Source: Macrostomum lignano
Taxonomy: Eukaryota
NCBI GenBank assembly: GCA_002269645.1
Contig: NIVC01000714.1
Location: 372,001 to 436,000, forward strand
DNA: 64,000 nt
Direction of reading: 5' to 3'
In this document: in pieces, positions 1 through 64,000 of the stretch
How the letters are laid out: each line of letters opens with the position of its first letter
How positions within the stretch are numbered: position 1 is the first letter of the stretch
Notes under the pieces: model-generated
What the model saw: only the letters and a program-made list of their open reading frames with translations
Databases searched by the model: none
What the model was told of the DNA's origin: nothing
Translations under genes and position numbers: made by a program

Positions 1-36
1 ACTAATAGACTATCACTCCCTAAAAACTGAATGCAG

Positions 37-502
37 GTGCTAAGCCAGCCCGATCTCAGCAACCAGCTGGTAGATCTCATAGAGAGCAAGTTCCATCTCA
101 GCCGGGCAAAGTCTGTCGCAGTGATCCAGGAGCTCCGCATGTGCTTCCTTGGCCCCGGCAGGTTGCTTATCTTCGTGTTCCGGCCGGGCGAAGGCGTCTT
201 CAAAGATCTGGATGACGCGATTCTCACCTCTCTGTTGACTTCGCAGCGTCTTTCGCGTGCCAGTCAGCTGAAGCTGACCATGGCCTGGGACCGAATGGAC
301 CTGGCCCGTTCGCACCTGTTTCAGTACGGCCAAGATTGGAAACCTGCGGATCTGGACAGGGCCATGATGGAGGCGCTGATGAATGATCGAATCGATTTTA
401 TTCGCCTGTTCCTCGAATGGGGCGTCAATGTGCAGCGGTTTCTAACTCGGATCAGGCTTGAAGAGCTGTATTCGTTCTGCTTGTACAGCGACGAGTCTAA
501 GA
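37..502 (+). CDS. TRPM: TRPM-family cation channel, first exon visible in window (MHR3 region); gene starts upstream of the window
   Basis: ORF 31..540 has TRPM motifs (QLKLTMAWDRMDLAR; MMEALMNDRIDFIRLFLEWGVNVQRFLT..LEELY). Acceptor atgcag| at 36/37, donor |gtgagc at 503; phase 1 matches the next exon. Confidence 0.9.
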
Positions 503-564
503 GTGAGCGTGGGCATGACCCTTATTTGAAGCTTTTATAAAGTAATGCCCTCGATTGTCCTTTG

Positions 565-3500
565 TGAGGCCATGACCCTAATTTGGTGTCATTATGAGGC
601 CATGACCCTAATTTGGTGTCATTATGAGGCCATGACCCTAATTTGGTGTCATTATGAGGCCATGACCCTAATTTAAGGTGTTCTTATGAGACCATGACCC
701 TAATTTGGTGTCATTATGAGGTCATGACCCTAATTTGGTGTTCTTATGAGACCATGACCCTAATTTGGTGTTATTATGAGGCCATGACCCTAATTTGGTG
801 TCATTATGAATCCATGACCCTAATTTGGTGTCATTATGAGTCCCTAATTTGGTGTTTTTATGAGACCATGACCCTAGTATGGTGTTATTATGAGGTCATG
901 ACCCTAATTTGGTGTTCTTATGAGACCATGACCCTAATTTGGTGTTATTATGAGGCCATGACCCTAATTTGGTGTCATTATGAATCCATGACCCTAATTT
1001 GGTGTCATTATGAGTCCCTAATTTGGTGTTTTTATGAGACCATGACCCTAATTTGGTGTTATTATGAGGCCACGACCCTAATTTGGTGTCATTATGAATC
1101 CATGATCCTAATTTGGTATCATTATGAGTCCCTAATTTGGTGTTCTTATGAGGCCATGACCCTAGTATGGTGTTATTATGAGGTCATGACCCTAGTTTGG
1201 TGTTATTATGAGACCATGACCCTAATTTGGTGTCATGAGGTCATGACCCTAATTTGGTGTTATTATGAGGCCATGACCCTAGTTTGGTGTTATTATGAGG
1301 CCATGACCCTAATTTGGTGTTATTATGAGGCCATGACCCTAGTATGGTGTTATTATGAGACCATGACCCTAGTATGGTGGTATTATGAGACCATGACCCT
1401 ACCCTAGTATGGTGGTATTATGAGACCATGACCCTAGTATGGTGTTATTATGAGACCATGACCCTAGTATGGTGCTATTATGAGGCCATGACCCTAATTT
1501 GGTGTTATTATGAGACCATGACCCTAATTTGGTGTCATTATAAATCCATGATCCTAATTTGGTGTCATTATGAGTCCCTAATTTGGTGTTCTTATGAGAC
1601 CATGACCCTAGTATGGTGTTATTATGAGATCATGACCCTAATTTGGTGTTATTATGAGGCCATGACCCTAGTTTGGTGTCATTATGAGGCCATGACCCTA
1701 GTTTGGTGTCATTATGAGGCCATGACCCTAATTTGGTGTCATTATGAGACCATGACCCTAGTATGGTGGTATTATGAGATCATGACCCTAGTATGGTGTT
1801 ATTTTGAGACCATGACCCTAGTTTGGTGTCATTATGAGGCCATGACCCTAGTTTGGTGTCATTATGAGGCCATGACCCTAGTTTGGTGTCATTATGAGAC
1901 CATGACCCTAGTATGGTGGTATTATGAGATCATGACCCTAGTATGGTGTTATTTTGAGACCATGACCCTAGTATGGTGCTATTATGAGGCCATGACCCTA
2001 GTATGGTGTTATTATGAGGCCATGACCCTAGTTTGGTGTCATTATGAGGCCATGACCCTAGTATGGTGTCATTATGAGGCCATGACCCTAGTTTGGTGTC
2101 ATTATGAATCCATGATCCTAATTTGGTGTCATTATGAGTCCCTAATTTGGTGTTCTTATGAGACCATGACCCTAGTATGGTGTTATTATGAGATCATGAC
2201 CCTAGTATGGTGTTATTATGAGGCCATGACCCTAGTTTGGTGTCATTATGAGGCCATGACCCTAGTTTGGTGTCATTATGAGGCCATGACCCTAGTTTGG
2301 TGTCATTATGAGGCCATGACCCTAGTATGGTGTTATTATGAGACCATGACCCTAGTATGGTGTTATTATGAGACCATGACCCTAGTATGGTGCTATTATG
2401 AGGCCATGACCCTAGTTTGGTGTTATTATGAGGCCATGACCCTAGTTTGGTGTCATTATGAGGCCATGACCCTAGTTTGGTGTCATTATGAGGCCATGAC
2501 CCTAGTTTGGTGTCATTATGAATCCATGATCCTTATTTGGTGTCATTATGAGTCCCTAATTTGGTGTTCTTATGAGACCATGACCCTAGTATGGTGTTAT
2601 TATGAGATCATGACCCTAATTTGGTGTTATTATGACGCCATGACCCTAGTTTGGTGTCATTATGAGGCCATGACCCTAGTTTGGTGTCATTATGAGGCCA
2701 TGACCCTAGTTTGGTGTCATTATGAGGCCATGACCCTAGTATGGTGTTATTATGAGAACATGACCCTAGTATGGTGGTATTATGAGACCATGACCCTAGT
2801 ATGGTGTTATTATGAGACCATGACCCTAGTATGGTGCTATTATGAGGCCATGACCCTAGTTTGGTGTTATTATGAGGCCATGACCCTAGTTTGGTGTCAT
2901 TATGAGGCCATGACCCTAGTTTGGTGTCATTATGAGGCCATGACCCTAATTTGGTGTTATTATGAGGCCATGACCCTAATTTGGTGTCATTATGAATCCA
3001 TGATCCTAATTTGGTATCATTATGAGTCCCTAATTTGGTGTTCGTATGAGGCCATGACCCTAGTATGGTGTTATTATGAGGTCATGACCATAGTTTGGTG
3101 TTATTATGAGACCATGACCCTAATTTGGTGTCATGAGGTCATGACCCTAATTTGGTGTTATTATGAGGTCATGACCCTATTTTGGTGTTATTCTGAGGCC
3201 ATGACCCTAATTTGGTGTTATTATGAGGCCATGACCCTAATTTGGTGTTATTATGAGGCCATGACCCTAGTTTGGTGTCATTATGAGGCCATGACCCTAG
3301 TTTGGTGTCATTATGAGGCCATGACCCTAGTATGGTGTTATTATGAGACCATGACCCTAGTATGGTGGTATTATGAGACCATGACCCTACCCTAGTATGG
3401 TGGTATTATGAGACCATGACCCTAGTATGGTGTTATTATGAGAGCATGACCCTAGTATGGTGCTATTATGAGGCCATGACCCTAATTTGGTGTTATTATG

Positions 3501-6500
3501 AGACCATGACCCTAATTTGGTGTTATTATGATGCCATGACCCTAATTTGGTGTCATTATGAATCCATGACCCTAATTTGGTGTCATTATGAGTCCCTAAT
3601 TTGGGGTTTTTATGAGACCATGACCCTAATTTGGTGTTATTATGAGGCCACGACCCTAATTTGGTGTCATTATGAATCCATGATCCTAATTTGGTATCAT
3701 TATGAGTCCCTAATTTGGTGTTCTTATGAGGCCATGACCCTAGTATGGTGTTATTATGAGGTCATGACCCTAGTTTGGTGTTATTATGAGACCATGACCC
3801 TAATTTGGTGTCATGAGGTCATGACCCTAATTTGGTGTTATTATGAGGCCATGACCCTAGTTTGGTGTTATTATGAGGCCATGACCCTAATTTGGTGTTA
3901 TTATGAGGCCATGACCCTAGTATGGTGTTATTATGAGACCATGACCCTAGTATGGTGGTATTATGAGACCATGACCCTACCCTAGTATGGTGGTATTATG
4001 AGACCATGACCCTAGTATGGTGTTATTATGAGACCATGACCCTAGTATGGTGCTATTATGAGGCCATGACCCTAATTTGGTGTTATTATGAGACCATGAC
4101 CCTAATTTGGTGTCATTATGAGGTCATGACCCTAATTTGGTGTTCTTATGAGACCATGACCCTAATTTGGTGTTATTATGAGGCCATGACCCTAATTTGG
4201 TGTCATTATGAATCCATGACCCTAATTTGGTGTCATTATGAGTCCCTAATTTGGTGTTTTTATGAGACCATGACCCTAATTTGGTGTTATTTTGAGGCCA
4301 CGACCCTAATTTGGTGTCATTATGAATCCATGATCCTAATTTGGTATCATTATGAGTCCCTAATTTGGTGTTCTTATGAGGCCATGACCCTAGTATGGTG
4401 TTATTATGAGGTAATGACCCTAGTTTGGTGTTATTATGAGACCATGACCCTAATTTGGTGTCATGAGGTCATGACCCTAATTTGGTGTTATTATGAGGCC
4501 ATGACCCTAGTTTGGTGTTATTATGAGGCCATGACCCTAATTTGGTGTTATTATGAGGCCATGACCCTAGTATGGTGTTATTATGAGACCATGACCCTAG
4601 TATGGTGGTATTATGAGACCATGACCCTACCCTAGTATGGTGGTATTATGAGACCATGACCCTAGTATGGTGTTATTATGAGACCATGACCCTAGTATGG
4701 TGCTATTATGAGGCCATGACCCTAATTTGGTGTTATTATGAGACCATGACCCTAATTTGGTGTCATGAGGTCATGACCCTAATTTGGTGTTTTTATGAGG
4801 CCATGACCCTAGTTTGGTGTCATTATAAATCCATGATCCTAATTTGGTGTCATTATGAGTCCCTAATTTGGTGTTCTTATGAGACCATGACCCTAGTATG
4901 GTGTTATTATGAGATCATGACCCTAATTTGGTGTTATTATGAGGCCATGACCCTAGTTTGGTGTCATTATGAGGCCATGACCCTAGTTTGGTGTCATTAT
5001 GAGGCCATGACCCTAGTTTGGTGTCATTATGAGACCATGACCCTAGTATGGTGGTATTATGAGATCATGACCCTAGTATGGTGTTATTTTGAGACCATGA
5101 CCCTAGTTTGGTGTCATTATGAGGCCATGACCCTAGTTTGGTGTCATTATGAGGCCATGACCCTAGTTTGGTGTCATTATGAGACCATGACCCTAGTATG
5201 GTGGTATTATGAGATCATGACCCTAGTATGGTGTTATTTTGAGACCATGACCCTAGTATGGTGCTATTATGAGGCCATGACCCTAGTATGGTGTTATTAT
5301 GAGGCCATGACCCTAGTTTGGTGTCATTATGAGGCCATGACCCTAGTTTGGTGTCATTATGAGGCCATGACCCTAGTTTGGTGTTATTCTGAGGCCATGA
5401 CCCTAATTTGGTGTTATTATGAGGCCATGACCCTAATTTGGTGTTATTATGAGGCCATGACCCTAGTTTGGTGTCATTATGAGGCCATGACCCTAGTTTG
5501 GTGTCATTATGAGGCCATGACCCTAGTATGGTGTTATTATGAGACCATGACCCTAGTATGGTGGTATTATGAGACCGTGACCCTACCCTAGTATGGTGGT
5601 ATTATGAGACCATGACCCTAGTATGGTGTTATTATGAGACCATGACCCTAGTATGGTGCTATTATGAGGCCATGACCCTAATTTGGTGTTATTATGAGAC
5701 CATGACCCTAATTTGGTGTCATGAGGTCATGACCCTAATTTGGTGTTTTTATGAGGCCATGACCCTAGTTTGGTGTCATTATAAATCCATGATCCTAATT
5801 TGGTGTCATTATGAGTCCCTAATTTGGTGTTCTTATGAGACCATGACCCTAGTATGGTGTTATTATGAGATCATGACCCTAATTTGGTGTTATTATGAGG
5901 CCATGACCCTAGTTTGGTGTCATTATGAGGCCATGACCCTAGTTTGGTGTCATTATGAGGCCATGACCCTAGTTTGGTGTCATTATGAGACCATGACCCT
6001 AGTATGGTGCTATTATGAGGCCATGACCCTAATTTGGTGTTATTATGAGACCATGACCCTAATTTGGTGTCATGAGGTCATGACCCTAATTTGGTGTTTT
6101 TATGAGGCCATGACCCTAGTTTGGTGTCATTATAAATCCATGATCCTAATTTGGTGTCATTATGAGTCCCTAATTTGGTGTTCTTATGAGACCATGACCC
6201 TAGTATGGTGTTATTATGAGATCATGACCCTAATTTGGTGTTATTATGAGGCCATGACCCTAGTTTGGTGTCATTATGAGGCCATGACCCTAGTTTGGTG
6301 TCATTATGAGGCCATGACCCTAGTTTGGTGTCATTATGAGACCATGACCCTAGTATGGTGGTATTATGAGATCATGACCCTAGTATGGTGTTATTTTGAG
6401 ACCATGACCCTAGTTTGGTGTCATTATGAGGCCATGACCCTAGTTTGGTGTCATTATGAGGCCATGACCCTAGTTTGGTGTCATTATGAGACCATGACCC

Positions 6501-8373
6501 TAGTATGGTGGTATTATGAGATCATGACCCTAGTATGGTGTTATTTTGAGACCATGACCCTAGTATGGTGCTATTATGAGGCCATGACCCTAGTATGGTG
6601 TTATTATGAGGCCATGACCCTAGTTTGGTGTCATTATGAGGCCATGACCCTAGTTTGGTGTCATTATGAGGCCATGACCCTAGTTTGGTGTTATTCTGAG
6701 GCCATGACCCTAATTTGGTGTTATTATGAGGCCATGACCCTAATTTGGTGTTATTATGAGGCCATGACCCTAGTTTGGTGTCATTATGAGGCCATGACCC
6801 TAGTTTGGTGTCATTATGAGGCCATGACCCTAGTATGGTGTTATTATGAGACCATGACCCTAGTATGGTGGTATTATGAGACCATGACCCTACCCTAGTA
6901 TGGTAGTATTATGAGACCATGACCCTAGTATGGTGTTATTATGAGACCATGACCCTAGTATGGTGCTATTATGAGGCCATGACCCTAATTTGGTGTTATT
7001 ATGAGACCATGACCCTAATTTGGTGTCATTATGAGGTCATGACCCTAATTTGGTGTTCTTATGAGACCATGACCCTAATTTGGTGTTATTATGAGGCCAT
7101 GACCCTAATTTGGTGTCATTATGAATCCATGACCCTAATTTGGTGTCATTATGAGTCCCTAATTTGGTGTTTTTATGAGACCATGACCCTAATTTGGTGT
7201 TATTATGAGGCCACGACCCTAATTTGGTGTCATTATGAATCCATGATCCTAATTTGGTATCATTATGAGTCCCTAATTTGGTGTTCTTATGAGGCCATGA
7301 CCCTAGTATGGTGTTATTATGAGGTAATGACCCTAGTTTGGTGTTATTATGAGACCATGACCCTAATTTGGTGTCATGAGGTCATGACCCTAATTTGGTG
7401 TTATTATGAGGCCATGACCCTAGTTTGGTGTTATTATGAGGCCATGACCCTAATTTGGTGTTATTATGAGGCCATGACCCTAGTATGGTGTTATTATGAG
7501 ACCATGACCCTAGTATGGTGGTATTATGAGACCATGACCCTACCCTAGTATGGTGGTATTATGAGACCATGACCCTAGTATGGTGTTATTATGAGACCAT
7601 GACCCTAGTATGGTGCTATTATGAGGCCATGACCCTAATTTGGTGTTATTATGAGACCATGACCCTAATTTGGTGTCATGAGGTCATGACCCTAATTTGG
7701 TGTTTTTATGAGGCCATGACCCTAGTTTGGTGTCATTATAAATCCATGATCCTAATTTGGTGTCATTATGAGTCCCTAATTTGGTGTTCTTATGAGACCA
7801 TGACCCTAGTATGGTGTTATTATGAGATCATGACCCTAATTTGGTGTTATTATGAGGCCATGACCCTAGTTTGGTGTCATTATGAGGCCATGACCCTAGT
7901 TTGGTGTCATTATGAGGCCATGACCCTAGTTTGGTGTCATTATGAGACCATGACCCTAGTATGGTGGTATTATGAGATCATGACCCTAGTATGGTGTTAT
8001 TTTGAGACCATGACCCTAGTTTGGTGTCATTATGAGGCCATGACCCTAGTATGGTGTTATTATGAGGTCATGACCATAGTTTGGTGTTATTATGAGACCA
8101 TGACCCTAATTTGGTGTCATGAGGTCATGACCCTAATTTGGTGTTATTATGAGGCCATGACCCTAGTTTGGTGTTATTATGAGGCCATGACCCTAGTTTG
8201 GTGTCAATTTGAGGCCATGACCCTAGTTTGGTGTCATTATGAGGCCATGACCCTAATTTGGTGTCATTATGAGGCCATGACCCTTGTTTGGTGTCATTAT
8301 GAGGCCATGACCCTAGTTTGGTGTCATTATGAGGCCATGACCCTAGTTTGGTGTTATTATGAGGTCATGACCC
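565..8373. repeat. 30-bp minisatellite (GAGGCCATGACCCTAATTTGGTGTCATTAT), about 260 copies, with higher-order blocks; TRPM intron
   Basis: Directly visible; explains the MTLIWCYYEA-type ORFs. Confidence 0.98.
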
Positions 8374-8588
8374 AACGTCGTGCTTTTCTTTGAGTCGTAA
8401 CCCGATTCCCGAATGTGCTGTTTTTTCTTGGGGTGGTGCGTTTTCTTGGGAAACACAGACCCGATTCACCCCGATAGGTCATGACCCGATTGAACTGCCT
8501 GGAAGTCGCAAATTCATAAATTATAACCAGTCGATGCAGATAAAGCAGTATTAATTACGGATTAATTAATTACACAATAATTGCCCAG

Positions 8589-8789
8589 GCGGTCACGACA
8601 AGCACCTTCGCCGCTTGCTCAAGCGCACCCTGCCCAAGTACTCCGGCAGGCACAAGCACCGACTCTCGCTGTACATTGTTGGCCGCCTGATCCAAGAGCT
8701 CATTGGCGGCGGCTACACGCACGAGTACACTCGGCGATACGCCAGTTCTAAGGCCCCACTGGCGCCCTGGTCCGCCTCCGAGAGCAAGG
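8589..8789 (+). CDS. TRPM: TRPM channel exon (MHR3/4)
   Basis: ttgcccag| acceptor, |gtaaag donor. Encodes VGRLIQELIGGGYTHEYTR, similar to TRPM1/3 IGLVIEYLMGGAYRCNYTR. Phases 1/1 are consistent. Confidence 0.85.
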
Positions 8790-8904
8790 GTAAAGCGCTC
8801 TGAGTCATCTTTCTTGTGTTCTGGGTGACCTATCGCTACCCTGAGCGACTATTCTCAATACCGAGTATCCCAATCCTTATACTGCCAATCCGAACAGACC
8901 TATA

Positions 8905-9560
8905 TTCCCAATCCGGAGTGACCTATCCCCAATCCGGAGTGACATGTATCCTCAATCTAGAGTGACCTATATTCAAATCCAGAGTGAACTGTATCTCTAA
9001 TCCAGAGTGACCTTTATCCCTAATCCAGAGTGACCTGTATCCCTAATTCAGAGTGACCTGTATCCCTAATCCAGAGTGACCTGTATCCCTAATCCAGAGT
9101 GACCTTTATCCCTAATTCAGAGTGACCTTTATCCCTAATCCAGAGTGACCTGTATCCCTAATCCAGAGTGACCTGTATCCCTAATCCAGAGTGACCTGTA
9201 AGCCTAATCCAGAGTGACCTGTATCCCTAATCCAGAGTGACCTGTATCTCTAATCCAGAGTGACCTGTATCCCTAATCCAGAGTGACCTGTAAGCCTAAT
9301 CCAGAGTGACCTTTATCCCTAATCCAGAGTGACCTTTATCCCTAATCCAGAGTGACCTTTATCCCTAATCCAGAGTGACCTGTATCTCTAATCTAGAGTG
9401 ACCTGTATCTCTAATCCAGAGTGACCTGTATCTCTAATCCAGAGTGACCTGTATCTCTAATCCAGAGTGACCTGTATCCCTAATTCAGAGTGACTTGTAT
9501 CCCAATCTAGAGTGACCTATATCCAATCTAGAGTGACCTGTATTCCAATCCGGAGTGACC
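8905..9560. repeat. 23-bp minisatellite (GTGACCTGTATCCCTAATCCAGA); TRPM intron
   Basis: Directly visible tandem units. Confidence 0.95.
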
Positions 9561-9607
9561 TATATCTCCGTCAATCTCCTCACTTTCATAAAACTAAGCT
9601 GCTCCAG

Positions 9608-10163
9608 ATGTCGCCCTGGGAACAGCCGCCGCCGCCACCCCATCAGCTGCCGCCCCATCAACCGCAGCGGCTACGCCAGCAAACGCCAATGTTTTCTTTA
9701 GCGGCCTCCGCAACGTCCGATCTCGACTTGGCATCAACCCGGAAGAAGAGCCGCCTTCGCAGCTGAAGCAGAGCGACTTCCGCTTTCCTTACTCGGACCT
9801 CATGACCTGGGCGGTGCTGTGCCGCCGTTACACCCTCGCCTGGTTTTTCCTTCAATGCGGCGAAGACTCCACAGCCAAGGCGCTGTACGCGGCCGCGCTT
9901 CTGCGCGCTATCGCCGCCCGAGTCGACGAGGACGTCCAATCTGAGTATCACCTGGAGCTGGCCGACTGGGCTGACAAATACGAGACCGAAGCCCTGGCCA
10001 TGCTGGACCACTGCCACAGGTTCGATCCCAGGCGAGCCAGGCGCCTCGTCACCTACCGGCTGGCGGAGTTCGGCGGGCACACCTGCATGAGCCTGGCCTA
10101 CACGTCTAGGAGTATGCGCTTTCTCAGCCACGCCTGCCCGCAGGTTATCCTTAATGACCTTTG
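9608..10163 (+). CDS. TRPM: TRPM channel exon (MHR4)
   Basis: gctccag| acceptor, |gtgagc donor. Encodes FRFPYSDLMTWAVL, KALYAAALLRAIA and FGGHTCMSLAY..FLSHACPQVILNDLW. Confidence 0.92.
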
Positions 10164-10169
10164 GTGAGC

Positions 10170-10790
10170 TGCCTGTCTGTGTACCTGCCTATCTACCTGC
10201 CTATCTGCCTGTCTATCTACCTGCCTATCTACCTGCCAATCTACCTGCCTATCTGCCTGCCTATTTACCTGTCTATCTACCTGCCTATCTACTTGCCTAT
10301 CTACCTGCCTATCTACCGTTTCTGTCTATCTACCTGCCTATCTACCTGTCTATCTACCTGCAATCTACCTGCCTATCTGCCTGCCTATTTACCTGTCTAT
10401 CTACCTGCCTATCTACTTGCCTATCTACCTGCCTATCTACCGTTTCTGTCTATCTACCTGCCTATCTACCTGTCTATCTACCTGCAATCTACCTGCCTAT
10501 CTGCCTGCCTATTTACCTGTCTATCTACCTACCTATCTACTTGCCTATCTACCTGCCTATCTACCTGCCTATCTACCGTTTCTGTCTACCTACCTGTCTA
10601 TCTACCTGCTTATCTGCCTGCCTATCTACCTGCCTATCCATCTGTCTATTTACCAGCCTATCTACTTGCCTATCTACCTGTCTATCTATCTGCCTATCTA
10701 CTTGCCTATCTACCTTTGCTTTCCTATCTGCCTGTCTATCTAAGGTGTCTGTCTATCTACCTGCCATTCTATCGACCTATCTCCCTGACT
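10170..10790. repeat. Degenerate 12-bp (CCTATCTACCTG) / 4-bp-based repeat; TRPM intron
   Basis: Directly visible; explains the YLPA-type ORFs. Confidence 0.93.
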
Positions 10791-10827
10791 ACCACATATA
10801 CGCCAGCCTTAATCCCCAACCCATCAG

Positions 10828-11321
10828 GTACGGCGGCATTCGCGAGTCCGGCCAGCTGACGGGCCTTCGCGTGGTCCTCCTGTGCGGCATTCTGGCGGCC
10901 TGCCCGCCGGCCTTCTTCCTGCTGCTCCGCGCCAAATTCCTGTCGTTCAAAAGCCTCGCCGAACTGCGCGACCAGCCGCAGACTCGGGAAGAGTTCGACG
11001 AATTCGCCCAGCAGGAAGGGTCTGACAGCGGCGACGAAGCGTCTGAGGCCGAGCAGGCGGCCCGTACGGCGGCCACCGCTGCCGCAGGGGCCCCGGCGCA
11101 GGCATTCGTCGAGCCGGAATCGTTGCGCAATCTGATGCGCTCGATGCCTGCGGATTCGCTGGGCGACAAGCTGAGGCGAATGGAGTCTCCGGATGTTGAA
11201 GCCGCCGATGCCGATGTCGATGGGGCGAGTAAGAATCCGCGTGCGACTGAGGCGGCCAAGGCGGCGGCTTCGCAGGATGCCAGCCCGGCGCGTCAGGCTC
11301 TGCTGTCGGCTGGTGGCGACT
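10828..11321 (+). CDS. TRPM: TRPM channel exon (pre-S1 and low-complexity linker)
   Basis: ccatcag| acceptor completes W-YGGIR (TRPM W.G.l motif) followed by a hydrophobic pre-S1 segment; |gtaagg donor at 11322. Confidence 0.85.
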
Positions 11322-11389
11322 GTAAGGATTGGAGCGGTGGAAGCATGAGCACAGTTTGGGGGAGAGTGCAGTAGAGCGAGGAAATGGTG

Positions 11390-13345
11390 AAGAAGGGGAT
11401 AGGGAGACAGTGTGAGGGAGTGGTAGGGGAGGTAGAGTGGGAGATGCAGAACGAGAGAGGGGGTGTGGGTGAGAGTGAAATAGAAGAGGGAGAAGGAGAG
11501 TGGAAGAGGGAGAGTGGAAGAGGGAGAGGGAGAGAAGGGGAGTGGAAGAGGGAGAGGGGAAGAAGGAGAGTGGCAGAGGGAGAGGGAGAAAAGGAGAGTG
11601 GAAGAGGGAGAAGGGGAGTGGAAGAGGGAGAGAGGGAGAAGGAGAGAGGAAGAGGGAGAGGGGAGAAGGAGAGTGGAAGAGGGAGAGGGGGAGAAGGAGA
11701 GTGGAAGAGGAAAGAGGGAGGAAGGAGAGTGGCAGAGGGAGAGTGGAAGAGGGAGAGGGGAGAAGGAGAGTGGAAGAGGGAGAGGGGAAGAAGGAGAGTG
11801 GAAGAGCGAGAAGGGAGTGGAAGAGGGAGAGGGGAAGAAGGGGAGTGGAAGAGGAAAGAGGGGGGAAGGAGAGTGGAAGAGGAAAGAGGGGGAAGGAGAG
11901 TGGCAGAGGGAGAGTGGAGGAGGGAGAGGGGGAGAAGGAGAGTGGAAGAGGGAGAAGGGGAGTGGAAGAGGGAGAGGGGGAGAAGGAGAGAGGAAGAGGG
12001 AGAGGGGAGAAGGAGAGAGGAAGAGGGAGAGGGGGAGAAGGAGAGAGGAAGAGGGAGAGGGGGAGAAGGAGAGTGGAAGAGGGAGAAGGGGAGTGGAAGA
12101 GGGAGAGGGGGAGAAGGAGAGAGGAAGAGGGAGAGGGGGAGAAGGAGAGAGGAAGAGGGAGAGGGGGAGAAGGAGAGAGGAAGAGGGAGAGGGGGAGAAG
12201 GAGAGAGGAAGAGGGAGAGGGGAGAAGGAGAGTGGAAGAGGGAGAAGGGGAGAAGGAGAGAGGAAGAGGGAGAGGGGGAGAAGGAGAGAGGAAGAGGGAG
12301 AGGGGAGAAAGAGAGTGGCAGAGGGAGAGTGGAAGAGGGAGAGGGGAGAAGGAGAGTGGAAGAGGAAAGAGGGAGGAAGGAGAGTGGCAGAGGGAGAGTG
12401 GAAGAGGGAGAGGGGGAGAAGGAGAGTGGAAGAGGGAGAAGGGAGTGGAAGAGGGAGAGGGGAAGAAGGGGAGTGGAAGAGGAAAGAGGGGGGAAGGAGA
12501 GTGGCAGAGGGAGAGGGGAGTGGAAGAGGGAGAGGGGGAGAAGGAGAGTGGAAGAGGAAAGAGGGGGAAGGAGAGTGGCAGAGGGAGAGGGGGAAGGAGA
12601 GGGAAGAGGGAGAGGGAGAAGGAGAGGGAAGAGGGAGAAGGGGAGGGAAGAGGAGAGGGGAGAAGGAGAGGAAGAGGGAGAGAGGGAGAAGGAGAGAGGA
12701 AGAGGGAGAGGGGGAGAAGGAGAGAGGAAGAGGAGAGGGGAAGGAGAGTGGAAGAGGGAGAGGGGAGAAGGAGAGAGGAAGAGGGAGAGGGGAGAAGGAG
12801 AGAGGAAGAGGGAGAGGGGAGAAGGAGAGAGGAAGAGGGAGAGGGGAGAAAGAGAGTGGAAGAGGAGAGGGGAGAAGGAGAGAGGAAGAGGGAGAGGGGA
12901 GAAGGAGAGAGGAAGAGGGAGAGGGGAGAAGGAGAGAGGAAGAGGGAGAGGGGGAGAAGGAGAGAGGAAGAGGGAGAGGGGAGAAGGAGAGAGGAAGAGG
13001 GAGAGGGGGAGAAGGAGAGAGGAAGAGGGAGAGGGGAGAAGAGAGAGGAAGAGGGAGAGGGGAGAAGGAGAGAGGAAGAGGGAGAGGGGAGAAGGAGAGA
13101 GGAAGAGGGAGAGGGGAGAAGAGAGAGGAAGAGGGAGAGGGGAGAAGGAGAGAGGAAGAGGGAGAGGGGAGAAGGAGAGAGGAGAGGGAGAGGGGAGAAG
13201 GAGAGAGGAAGAGGGAGAGAAGAGAAAGAGAGTGGAAGAGAGAGAGGGGGAGAAGGAGAGTACAAGAGGGAGAGAGTGGGTGAGGGAGAATAGGAGAGAG
13301 GGAGCGAGAGAGTGGCTGAGATTGGGAGTGGGAAAATGAGTGTGA
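11390..13345. repeat. Polypurine (GA-rich) degenerate repeat, about 27-bp units; TRPM intron
   Basis: Almost only G/A on the + strand for about 1.9 kb. Confidence 0.95.
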
Positions 13346-13488
13346 GTAAGGAGAAGGGAACTGGGGAGGTTGTTAGCACTAAGCAGGGACAATGTGAGAC
13401 AGAGCACGTTTGCAGAGAGTCGGATTAGAAATCGTGAACTTACATGTAAATCGGACAGTACACAGACTGCGTCATCTCTTTCCTCCAG

Positions 13489-14240
13489 CAGCCGCCCAGC
13501 AGCAGCAGCAAAAGCAAGCACCTGTTCTTCACTATCACCTGGAAGACCCCAACAGGCGAGTTCGCAATTACACTTACCGATCCGGTGTGCAACCTTATGG
13601 CCAGGCTCCGCCTCAGCCTCCGGTGATGCAGCAGCAGCAGCAGCAGCAGCACGATCGCCTACCCTATCGAATGTGTGTATCCGAGTTCTTCAGCGCTCCC
13701 ATCACTCGCTACTGGCTGCATTTGATGTCGTACGCTTTCTTCATCGCCTCGTTTCTGTCCTACGCTCTGGTGGCTCTGCCGCAGAAGCGGCTGCTGTGGC
13801 AGGAGGTTGTCGTGTTCGCCTACGTGGCCTCCTACGCGGCCGACAAAGTCAGGGAGGTGGCTTTCAGCGGCGGTCGGAATTTCAAAACTAACCTGACTGT
13901 TCACCTGTCCGACGCTTGGAATGTCTTTGATTTGTGCGTCTGCGCGGTGTCCGCTGTTGGCATAGCAACCAGGTTGGCTTCTATGTGGTGCTGCGTCTAC
14001 GGCCCGGCTATTGAGTTCGACTTCTATGCCAACTACAGCCGGTTGCTGGGCCCTGCGGATGACCCGACCGAGCTGGCTGACTTTGCCGTGCAGTTTTATT
14101 TGTTCTTCTGCTCCCAGAATATCATGGTGCTGGCGCTGGGACTCTGGCTGCTGCGCGTGTTCGAAGTGCTGATCAATTGGAAACACCTGGGACCTTATCT
14201 GTACATGGTGGCCAGCATGATGGGCAAGATGCTGCCGCCC
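13489..14240 (+). CDS. TRPM: TRPM channel exon (S1-S4, S4-S5 linker)
   Basis: ctctttcctccag| acceptor (NAGNAG alternative at 13492), |gtgagt donor. Encodes EFFSAPITRYWLHLMSY, QEVVVFAYVASYAADKVRE, DAWNVFD and LGPYLYMVASMMGKM. Confidence 0.92.
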
Positions 14241-14263
14241 GTGAGTGACTGCTGGCCTGACTG

Positions 14264-14682
14264 GCTATTCCACACCCTACCGTCTCTACTCCACACCCTA
14301 CCGTCTCTATTCCACACCCTACCGTCTCTACTCCACACCCTACCGTCTCTACTCCACACCCTACCGACTCTACTCCACACCCTACCGTCTCTATTCCACA
14401 CCCTACCGTCTCTATTCCACACCCTACCGTTTCTACTCTACACCCTACCGACTCTACTCTACACCCTACCGACTCTACTCCACACCCTACCGACTCTGCT
14501 CCACACCCTACCGACTCTGCTCCACACCCTACCGTCTCTACTCCACACCCTACCGTCTCTACTCCACACCCTATCCGTCTCTACTCCACACCCTACCGTC
14601 TCTACTCCACACCCTACCGACTCTGCTCCACACCCTACCGTCTCTACTCCACACCCTACCGTCTCTACTCCACACCCTACAG
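14264..14682. repeat. 21-bp minisatellite (CTACTCCACACCCTACCGTCT); TRPM intron
   Basis: Directly visible. Confidence 0.95.
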
Positions 14683-14737
14683 ACTAAACACCATTTGCGA
14701 CTATATATTTCTGATTGAACTTGCCCGCTTCCTACAG

Positions 14738-15194
14738 ATAGTAATCATCTTTGTCCCGCTGTGCGCTTTCGGCATCATTCGTCAGGGCATCCAGTATCCT
14801 GGCCATGACCGGTTCAACATCACTGTTGTCAAGGGCATCTTGCTCAAGCCCTACTTTATGCTCTACGGCGAGGTCTACGCCGACGAGATTGACCCGGACG
14901 GCTGGTCCGGCCTGGAGAGCCTCATGCCTCTGCGCTCCATCGTGCCAATATCTATGGTAATATTCCTCCTGGTAACTGTGATTGTCTGCATCAGCATCAT
15001 CATCGCCGTATTCAACGACATCTATCACGAGGTGCACGAGAAGTCTAAGCAGGTGTACAAATATCTCAGATTCTCCATCATTATTGAGTACGAGTCCATG
15101 CCCGTGTTCCCACCGCCGTTCTCTCTGTTCTCTTGGCTGTACCTGCTGGGCAGGTGGCTTCATCGGAGGCTGACGCGAAAAGAGGAAGACGAAG
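14738..15194 (+). CDS. TRPM: TRPM channel exon (S5, pore, S6, TRP helix)
   Basis: cctacag| acceptor, |gtgaga donor. Encodes AFGIIRQGI, KPYFMLYGEVYADEID, IIAVFN and PVFPPPFSLFS. Confidence 0.93.
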
Positions 15195-15210
15195 GTGAGA
15201 TTATATGAGA

Positions 15211-18200
15211 GTAGATTAGCAATCCATTTCGATTATTTAGTTATTGACTAGATTAGCAATCCATTTTGATTATTTAGTTATTGACTAGATTAGCAATCCA
15301 TTTTGTCTATTTAGTTATTGACTAGATTAGCAATCCATTTTGATTATTTAGTTATTGACTAGATTAGCAATCCATTTCGATTATTTAGTTATTGACTAGA
15401 TTAGCAATCCATTTTGACTATTTAGTTATTGACTAGATTAGCAATCCATTTTGATTATTTAGTTATTGACTAGATTAGCAATCCATCTTTATTATTTAGT
15501 TATTGACTAGATTAGCAATCCATTTTGATTATTTAGTTATTGACTAGATTAGCAATCCATTTTGGTTATTTAGTTATTGACTAGATTAGCAATCCATCTT
15601 TATTATTTAGTTATTGACTAGATTAGCAATCCATTTTGCCTATTTAGTTATTGACTAGATTAGCAATCCATTTTGGTTATTTAGTTATTGACTAGATTAG
15701 CAATCCATTTTGCCTATTTAGTTATTGACTAGATTAGCAATCCATTTTGCCTATTTAGTTATTGACTAGATTAGCAATCCATTTTGGTTATTTAGTTATT
15801 GACTAGATTAGCAATCCATTTTGGTTATTTAGTTATTGACTAGATTAGCAATCCATTTTGATTATTTAGTTATTGACTAGATTAGCAATCCATTTTGATT
15901 ATTTAGTTATTGACTAGATTAGCAATCCATTTTGCCTATTTAGTTATTGACTAGACTAGCAATCCATTTAGATTATTTAGTTATTGACTAGATTAGCAAT
16001 CCATTTAGATTATTTAGTTATTGACTAGACTAGCAATCCATTTTGATTATTTAGTTATTGACTAGATTAGCAATCCATTTTGGTTATTTAGTTATTGACT
16101 AGATTAGCAATCCATTTTGATTATTTAGTTATTGACTAGATTAGCAATCCATTTCGATTATTTAGTTATTGACTAGATTAGCAATCCATTTTGGTTATTT
16201 AGTTATTGACTAGATTAGCAATCCATTTTGGTTATTTAGTTATTGACTAGATTAGCAATCCATCTTTATTATTTAGTTATTGACTAGATTAGCAATCCAT
16301 TTTGGTTATTTAGTTATTGACTAGATTAGCAATCCATTTTGCCTATTTAGTTATTGACTAGATTAGCAATCCATTTTGATTATTTAGTTATTGACTAGAT
16401 TAGCAATCCATTTTGATTATTTAGTTATTGACTAGATTAGCAATCCATTTTGGTTATTTAGTTATTGACTAGATTAGCAATCCATTTTGGTTATTTAGTT
16501 ATTGACTAGATTAGCAATCCATTTTGATTATTTAGTTATTGACTAGATTAGCAATCCATTTCGATTATTTAGTTATTGACTAGATTAGCAATCCATTTTG
16601 GTTATTTAGTTATTGACTAGATTAGCAATCCATTTTGGTTATTTAGTTATTGACTAGATTAGCAATCCATTTTATTATTTAGTTATTGACTAGATTAGCA
16701 ATCCATTTTGGTTATTTAGTTATTGACTAGATTAGCAATCCATTTTGGTTATTTAGTTATTGACTAGATTAGCAATCCATTTTGGTTATTTAGTTATTGA
16801 CTAGATTAGCAATCCATTTTGATTATTTAGTTATTGACTAGATTAGCAATCCATTTTGGTTATTTAGTTATTGACTAGATTAGCAATCCATTTTGGTTAT
16901 TTAGTTATTGACTAGATTAGCAATCCATTTTGGTTATTTAGTTATTGACTAGATTAGCAATCCATTTTGGTTATTTAGTTATTGACTAGATTAGCAATCC
17001 ATCTTTATTATTTAGTTATTGACTAGATTAGCAATCCATTTTGGTTATTTAGTTATTGACTAGATTAGCAATCCATTTTGGTTATTTAGTTATTGACTAG
17101 ATTAGCAATCCATTTTGATTATTTAGTTATTGACTAGATTAGCAATCCATCTTTATTATTTAGTTATTGACTAGATTAGCAATCCATCTTTATTATTTAG
17201 TTATTGACTAGATTAGCAATCCATTTTGATTATTTAGTTATTGACTAGATTAGCAATCCATCTTTATTATTTAGTTATTGACTAGATTAGCAATCCATCT
17301 TTATTATTTAGTTATTGACTAGATTAGCAATCCATCTTTATTATTTAGTTATTGACTAGATTAGCAATCCATTTTGGTTATTTAGTTATTGACTAGATTA
17401 GCAATCCATTTTGATTATTTAGTTATTGACTAGATTAGCAATCCATTTTGATTATTTAGTTATTGACTAGATTAGCAATCCATTTTGCCTATTTAGTTAT
17501 TGACTAGACTAGCAATCCATTTTGGTTATTTAGTTATTGACTAGATTAGCAATCCATTTTGGTTATTTAGTTATTGACTAGATTAGCAATCCATTTTGGT
17601 TATTTAGTTATTGACTAGATTAGCAATCCATCTTTATTATTTAGTTATTGACTAGATTAGCAATCCATTTTGGTTATTTAGTTATTGACTAGATTAGCAA
17701 TCCATTTTGATTATTTAGTTATTGACTAGATTAGCAATCCATTTTGATTATTTAGTTATTGACTAGATTAGCAATCCATCTTTATTATTTAGTCATTTAC
17801 TAGATTAGCAATCCATCTTTATTATTTAGTTATTGACTAGATTAGCAATCCATTTTGATTATTTAGTTATTGACTAGATTAGCAATCCATCTTTATTATT
17901 TAGTTATTGACTAGATTAGCAATCCATCTTTATTATTTAGTTATTGACTAGATTAGCAATCCATTTTATTATTTAGTTATTGACTAGATTAGCAATCCAT
18001 TTTGGTTATTTAGTTATTGACTAGATTAGCAATCCATTTTGATTATTTAGTTATTGACTAGATTAGCAATCCATTTCGATTATTTAGTTATTGACTAGAT
18101 TAGCAATCCATTTTGCCTTATTTAGTTATTGACTAGATTAGCAATCCATTTTGATTATTTAGTTATTGACTAGATTAGCAATCCATTTTGGTTATTTAGT

Positions 18201-19922
18201 TATTGACTAGATTAGCAATCCATTTTGGTTATTTAGTTATTGACTAGATTAGCAATCCATTTTGATTATTTAGTTATTGACTAGATTAGCAATCCATTTT
18301 GATTATTTAGTTATTGACTAGATTAGCAATCCATTTTGGTTATTTAGTTATTGACTAGATTAGCAATCCATTTTGATTATTTAGTTATTGACTAGATTAG
18401 CAATCCATTTTGGTTATTTAGTTATTGACTAGATTAGCAATCCATTTTGGTTATTTAGTTATTGACTAGATTAGCAATCCATTTTGATTATTTAGTTATT
18501 GACTAGATTAGCAATCCATTTTGATTATTTAGTTATTGACTAGATTAGCAATCCATTTTGTCTATTTAGTTATTGACTAGATTAGCAATACATTTTGCCT
18601 ATTTAGTTATTGACTAGACTAGCAATCCATTTAGATTATTTAGTTATTGACTAGATTAGCAATCCATTTTGATTATTTAGTTATTGACTAGATTAGCAAT
18701 CCATTTTGATTATTTAGTTATTGACTAGATTAGCAATCCATTTTGTTATTTAGTTATTGACTAGATTAGCAATCCATTTTGATTATTTAGTTATTGACTA
18801 GATTAGCAATCCATTTTGGTTATTTAGTTATTGACTAGATTAGCAATCCATTTTGATTTAGTTATTGACTAGATTAGCAATCCATTTTGATTATTTAGTT
18901 ATTGACTAGATTAGCAATCCATTTTGATTATTTAGTTATTGACTAGATTAGCAATCCATCTTTATTATTTAGTTATTGACTAGATTAGCAATCCATTTTG
19001 ATTATTTAGTTATTGACTAGATTAGCAATCCATTTTGATTATTTAGTTATTGACTAGATTAGCAATCCATTTTGATTATTTAGTTATTGACTAGATTAGC
19101 AATCCATTTTGCCTATTTAGTTATTGACTAGATTAGCAATCCATTTTGATTATTTAGTTATTGACTAGATTAGCAATCCATTTTGATTATTTAGTTATTG
19201 ACTAGATTAGCAATCCATCTTTATTATTTAGTTATTGACTAGATTAGCAATCCATTTTGCCTATTTAGTTATTGACTAGATTAGCAATCCATTTTGATTA
19301 TTTAGTTATTGACTAGATTAGCAATCCATTTTGCCTATTTAGTTATTGACTAGATTAGCAATCCATTTTGGTTATTTAGTTATTGACTAGATTAGCAATC
19401 CATTTTGCCTATTTAGTTATTGACTAGATTAGCAATCCATTTTGATTATTTAGTTATTGACTAGATTAGCAATCCATTTTGATTATTTAGTTATTGACTA
19501 GATTAGCAATCCATCTTTATTATTTAGTTATTGACTAGATTAGCAATCCATTTTGCCTATTTAGTTATTGACTAGATTAGCAATCCATTTTGATTATTTA
19601 GTTATTGACTAGATTAGCAATCCATTTTGATTATTTAGTTATTGACTAGATTAGCAATCCATCTTTATTATTTAGTTATTGACTAGACTAGCAATCCATT
19701 TAGATTATTTAGTTATTGACTAGATTAGCAATCCATTTAGATTATTTAGTTATTGACTAGACTAGCAATCCATTTAGATTATTTAGTTATTGACTAGATT
19801 AGCAATCCATTTAGATTATTTAGTTATTGACTAGATTAGCAATCCAGTTTGATTATTTAGTTATTGACTAGACTAGCAATCCAGTTTGATTATTTACTTA
19901 ACTGTTGACTAGACTAGCAATC
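15211..19922. repeat. 37-bp AT-rich minisatellite (GACTAGATTAGCAATCCATTTTGATTATTTAGTTATT), about 127 copies; TRPM intron
   Basis: Directly visible; variation concentrated in a short central patch of the unit. Confidence 0.98.
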
Positions 19923-19947
19923 CACCGAATCCCCGAAATCCATCCAG

Positions 19948-21170
19948 ACGAATTCCCGGACTCGAGCGGCATCGAGGACGCCCGGGTGATCACCTCGCTG
20001 AAGCTGTTCCTCCGGCCTGAGGAGGCGGCCGCCTTGCAGAGTTTTGAGTCGCAGTGCGTGCAGGACCTCCTGCTCATTCGGACTCGACTCGAACGTGGCC
20101 GCAGTCCCGGCCAGTTGTCCGAATTGTCCGACCGCCAGCTGACGGACAATGCAGCACCGCCGGCGCCAACGCCCGAAACTGCATCAGCGGCGGCAGCGGC
20201 AGCGGCGGCGGACGCGGCCACCCGCGTCAACGACCTGACGCAGCGACACCTTCTGGCAGCTGTGGAGCGACGAATCGCTGCCGCGGAGGCTGCCGCCGCA
20301 GCCGCGGCCGAAGCCGCCACCGCCGCTGCCGCTGCCGTAGCCATGGTTGTCGGCAGCTCCGAGCAGCAGCCGCCGCCGCAACCGCAGCCGCCGACGCCGC
20401 AGACGGGCCAGGACCAGCGTCAGTCTGCTCCACAGCACCAGCGACAGCCGAGCATCCGCCGACCGCTCAGGCAAGCCTCCTCGATTTCCGAGACTCCACA
20501 GCAGCTGTCCGCGGCCGAGGCAGCTCCGTTGAACATCCTGCTCGGTCTCCGGCCGCCTCCCGACTGCGGCTACACCAGCATCTGCGACGCTATCGACATC
20601 GGGCCGACTCTGGCCACCGCTGCTACCACCGACGCATCTGAGGTCTCCGTGGCTTCGCCGCCACGGCCGTCTCCGCTGCGACGACTGGACGCCACGTTGC
20701 GAGACGCCGAGGAGCGAGAGCGCTCCGTGCTGGGCAGCGCGCTGCGTCGAAGACTTCGCCAGTTCAGCATCACCGGCGAGTTGCCCGAAGGTGTCGGTGA
20801 AGGCGGCGCCGCCAATGACGCCGTTGGCGACGAAGCTGAGGATGGCGACGGCCGAGAGGGCGATGACGGTGACGCCGAGGAGGCCGATGAGAAGGCCTCG
20901 CTGCAGGACATCATGGAGGTGGCCCTCGAACGTCTCGTTGACGCCGAGTTGCGCGACTGCGGCGTAGACCAGCTACAGCAGCTTCGGCTGCAGGAGTTCG
21001 ACGACGAGGACGACGATGACGGCGGAGTTGGAGACGAAGGCGGCTACGAGGACGCCATGGCGATGATGGCGGCCGGCGGCGGCCCGAGCGGCTTCGACTT
21101 AAGCGGCGATCCGGCGGCCCGCCCGTCCATGGCCGTCCCAGATGAGACGGATGAGGAGACTGGGGTGTGA
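19948..21170 (+). CDS. TRPM: TRPM channel terminal exon (C-terminal helix/coiled coil and low-complexity tail)
   Basis: catccag| acceptor in phase 1. SLKLFLRPEEAAALQSFESQCV resembles TRPM LKLFL..E...LHDFEEQC. Stop TGA at 21168-21170; no kinase or NUDT9-H domain seen. Confidence 0.88.
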
Positions 21171-21174
21171 CAGC

Positions 21175-21385
21175 AGAGGGCGGATTGAATAGAGTAGAGG
21201 GCGTATTGACGGGAGTAGAGAGCGGATTGAGTAGAGGAGAGAGCGGATTGAGTAGAGGAGAGAGCGGATTAAAGAGAGCAGAGAGCAGATTAAAGAGAGG
21301 AGAGAACGGATTATTAAAGAGAGCAGAGAGCAGATTAAAGAGAGTAGAGAGCGGATTAAAGTGAGATTAGAGAGTGGATTATAGT
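21175..21385. repeat. Degenerate 21-bp repeat (AGAGCGGATTGAGTAGAGGAG) just after the TRPM stop
   Basis: Directly visible. Confidence 0.8.
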
Positions 21386-22129
21386 GAGAGTTTAGAGCTT
21401 ATCTATGAAGGTAGTACGCGGGTAACCAAGAGTAACTTAGGTAGAGCTTCTTGGTTAATCGGCTTCTCTTAAGGCTAATATTTTTGCGTAAATATCAATC
21501 TGAAAATCTTTAGTCATCGCAGTATTCTCATTCGTATTGCTTATCAGTAATTAGAAGGTTATTTTCCTAGTACAATATTTTCACCATAAAGTACACAGCT
21601 GATAACTTAGCGATTAGATAATCAATTATTTTCTGATAGGCTCACTCAGTCACGAGTTCTTTAACACTGTTGCGGTCGAAAACCTACTGACACATAAATT
21701 GCGTTTTGCGAAACGAATTCTGCCAATTAGTAACGATAATGCTCGATTTTGTTGGTTTTTACACTGCCTTTTTGTAAATAGTCGAGACACGTTTTGGTAG
21801 CTAATAGTGTTGACAATAAGTATTTTTCTAACTTTATCTGACCATTTTGAAGGCCTTAAATACCTACTTTAGCCATAACAGGTATTCTCACTTAACTTTC
21901 AAGGTCCCAGGGCATCAGAACTTTTTTAAATATTTAATTTTTAATATTTTTCTATTAAATTTAGTTGCAGTATGTACATTTTTTCATTTTTTCAAGGCTT
22001 CATTTTGTATGCCATTTGGCGCAGAAATACGAGCTAATCATGACTCAATAACTTAGGTGTACGAGGCTTGATTTGCAATTCACCTCAATGTTCACTCACG
22101 TCATCCAGCCGCGATTTCAATTCACCCCC

Positions 22130-22560
22130 TCTCGCCCGGTGTACACCCACCCCCCTCCGCCAGCCAGCCAGCCAGCCCCAATTTCAATTCCCTCCGCCAG
22201 CCAGTCAGCCCCGACCGATTTCAATTCAAGCCCCTCACCAAAAATGTACACCCACTCTCTCCGCCAGCCAGCCAGCCAGCCCCAATTTCAATTCCCTCCG
22301 CCAGCCAGTCAGCCCCGACCGATTTCAATTCAAGCCCCTCACCAAAAATGTACACCCACTCTCTCCGCCAGCCAGCCAGCCAGCCCCAATTTCAATTCCC
22401 TCCGCCAGCCAGTCAGCCCCGACCGATTTCAATTCAAGCCCCTCACCAAAAATGTACACCCACTCTCTCCGCCAGCCAGCCAGCCAGCCCCGATTTCAAT
22501 TCAAGCCCCTCACCAAATGTACACCCACCCCCTCCGCCAGCCAGCCAGCCCCGATCTCAA
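22130..22560. repeat. 104-bp tandem repeat with (CCAG)n, about 4 copies
   Basis: ATGTACACCCACTCTCTC recurs at 22244, 22348 and 22452. Confidence 0.88.
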
Positions 22561-23219
22561 TTCCACCAATGTACATTCAACTACATGTAGACCAGTTTTT
22601 TAAACGAACCGATTTACTATGAAATCCTTCCGAATTTGCAGCAGATATCGTTTTTTGTTCAATTTTTGCTTCTTTCTGATGATAATTTCACGGGAATAGC
22701 TTTTTATAGGGTAAGAAATTTTCCTTCTCCCCCCACACTCTAGATAGTAGTGCATGGTTTTCATCAAGTATTCTTTATTAATGGCATGTAGTCTATTATT
22801 TTGACACTTTCTTTTAATTTTGGTCTTCTTTTTGTTCCCGTGTTTTGTTATTCAAAATGTTCCACTGTTTTAACCAGTGCGTGAACTCAATTTTAAAGAG
22901 GCTGTAAATCTTTTTCTGGATAACTTGTATTGCATGCAAAATCTGCTTTGCACGACTTAGTTTGGTGTAGCATCTCATTATCATTAAATTGCGTGTAATT
23001 AGCTTTTATCCGCCCAAAATTGAATACACTGAAATATAAACTCGGTAGATTACTGTTTCTCCTTTTACGAGTTAGTGGTGACTTTTTAAGATTTTCATTA
23101 ATTCAATTTTTTTTGCAAACTTTTCAAACGTTACGTTATCTAAAGCAAGATTAGAATTTCTGAAAAACAGTTTCTCAGAAAAAAATTTACGGTTTCTGTG
23201 AAAAAAATAGATGATTCCT

Positions 23220-23920
23220 TAGAATCCCAAATTAGGCGATTTCTTAGACACAATAATGCACGATTTTTAGAATCGTGATTCCTACAACGGACAAATTCTT
23301 AGAATCACAATTTAGACGCTTTCTTAGAATGTCGAAACAGCGATCGATTTCTTAGAATCACACAACCGACGATTTATAAGAATCTAAGAATAGACGATTT
23401 CTTTCTTAAAATTTTAAAATGGATATTTTCCTAGAATCTCAAAAAAAATTTAATTTTAAGATGAACAATTTCTTAGAATTCCAAATTAGAACACGGTTTT
23501 TTAGAACAGTTTCTTAGAAACCCAAAATAGACAGTTTCTTAGAATCTCACAATGGACAGTTTCTTAAAATCCCACAATGGACAGTTTCTTAGAATTCCAG
23601 AATGGGCAGTTTCTTAGAATCCCAGAATGGACAGTTTCTTAGAATTCCAGAATGGATAGTTTCTTAGAATTTCAGAATGGACAGATTCTTAGAACTTCAG
23701 AATGGACAGTTTCTTAGAAACCCAAAATGGACAGTTTCTTAGAATTCCAGAATGGACAGTTTCTTAGAATTTCAGAATGGACAGATTCTTAGAACTTCAG
23801 ACTGGACAGTTTCTTAGAAACCCAAAATGGACAGTTTCTTAGAATTCCAGAATGGACAGTTTCTTAGAACTCCAGAATGGACAGTTTCTTAGAATCCCAA
23901 AATGTGCAACTTCGTAGAAT
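23220..23920. repeat. 25-bp minisatellite with TTCTTAGAA core, immediately upstream of the ALDH3 ATG
   Basis: AATGGACAGTTTCTTAGAATTCCAG units, degenerate toward the 5' side. Confidence 0.9.
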
Positions 23921-23965
23921 CCCGATTTGTCATTGTCTTCGAACTCGAACAACTCATGCGCTGCC

Positions 23966-24649
23966 ATGACTCAGTCCGCGTCCAACATTGTCGCCTCGTT
24001 GCGCTCAACTTTCGCCACCGGTTGCACCCGATCGCTGGACTGGCGCCGCAGCCAGCTCAAGGCCATGCACAACATGCTCAGCGAGCAGGAGGCCCGATTC
24101 CTTGAAGCTCTGTGGCGCGACCTGCGAAAGAGCAAGCAGGAGACCGCCGCGACAGAGCTGCTCATGGTCAAAGGCGAGATCGCCAAGCTGTCCAAGGAGC
24201 TGACGCATCTGGCCGCTCCTACTAAACCGCCGAAGACGTTCATCAGCCGGATGGACGGCCTGGCCATTCAACCGCAGCCGCTGGGAGTCGCCCTGATCAT
24301 CGGTGCCTGGAACTACCCGATCCAGCTGGTCCTGCTGCCACTGGCCGGAGCCATCGCCGCTGGCAACTGCGCCGTGGTGAAGCCGTCAGAGATTGCCGAA
24401 GCCTCGGCTGCTCTGCTAGCCGAGCTGCTGCCAAAATATCTCGACCAGGACTGCGTCCGTGTGGTGTGCGGCGGCGTCGAGGAGACCCAGCAGCTGCTTG
24501 AGCAGCGATTCGACACCATCTTCTACACTGGCAGCTCCCGGGTTGCCCGCATTGTGATGGCCGCGGCCAGCAAGCATCTGACTCCGGTCACCCTCGAGCT
24601 GGGCGGCAAGTCGCCCGTCTACGTGTCTCACGGTATCGATTTGGAACTG
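23966..24649 (+). CDS. ALDH3: ALDH3-family aldehyde dehydrogenase, exon 1 of 2
   Basis: gccATG start. Motifs PLGVALIIGAWNYP, IAAGNCAVVKPSE, YTGSSRVA and LELGGKSP; |gtgagt donor, phase 0. Confidence 0.95.
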
Positions 24650-24659
24650 GTGAGTCAGC

Positions 24660-25205
24660 ACCTGACCCATCCCTGACCTGACCCAGCTGACCCATCCCTG
24701 ACTTGACCCAACTGACCCATGACTTGACCCACCTGACCCATCCCTGACTTGACCCAACTGACCCATGACTTGACCCACCTGACCCATCCCTGACCCAACC
24801 CTGACCCCAAACATGACCCTACCCTGACCCGTCCCTGACCCAACCCTGACCCCAAACATGACCCTACCCTGACTCAACCCTGACCCAGCACTGACCCAAC
24901 TCTGCTCCTGTCCTGACTTAGCCCTGACCCAGCCACGACCCAACCCTGACCCAACTCTGAACCAACCCTGACCCAAATCTGACCCGATTCTGACTCAACC
25001 CTGACCCAGCCCTGAGCCAACTCTGCTTCTGTCCTGACTCAGCCCTGACCCAGCCACGACCCAACTCTAAACCAACCCTGACCCAGACCTGACCCTACCC
25101 TGACTCAACCCTGACCCAGCCCTGACGCAACCTTGACCCAGCTCTGACCCAGACCCGACTCTGACCCAGCTCTGACCCAGACCCGACTCTGACCCAGCTC
25201 TGATT
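24660..25205. repeat. Degenerate CTGACCC-based repeat filling the ALDH3 intron
   Basis: Directly visible. Confidence 0.85.
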
Positions 25206-25243
25206 CAATTCGGACACAAGCCCGTGCCCACCACCGCCCGCAG

Positions 25244-26005
25244 GTGTCGCGCCGGCTGGCCTGGGGCAAGTTCATGAACGCCGGGCAGACGTGTATCGCC
25301 CCGGACTACGTGCTGTGCCCGCCCGACCTGATGCAGCCGCTGGCCGACGCCCTGGCCGCCAGGGTTATCGAATTCTTCGGCGAAAATCCGCGGGACAGCC
25401 CAGACTATGGCCGGATCGTGTCCGACCGGATGTTCGACCGACTGTCCGGCCTGCTGTCCGAGACCAAAGCCAAGCGAGTCGTCGGCGGCGACCCGGACAA
25501 AGCCGAGCGGTTCATCCCGCCCACCGTCTTCGTGGACGTGAAGCCGGACGACGCCCTGATGCGCGAGGAGCTGTTCGGCCCCATCCTGCCCATCCTGCCG
25601 GTCCGCGGCGGCGTCGACGAAGCCATCGAGCTGATCAACGCCGGGGAGAAGCCGCTGGCTCTCTACGCCTTCACCAACGATGCCAGCGTTCGCCGACGCT
25701 TCGAAGAGTCAACCAGCAGCGGCGCCCTGGTGTTTAACGACGTCGTCATTCATGCCGGCATCGACACGCTGCCGTTTGGCGGCGTCGGCGAGTCCGGCAT
25801 GGGCTGCTACCACGGCGTGTACACCTTCCAGGCGTTCTCGCATCGTCGCTCGGTGCTGTACAAGAACGCCAGCGCGATCTCCGAGGCTGTCAACTCTCGC
25901 TTCCGCTATCCGCCGTACAACGAATCTAAACTGGGCTGGATCAGCTGGGCTCTGAGCAGCAGCGTTAGCGACAAGGGCGGCTGGAATTCCTGCCAGCTGC
26001 TTTGA
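25244..26005 (+). CDS. ALDH3: ALDH3-family aldehyde dehydrogenase, exon 2 of 2 (catalytic Cys; C-terminal CQLL)
   Basis: cccgcag| acceptor. Motifs WGKFMNAGQTCIAPDY, EELFGPILP, EKPLALYAF, LPFGGVGESGMGCYHG and RYPPY. Confidence 0.95.
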   Translation: MSRRLAWGKFMNAGQTCIAPDYVLCPPDLMQPLADALAARVIEFFGENPRDSPDYGRIVSDRMFDRLSGLLSETKAKRVVGGDPDKAERFIPPTVFVDVKPDDALMREELFGPILPILPVRGGVDEAIELINAGEKPLALYAFTNDASVRRRFEESTSSGALVFNDVVIHAGIDTLPFGGVGESGMGCYHGVYTFQAFSHRRSVLYKNASAISEAVNSRFRYPPYNESKLGWISWALSSSVSDKGGWNSCQLL

Positions 26006-26124
26006 AGGGCTGGAACTCCTGCCAGCTGCTTTGAAGGGCTGGAACTGTCTTCTGCGGACTTGAGACCGGGGAGTGAACTTGATTCTTTTAAATATTTTCG
26101 TTCCATCCAAAATTCTTGACTGGA

Positions 26125-26400
26125 TTTGACCCCTGTCCTGATTTGACCCCTTGACCTGATTTAACCCCTGTCCTGATTTGAACCCTTGACCTGATTTGAC
26201 CCCTGTTCTGATTTGACCCCTGACCTGACTTAACACCATCCCTGATTTGACCCCTGTCCTGATTTGACCCCTTGACCTGATTTGACCCCTTGACCTGATT
26301 TGACTCCTTGACCTGATTTGACCCCCGTCCTGATTTAACCCCTGACCTGATTTGACCCCTGTCCTGAGTTGACACCTGTCCTGATTTGTCCCCTGACTTA
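26125..26400. repeat. Degenerate (CCTGATTTGACCCC)-based repeat downstream of ALDH3
   Basis: Directly visible. Confidence 0.8.
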
Positions 26401-27132
26401 ATTTCTCGATCCTAATTTAACTTTTGATTTTTGTGTAACCCTTGACCTTACATGACCCTTAATCCAGACTTTAATGACCATTTGACCTTATTTGACATTT
26501 ACTTGTCGTCCTTCACCCCGACCTTTGTTAATCATTGATCTTTGTTGTCAGCGTAAGTTTATGTTTACATTTTCACAAATTTTCTTTTAGTTTTTTATAT
26601 TTGGCTTAAAATTTAAAAAATTATTGACTGACCGTTGACCCCAGTTGACCCCGCTGTTGTCTTAAGATTCTGTCTTTTCACTTAACGACGCTCATATTAC
26701 GCAACTTATAGTTGATCTGATTAAAGTCTGAGGATTTGTATTGCTTGATTAAATTGACCCTTTAAACACCTTTATGGTCAGTTATAGTTTTCGCAATAAT
26801 TCTTATCAAATTGCTGTCTGTTGTCAAACTCGTATCTATTTTCTAAATAGATGTTTATTCCGAATACATTAGCTAACTAGAAAATTGTTATTGTAGTGTT
26901 GTTCTCGTAATCGCGATATAATTAATCTTATAATTGGTTAAACAAAGCGTTATTTTTATTGTTGTCGATCGCTACTATTGATTGATTGATAGCTTTGTGA
27001 GCACTGTCTGTAGTGTGTCCGTTCTCAATATAGAAATCCCTGTGTTATGATTATTAATTATTTTAATAACTTCACATTTTCTGCCTTTTCTGCACTTAGG
27101 CTTAGTTATTTTACTGTTTAGGGGCAAATGTC

Positions 27133-27795
27133 TACTGCAGACTGGATTGGGTAGAGTATATGACTGTCTAGTGCAGACTGGATTGGGTAGAGTATATGAC
27201 TGTCTAGTGCAGACTGGATTGGGTAGAGTATATGACTGTCTAGTGCAGACTGGATTGGGTAGAGTATATGACTGTCTAGTGCAGACTGGATTGGGTAGAG
27301 TATATGACTGTCTAGTGCAGACTGGATTGGGTAGAGTATATGACTGTCTAGTGCAGACTGGATTGGGTAGAGTATATGACTGTCTAGTGCAGACTGGATT
27401 GGGTAGAGTATATGACTGTCTAGTGCAGACTGGATTGGGTAGAGTATAGGACTGTCTAGTGCAGACTGGATTGGGTAGAGTATAGGACAGTCTACTACAG
27501 GCTGCATTGGGTAGAGTATCGGACTGTCTACTACAGGCTGCATTGAGTAGAGTTTAGGACTGTCTACTACAGACTGCATTGGGTAGAGTAGAGGACTGTC
27601 TACTACAGACTGCATTGGGTAGAGTATAGGACTGTCTACTACAGACTGCATTGGGTAGAGTAGAGGACAGTCTACTACAGGCTGCATTGGGTAGAGTAGA
27701 GGACAGTCTACTACAGGCTGCATTGGGTAGAGTAGAGGACTGTCTACTACAGACTGCATTGGGTAGAGTATAGGACTGTCTACTACAGACTGCAT
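27133..27795. repeat. 36-bp minisatellite with two variant sub-blocks
   Basis: GACTGTCTAGTGCAGACTGGATTGGGTAGAGTATAT units, then GACTGTCTACTACAGACTGCATTGGGTAGAG variants. Confidence 0.95.
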
Positions 27796-29286
27796 CTAGT
27801 TGAATTTAAAACGGTCAAGTGCTGATTGGACTGGGGCTGTCCACTACTATAGACACTGTACAAACGTATTGGAAAAAGTTTTAATTCTTCTACTACTGTC
27901 GGTGCAGATGAAGGTGGCAGAGCTAAAGCTTAATCAGATACATGTATTAAAATGAGATTTTCGCTGGATTTCCAACGTTACATAATTAAACTTTCATGCG
28001 AATCACGTTAAGCCTCTGTATTATTAAATCACAGTCCGGCTATTTTTATGTTTACGGCTTTTTATTATCCAGTAAGGAAACATTTTCACTTGATTTGTTA
28101 GAGATGCACATGCACAATGTCTACATACGCGTATGCAAGTGATGTGTATTCTGTGTTCTCACAAGATGAGATGGCAGTCTAACGTGTGTAATTAATACAT
28201 CTGTAATTTTGGAACTTTAATGTGCAATTACATATCTATTTCTAGCTATTTTGCTGGGGAGATAATTACCAGGAAGTTTTATTATTCTATCTGTGATGTT
28301 TATAAATTTCTATATGATGATGACCGGAAATTACTGTACAGCAATTGTGATCGATTGACGGATTCGCTAAGTCATTTCTGTTGACACAGCACATGCAGTA
28401 AAGCTCTTTCGAATCCTACGTAAATATTGGGTCGCATTTATAATATAAGGTGCAATTTATTTCAGCTAAGCAATTAAGCCTAGTAGTTGACTGAAAAGCG
28501 GAAACATTTTCTCGCCTATGTGGAGTGAGTGCTGCATTATTTAAATGGCTATTCGCATAATTATAGCCCTTTTAACGACTGCATGAACTGAGTTCAAAGG
28601 AACAATTACGATCCTACATATACACTGTAAATGATGTATGCATACGTGTAGTACGATTGTCATATCGTTTTTAATTTGAAAAATTCTCTCTCCGTGAAAG
28701 TCAACTGCCTTTCTATCGTAAAATTTGTTTTCATACGTACCTTGATAAAAAACGAATGGCTTGAAAAATGTATGCGCATCATTGTACAATGTAAAATATA
28801 TAATAAAACAAAGTGCTAGCTGGTCATGAGCATGTAATAACACAGTCTATCCCCATTTTAGCAATGAGCTGTTCAGCTAAACATACAACGGCTTAACCAA
28901 AAAATGTCGCATTAGTTTTTACGCTATTTTTTGCTGAATATCTCACTTCTAAATAGATTATCGATAAATTTTATTAACACCGTATTTCCTAATTCTGTGT
29001 TTGTCTGCTACTTAAAATACCCGCTGGCAAATATCTCTTATTAACGTTTACGGCAAATTCAAATTAAAGTTTCTAATATTTTATAATTTTAGTATTCCTG
29101 AGCTAAAATAAAAAAGCTTCTTTGTTTTACCTCACTAAGTCGTTTTAAGTACATTACCAACCAGTTTTTTAAAATGGGGTATTTAATTGGATTTCAAACG
29201 ATGAATAGTTTTTTTAAGATAAAACGACAATGTAAACTTGACTTTGTACATTTATACAAGTTTAGTAATTGAATTGAAGAACACAA

Positions 29287-29319
29287 ATGAGCTCTAGTGC
29301 TGTTGAAACCTCTATAAAT
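29287..29319 (+). CDS. Uncharacterised Cys-rich membrane protein, putative first coding exon (MSSSAVETSIN)
   Basis: ATG followed by a consensus |gtaagt donor in phase 0, matching the acceptor at 29811/29812. Too short to verify by homology. Confidence 0.5.
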
Positions 29320-29811
29320 GTAAGTTTTGGTTTCTATAAATATCTATGCTGTAGCATTTTTAGTCAAAAGATTGAAAGACAACATGAAAAAGGACTAATT
29401 GAGAGAAACCTAAATAAATACTAAAATTTCTAATTAACCCTTGGCCTTCGATTTTTGAGCAAAAATTTGGATTTGCTCCTAGACATGTCTATAAAACTCG
29501 TGAGGTTTTCATGCATATACTGAGTCAAGACCAAGTGCTTATGGCCCTATAGTTTTTACTTGAAACTTTAGATATATGTAATATATATAGCTCGTATATC
29601 GAAAGAAGTTAGCTCGTATATATATAAATAAATTAATATCTGTATATATATTATATATTAATATATAATATAATATAATATAATATATAAAACAGATAAA
29701 TAAAAATCTGTTTTCATAATTGATGAAGAAATTATGAAAACAGATATATATTAACTATAAGAAGTAATAATTCCGATTTAACCTCTTATTCCCACGCCTC
29801 CTTAAAAACAG

Positions 29812-30171
29812 CGGGACTTGTTCAACCCGACTGAAGCGCAGGTGACCCGCTCAAATCTGGTCTACGCGATCAACGTTTTCGACGTCCTGCCCCTGCCCGC
29901 CCTACTCATAATAGTATTCATAGTTTACGCCGCCGTGCTAATCCTGTTCCGCTACGTGGCCTACCGGGTGGTGAGCGGCGCTGGGCAGCCGTCGACGGAG
30001 CCGCGCGGCGCCGGCATCTGCAACTCCTTCTGCCTGTGCTGCGTCAACTGCAGCAACAGCTGCGGCGCCTGCGACAACCGCGGCACCCTGGGAGGCTGCG
30101 CCAACGGCGTCTGCCCCCACAGACGCAGCGGGGTGCTGTTCTCCGATGTGCTGCTGTGCCACCAGTGCGAG
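29812..30171 (+). CDS. Uncharacterised Cys-rich single-pass membrane protein, main exon
   Basis: GC-rich island in AT-rich DNA; aaacag| acceptor, |gtgagc donor. One TM segment (LPALLIIVFIVYAAVLILF) then 11 Cys. Confidence 0.75.
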
Positions 30172-30239
30172 GTGAGCAGGGGGGTTCGAACTTCGGCTGA
30201 CTTGATGGTGCTGCTGGGAATAGCCAGCTGTTAGAGCCA

Positions 30240-31385
30240 GTTGTCTGACTCTATCAGCTGTTAGATATTCTGTGCCTGACTATCAGCTGTTAGATATTCT
30301 GTGCCTGACTATCAGATGTAAGATATTCTGTGCCTGACTCTATCGATGTTAGATATTCTGTGCCTGACTCTATCGGATGTTAGATATTCTGTGCCTGACT
30401 CTATCGGATGTTAGATATTCTGTGCCTGACTCTGTCAGCTGTTAGATATTCTATGCCTGACTCTGTCAGCTGTTAGATATTCTGTGCCTGACTCTGTCAG
30501 CTGTTAGATATTCTGTGCCTGACTCTGTCAGCTGTTAGATATTCTATGCCTGACTCTGTCAGCTGTTAGATATTCTGTGCCTGACTCTGTCAGCTGTTAG
30601 ATATTCTGTGCCTGACTCTGTCAGCTGTTAGATATTCTGTGCCTGACTCTGTCAGCTGTTAGATATTCTGTGCCTGACTCTGTCAGCTGTTAGATATTCT
30701 GTGCCTGACTCTGTCAGCTGTTAGATATTCTGTGCCTGACTCTGTCAGCTGTTAGATATTCTGTGCCTGACTCTAGCAGATGTTAGATATTCTGTGCCCG
30801 ACTCTATTAGATGTTAGATATTCTATGCCTGACTCTGTCAGCTGTTAGATATTCTATGCCTGACTCTGTCAGCTGTTAGATATTCTGTGCCTGACTCTAT
30901 CAGATGTTAGATATTCTGTGCCTGACTCTGTCAGCTGTTAGATATTCTGTGCCTGACTCTATCGGATGTTAGATATTCTGTGCCTGACTCTGTCAGCTGT
31001 AAGATATTCTATGCTTGACTCTGTCAGCTGTTAGATATTCTGTGCCTGACTCTGTCAGCTGTTAGATATTCTGTGCCTGACTCTGTCAGCTGTTAGATAT
31101 TCTGTGCCTGACTCTGTCAGCTGTAAGATATTCTATGCCTGACTCTGTCAGCTGTTAGATATTCTGTGCATGACTCTGTCAGCTGTTAGATATTCTGTGC
31201 CTGACTCTGTCAGCTGTTAGATATTCTGTGCCTGACTCTGTCAGCTGTTAGATATTCTGTGCCTGACTCTAGCAGATGTTAGATATTCTGTGCCCGACTC
31301 TATTAGATGTTAGATATTCTGTGCCTGACTCAATCAGATGTTAGATATTATGTGTCTGACTCAATCAGATGTTAGATATTCTGTA
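30240..31385. repeat. 31-bp minisatellite (GTTAGATATTCTGTGCCTGACTCTGTCAGCT), intronic
   Basis: Directly visible. Confidence 0.96.
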
Positions 31386-31501
31386 AGGTGCTAGTTTACC
31401 ACCTTTTAAATATTGGTAAGTCAGCTGTCATAGTTTTCAATGGTTAGATACATATACCGGAAATCAAGCGTTTCCCTCCCACATCCTCGATAATCCCACA
31501 G

Positions 31502-31618
31502 CGTAAAACGGTGAATTGTTGTCAAGCCGACTGCGACGACTGCTTCTGCTTCTGCTTTGAATGCCGCTTCCGGAAAAATGGCGGCACTGCGCTGCTTGGC
31601 TCCGCTGCTGAAGAATAA
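31502..31618 (+). CDS. Uncharacterised Cys-rich membrane protein, terminal exon (RKTVNCCQADCDDCFCFCFECRFRKNGGTALLGSAAEE*)
   Basis: cccacag| acceptor in phase 0; continues the Cys-rich pattern (7 Cys); TAA at 31616-31618. Not present in the ORF track. Confidence 0.7.
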   Translation, partial: RKTVNCCQADCDDCFCFCFECRFRKNGGTALLGSAAEE

Positions 31619-31973
31619 CCGGAAGTGGACTGTAATGACTAGAAATGGGGTCATAGCAACCGGGAGTGGACTTTAATGACTAGAAATGAACTCATAGCAA
31701 CCGGAAGTGGACTGTAATGACTAGAAATTGGCTCATGGCAACCGGAAGTGGGCTGTAATGACTAGAAATGGGCTCATGGCAACCGGAAGTGGGCTGTAAT
31801 GACTAGAAATGGGCTCATGGCAACCGGAAGTGGGCTGTAATGACTAGAAATGGGCTCATGGCAACTAGAAGTGGGCTGTAATGACTAGAAATGGGCTCAT
31901 GGCAACCGGAAGTGGGCTGTAATGACTAGAAATGGGCTCATGGCAACTAGAAGTGGGCTGTAATGACTAGAAA
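31617..31973. repeat. 41-bp minisatellite containing CCGGAAGTG, starting at the stop codon of the Cys-rich gene
   Basis: About 9 units, period 41. Confidence 0.92.
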
Positions 31974-32552
31974 TATACTCATTCATTAGCAACCAGAGTG
32001 GACTATGTTGAAATTACAATAAATTTGACGAATTTATCGAAGATTATGGATCAAAAAAAGATTTATTTAGCTGCGACAAGAAATAGACTGAACTAAATAC
32101 TTTTATACTCATAGCAATTGTTGTTTTCATTAATTTGAAAATGTTCCTGTAACTTGTTGATGCTTATTTTAAACATCGATTAGCTGTTTAATCTTATCTG
32201 TTTATGCTCATAAAAAGACCAGACAACTGATCATCTCCAAGCAGCCTGAAGCCACTTCCATCTACAAATCCTTTTTAAAACATTCCTTTTTTGCATCCGA
32301 ATTTAAACGGTAACTTTTATCGTCTTTTATGACTACTGAAAGTAGAGCGTGCTCCTCCTGATAACGTTTTTATTTATTGAATGCTTCCTGGAAAGAAGTT
32401 AAATAAACAAAGTTGCAGCGCGTTGGCCCAATATTTTAATTTTTACTGCTGCCGTATTGCCGCAATTTTGTATTTTTTTCAAGGCAAAATATTGTGTGAC
32501 TTCTATGCGGCATATGTGCCTCATGAAGAGACACTAAAAAGCCTTTTTTAGA

Positions 32553-35412
32553 CAGGTGTGTCACCTGTTAGATATGGGGTGTCACCTGTTAGATATGGGT
32601 GTCACCTGTTAGATATGAGTGTCACCTGTTAGATATGGGTGTCACCTGTTAGATATGGGTGTCACCTGTTAGATATGAGTGTCACCTGTTAGATATGGGT
32701 GTCACCTGTTAGATATGGGTGTCACCTGTTAGATATGGGTGTCACCTGTTAGATATGGGTGTCACCTATTTGATATAGGTCTCAACTGTTAGATATGGGT
32801 GCCACCTGTTAGATATGGGTGTCACCTGTTAGATATGGTTGTCACCTGTTAGATATGGGTGTCATCTGTTAGATATGGGTGTCACCTGTTAGATATGGGT
32901 GTCACCTGTTAGATATGGGTGTCACCTGTTAGATATGGGTGTCACCTGTTAGATATGGGTGTCACCTATTTGATATAGGTCTCAACTGTTAGATATGGGT
33001 GCCACCTGTTGGATATGGGTGTCACCTGTTAGATATGGTTGTCACCTGTTAGATATGGGTGTCATCTGTTAGATATGCGTGCCGCCTGTTAGATATGGGT
33101 GTCACCTGTTAGATATGGGTGTCACCTGTTAGATATGAGTGTCACCTGTTAGATATGGGTGTCACCTGTTAGATATGGGTGTCACCTGTTTCATATAGGT
33201 CTCAACTGTTAGATATGGGTGTCACCTGTTAGATATGGGTGCCACCTGTTAGATATGGTTGTCACCTGTTAGATATGGGTGTCATCTGTTAGATATGCGT
33301 GCCGCCTGTTAGATATGGGTGTCACCTGTTAGATATGGGTGTCACCTATTTGATATAGGTCTCAACTGTTAGATATGGGTGCCACCTGTTAGATATGGGT
33401 GTCACCTGTTAGATATGGTTGTCACCTGTTAGATATGGGTGTCATCTGTTAGATATGGGTGTCACCTGTTAGATATGGGTGTCACCTGTTAGATATGGGT
33501 GTCACCTGTTAGATATGGGTGTCACCTGTTAGATATGAGTGTCACCTGTTAGATATGGGTGTCACCTGTTAGATATGGGTGTCACCTGTTAGATATGGGT
33601 GTCACCTGTTAGATATGGGTGTCACCTATTTGATATAGGTCTCAACTGTTAGATATGGGTGCCACCTGTTAGATATGGGTGTCACCTGTTAGATATGGTT
33701 GTCACCTGTTAGATATGGTTGTCACCTGTTAGATATGGGTGTCACCTGTTAGATATGGGTGTCACCTGTTAGATATGGGTGTCACCTGTTAGATATGGGT
33801 ATCACCTGTTAGATATGGGTGTCACCTGTTTGATATAGGTCTCAACTGTTAGATATGGGTGCCACCTGTTAGATATGGGTGTCACCTGTTAGATATGGGT
33901 GTCACCTGTTAGATATGGGTGTCATCTGTTAGATATGCGTGCCGCCTGTTAGATATGGGTGTCACCTGTTAGATATGGGTGTCACCTGTTAGATATGGGT
34001 GTCACCTGTTAGATATGGGTGTCACCTGTTAGATATGGGTGTCACCTGTTTGATATAGGTCTCAACTGTTAGATATGGGTGTCACCTGTTAGATATGGGT
34101 GCCACCTGTTAGATATGGTTGTCACCTGTTAGATATGGGTGTCATCTGTTAGATATGCGTGCCGCCTGTTAGATATGGGTGTCACCTGTTAGATATGGGT
34201 GTCACCTGTAAGATACGAGTGTCACCTGTTAGATATGGGTGCCGCCTGTTAGATATGGGTGTCACCTGTTAGATATGCGTGCCGCCTGTTAGATATGGGT
34301 GTCACCTGTTAGATATGGGTGTCACCTGTTAGATATGGGTGTCACCTGTTATATATGGGTGTCACCTGTTAGATATGGGTGTCACCTGTTAGATATGGGT
34401 GTCACCTGTTAGATATGGGTGTCACCTGTTTGATATAGGTCTCAACTGTTAGATATGGGTGCCACCTGTTAGATATGGGTGCCACCTGTTAGATATGGTT
34501 GTCACCTGTTAGATATGGGTGTCATCTGTTAGATATGCGTGCCGCCTGTTAGATATGGGTGTCACCTGTTAGATATGGGTGTCACCTGTTAGATATGGGT
34601 GTCACCTGTTAGATATGGGTGTCACCTGTTAGATATGGGTGCCATCTGTTAGATATGGTTGTCACCTGTTAGATATGGGTGTCACCTGTTAGATATGGGT
34701 GTCACCTGTTAGATATGAGTGTCACCTGTTAGATATGGGTGCCGCCTGTTAGATATGGGTGTCACCTGTTAGATATGGGTGTCACCTGTTAGATATGGGT
34801 GTCACTAGACATGGGTGTCACCTGTTAGATATGGGTGTCACCTGTTAGATATGGGGTGTCACTAGATATGGGTGTCACCTGTTAGATATGGGTGTGACCT
34901 GTTAGATATGGGTGTCACCTGTTAGATATGGGTGTCACCTGTTAGATATAGGTCTCAACTGTTAGATATGGGTGTCACCTGTTAGATATGGGTGTCACCT
35001 GTTAGATATGGGTGTCACCTGTTAGATATGGGTGTCACCTGTTAGATATGGGTGTCACCTGTTTGATATAGGTCTCAACTGTTAGATATGGGTGTCACCT
35101 GTTTGATATGGGTGTCACCTGTTAGATATAGGTGTCACCTGTTATATATGGGTGTCACCTGTTAGACAGAAGTGTCACCTGTTAGACAGAAGTGTCACCT
35201 GTTAGACAGGAGTGTCACCTGTTAGACAGGAGTGTCACCTGTCACCTGTTATAGACAGAAGTGTCACCTGTTAGACAGGAGTGTCACCTGTTAGACAGGA
35301 GTGTCACCTGTTAGACAGAAGTGTCACCTGTTAGACAGAAGTGTCACCTGTTAGACAGAAGTGTCACCTGTTAGATATGGGTGTCACCTGTTAGATAGGA
35401 GTGTCACCTGTT
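32553..35412. repeat. 20-bp minisatellite (GTCACCTGTTAGATATGGGT), about 140 copies; the family recurs at 57513 and 62195
   Basis: Directly visible. Confidence 0.98.
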
Positions 35413-35853
35413 TACTGTTAGACAGCCTAAAAGTATGTTGACTAAATACATGTACATAAAAACTGAACCAAATACAGCCTAGAGTTGGTATATTAAGTTT
35501 TCAGGCACGTCAATTTGAAATAATTTAAACATTTCGGATGCTGAAGCACGGATTAACGCGGATTATTTTTATCTTATTAAATAATAGTTGTTTGAACTGA
35601 ATTCTGCTTTGCTGATGAATATCGTTTTCATTGCTTGAAGTTCCATCTCTTAAAGCAATAAACAGTTTGCATAGGAAAAGCTAGCAAATCTTGGAAAAGC
35701 ACTAATCTTCTGATTCTACAAGTCTTTGGCTTTTCATTTCCGGTCCCAATATTGCTAAGCGCATCAATTGCGCTTACTGGCGTGTACGAGCTTACAGCAG
35801 GCTGTACATGTACAGGCCAGTGCACCAGGCTGTTCAGTGAAGCTCTCGTTAAC

Positions 35854-36228
35854 CATGGAGCTCTAGATGCTGCTGAATCTGGAATAGAAACCCTCTTTAG
35901 ACATGGAGCTCTAGATGCTGCTGAATCTGGAATAGAAACCCTCTTTAGACATGGAGCTCTAGATGCTGCTGAATCTGGAATAGAAACCCTCTTTAGACAT
36001 GGAGCTCTAGATGCTGCTGAATCTGGAATAGAAACCCTCTTTAGACATGGAGCTCTAGATGCTGCTGAATCTGGAATAGAAACCCTCTTTAGACATGGAG
36101 CTCTAGATGCTGCTGAATCTGGAATAGAAACCCTCTTTAGACATGGAGCTCTAGATACTGCTGAATCTGGAATAGAAACCCTCTTTAGACAAGGAGCTCT
36201 AGATGCTCACTCTGGACTGGAATAGAAA
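35854..36228. repeat. 48-bp tandem repeat, about 7.8 near-identical copies
   Basis: CATGGAGCTCTAGATGCTGCTGAATCTGGAATAGAAACCCTCTTTAGA. Confidence 0.95.
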
Positions 36229-36539
36229 CCATCGCTTCGTTGAGTATGGAGTTCAATTGTCGTTAATTGTTGAATCTGGAAAGGAAATTGTATACACTGC
36301 ACCAGCCTTCTCCTGGTAGCTTCAGTATTTCAATAAACTTTCACGGTAGCCTACGGGTATATTGAAGGAGGATTGAGAGAGAGGTTTACGAGGCTCGTAC
36401 AAGGCTTGTGCAAATCCAGATAAACACGTTTATCAGTTTTATCAGATCCAAATAGTTTTATAAACTTGGCGCCATCAACCTGCCCTCTGTCTCTCTGGTG
36501 AATTGCTGAAGTTCCAATATTACTCAGCTCGCAACGGTC

Positions 36540-36577
36540 ATGAGTTTTCTGCAAAGATGCATCTGGCCTCAGGGAAG
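36540..36577 (+). CDS. GAB/DOS-like PH-domain docking protein, putative exon 1
   Basis: ATG..GGA AG|gtaata; phase 2 matches the next exon's acceptor across a 97-bp intron. Confidence 0.5.
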
Positions 36578-36674
36578 GTAATAACTTTAAAAAATCCTCA
36601 CTCGTTTGACCATTTTGGCTTTTGCGGTAGAATTTCTAATTATAGAAAGAATGGCACTTTCGCCGCTCTTTCAG

Positions 36675-36798
36675 CGACGAGAATTTGCACCTGGCTGGCG
36701 GACAGGGCGCCAAGATCTGCTTCAACAGCTGGCTGCTGATGTCGCCCATTGAGTTTCTCCCGGGTCGAGAACACGGGACTGTAATTTTTTCAAGGCGG
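36675..36798 (+). CDS. GAB/DOS-like docking protein exon 2 (PH domain start)
   Basis: ctctttcag| acceptor, |gtgagt donor. ICFNSWLLMSP resembles GAB VVCSGWLRKSP. Confidence 0.7.
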
Positions 36799-36827
36799 GT
36801 GAGTAAAGTCGCTGGACAGCTTTTGAA

Positions 36828-38075
36828 ACTGTCCTCTGAAAGATCCCACAGAAGTAGTTGTGTCCTCTGAAAGACCCCACAGAAGTAGTTGTGTCCTCTG
36901 AAAGATCCCACAGAAGTAGTTGTGTCCTCTGAAAGATCCCACAGAAGTAGTTGTGTCCTCTGAAAGACCCCACAGAAGTAGTTGTGTCCTCTGAAAGACC
37001 CCACAGAAGTAGTTGTGTCCTCTGAAAGATCCCACAGAAGTAGTTGTGTCCTCTGAAAGACCCCACAGAAGTAGTTGTGTCCTCTGAAAGACCCCACAGA
37101 AGTAGTTGTGTCCTCTGAAAGACCCCACAGAAGTATTTGTGTCCTCTGAAAGACCCCACAGAAGTAGTTGTGTCCTCTGAAAGACCCCACAGAAGTATTT
37201 GTGTCCTCTGAAAGACCCCACAGAAGTAGTTGTGTCCTCTGAAAGACCCCACAGAAGTAGTTGTGTCCTCTGAAAGATCCCACAGAAGTATTTGTGTCCT
37301 CTGAAAGATCCCACAGAAGTAGTTGTGTCCTCTGAAAGACCCCACAGAAGTAGTTGTGTCCTCTGAAAGATCCCACAGAAGTAGTTGTGTCCTCTGAAAG
37401 ACCCCACAGAAGTAGTTGTGTCCTCTGAAAGACCCCACAGAAGTAGTTGTGTCCTCTGAAAGACCCCACAGAAGTATTGTGTCCTCTGAAAGACCCCACA
37501 GAAGTAGTTGTGTCCTCTGAAAGACCCCACAGAAGTAGTTGTGTCCTCTGAAAGACCCCACAGAAGTAGTTGTGTCCTCTGAAAGACCCCACAGAAGTAG
37601 TTGTGTCCTCTGAAAGACCCACAGAAGTAGTTGTGTCCTCTGAAAGACCCACAGAAGTAGTTGTGTCCTCTGAAAGACCCCACAGAAGTAGTTGTGTCCT
37701 CTGAAAGATCCCACAGAAGTAGTTGTGTCCTCTGAAAGACCCCACAGAAGTAGTTGTGTCCTCTGAAAGACCCCACAGAAGTAGTTGTGTCCTCTGAAAG
37801 ACCCCACAGAAGTAGTTGTGTCCTCTGAAAGACCCCACAGAAGTATTTGTGTCCTCTGAAAGACCCCACAGAAGTAGTTGTGTCCTCTGAAAGACCCCAC
37901 AGAAGTAGTTGTGTCCTCTGAAAGATCCCACAGAAGTAGTTGTGTCCTCTGAAAGATCCCACAGAAGTAGTTGTGTCCTCTGAAAGACCCCACAAAGTAG
38001 TTGTGTCCTCTGAAAGACCCCACAAAGTAGTTGCGTCCACCGAAAGACCTTGCGGAAGTAGTTGCGTCCAAAGAA
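36828..38075. repeat. 31-bp minisatellite (GTGTCCTCTGAAAGACCCCACAGAAGTAGTT); intron of the GAB-like gene
   Basis: Directly visible. Confidence 0.96.
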
Positions 38076-38133
38076 GTACTCATTATATTTTCACGCATCA
38101 TTTAATCGTTGCATCTGATTCTCCGTCGCACAG

Positions 38134-38484
38134 CACTGGAAGCGACAGTTCTTCGAGCTGTCGCTGGTCCGCGGCCAGACCACCCAGGACACCGACCGGT
38201 TCCATCTGACCTGCTATTCAAAAAGCGATCGCAAGCGACCGAAAGGCTGCATCGATTTGAACACTGTGACGGACCTGCGCAAGATGTCCGTGCCACCGGA
38301 TGAACTGCTGGCAACGCTGAGCAGGAAGCATCTCTGCGATGATTGCCAGCCGATGGATGCCGACCCCAGTCGTCAAGTTGTCACCTACGACCGGCTGCCG
38401 TTCTTCAGCTTCGAGGCAATGTTCGGCGAGCACCGCGGTCGAGTCTACCTGCTGGCTCAAGACCCCAGGCAGATGCAGCATTGG
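38134..38484 (+). CDS. GAB/DOS-like docking protein exon 3 (PH domain core)
   Basis: cgcacag| acceptor. HWKRQFFELS, LTCYSKSDRKRPKGCIDLN and RVYLLAQDPRQMQHW match the GAB-type PH pattern (WKRRWFVL / LEYY..KPIRIIDLN / FYLVA..EEMNKW); |gtgagg donor. Confidence 0.8.
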
Positions 38485-38562
38485 GTGAGGCTGCTCTGTT
38501 CTGTTTTTTGTGCATTTGTTCTTGCGATTTATCGAGACGATGTTCAAACTAAACAGCACCTT

Positions 38563-39190
38563 TTCGAGAAGATGCTCAACCTGAAAGAGCGTCTTGCCGA
38601 GAAGATGCTCAACCTAAAAGAGCGCCTTGTCGAGAAGATGCTTAACCTAAAAGAGCGCCTTGTCGAGAAGATGCTCAACCTGAAAGAGCGCCTTGTCGAG
38701 AAGATGCTCAACCTAAAAGAGCGCCTTGTCGAGAAGATGCTCAACCTGAAAGAGCGTCTTGTCGAGAAGATGCTCAACCTGAAAGAGCATCTTGCCGAGA
38801 AGATGCTCAACCTGAAAGAGTGCCTTGTCGAGAAGATGCTCAACCTGAAAGAGCATCTTGCCGAGAAGATGCTCAACCTAAAAGAGCGCCTTGTCGAGAA
38901 GATGCTCAACCTGAAAGAGCGTCTTGTCGAGAAGATGCTCAACCTGAAAGAGCATCTTGCCGAGAAGATGCTCAACCTGAAAGAGTGCCTTGTCGAGAAG
39001 ATGCTCAACCTGAAAGAGCATCTTGCCGAGAAGATGCTCAACCTAAAAGAGTGCCTTGTCGAGAAGATGCTCAACCTGAAAGAGCGCCTTGTCGAGAAGA
39101 TGCTCAACCTGAAAAAGCATCTTGCCGAGAAGATGCTCAACCTAAAAGAGCACCTTGTCGAGAAGATGCTCAATCTGAAGAGCGCCTTGT
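38563..39190. repeat. 33-bp minisatellite (GAGAAGATGCTCAACCTGAAAGAGCGCCTTGTC), about 19 copies; intron of the GAB-like gene
   Basis: Directly visible; open in several frames. Confidence 0.95.
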
Positions 39191-39287
39191 CGAGATTCTT
39201 AGAAAGAGATGCTCTTTGATTGGTCCCTTGCTGCAAATGTCACGGTCTACATGGCCAAACTTTCAACCGATGCTTTCCATTCACAAG

Positions 39288-39797
39288 GTGAGCTATTTAA
39301 GCTCCGCTTGCGACATGCCAGACGCTAAAGTCGGACAATCCGTAGATATGCCACAACCAGTATCGCCAGTGGCGCCAGTAAGTCCGTTTCTGTCAATTAA
39401 TCGACCTTGGCATGACAAGGTCAACCCTCACACTGGCAGCTCAGGACGCCACCACAACAGCCCGACTGGAAGAAGAAATGTAGATGACGAGCCCTATGGA
39501 GAACTGCCGAGAGTAACCGGAGGAGAAGGCGTCTATGGCCGCATTGATACTGCCGGTCTGACAGAGAAATTGATGACACCAACTGCGTCGGTAGCAAGCG
39601 AGAGCGTCGATAGCGGCACTTTCGACATGCCGCCGAGTATCGCGCTGCGACAGTTCGTGTCGCAGAGCAGCGGCAAAGGCGCCGCCAGGCAGTCATCTAC
39701 AGACTACGAAAACCTCATCCAGATTGGAGCGACGGTTGCCACAGCCTACATGCCAAATCAGGTCTATGGCTGCGTGTCCTCAGACATGCATAAGTGA
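39288..39797 (+). CDS. GAB/DOS-like docking protein terminal exon (Tyr motifs YGEL, YGRI, YENL)
   Basis: tgctttccattcacaag| acceptor joins W to VSYLSSACD (GAB1: W-VRCICDICG); disordered tail with SH2-type Tyr motifs; TGA at 39795-39797. Confidence 0.72.
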   Translation: MSYLSSACDMPDAKVGQSVDMPQPVSPVAPVSPFLSINRPWHDKVNPHTGSSGRHHNSPTGRRNVDDEPYGELPRVTGGEGVYGRIDTAGLTEKLMTPTASVASESVDSGTFDMPPSIALRQFVSQSSGKGAARQSSTDYENLIQIGATVATAYMPNQVYGCVSSDMHK

Positions 39798-40885
39798 TTT
39801 TACGACTGGACCTGCGTGTCTATTGCAGTTTTGCTCACTTGTAAAAAGACTATAGCTCTGTGTTGGTGTCAAATTCAATCCATTCTTCTGTGGTTTCTTC
39901 TCTCGATCCACACAGATGTACACCAATTCAATATGCTCAGTGAACAAATGAAAAGTTCTTATGGCTTAAGGTGATTTGCTCAATACTTCAGTATGAAAGA
40001 GTCAAAACTGAAACTGCTGCACAATTCTGAAAACCCTCAAAAGCATTAAAGAAGAACTATCAAGAAACACTTTTTATATGCGTGATTCGAAGCAGAAAGC
40101 TTCCATTTTTCAAAGTTTTCTGCTACTGGACTTTTAATTGTATGATAAATCAAATTAAAAATAATTGAAGACCTCACAATACAGAAATTATACATGTAAA
40201 TAACTACTGTAAGTTTTAAACGCTTTTCTGGCTGTAATGTTACGATTTAAATCAATATTTTCGCTATGCCCTTGTAATCTATAACGAACAAATGTTTATA
40301 TTAGAGTTCCACTCGTAACCAAGCTTTTCCCGGAATCTTTATCGTGCTAATAAAATACAATCAGCTCTCCCTGTGATGATCGAGTTCACTCTTGAACACG
40401 ATAAAATCAAATCTTTTCGATTTACATCAAATAAACACAATTTGCGCACAAAAAATTTTCTTTAATAACTTATCGACCTTATAGTTTCTCTCGAAAATAA
40501 AACTGTTAATTTAAAATCAATTTAAAGGAGAAATTTAGTTTTTCAATATTTTTTCCGTTACAAATCATAACAAATTGCTTAGCTCCTTCTAATATTTTGT
40601 TTTAATGTTTTTATTTACGAATTTACGTTTTTTAAACACTTACATTGATTAAGTGACGATTCGGATTCCAGAACGCAATTTGAATAAATGAGCATTAATT
40701 TTATACTTCAATTTTAGGTATCAATATATGATTATTGCTAGAAAAAGACGGTAATTTTTTTATACCAACAAATGGTGTTCAAAAAGATAAACAAAACATG
40801 ACTTAACCAAGTACCTTTACGCTCTGTACATGTACAGAAGTAGAGAAGTTTATATTTTAACAGACAAGGCTAAAAATAGGCAAAA

Positions 40886-41216
40886 TCAAACAGAATCGCT
40901 ATCGGAGTCGGTGCTCACGGCGCCGCTGCTCACGCTGACGTCGCTGCTGCCGCTGCTGCTTCCGGCTGTCCGCTGTGCCGGTCTTCCGGTTGGCTTCTGC
41001 TGTTGTTGCTGCTGCTTTGGTTTCGGCGCCCCAGCAATCAGGCGCTTTTGGCGCTGCTGACCAGCTGTGGCAGTTGCCGATACCGGCACCGAGGCTGCGG
41101 GTGAAGCTGTCGGGGCCGAGTGCGGCGGCGCCACGGCCAAAGCGGAGGCGGAAGCGGGGGCGGAGACCAGCAAAGACGTCACCGGTTGAGCGGCCGACCC
41201 CGGCGCCACTGGCGGC
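40886..41216 (-). CDS. CSTPP1: CSTPP1/C11orf49 orthologue, terminal exon 6
   Basis: attttattcgcag| acceptor, phase 2. Low-complexity tail ending in acidic STDSDSDSV, like human ESDGSTEETDESET. Confidence 0.75.
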
Positions 41217-41244
41217 CTGCGAATAAAATATGGAAATAAATTAT

Positions 41245-41515
<271 letters not shown>

Positions 41516-42384
41516 TATATCTGGAGTCAACGAGTTATAGTTAGACAGCACATACTAATGGAAATCAAGTGCAAACAATCATTGCGCTGAAAGTTAAGCA
41601 AACATTAATTAAACAGAAGAATTACTGTTTTACCGCCAGCACTCTACAGTGTCAGGTTGAGCTAATGGCGGCGCAGCAAACTTAGATTAAAAACTAGTTA
41701 ATAGTTATGAATTTTTTAAATTAAACTCAGCTGACAAGAATGTTTATGTTTGGAATATAGGGATGTTAAATCTAAACTTTGGACTTATTTCAGCTTGCAA
41801 CGCAGCGATCAGCTCACAAGGCTGTCGGCCATTTCGCGCTAAACAAAGGCGATTCAACGGTTTTTGTCAGCTCCGTTTCTGTCACTGTTTGGAGGCAATC
41901 GATCAAAATTACGGTAAAATATATGCAGTTTTGAGCAATTTCTACTGACAGGAGTGCAAATGATTAATTTGACAATCAATTTTGTCAGTTTCCATTTGCC
42001 TTGTCACATTTAAACAAAAGACCAGTGCAGTTAAACAAAAATGTAAAAATACGATACAGAAACTAACTCAAAGCTGGACTTCTAGAAAAGTAATAAGTGT
42101 GCTGGTGCTTTGATAATATATTTCGTGGCAATTATCAAATAAATTTTATGAACACAATATTGTCTTTCTGCAACTAATTGGCATCGATGTACGCTCGTAT
42201 TATTTTACATGAATTAAGGTGAAAATGCAATGTACTTTACACAGAATCTCAGAAATACATGTAATACAAGGCAATATATCGCTTACAGCTTCGATGCATA
42301 TAGTAGCTAGAGATCAGAAGCTCAAAAAACCAGACAGATTCTCAAAAATATTTAATTCCTTTATTCACGAAATTAATTCCTCAC

Positions 42385-42439
42385 CAATTTGCTGCGGAGT
42401 GGCGCAGCTCTGGGTCAGTTGAGTCATCAGACAAAAGAC
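42385..42439 (-). CDS. CSTPP1: CSTPP1 orthologue exon 5 (GLLSDDSTDPELRHSAAN)
   Basis: ttaatcag| and |gtgagg; phases 1/2 bridge exons 4 and 6; loosely similar to human GDLMHDPAMDEEL. Confidence 0.6.
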
Positions 42440-44013
42440 CTGATTAATTGCAAAAATACCTTTCTTCTTTTCTGTTTGAGTCTTAATTTTGCAGCTGAAG
42501 CTTATTGTTTTTAGGATCATAAGTGAAACGCTGATTGATTTATCGGTTTTTGCTACCCTAAACAGATTAAGACATCTTTGGTTGATCGCAAGCAGTTCTA
42601 GGGTGACAATGAAACATAGTGGTAAACAAATAAAAAAACTGTTTCTTGATTAATTCAAAACCTCGCTGTTTCAAATAACTGTCTTTCGACGAAAAGGAAT
42701 GGCACGGCAACTAAATATTTAAACCTGCTTTTTCAACTCACTTATTAATTTGCCTCAGCGATGCGGTATTGGTGCTGGAAAATTTTGACAATAATATAAC
42801 AAAAATCAAGTCCCAAGTTTCTATAAGAAACTGACTGCAGATTTAATGTCAGCTTAGATTTGATATCTGCAAAGTCTGTACCACTCTTGCTAATTTACTA
42901 TACTATGTCTGTTTTACGAGATTATAATTGTATAGTTATTCATTACTTCGTGTAGAATCGATCTGATTGCTTCAAGTAAAATGTTTCTCAGAATAAGCGA
43001 ATATGTTGATGTTTAACACTGAAAAGGAAGTCGGCAATTAGTATAATAATTAAAATTATCTACTTGGTAAAAATTGAGATGAAATTGAAAAGAAAAAAAC
43101 TAGTTTGCTATGTGCCACAGATTTTCAATTAATAAGCTAATTCTAATGTCTAAAATCTGAGTAAGAGAAAATTTAACAAAATCTTTTTTGCCATGAATTT
43201 CAATTTCTGGTGTTTAATGCAATGGTCACGACTGCGCGTGTTTCTTCTGCTTTTCTGGTGCAGGAAATTCTGCAAACGCAAAATCCTGAGTCAACGATTC
43301 TCCGTCACTGTTGAAATTGCAAAATAGTATAAAATGTTCACCTGTTCAAAACTTTTTAAATTGATTTCAAGACAGAAATTGCGATAAGAATACGTGACTA
43401 GAGGCAAGAATGGCGCGCTTTGTTGGGATAGAATGCTTTGCATGCAATAAATTAAACAAGTTAAAGCCAGTTAAAGCAGCTATAGTCACCGCTTGGGTCA
43501 TGGCACATGCAATAATCTCTCTTAATTGGAAATCCACAATTAACATACTGGGAAATTCCTGACCACAATGTACATGTACACTTTGGGAAATCCCCATCAA
43601 CAATGTACACACTGGGGAATCCCCGACCACAATGTACACACTGGGAAATCCTCGACAACAGTGTACACACTGAGGAATCCCCGACCACAGTGTAGTACGC
43701 ACTGGAAAATCTTACAAGATCGAACGATGTACATGTAAGGAAGTCGTGAATTCACAAGCAAAATGTATTTTGGGAATCTATAATATACATGCACAGCATA
43801 TATATAAATTAGAGGAATCCCAAACTTAAGCTATAAATTGCTGGTGCATAGCAACTCAAGATTTACTTTGGCAGAAAAACGCTAAAACAGTGTCAATTTT
43901 TTTTCAATTAATAAGAAGCACATGATATAATGAGTAATGTTAAAAACCTCTTAATTATCGCAAAATAGCAAATATTTAATAATTTCATGTCGCATTTTTA
44001 AAGCTCATCTCAC

Positions 44014-44123
44014 CTAGCGCAGCTGACAGCTCTTTGTTCCGGACCAAACCGCCCAAAAATTCTCGATAAGTTGTTGTCCGGTTGCTGCCCAGCGATTTCT
44101 TGATGATGTCCATGTTTGGCACG
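44014..44123 (-). CDS. CSTPP1: CSTPP1 orthologue exon 4
   Basis: ttggcag| and |gtgaga. PNMDIIKKSL..RTTTYREFLGGLVRNKELSAALG resembles human PPALVKEAL..QRLTFYGFLMALSKHRGINQALG. Confidence 0.8.
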
Positions 44124-44167
44124 CTGCCAATTTGATGGGAATTTATATGATTCACTATATGATCGCA

Positions 44168-44478
44168 CACTAGATCTCAATCTAGATCTCACACTAGATC
44201 TCACACTAGATCTCACTCCAGATCTCATATTATATCTCACAGCAGATCTCACTTCAGATCTCACATATGTCACACAGGGAGTCCCACAAGGTCACACAGG
44301 GAGTCCCACAAGGTCACACAGGGAGTCCCACAAGGTCACACAGGGAGTCCCACAAGGTCACACAGGGAGTCCCACAAGGTCACACAGGGAGTCCCACAAG
44401 GTCACACAGGGAGTCCCACAAGGTCACACAGGGAGTCCCACAAGGTCACACAGGGATCGAGTCGCACAAGGTCACACC
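44168..44478. repeat. Adjacent 12-bp (AGATCTCACACT) and 22-bp (GTCACACAGGGAGTCCCACAAG) repeats; CSTPP1 intron
   Basis: Directly visible. Confidence 0.9.
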
Positions 44479-44489
44479 GGAGAACTCAC

Positions 44490-45080
44490 TGGAGCTGCAG
44501 CTCATGACAGACTCCCTCAATCAACCGGCTGAACGCGGAGGAGGAGACCCTTTGCTGCAGCTCAACCGCTGCTGCCGAAGTTGCTCCAGAATTTGCGGTT
44601 TCTTCTGTTTGCTGTTGCTGCTGCTGGTCAGTTTGAGGCAGAAATACGTCAATATTATTCGATCGACCACTGAGTAACGACTCGTACAGCTGAGCACACT
44701 TCTCAAGAAATTCGTCATATAGCAGATGAATTTGAAAGGCCATAAGAAAGTCTGAGAATAAAAATCGGACATGCTTGAGTGAGTCTGGGTGAGACGATGA
44801 AGCGGGAGTCTGGGCAGCTGTACCTTCGCTGCCACCACCTGCCAGCACTGTTTCCTGCGCTGTGTGACCGGCAGCTTCGACCAAGCGCCACGGCAGATCC
44901 GGGCACAGCAGCAGCAGGAGAGAGTGCAGCTCCTGCAAGCAGAGACAGTCGCCAACTTCATTCAGGTTACAGTAGGCCCGGTAGATGAGGCGAACGAAGC
45001 TGAGCCGGTTGTGCGGAGTGGCGCTCACGAAAGCGAACTCGCGGAGTAACACGTGATTGCCGCTGTTCAGGCATTTGAAG
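44490..45080 (-). CDS. CSTPP1: CSTPP1 orthologue exon 3
   Basis: LLREFAFVSATPHNRLSF, LLLLCPDLP and FSDFLMAFQIHLLYDEFL..YESLLSGR match recalled human C11orf49 (LFREFSFVQATPHNRVSF; FSDFLFAFQIQFYYSEFL). Splice sites cactccgcag| and |gtgagt. Confidence 0.92.
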
Positions 45081-45420
45081 CTGCGGAGTGGGGTGGTGGA
45101 GGCGGTGGGTCACGTGATTTCCGCTGTTCAGGCATTTTAGCTGCGGAGTGGGGTGGTGGAGGCGGTGGGTCACGTGATTTCCGCTGTTCAGGCATTTGAG
45201 CTGCGGAGTGGGGTGGTGGAGGCGGTGGGTCACCTGATTGCCGCTGTTCAGGCATTGTACATGTAGCTGCGGAGTGGGGTGGTGGAGGCGGTGGGTCACG
45301 TGAATTCCGCTGTTCAGGCAGAAGCTGCGGAGTGGGGTTGGCGGTTGTGATGGGTCACGTGATTGCCGCTGTTTAGGCAGTTGAAGCGACGAAGTGGGTG
45401 GCGATGGCAGCTTGTCACGT
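45055..45420. repeat. About 60-bp tandem repeat containing the CSTPP1 exon-3 splice acceptor and exon start
   Basis: Minus-strand CACTCCGCAG|CT..TGCCTGAACAGCGG.AATCACGTG recurs 5 times, plus one degenerate copy. Confidence 0.92.
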
Positions 45421-45487
45421 GATTGATGGATGCTGTTAGGCTTCTTAAGCTGTAAAGTTTTGACAAACTTAATCAAGAATCACTCAC

Positions 45488-45590
45488 TAGTCGGCCATAA
45501 AATTGCGGGCATTGACCTTAGGGTTGTCCTCCTTGTACAGCAGCAACTGTGTAATGCAGTCCTCCATGTAGAAGGTCACGTGATGCGACT
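45488..45590 (-). CDS. CSTPP1: CSTPP1 orthologue exon 2
   Basis: HHVTFYMEDCITQLL resembles human RHVLTYMEDAVCQLL; tcaacag| and |gtgagt. Confidence 0.88.
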
Positions 45591-45699
45591 CTGTTGACCC
45601 GTAGAGGTAAAAAGGAGCAGGCGGTGTGAAAATTTTATTTAAAAAACTCTTGTAGGATTTTGATCGGCTTTGTAAGATTATCACTTCTATACTCTCTTA

Positions 45700-46258
45700 C
45701 CTCTCAGACTCACCCCCTGTCCTAACCCTCCCTCTCACCACTCCCCTGTCCTAACCCTCCCTCTCACCACTCCCCTGTCTTACCCCTCCCCTGTCTTACC
45801 CTCCCTGTCCTACCCCTCCCTGTCCTACCCCTCCCTCTCACCCCTCCCCTGTCCTACCCCTCCCCTGTCCTACCCCTCCCCTGTCCTACCCCTCCCTGTC
45901 CTACCCCTCCCCTCTCTTACCCCTCCCCTGTCTTACCCCTCCCTGTCCTACCCATCCCCTGTCTTACCCCTCCCCTCTCACCCCTCCCCTGTCTTACACC
46001 TCCCTGTCCTACCCCTCCCTCTCACCCCTCCCTGTCTTACCCCTCCCTCTCACCCCTCCCCTGTCTTACCCCTCCCTCTCACCCCTCCCCTCTCTTACCC
46101 CTCCCCTCTCACCCCTCCCCTGTCCTACCCCTCCCCTGTCTTACCCCTCCCCTGTCTTACCCCTCCCCTCTCTTAGTCTTAACCCTCCCTTCTCTTACCC
46201 CTCCCCTGTCTTACCCCTCCCTCTCACCCCTCCCCTGTCTTACCCCTCCCCTCTTTTA
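45700..46258. repeat. Polypyrimidine (CCCCT/CTTA) degenerate repeat, purine-rich on the CSTPP1 sense strand
   Basis: Directly visible. Confidence 0.92.
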
Positions 46259-46294
46259 CGCTTGTACCTCACATCTATTCAAACGCAAACTCAC

Positions 46295-46319
46295 CCAGAT
46301 ACTGGCTTGGTGACGTCAT
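46295..46319 (-). CDS. CSTPP1: CSTPP1 orthologue first coding exon (MTSPSQYL-E)
   Basis: ATG at 46319, |gtgagt donor, phase 1. Joins to give QYLESHHVTFY, similar to human EYLAQRHVLTY. Confidence 0.75.
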
Positions 46320-46956
46320 TTCGTTTCTCTTTAATTATAGCCTTCCCCTTCAGTAAAAAAATTAATTTGCAGGTAGGACTTCTGAAACAGAGGAAAAAAT
46401 TATGGTGCCAATAATGAGTTAGACAAGTCTTACACTATAGCTTAATCCAAACCTTATTCCTCAGTGTTGTCACCTAAACAGGACTCAGCGTCTCGCTGTG
46501 ATTGTTTTTTATGTAGTAAAGAAAAAATTTAAAAAATTAACTGGCACAGACGCATGTCGTGACCCAGCCAAGTGAAAATTTATTTCATCCAATTATAAAC
46601 AGTTAACCCATAGGAATACACAATTGTATTGGAAGGGCTTTGAATGAAATCAATTTCGAAATATCGTTCATTTTGTTATAAATATCGGTAGCCGAGCGGA
46701 CTCGTAGCGAAGAAAATTTCCAGCTCAGCTGATTTGCATACAGCAAAAAGTTGGCCTATTTATAGAAACTGAAGTCAATAAAAATCAAAGGTTCGATTCG
46801 AAGACTCAATTGAGTTTGTTATAACTAGGAAAAATAAAACTTAACAACTAACCTGGAGCTTTGTTTTTCTCAACAAAATTAATAACTTCATGCACTATTA
46901 AAATTATCTACGAGTATTTTCAAACTCCAAATTGTAATAAAAAATCCCTGCAAGTC

Positions 46957-47231
46957 TTAATAGAGGCTGGTCTTCTTCATAATCCTCAGGAACTCGGACT
47001 CGTTAATCTCTCCGTCTCCGTCCCTGTCCGCTTCGTCGATCATCTCCTGCAGCTCCTCGTCAGTGAGGTTCTCGCCGAGTTCTTTGGCGACTCGTTTCAA
47101 ATTTTTGAACGAAATTTTCCCTGTTTCATCGTCGTCAAATAAGCGGAAGGCCTTCAGAATTTCTTCTTTGGAGTCTTTCTCGGTCATTTTGCTGGTCATC
47201 ATGCTGAGAAAGTCGTTAAAGTCAATGCTGC
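46957..47231 (-). CDS. CETN: Centrin (caltractin) exon 2
   Basis: [64 protein letters not shown], a centrin-1/2 signature; ctcccgcag| acceptor. Confidence 0.97.
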
Positions 47232-47237
47232 CTGCGG

Positions 47238-47485
<248 letters not shown>

Positions 47486-47523
47486 ATCAGTGCATGTAGC
47501 TCCATGTACATGTAACTACGTAC

Positions 47524-47767
47524 CGGTTCCATCCTTGTCGTACTCTGCAATCAGTTTTTTAATTTCTTCCTTTTTCGGCTCAAATCCGAGAGCTCGCATT
47601 GCCACTTTGAGCTCCTTAATATCGATTGTGCCTGAGCCATCATTATTGAACAGGTCGAAGGCCTCTCGAATTTCTTGTTTCTGCTCCTCAGACAGCTCAA
47701 GCTTAATTCCAGCTGCTTTCTTTTTCTGGCCACCGCCAGGCCCAACAGGTTTCTTAGTGGTAGCCAT
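47524..47767 (-). CDS. CETN: Centrin exon 1
   Basis: [47 protein letters not shown]; |gtacgt donor. Spliced product is 172 aa. Confidence 0.97.
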
Positions 47768-50337
47768 AAGTGAACAAATTTTATGGGTTTATGCATTTGG
47801 CTACTGCAATGATGTTTAGCATCTACACCTCATAACAACTAATGAATAAAAAAGTCAGCTAAGAAGTGTTTCCATGAAGAGTAAAATCCGGGATTCATCA
47901 GACCTGTAATTGTATACAGTATAATTAATAAAGTTACAGTCAAATTAAGCAGCACTATAAGTTTCCCAAAACTATGAATAATTTTCTCCGGTTTCTCCGG
48001 AGAAAAATCTCAATTGTGAGATTTACAGTCTGACATACATGCATGTAAATGGTAGTAAACTCATACCATGAACTAGGCACTAAAAACGTTATGGTAAATC
48101 AATTCAGTTCAAACAAATGATTGTTGAGTAATTTGAGCAATTCGACGAGTAAACCACGTCACAAATTGATGCTGAGAAGAGAAAGCCAACAATGCAACTT
48201 GCACAGAAAGCCTATAGTTAGAATAGTGAGTGTCTTGTCTTTACAAAGACAAAAGAACAAGAACCTGCAACTTTCCTAATTATTTTATAAATAATAAAAT
48301 TGCTTGTACTGAAAAAGCAAATATATTACTGATTTATATGACGCTTAAACTTAGCTGTATAGGCCAGTATAGGTCATATATGACATATATCTAAATTACT
48401 AATATTAGTTATTGATAAGAGCTGCCTAAAAATATAAATTAAGTCAACTGTTAGCCAAGCAACAATAGCTTTTGATGTTTTATTTATTCTAAACTATACG
48501 TCTGACTAAGTAACTAACCCCCTAACACATTATTTTGACAAGGTAACAAGAATGAATGAATGAATAAATCAGTTCCGAAGACTCTCGACAAAAACTATTT
48601 TTAAAAAGGCAGATAGAATAGCGATACAAAATATGCTAGTGTCAACAATAATTGACATATGATTTGCGCTTTATGGAACAAAAAACTAAAAATTATTCGT
48701 ATTTGTCAGTACCGTAGAGGCAAAAAAATAATTTTACTACTTCTTTAAGGTTTTTGAAATAGAATTTGTTTGAATGGCTTTACAAGCGAAGATTATTTAC
48801 GAGCCTAATTTAAAATATAGAAAAAGCTAGAAATAGTTAATAATCTTTATTATGAGCCTGCCTGGCTTTGTTTTTTGTGAAAGAGATAGTAATGTGAATA
48901 TTAATTTGGAAATGTTTGTATTGAGAAGAAATATCTATTAATCCTAGTTCTTATGCCTCACTTAAGCTTTGAGAAGATAGCATATTATTGCATACCATAG
49001 GCCATAGCATAGCAGATAGGTGAGATAGCATAACACAGATAGCAGGCTGCAGATAGACATGCTTAATTTGAAATTCAAAAAATATCTGCTTGCTTTAAGT
49101 TTGATTGTTGAACTGACTGGGTTAAACTAAGTACTAATCAGCTGACTTAAGTTTGGAGTCAGTTGATTATTTCAGTATTTGTATATCTACATGTATATTA
49201 ACTGGCTAGCTACTAGAAGAATAGACTTTTTAGACAAGAACAAGCCAGTTGCAAAATTATAGTTGTTGATCTAAAAGATCATAAAGCTATTGCAATGGCA
49301 ATGTTTTCTACTTGCAAGAAATGCATGGTAGTTACTATTAGTTTTAAGTTTGAGAATAGTTTTAAGGTCTTTTTAATCCTAATGCCCTTAATAATCATTC
49401 ACTTATCTAGATAAAATGGTCCTATGCTAGCTATCCTAAGAGAAACTTGGTTATGTTACTTATAGCCTTGTAAGGTATGTGTATTATTTTATTGTCATAA
49501 TTATAGATAGTAGGATTTATAGAAATAATAGAATATAGGCCTATTTTAAGTTTTTTATATTTTTGCTCTTTATTTTATAGTGAGACTAAGGGTAAAATGT
49601 TTTTTTTGCAGAACCAAACTATTAAAAGTGATTTCAATTCAACAAGCTATTGAAAGGTAACAAAAGTACTTTTGATTGATTGATTGCACTTAGACTTTTT
49701 GTTAGGCTACTATGATAAAAATATATCTATAAAAACTTGAAAAAGCTTATAAAATTTAAAGCAACAGAATATTTCAAACTGGGTTTCAGCTTTATAGCTA
49801 TTTCTTCCCTCCTCTTATTGCACTCAATGTCATGGATATGCATTGAAGTATTACTCTGAAAAGTATAATATATACCCTTAGGCCTTAGGGGACAAGGCAC
49901 AGTTAAGCCAAGATTCATGCTCAACTTTCATAGGCTCAATGGTCTTAGCAGTCATTTAGCAGCATTCACTACAACCAAACCTATTACTCAGTTACCATTT
50001 TGAAATATTGCTAACTTGTTGACATAATATAAGTCTATAATTGAGCTCTGGCTACATTTTTGTTTATAGCTTTTTTACCAGTCTATTTTTATTGATGTTA
50101 AAGTTAATATAAAGAAAAGAGTTGCCACTATTAATCTATGCAAAATGATGCTATTTGGATTATTAGAATGAGAGATATAATGAAAAGTATAATATAATGC
50201 CTTTAAAGATTAATAATGAGTTAAATCAAGTATAACTAGCATATAAGTCCCTTTAAGGACTTCATTATAAACCTTGGCATCTCAGCACTTCTTAAATTTA
50301 TTTAAAAACCTTTCATGATTAAGCAACAACAGTTAGA

Positions 50338-51192
50338 ATGCAGCTCGCACTGATGCAAGTATCTTCAGCTATCCTGCTATGCAGCCTGATGGTCCACTGC
50401 TGCATCGCCGACACCAACTCTGCACCTAAAAGTCTGTCATCTGCCGCTGCCAATGGCCAGCCTCGAGCCCAGCGCTCCGACGAGCTGGTAGTGAAGCTGG
50501 ACTGTCAGCCAGCCCTCGCCGGACAGCCAGTTGCCTACCGGATCGAATTCCGTCAGACATCCGACTGCACCAATGCTGCCACGATCACCATGACCGGGAC
50601 CAGACAGGACCGATTCGATTCCCTTGGCGCCGCGCCTGTCTCAGCTGCAACCTGGTGGCTGTTCCGGCTTGGCGAGCTGCCTCAACAGGCTGGCACAGAG
50701 CCCAGCCTGCCGCTCCTCACTGTTAAAATGATGCCAAACTGTTCCGGACTGACTGTCAAGCCGTTGAAATCAACAGCCGGTATTGGAGACTATGCTGTGC
50801 TGGCTGACGCATCCGGCTGCTCCATAGTCAGAGTGCTCACTCTGCTGCCTAAGCTGCTCAGCAACACTCGCGGCCGCTGTCTGCTGTATGGCATACAGGG
50901 CGCTAACAGTGTTGGAGATGTTGAATCTGGCGATGCAGCCGATATGTGCATCCTGATCCAGGAGCACGGGTACAGCAACCGGCGCAGTCTGTTTGGCGAG
51001 CTGCGGGCCGATAACAGGACATGCTCGGCTGCCGCTTCCGCCAGTGTTGGCAATGGGGACAGCTTCATCAATCGGGTCTCGGTAGTGTTCGTGTCCGTGT
51101 CCTTTGTCCTGCTGGTGGCCATCAGCGTGTCATGGATTGTGTTCTACTATGTGCAGCGGTTTCGTTACAGGCACGCTAAGAAGAGGCTCTCG
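50338..51192 (+). CDS. Goliath/GRAIL-type (RNF130/149/150 family) E3 ligase exon 1: signal peptide, lumenal PA-like region, TM helix
   Basis: N-terminal hydrophobic signal; NRVSVVFVSVSFVLLVAISVSWIVFYYVQRFRYRHAK is a goliath-family TM signature; |gtgaga donor. Confidence 0.88.
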
Positions 51193-51269
51193 GTGAGAAA
51201 GCATTGCTGCTGTTTTGGGCTGGTGATGGCCTCTCAAATTTGTCTTGATGATTGATTGGCATTGCAGCC

Positions 51270-52575
51270 TTCAGAATCTTCATCATTGAGAATCTTCATC
51301 ATTAGGAATCTTCATCATTGAGAATCTTCATCATTCAGAATCTTTCATGATTGAGAATCTTCATCATTCAGAATCTTTATCATTGAGAATCTTATCATTG
51401 AGAATCTTCATCATTGAGAATCTTCATCATTCAGAATCTTTATCATTGAGAATCTTATCATTGAGAATCTTCATCATTGAGAATCTTCATCATTCAGAAT
51501 CTTTCATGATTGAGAATCTTCATCATTCAGAATATTATCATTGAGAATCTTCATCGTTGAGAATCTTCATCATTGAGAATCTTCATCATTGAGAATCTTC
51601 ATCATTGAGAATCTTCATCATTGAGATTCTTATCATTGAGAATCTTTATCATTGAGAATCTTGATCATTCAGAATCTTCATCATTCAGAAACTTTATCAT
51701 TGAGAATCTTCATCATTGAGAATCTTCATCATTCAGAATCTTTATCATTGAGAATCTTATCATTGAGAATCTTCATCATTGAGAATCTTCATCATTCAGA
51801 ATCTTTCATGATTGAGAATCTTCATCATTCAGAATATTATCATTGAGAATCTTCATCATTGAGAATCTTCATCATTGAGAATCTTCATCATTGAGAATCT
51901 TCATCATTGAGAATCTTCATCATTGAGAATCTTACCATTGAAAATCTTCATCATTCAGAATCTTCATCATTCAGAAACTTTATCATTGAGAATCTTCATC
52001 ATTGAGAATCATCATCATTGAGAATCTTCATCATTGAGAATCTTCATCATTGAGAATCTTACCATTGAAAATCTTCATCATTGAGAATCTTCATCATTCA
52101 GAATCTTCATCATTGAGAATCTTCATCATTGAGAATCTTCATCATTGAGAATCTTCATCATTGAGAATCTTCATCATTGAGAATCTTCATCATTGAGAAT
52201 CTTCATCATTCAGAATCTTCATCATTCAGAATCTTCATCATTCAGAATCTTCATCATTGAGAATCTTCATCATTGAGAATCTTCATCATTGAGAATCTTC
52301 ATCATTGAGAATCTTCATCATTGAGAATCTTCATCATTGAGAATCTTCATCATTGAGAATCTTCATCATTCAGAATCTTCATCATTCAGAATCTTCATCA
52401 TTCAGAATCTTCATCATTGAGAATCTTCATCATTGAGAATCTTCATCATTGAGAATCTTCATCATTGAGAATCTTCATCATTGAGAATCTTCATCATTGA
52501 GAATCTTACCATTGAGAATCTTCATCATTCAGAATCTTCTTCATTCAGAAACTTTATCATTGAGAATATTCATCA
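51270..52575. repeat. 16-bp minisatellite (GAGAATCTTCATCATT); RING-ligase intron
   Basis: Directly visible. Confidence 0.96.
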
Positions 52576-53394
52576 TCTTTATCAGTGTTCATTTTCTTAA
52601 AATCACTCTTTCCAATATCTTTCTTAGAATCGCCAATATGTTTCTTAGAGTCGCCCACTCCAATATCTTTCTTAAAATCGCCCATCCCAATATCTTTCTT
52701 ATATTGTTCAGCTTCATGCTGAAAAATTTCCATCACAATAGTGTCAGTACGATCGCCTTATAAGGCAGTCAGAGCAGAAGCCTTGAATCAGGTAATTATT
52801 AATCTGTTATATTTGTTTTTTTCTGAAACATCTGAGATATCGATAAACACGAGAATCTATACGGGCTTCTCTGCTCCCGAGTGGAAAAAAAATTAATTAA
52901 TGATCCCTGCCGAAATGCATAATCCCAAGCTCGGACTAAAGCTTCCCAGCTTTCAAAGACAGACAACCGAATCCTTCTAACTGCTTTCTACTGGGGAGGG
53001 ATGTCGGTCTGGGGATAAACAAGCTGCATTCTTCTTCACCTGACGTAGATGAACGAAAATGTGAAATATAATTCTTGTTTTTTATTTAAAGCGTTTATTA
53101 ATTTTTCAGTTTTAATTACTCAGAATTTGTTGTTTCTCTTTCTCTCTCTCGTCCGGTTAACTTAATAATCTAATTCGTTTTAATTAGAATGGATCCTGTC
53201 TGACCAAAAAGAGAGAGCAAATCGTCAGGCGAATCTTCCCGGGAAAATTATATCCTTTAATCTACAGGATTAATTATATAAGTGCCGGCCTCAGCTGCTC
53301 ACGTCTCCAGCTGGGCCCCGCCTCTGTTCTATTTGCAGTAGCCTGTATCCCACGCAGAAAAGTACTGCTTTACACACTTTTTTCCTATCATGGA

Positions 53395-53444
53395 TTGACT
53401 GACTGACTGACTGGCTGACTGACTGACTGACTGACTGGCTGACT

Positions 53445-53495
<51 letters not shown>

Positions 53496-55075
53496 TGACT
53501 GGCTGACTGACTGACTGACTGACTGACTGACTGACTGACTGACTGACTGACTTAAGTGAGTGGGTGACTGACTGACTGACTGACTTAAGTGAGTGGGTGA
53601 CTGACTGACTTAAGTGAGTGGGTGACTGACTGACTGACTGACTGACTTGAGTAAGTGGGTGACTAACTGACTGACTGACTGACTAACTGACTGACTGACT
53701 GACTGCCTGACTGCCTGACTGCCTGACTGCCTGACTGCCTGACTGACTGCCTGACTGACTGACTGCCTGACTGCCTGACTGACTGCCTGACTGACTGACT
53801 GACTGACTGACTGACTGCCTGACTGACTGCCTGACTGCCTGACTGACTGACTGACTGACTGACTGGCTGACTGCCTGACTGACTGACTGACTGACTGACT
53901 GACTGACTGACTGACTGACTTAAGTGAGTGGGTGACTGACTGACTGACTGACTGACTTGAGTAAGTGGGTGACTAACTGACTGACTGACTGACTGACTGA
54001 CTGACTGACTGGCTGGCTGGCTGACTGCCTGACTGACTGACTGACAGACTGACTGACGGACTGCCTGACTGCCTGACTGCCTGACTGACTGCCTGACTGA
54101 CTGACTGACTGACTGCCTGACTGCCTGACTGACTGCCTGACTGACTGCCTGACTGACTGACTGACTGACTGACTGACTGCCTGACTGCCTGACTGACTGC
54201 CTGACTGCCTGACTGACTGACTGACTGACTAACTGACTGACTGACTGACTAACTGACTGACTGACTGACTGACTGACTGCCTGACTGACTGACTGACTGT
54301 GACTTAAGTGAGTGGGTGACTGACTGACTGACTGACTGACTTGAGTAAGTGGGTGACTGACTGACTGACTGACTGACTGACTGACTGACTGACTGGCTGG
54401 CTGGCTGGCTGACTGCCTGACTGACTGACTGACTGACTGACTGACTGACTGCCTGACTGCCTGACTGACTGCCTGACTGACTGACTGACTAACTGACTGA
54501 CTGACTGACTGACTGACTGCCTGACTGACTGACTGACTGACTGACTTAAGTGAGTGGGTGACTGACTGACTGACTGACTGACTTGAGTAAGTGGGTGACT
54601 GACTGACTGACTGACTGACTGACTGACTGACTGACTGACTGGCTGGCTGGCTGGCTGACTGCCTGACTGACTGACTGACGGACTGACTGACGGACTGACT
54701 GACGGACTGACTGACTGCCTGACTGCCTGACTGACTGACTGACTGACTGACTGCCTGACTGACTGACTGACTGACTGACTGACTGACTGACTGACTGACT
54801 GACTGACTGCCTGACTGCCTGACTGCCTGACTGACTAACTGACTGACTGACTGACTGACTGACTGACTAACTGACTGACTGACTGACTGCCTGATTGACT
54901 GACTGACTAACTGACTGACTGACTGACTGACTGCCTGACTGACTGACTGCCTGACTGACTGATTGACTGCCTGCCTGACTGCCTGTCTTACTGACTGACT
55001 GACTGCCTGCCTGACTGGCTGACTGAGTGACTGACTGACTGACTGACTGACTGACTTGAGTGAGTGGGTGACTGA
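53395..55075. repeat. (CTGA)n microsatellite with recurrent CTTAAGTGAGTGGGT interruptions; RING-ligase intron
   Basis: Directly visible. Confidence 0.97.
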
Positions 55076-55270
55076 TCTTCTTTTTCTAACAGGACCTTCA
55101 AAGCGTGCTTTGCTCACCTGCAACGGAAATTAGCATTCTCTCCAGACTCTTTCTCCATCAGTTTTCTTCCTTATCTATTTGGCTTTGGTTTCCTTCCGTC
55201 AATTAATTAAGTGAATTACTGAGCTTTGGCGCATTCAAGCTGATTTTAACGAACCCAATACGAATTTCAG

Positions 55271-55345
55271 CAAAGACTGTGCAACGCAGCTAAAACTGCT
55301 CTGTCAAAAATTCCCGTGCGAATTCTGCAGCTGGGAGATGATGCA
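55271..55345 (+). CDS. Goliath-type RING ligase exon 2 (QRLCNAAKTALSKIPVRILQLGDDA)
   Basis: aatttcag| and |gtgagt, phases 0/0; resembles goliath RRLCNAAKKAIAKIP. Not present in the ORF track. Confidence 0.85.
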
Positions 55346-55461
55346 GTGAGTTCTCTCTCTCTCTGGATGGGTGGCTTTTTGATGTATTGTGTTTTTATTT
55401 GTACTGGTTTCCAAAGCTTTTTGATGTAAATTTATGCTTAGTTATTCTAGATACCTTCCAG

Positions 55462-56052
55462 ATTCCAATACCCTGTTGTCAGCCTCTCAGATCCCAATGC
55501 CCTGCTGTCAGCCTCTCTGATCTCAATTCCCTGCTGTCAGCCTCTCAGATCCCAATGCCCTGCTGTCAGCCTCTCTGATCCCAATGCCCTGTTGTCAGCC
55601 TCTCTGATCCCAATGCCCTGCTGTCAGCCTCTCTGATCCCAATTCCCTGCTGTCAGCCTCTCAGATCCCAATGCCCTGCTGTCAGCCTCTCTGATCCCAA
55701 TGCCCTGTTGTCAGCCTCTCTGATCCCAATGCCCTGTTGTCAGCCTCTCTGATCCCAATGCCCTGCTGTCAGCCTCTCTGATCCCAATGCCCTGTTGTCA
55801 GCCTCTCTGATCCCAATACCCTGCTGTCAGCCTCTCAGATCCCAATACCCTGCTGTCAGCCTCTCAGATCCCAATGCCCTGCTGTCAGCCTCTCAGATCC
55901 CAATGCCCTGCTGTCAGCCTCTCAGATCCCAATGCCCTGCTGTCAGCCTCTCAGATCCCAATGCCCTGCTGTCAGCCTCTCAGATCCCAATGCCCTGCTG
56001 TCAGCCTCTCAGATCCCAATGCCCTGCTGTCAGCCTCTCAGATCCCAATGTC
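55462..56052. repeat. 29/28-bp minisatellite (CCTGCTGTCAGCCTCTCAGATCCCAATGC); RING-ligase intron
   Basis: Directly visible. Confidence 0.95.
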
Positions 56053-56175
56053 CTGAGAGACTTCAGGGCCGCCTGTACACCTTGCGCCCAAAATCCCCCC
56101 AACCTGAGAATCCCACCATTATTCGGACGCCTTAATTGGAAAAGGCATCGCCACCCCCGCAATTCTTCATCGCAG

Positions 56176-56258
56176 GAGTTGCAGTGGATTGGCGACCACT
56201 GCGCTGTGTGCATCGAGCCCTACGGCTGCGGCGACCCGGTCAGAATTTTGCCGTGCAA
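56176..56258 (+). CDS. Goliath-type RING ligase exon 3 (RING-H2 N-half)
   Basis: catcgcag| and |gtgagt; DHCAVCIEPYGCGDPVRILPCK. Confidence 0.9.
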
Positions 56259-56329
56259 GTGAGTGCTCAGAATATTCTAGACAGTGTGCGCTAATCCTCT
56301 GGACAAGTAGAGAGTGACCAGTATTAAAT

Positions 56330-57035
56330 AGTGAGTGCCCAGAATCCACTATTCAAATAGGAGTGCTTAGAATTCCCTAGACAATTAGGAGTGCCCAGGA
56401 TACACTATATAAAAAAGGAGTGCTCATAATTTTCCAGAAAAATAGGAGTGCCCAGAATTCCCCTATAGAAATAGGAGTGCCCAGAATTCCCCTATAGAAA
56501 TAGGAGTGCCCAGAATTCCCCTATAGAAATAGGAGTGCCCAGAATTCCCCTATAGAAATAGGAGTGCCCAGAATTCCCCTAAAGAAATAGGAGTGCCCAG
56601 AATTCCCCTATACAAATAGAAGTGCCCAGAATTCTCCTATACTCGTAGAAATAGGAGTGCCCAGAATTCCCCTATACAAATAGAAGTGCCCAGAATTCTC
56701 CTATACTCGTAGAAATAGGAGTGCCCAGAATTCCCCTATACAAATAGAAGTGCCCAGAATTCTCCTATAGAAATAGGAGTGCCCAGAATTCCCCTATACA
56801 AATAGAAGTGCCCAGAATTCTCCTATACTCGTAGAAATAGGAGTGCCCAGAATTCCCCTATACAAATAGAAGTGCCCAGAATTCTCCTATAGAAATAGGA
56901 GTGCCCAGAATTCCCCTATACAAATAGAAGTGCCCAGAATTCTCCTATAGAAATAGGAGTGCCCAGAATTCCCCTATAGAAATAAGAGTACCCAGAATCC
57001 CACTCCCTGTAGGAAATGAACGGAGTGCCCAGAAT
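56330..57035. repeat. 29-bp minisatellite (AGAAATAGGAGTGCCCAGAATTCCCCTAT); intron splitting the RING domain
   Basis: Directly visible. Confidence 0.94.
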
Positions 57036-57105
57036 TGCACAAATGCATAAAACGAGTGCCAAAACGGAGTGGCTGCAGAGCTTACCCCCCAAAACTAACC
57101 GCCAG

Positions 57106-57418
57106 GCACAAGTACCACACGCACTGCATCGACCAGTGGCTGCTGGACCAGCGCTCCTGCCCTCTGTGCAAAACTGACATCCTGAAAGCCTGCGGTCTAT
57201 GGGTCAGCGGCGGCTCCCGGATCTCCCTGGATGACGTCACCATCACGCCGGCCGCCTCCCAGCAGCCTCCGTCCATTGGCATCGCCTCCACCGGCGCCTC
57301 CGCCGGCGCCACCGCTGCCGCCGCTAATCGCAACAATAATAATAATAATAGTAATAATAATTACCACCGTCATTCGGGAGGCTGCGTGCTACATCATCAT
57401 CCGCCTGATAGCGAGAAT
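57106..57418 (+). CDS. Goliath-type RING ligase exon 4 (RING-H2 C-half)
   Basis: ccgccag| and |gtaagt; [28 protein letters not shown]. Confidence 0.9.
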
Positions 57419-57512
57419 GTAAGTGACACTTTTTTGAAAGAACGATTTTTGTAAAAATTCACCTTTTATAAATATAGTGTTATGCGTTAGACAGATGAAA
57501 CCTAGCTGGTGG

Positions 57513-58379
57513 TGTTAGATATGGGTGTCACCTATTAGATATGGGTGTCACCTGTTAGATATGGGTGTCACCTGTTAGATATGGGTGTCACCTGTTAGAT
57601 ATGGGTGTCACCTGTTAGATATGGGTGTCACCTGTTAGATATGGGTGTCACCTGTTAGATATGGGTGTCACCTGTTAGATATGGGTGTCACCTGTTAGAT
57701 ATGGGTGTCACCTGTTAGATATGGGTGTCACCTATTAGATATGGGTGTCACCTGTTAGATATGGGTGTCACCTGTTAGATATGGGTGTCACCTGTTAGAT
57801 ATGGGTGTCATCTGTTAGATATGGGTGTCACCTGTTAGATATGGGTGTCACCTGTTAGATATGGGTGACACCTGTTAGATATGGGTGTCACCTGTTAGAT
57901 ATGAGTGTCACCTGTTAGATATGGGTGTTCACCTGTTAGATATGGGTGTCGCCTGTTAGATATGGGTGTCACCTGTTAGATATGGGTGTCACCTGTTAGA
58001 TATGGGTGTCACCTGTTAGATATGGGTGTCACCTGTTAGATATGGGTTTCACCTGTTAGATATGGGTGTCACCTGTTAGATATGGGTGTCACCTGTTAGA
58101 TATGGGTGTCACCTGTTAGATATGGGTGTCACCTGTTAGATATGGGTGTCACCTGTTAGATATGGGTGTCACCTGTTAGATATGGGTGTCACCTGTTAGA
58201 TATGGGTGTCACCTGTTAGATATGGGTGTCACCTGTTAGATATGGGTGTCACCTGTTAGATATGGGTGTCACCTGTTAGATATGGGTGTCACCTGTTAGA
58301 TATGGGTGTCACCTGTTAGATATGGGTGTCACCTGTTAGATATGGGTGTCACCTGTTAGATATGGGTGCCGCCTGTTAG
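57513..58379. repeat. 20-bp minisatellite, same family as 32553..35412
   Basis: Identical consensus GTCACCTGTTAGATATGGGT. Confidence 0.97.
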
Positions 58380-58438
58380 CAGAAGTGACCTGACAACGGC
58401 TGAAATCGCAACACAAAAATCAACAATCATTATGCCAG

Positions 58439-58507
58439 CAGCTGGCAGTGGAGAGCGACCCACCGGAGAACCCGACCGGTGCCGACCCCCTGCTGAGTGG
58501 AGTCTGA
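58439..58507 (+). CDS. Goliath-type RING ligase, tentative terminal exon (QLAVESDPPENPTGADPLLSGV*)
   Basis: The only phase-0-compatible acceptor I found after the 20-bp array (tatgccag|, NAGNAG). GC-rich, but no homology support. Confidence 0.45.
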   Translation, partial: QLAVESDPPENPTGADPLLSGV

Positions 58508-58946
58508 CCCGATCTTCTCAATTCCTTCATCAGGATTACAAGTTGAACTAAAAGCGCCATTGGAATTTGAAACGTTTAGGCAAAAGTCTAAAAAAGTTTT
58601 AACCAGTCCAATGCGCGAACTGGAAAAACGGTGGCTATTAAGCTTTTTCGAGACAAATTTCTGAAAGTCTGGCCATCATTGTTGTTCCAATATCGATTTT
58701 TGATTCGCGTTCATTTTTGAAAAAAGTAATTATTGTTTCTTAGCAACGGAAAAGGAGAGTCGTTGGTCAAACTTGTTTGTTTTTGACGGTTTTTTCTCAA
58801 TAAAAAATTCTTTTCTAACAAATCATCGTTGAGTTATTAGCTACTTCTGTGTAAGTAGTAACAGCAGAAAAAATGCGTATTTTTGTTCAAACATGTTTTT
58901 GTCATATCAATCAATTTGCGTGTATTAATTAATTAATCAACTTCAT

Positions 58947-58986
<40 letters not shown>

Positions 58987-59339
58987 CAGCTTCCCTGCTA
59001 CATTTCTCTAGTCATTTGTTTCTGCGTTTTCTTCATCAATCAACACCTTCAACTAATTTGCTTGAAACTGTTTTCTGTTTGTCTATTTTATCAATAAATC
59101 AAGTACAATCATATCAGCATGCGTTTCTATCATAGCTGGCTTGTGCTTCTGCAACTTTTATAGTCAATCTGAGGGTCTAATTAGTTTGTATAACGCCTAG
59201 CGCACTACCTACCGTATTCATAGAGTTGAATAATTATGTTTTGGGCAGTGCACATTCCGCAATATTGACTGGTCTGTCGAAACATTTTCAGCGCTAATTA
59301 TTTGTAAATTTTGTGATTGTTGACATTTTTATTGCTTTC

Positions 59340-60085
59340 AGAATGGCTACTAAACTACCCTCAGAATGGCCACTAAACTGCCATCAGAATGGCCACTAAA
59401 CTGCCATCAGAATGGCCACTAAACTGCCATCAGAATGGCCACTAAACTGCCCTCAGAATGGCCACTAAACTGCCCTCAGAATGGCCACTAAACTGCCCTC
59501 AGAATGGCCACTAAACTGCCCTCAGAATGGCCACTAAACTGCCCTCAGAATGGCCACTAAACTGCCCTCAGAATGGCCACTAAACTGCCCTCAGAATGGC
59601 CACTAAACTGCCCTCAGAATGGCCACTAAACTGCCCTCAGAATGGCCACTAAACTGCCCTCAGAATGGCGACTAAACTGCCCTCAGAATGGCCACTAAAC
59701 TGCCCTCAGAATGGCGACTAAACTGCCCTCAGAATGGCGACTAAACTACCCTCAGAATGGCCACTAAACTGCCCTCAGAATGGCCACTAAACTGCCCTCA
59801 GAATGGCCACTAAACTGCCCTCAGAATTGCCACTAAACTGCCCTCAGAATGGCCACTAAACTGCCCTCAGAATAGCCACTAAACTGCCCTCAGAATGGCG
59901 ACTAAACTGCCCTCAGAATGGCCACTAAACTGCCCTCAGAATGGCGACTAAACTGCCCTCAGAATGGCCACTAAACTGCCCTCAGAATGGCCACTAAACT
60001 GCCCTCAGAATGGCGACTAAACTACCCTCAGAATGGCCACTAAACTGCCCTCAGAACGGCCACTAAACTGCCCTCAGAATTGCCA
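59340..60085. repeat. 23-bp minisatellite (GAATGGCCACTAAACTGCCCTCA)
   Basis: Directly visible. Confidence 0.96.
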
Positions 60086-60534
60086 GTATAAACTAGATAA
60101 ATGCCACTCATTTTTAATTTCACCATTTAAAAAAACAAAAATGTATGGTAGTAACCCTAGTCTGCTCGAACTAACGTCAATTAGATTTTTAGTAATCGTT
60201 TTGCGTTTATTTTGATGCATTGACATTATTATTGTGTTACTTTCAGTAGCAAGCACAGGTTTGTAGAACCAATTTTTATTGACTAATACAGACTAATAAA
60301 CAGCATGCGTCACAGGTTAAACAGTTGCACGGTTCAAGTGAATAGTGCAGCACACTTATACTCCTTGTTGTATCAATCGCTTCTCATCATATTGCTCCTT
60401 TTAGAAATTAGTATAAGCAGAAAATATACAAATTGAAATGTCATTGTTTTCTTTTCTTTTATTGTTAAACTAGCGTTGATAATTTTGTGTTGACTTCGTT
60501 TCTTAATAATTTTCTCAGTTGAGAGGCGTTGTTG

Positions 60535-61657
60535 CAGATCGGGATGGATTATTGCATATTGGGATGGATTATTGCATATTGGGAAGGGTTGTTGCAGATT
60601 GGGAAGGGTTGTTGCAGATTGGGAAGGGTTGTTGCAGATTGGGAAGGGTTGTTGCAGATTGGGAAGGGTTGTTGCAGATTGGGAAGGGTTGTTGCGAATT
60701 GGGAAGGGTTGTTGCAGATTGGGAAGGGTTGCTGCGGATTGGGAAGTGTTGTTGCAGATTGGGAAGGGTTGTTGCGAATTGGGAAGGGTTGTTGCAGATT
60801 GGGAAGGGTTGCTGCGGATTGGGAAGTGTTGTTGCAGATTGGGAAGGGTTGTTGCGAATTGGGAAGGGTTGTTGCAGATTGGGAAGGGTTGCTGCGGATT
60901 GGGAAGTGTTGTTGCAGATTGGGAAGGGTTGTTGCGAATTGGGAAGGGTTGTTGCAGATTGGGAAGGGTTGCTGCGGATTGGGAAGGGTTGTTGCAGATT
61001 GGGAAGGGTTGTTGCGAATTGGGAAGGGTTGTTGCAGATTGGGAAGGGTTGCTGCGGATTGGGAAGGGTTGCTGCGGATTGGGAAGGGTTGTTGCAGATT
61101 GGGAAGGGTTGTTGCGAATTGGGAAGGGTTGTTGCAGATTGGGAAGGGTTGCTGCGAATTGGGAAGGGTTGATGCAGATTGGGAAGGGTTGCTGCGGATT
61201 GGGAAGGGTTGTTGCAGATTGGGAAGGGTTGCTGCGGATTGGGAAGGGTTGTTGCAGATTGGGAAGGGTTGTTGCAGATTGGGAAGGGTTGTTGCAGATT
61301 GGAAAGGGTTGTTGCAGATTGAGAAGGGTTGTTGCAGATTGGAAAGGGTTGTTGCAGATTGAGAAGGGTTGTTGCAGATTGGGAAGGGTTGTTGCAGATT
61401 GGGGATGCTTGTTGCACATTGGGAAGGGTTGTTGCAGATTGGGAAGGGTTGTTGCAGATTGGGAAGGGTTGTTGCAGATTGGAAAGGGTTGTTGCAGATT
61501 GAGAAGGGTTGTTGCAGATTGGAAAGGGTTGTTGCAGATTGAGAAGGGTTGTTGCAGATTGGGAAGGGTTGTTGCAGATTGGGGATGGTTGTTGCACATT
61601 GGGAAGGGTTGTTGCAGATTGGGAAGGGTTGTTGCAGATTGGGAAGGGTTGTTGCAG
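60535..61657. repeat. 20-bp G-rich minisatellite (GGGAAGGGTTGTTGCAGATT), about 55 copies
   Basis: Directly visible. Confidence 0.97.
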
Positions 61658-62194
61658 AAATTTAGAATCAAATAAAAGTTTGAAAGGCAATGTATAAAAT
61701 ACGTACAAACTGTAGTTTTTTTAAATTAACACAAAAATATTTTATAGCATTGAATGAACCAAGTACGCTCGTACATTGAAAAGCACTTTAACAGATTCAG
61801 ATTAACAGGTAATTGCAGATTTATCTCAAAAATATCTGCAAATAGTGCACTTGAAAAAATGCTACATTAAAAAATTGATTCGGCAACTGCTGTAATTTTA
61901 GGCAATTCATTTGTGTACAGATCTGATGGCGCAATCCCCTGAAAAACAAACGAAATATTTTTTATCGATTTTTATTCTGCAAATTTACTGATAAAAACAA
62001 TTAATGATTGTAGACGAGCCATAATGCCTAACAGATTTTTATGTTAGCAAAGTTTTAAATAACAGTATGAGTGTCGTTGGAAGATAAAAAATAGGAATTT
62101 TGATTGTTTACAGACAAACTGGTTTCATGCAATTTGTGACACTTGTGAGTTGTGAATGCACTATATACATGTATATATAACATACTGTATGACA

Positions 62195-62575
62195 GCATAT
62201 CTTACAGGCGGCACCCGTATCTAACAGGTGACACCCATATCTAACAGGTGACTCACCATATCTAACAGGTAACAGCCATATCTAACAGGTGACACTCATA
62301 TCTAACAGGTAACGCTCATATCTAACAGGTGACACCCACATCTAACAGGTAACACTCATATCTAACAGGTTACAGCCATATCTAACAGGTGACACCCATA
62401 TCTAACAGGTAACACTCATATCTAACAGGTGACAGCCATATCTAACAGGTAACACCCCATATCTAACAGGTAACACCCCATATCTAACAGGTGACAGCCA
62501 TATCTAACAGGTAACACCCCATATCTAACAGGTAACACCCCATATCTAACAGGTATCAGCTATATCTAGCAGGTT
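62195..62575 (-). repeat. 20-bp minisatellite family (GTCACCTGTTAGATATGGGT) in reverse orientation, more degenerate
   Basis: + strand ATATCTAACAGGTGACACCC is the reverse complement of the family consensus. Confidence 0.92.
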
Positions 62576-62612
62576 ACGAACATGTGACACCTCAGAGCAC
62601 CACACCGGAGTC

Positions 62613-63581
62613 TCAGGCCGGGTTGAGCAGGCAGATGGCGAGAATCTCAGCTCCGCAGACGGGACAGTCAGCAGCCTGGGCCTCGCAGGCCGGGCAGAGG
62701 CTGCGGTGGCTGCAGGGCAGCAGGCAGCAGGCCGCCTCCCCGCAGCCGCACAGCCGGCAGCGCAGTCGAGCGGTCCACGATGGCACCGAAGCCGCGGCCA
62801 GCTGGCGCTTCTTCTGGGCGGCGGCCAGCCAGTCCTCGGCCAGGGCGGCCACCCGGCCGATCCCGCAGTCGTCGGCCCGTTTGCGAAGCTCCATCGCAGT
62901 CTCCAGCTGCAGTTCGCCGCTGGCAAAATCGTCTCCGCAGAAAGCGAGCTGCAGCCTGATGGCCGCCTCGGCGTCCTGCGGATGATCGGCGATGTCGGCA
63001 AGTCGGGCGGCCAGCTGGGCGGCCGGCAGGTCGGCGCGAGCCCGCGGGCTGCGCCTGTCGACGCGGAAGAGCAGCGCCGCTGTCGCCAGCGTCGAGCCGC
63101 GGAGGAGCCGCCGACGTTGCGGCGTTGCGTCAATGAGCTGGCCGCCGCCGCCGCCGCTGCCGCAAATATCGACGGGGCTGTCATTGTCGGCGCCGACGAT
63201 TCTCAAGGTCGGAAAGTTGGCCTCGGCGACGGCGCTGACGAACGCCGAGCCGCGTTCGCGCAGCAGGTGCGGGCATGTCGGCGACAGGCGGGCGTGCAGC
63301 AGCCAGGGGCAGGGCGGCTGTCAGGCGACGTTGGAGGCCACCGACCAGGCCAGGACGGCGCTCGGTGGAAAAGCGACGCCGCAAGCGTAGCAACGGCAGG
63401 CAGCTGTCGACAACGGCTTGTCGTTGGCGGCGTCGACAACGTGGAAGCCGGACTTGGCGGCCAGCCAATCAGAAGCCAGGCCGCGGCACCAGGCGCTGGA
63501 CTGCAGGCTGGCCTGCCGACTGACTGTGCGAGCAGCGACCAGCGGCGGCAGGCAGCTGGCGGCGGCGGATTCGCTGGGCAT
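62613..63581 (-). CDS. Inhibitor-of-apoptosis (IAP)-like BIR-UBA-RING protein, interrupted by in-frame TGA at 63321-63323 (micro-intron, readthrough or pseudogene)
   Basis: Track ORFs 63321..63581 and 62613..63206 share one frame. BIR elements: LAAKSGF, CYAC, PWLLHARLSPTCPHLLRERGSAFV. UBA-like AIRLQLAFCGDDFASGE. C-terminal C3HC4 RING CRLC..LPCSHRSLCPAC..CPVC. Acceptor ctccgcag| lies 6 nt before the ATG. Confidence 0.78.
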
Positions 63582-63601
63582 CGAAAACTGCGGAGAATTG
63601 C

Positions 63602-64000
63602 GGCAGATTTGTTTAGTGTCAGTGGCAGATTGGTGAAGTGTCGGTGGCAGATTTGTTTAGTGTCAGTGGCAGATTTGTTTAGTGTCGGTGGCAGATTTGT
63701 TTAGTGTCGGTGGCAGATTTGTTTAGTGTCGGTGACAGATTTGTTTAGTGTCGGTGGCAGATTGGTGAAGTATCGGTGGCAGATTAGTTTAGTGTCGGTG
63801 GCAGATTTGTTTAGTGTCAGTGGCAGATTTGTTTAGTGTCGGTGGCAGATTTGTTTAGTGTCGGTGGCAGATTTGTTTAGTGTCGGTGGCAGATTTGTTT
63901 AGTGTCGGTGGCAGATTTGTTTAGTGTTGGTGGCAGATTTGTTTAGTGTCGGTGGCAGATTGGTGAAGTATCGGTGGCAGATTAGTTTAGTGTCGGTGGC
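63602..64000. repeat. 22-bp minisatellite (GGCAGATTTGTTTAGTGTCGGT), runs off the window end
   Basis: Directly visible. Confidence 0.95.

Follow-up and report, generated by a model that had tools for sequence, protein, structure and literature searches.

Among the closest described relatives of the gene reported here are the canonical IAPs with two BIRs and a RING, represented by vertebrate cIAP1 and XIAP, in which the modules follow one another as BIR3-UBA-RING, and by the Macrostomum lignano proteins PAA61298.1, PAA89740.1, and PAA49083.1. Searching the literature for IAP genes of Macrostomum turned up nothing specific to them. The copy number of genes in this animal should be noted. M. lignano is a hidden polyploid that has undergone a recent whole-genome duplication, the sequenced line carries extra large chromosomes, and the assembly contains 180 Mb of non-repetitive duplicated blocks at identities of at least 95% (PMC5730564; PMC10468722). 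For many genes, two to four near-identical copies are kept. With such redundancy, a nonsense mutation that hits one of the copies is an expected and ordinary outcome. The splicing habits of the animal are also described. Flatworms, including M. lignano, have microintrons, with a peak at ~37 nt in trematodes, and the splice sites of these microintrons are reported to be nearer to the consensus than those of other introns (PMC6530080). The donor motif of the species, GT[G/A]AG, was found in 122,399 of 187,627 junction regions, and its acceptor is CAG (PMC8629364). The deposited gene models of M. lignano are derived from a genome-guided RNA-seq assembly (PMC5730564).

The window (the whole 64,000-nt stretch of M. 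lignano DNA analyzed here) contains GC-rich exons between very large minisatellite arrays, and a divergent IAP-like gene enters it at its far end on the minus strand (Table 1). Two minus-strand ORFs had originally been described there as one frame split only by a TGA in the context GCC TGA CAG, and re-reading of the sequence confirmed this description. The frame from the ATG at 63581 to the normal stop comprises 322 codons with that single internal TGA. The CYAC and HARLSPTC motifs occupy residues 64–67 and 96–103, respectively, which leaves a spacer of 28 codons with the stop counted, and the RING, with all of its eight ligands, is complete, both as stated in the original prediction. The ATG at 63581 is not the start of the gene. 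The acceptor CAG of intron 3 is located at 63590–63588, and exon 4 begins at 63587 with TTT TCG ATG, encoding F, S, and M, in agreement with the junction between ECS and FSMPSES in the annotated sister proteins described below. When these proteins were mapped onto their loci, the parent gene proved to consist of four coding exons encoding ~645 amino acids with two BIRs. Exons 1–3 of the window copy lie past the end of the window. Deletion of the 39-nt segment proposed as an intron does leave 309 codons and a 15-residue spacer, as had been calculated, but the resulting 309-aa protein is not a gene product, because the ATG at 63581 is internal and the window holds only exon 4.

Table 1 Features of the IAP-like locus and its neighbors, in window coordinates
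Feature	Position	Strand	Remarks
Intron 3, 3' end	63588–64000	minus	22-nt minisatellite at 63602–64000; ends in the acceptor CCGCAG
Coding exon 4 (last) of the divergent IAP-like gene	62613–63587	minus	encodes BIR2, UBA-like helical block, and RING
BIR2-like domain	63228–63518	minus	CxxC at 63381–63392; Hx6C at 63273–63296
Lineage-specific blocks of extra residues in BIR2	~63363–63377, 63324–63335, 63306–63314	minus	
Candidate 39-nt intron of the original prediction	63318–63356	minus	read here as coding, VLAWSVASNVA*Q, with the invariant BIR Trp
Premature TGA	63321–63323	minus	GGA (Gly) in both sister copies; alignment column 318
UBA-like helical block (ARADLP...GDDFASGELQLETAMEL)	62886–63041	minus	aligns with LGFS...GDDFATSELFLD of the paralogues
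RING, IAP type (zf-C3HC4_3), C-terminal	62655–62759	minus	PDB matches to cIAP1, cIAP2, and XIAP RINGs; 3' of the premature stop
Normal stop TGA	62615–62613	minus	within exon 4
20-nt minisatellite	62196–62574		directly downstream of the IAP-like exon; common to the sister loci
RING-H2 gene	exons ending at 56258 and spanning 57106–57454		downstream neighbor of the IAP-like gene
Centrin, last exon	46957–47231	minus	EF-hand pair
ALDH3-like gene	23927–24649, 25244–26005	plus	two very large exons

The assignment of the frame to the IAPs, with BIR, UBA-like, and RING modules, is upheld by phmmer, by matches in the PDB, and by the predicted fold. The frame matches IAP paralogues of M. lignano with phmmer E-values of 4e-14 to 4e-11 over residues ~62–320, and by Pfam these paralogues are genuine IAPs with two BIRs and a RING and with the canonical Cx2Cx16Hx6C signature. 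In the PDB, the frame is matched by the BIR3 and RING domains of cIAP1, XIAP, and ML-IAP. The cIAP1 entry 3t6p is matched in two stretches (E 9e-5), and the same entry is also found by Foldseek with the AF2 model of a sister copy. The eight RING ligands show IAP spacing, with E-values of 0.005–0.06 against IAP RINGs in the PDB. The four zinc ligands and the Trp of the BIR signature are present in the frame, with a spacer of 28 instead of 16, and the stop of the window copy falls between the CxxC and the H/C ligands. A word-indexed protein search with the frame translated through the stop as X gave no match; M. lignano proteins seem to be left out of that search.

The AF2 model of the intact sister protein, which is driven by a 69-sequence alignment and does not represent the truncated product of the window copy, contains confident BIR1, BIR2, helical UBA-like, and RING modules. 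In this model, the pLDDT of BIR2 is 63–94, and BIR2 is superimposed by Foldseek on BIR3 of cIAP1 and XIAP with target-normalized TM-scores of 0.75–0.80. Prediction of the sister protein from its single sequence was uninformative (pLDDT 39). The helical block between BIR2 and the RING, with AF2 helices of pLDDT 79–94, was undetected by Pfam; we label it UBA-like on the presumption of its similarity to the UBA domains of cIAP and XIAP.

The gene shares with the canonical IAPs the domain order, the motifs HARxSPxCxHLLxERGxxFV, ARADLP, and GDDFAxxEL, and the eight-ligand RING. It differs from them in that both its BIRs and its RING score below the curated Pfam cutoffs, the Cys-to-His spacer of BIR2 is expanded, and the acidic DD(P)W motif is replaced. 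Pfam found no BIR in any of five versions of the translation (both halves, the readthrough with X, and two spliced forms). Scoring of spliced against readthrough translations by Pfam, which had been proposed as a check, thus cannot separate the hypotheses, since neither is matched. With the curated cutoff of 22.9 bits for PF00653, only BIR1 of the intact sister copy (P0121) gives a score, 19.6 bits, and its BIR2 is undetected, whereas five paralogues (P0122, P0124, P0125, P0126, and P0128) reach 39–94 bits, above the cutoff. The RING of the window frame scores 23–25 bits with zf-C3HC4_3, against a cutoff of 27. The gene lineage is a markedly divergent IAP, and the family call is right.

The positions of the surplus residues in BIR2 should be noted. 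The count of 12 extra residues in the spacer given in the original prediction is correct, but the residues do not form one contiguous block. They are distributed over two or three small blocks, ~VAFPP, SNVA, and PCP, flanking the invariant BIR Trp (codon 63345–63347). The blocks appear in a 6-sequence alignment, in which two human BIR3 sequences may be inexact, and in the 69-sequence alignment; the finding that the insertion is split rests on the latter together with the PDB searches. Among the first 15 rows of the 69-sequence alignment, which were inspected, the insertions are absent from the other family members. Against solved BIRs, the unspliced fragment scores 19 bits through its C-terminal half only, and the form lacking the proposed 39 nt scores 22 bits. 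Removal of the three blocks guided by the alignment raises the score to 33–36 bits, and the zinc core is then matched over its whole length without a gap. In the AF2 model of the sister copy, SNVA is the sole stretch of BIR2 with pLDDT below 50, and it lies immediately before the Gly or stop codon. This model suggests that the site of the TGA is in a poorly modeled, probably loop-like insertion.

The closest protein to the window frame was found by phmmer among 1.84 billion representative proteins. M. lignano PAA60512.1 (BOX15_Mlig022603g1) matches with an E-value of 3e-200 and 98% identity, and its residues 324–645, of 645 in total, cover all 322 codons. Its 90% cluster includes PAA59522.1 (BOX15_Mlig008071g1, 649 aa) and three partial models from the ML2 assembly. 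Both proteins are annotated as hypothetical protein/RING-type domain-containing protein. Both read ...SVASNVAGQPPCPW..., with Gly at the position of the stop and with the 13 codons of the proposed intron kept, and their extra BIR2 loop residues are identical to those of the window copy. By exact look-ups, the 86-aa and 197-aa ORFs and the 93-aa ORF beginning with ATG are not on record in the protein collection.

The sister loci, L001 (NIVC01002144.1) and L002 (NIVC01002256.1) of assembly GCA_002269645.1, are collinear with the window from 55.5 to 64 kb, and the 22-nt intron minisatellite, the 20-nt downstream minisatellite, and the neighboring RING-H2 gene are common to all three. The introns of L001 are 146, 1567, and 774 nt long, with donors GTGTGT, GTGGGC, and GTGAGG and with CAG acceptors. 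The ML2 models P0218 and P0220 run from exon 3 into the 22-nt repeat of intron 3. A processed retrocopy or a viral origin, considered for the apparently intronless and GC-rich coding region, was rejected when mapping of the sister loci revealed further exons, and introns, upstream.

The exon 4 DNA of the window is 99.1% identical to the PAA60512.1 copy and 97.9% identical to the PAA59522.1 copy. In a three-way DNA alignment, nine of the 975 nt of the exon are private to the window copy: one nonsense change, which places TGA for GGA at exon codon 89, five missense changes (63212 S>P, 63158 G>S, 63101 C>R, 62993 V>I, and 62777 R>W), and three silent ones. The private bases include C at 63212 and T at 63170. 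The six non-silent and three silent changes give a pN/pS of 0.72 (binomial p 0.71 against neutrality), a value from small numbers, since nine substitutions are too few to separate neutrality from moderate constraint. No indel is found between the window and L001 in exon 4. The length of the poly-Gly (GGC)n tract (63140–63160 on the minus strand of the window; ~9620–9640 in L002) varies among the copies; L002 has 12 additional nt there, and the G>S change of the window copy lies inside the tract.

Solving the three pairwise distances places all nine exon changes on the window branch (0.92%), against 0.42% on the same branch in a 958-nt flank. The intact copies L001 and L002 differ from each other at only two of 1935 exon nt, neither of them silent. 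In unique flanks, the window is nearest to L001 (0–0.9%), and L002 is 4–5% off. This near-identity of the L001 and L002 exons points to gene conversion involving the duplicated chromosomes, or to unusually strong constraint acting on silent sites as well. The divergence is mosaic over the regions compared (L001 6001–10422, L002 6001–10183, and window 57000–59337), with the flanks pairing the window with L001. In the ML2 assembly, which is older and independent, a third and more diverged copy of exons 1–3 is found (P0219, A0A1I8IS39); over 321 residues, it departs from PAA60512.1 at 11 amino acids. As a guess, A0A1I8IS39 may be the upstream part of the disrupted copy in the window.

Compared with the two intact and collinear copies, L001 and L002, the window copy carries one disabling lesion, the change of GGA to TGA. 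The change is a single G-to-T transversion, the sole transversion among the nine differences. Recent pseudogenization had been listed among the alternatives in the original prediction, and it is now the favored explanation, as the sisters carry Gly, the loci are collinear, and the substitutions are private to the window copy. We estimate a probability of about 0.74 that the window copy is a young pseudogene or a null copy or allele, representing the ordinary loss of a redundant duplicate. The locus resembles described cases of duplicate loss by nonsense mutation after whole-genome duplication in that one of at least three copies has a stop and an excess of private changes. It differs from them in that the window copy has only one disabling lesion, with everything 3' of the stop, including the RING and all other motifs, intact. 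The disruption would have to be very recent, or the copy still used somehow, because the RING and the downstream motifs are intact. Instead of a fixed pseudogene, the copy may represent a null allele that still segregates.

Three points are inferred: the presence of the T in the animal itself, the loss of function of the copy, and the following consequences of the truncation. One G-to-T change would have converted a glycine codon within the lineage-specific loop of BIR2 into a stop, and translation would end after ~409 residues if exons 1–3 are intact. The truncated product would retain BIR1 and a BIR2 without its His and Cys ligands, and would lack the UBA-like block and the RING. Since a stop in the last exon would escape exon-junction-dependent mRNA decay, such a product might be made. 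With two copies still intact, we expect the loss to be almost neutral, and the effect on the animal is probably negligible.

The competing explanations differ in whether the stop is spliced out, misread by the sequencing, or read through by the ribosome. The original prediction placed it in a micro-intron, possibly a regulated poison intron, and the broader form of this reading is that 39 nt or 24 nt (63318–63341) are partly spliced out as a micro-intron or exitron, rescuing the full-length protein, possibly in a regulated manner. The candidate is like the flatworm microintrons (PMC6530080) and exitrons in its GT..AG ends, in its length, which is a multiple of three and close to the trematode peak, and in an acceptable acceptor CAG; its removal also slightly improves the similarity to solved BIRs, as described above. 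However, in-frame GT..AG brackets of 18–75 nt can be drawn by chance around 181 of 274 exon codons (66%), and brackets of 18–45 nt around 32%. The donor, correctly called non-consensus at the outset, is GTCCTG preceded by C and departs from the motif of the species. GT[AG]AG is found nowhere in exon 4, and CTGAC, the one good branch-like motif, stops 2 nt short of the AG. The eight introns mapped (seven distinct, one from a near-identical duplicate locus) are 146–1567 nt long, with G as the third donor base in six and A in one. The RNA-seq-guided models of both sisters keep the segment, and its position is not conserved as an intron: the paralogues P0122, P0125, and P0126, in which a single exon spans BIR2 to RING, have no intron between the CxxC and the His. 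In a collection of 15 billion protein sequences, no isoform lacking the 13 or 8 codons was found for the window copy or the sisters. Splicing would, moreover, damage the domain, removing the invariant Trp and leaving a spacer of 15 residues. We take the 39 nt to be coding rather than intronic, and partial splicing of either segment is very unlikely.

An assembly or base-call error is the main rival to the loss of a redundant copy. The animal would have GGA here too, and the T would be an artefact of consensus building or polishing, for example from mis-assigned reads. Both of the other copies have G, the stop is the sole transversion, and polishing is error-prone in a genome so redundant and repeat-rich (PMC5730564). 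Cross-copy mis-polishing, on the other hand, would import G, and no known copy has T. The eight other clean substitutions mark a distinct haplotype or copy, the 975 nt contain no indels, although indels are the usual error of long reads, and the neighboring exons of ALDH3, centrin, and RING-H2 in the window are open and undamaged. We regard such an error as unlikely, though the most serious of the alternatives. Translational recoding, in which readthrough of UGA-C or insertion of selenocysteine yields a functional full-length protein, is the least probable of all. In favor of recoding, no stop context known in animals is leakier than UGA followed by C, and the frame beyond the stop is undamaged and retains every RING ligand. 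The stop is, however, not conserved, and a sense codon in both sisters is the signature of a mutation rather than of programmed recoding; the homologous position is occupied by Gly instead of Cys, and the gene normally terminates at a TGA in all three copies. Selenocysteine was rejected for the latter two reasons and for the lack of a SECIS: an Rfam scan of 60000–64000 at E ≤ 1 found neither a SECIS nor any other Rfam element. That the TGA copy is alive, through a weak exitron (39 or 24 nt, ending in the CAG at 63318) or UGA-C readthrough in some transcripts, is hardly more credible than recoding. If true, it would provide a low and possibly regulated dose of a BIR2-variant IAP together with a truncated product containing BIR1 only.

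Under the preferred reading, the loss of a redundant duplicate, the significance is small beyond annotation, and nonsense loss of a redundant copy is of a kind already known. The exon should be recorded as the final one of a third, disrupted copy of an IAP-like gene that is already annotated in M. lignano; annotation as a stand-alone 309-aa gene with a micro-intron is unwarranted. As a clear instance of the ongoing loss of a gene copy in a hidden polyploid, the locus is relevant to the design of knock-outs in M. lignano, for which functional copies must be counted. An IAP lineage with sub-threshold BIR and RING domains, and with expanded BIR2 loops at the peptide-binding groove, may interest researchers of flatworm cell death.

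The introns of the neighboring genes are canonical, with GTGAGT donors, (C)GCAG or CCAG acceptors, and lengths of 594 and 847 nt. The ALDH3-like intron (594 nt, GTGAGT..GCAG) consists of nearly nothing other than 11-nt repeats of the CCTGACCCAAC type. The relatives found for the ALDH3 exons by the word-indexed search, with the apparent omission of M. lignano proteins noted above, have at most 54% identity (best ~52–54%). Two long GC-rich ORFs on the plus strand gave no match in Pfam. One of them (19905–21170, 421 aa) is rich in Ala, Asp, and Glu, and the other (50338–51255, 305 aa) has, by eye, hydrophobic stretches at its N-terminus, where a signal peptide is possible, and at its C-terminus. 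The two ORFs probably represent exons of genes specific to the lineage.

Several of the arrays in the window imitate or approach coding regions. The 7.8-kb array at 565–8373, with ~263 copies of a 30-nt unit, gives rise to a chain of spurious ATG ORFs (31–8393, plus strand), because the unit is a multiple of three. The (TGAC)n array of ~1.7 kb at 53396–55075 yields a fake 486-aa ORF of SVSQ repeats on the minus strand. The 20-nt unit (GTGTCACCTGTTAGATATGG or its complement) recurs in three arrays tens of kb apart (32558–35412, 57513–58379, and 62196–62574), and arrays of this unit are also present in the sister loci at different copy numbers. A run of ~82 AGT units at 47239–47484 reaches within 8 nt of the start of the centrin exon.
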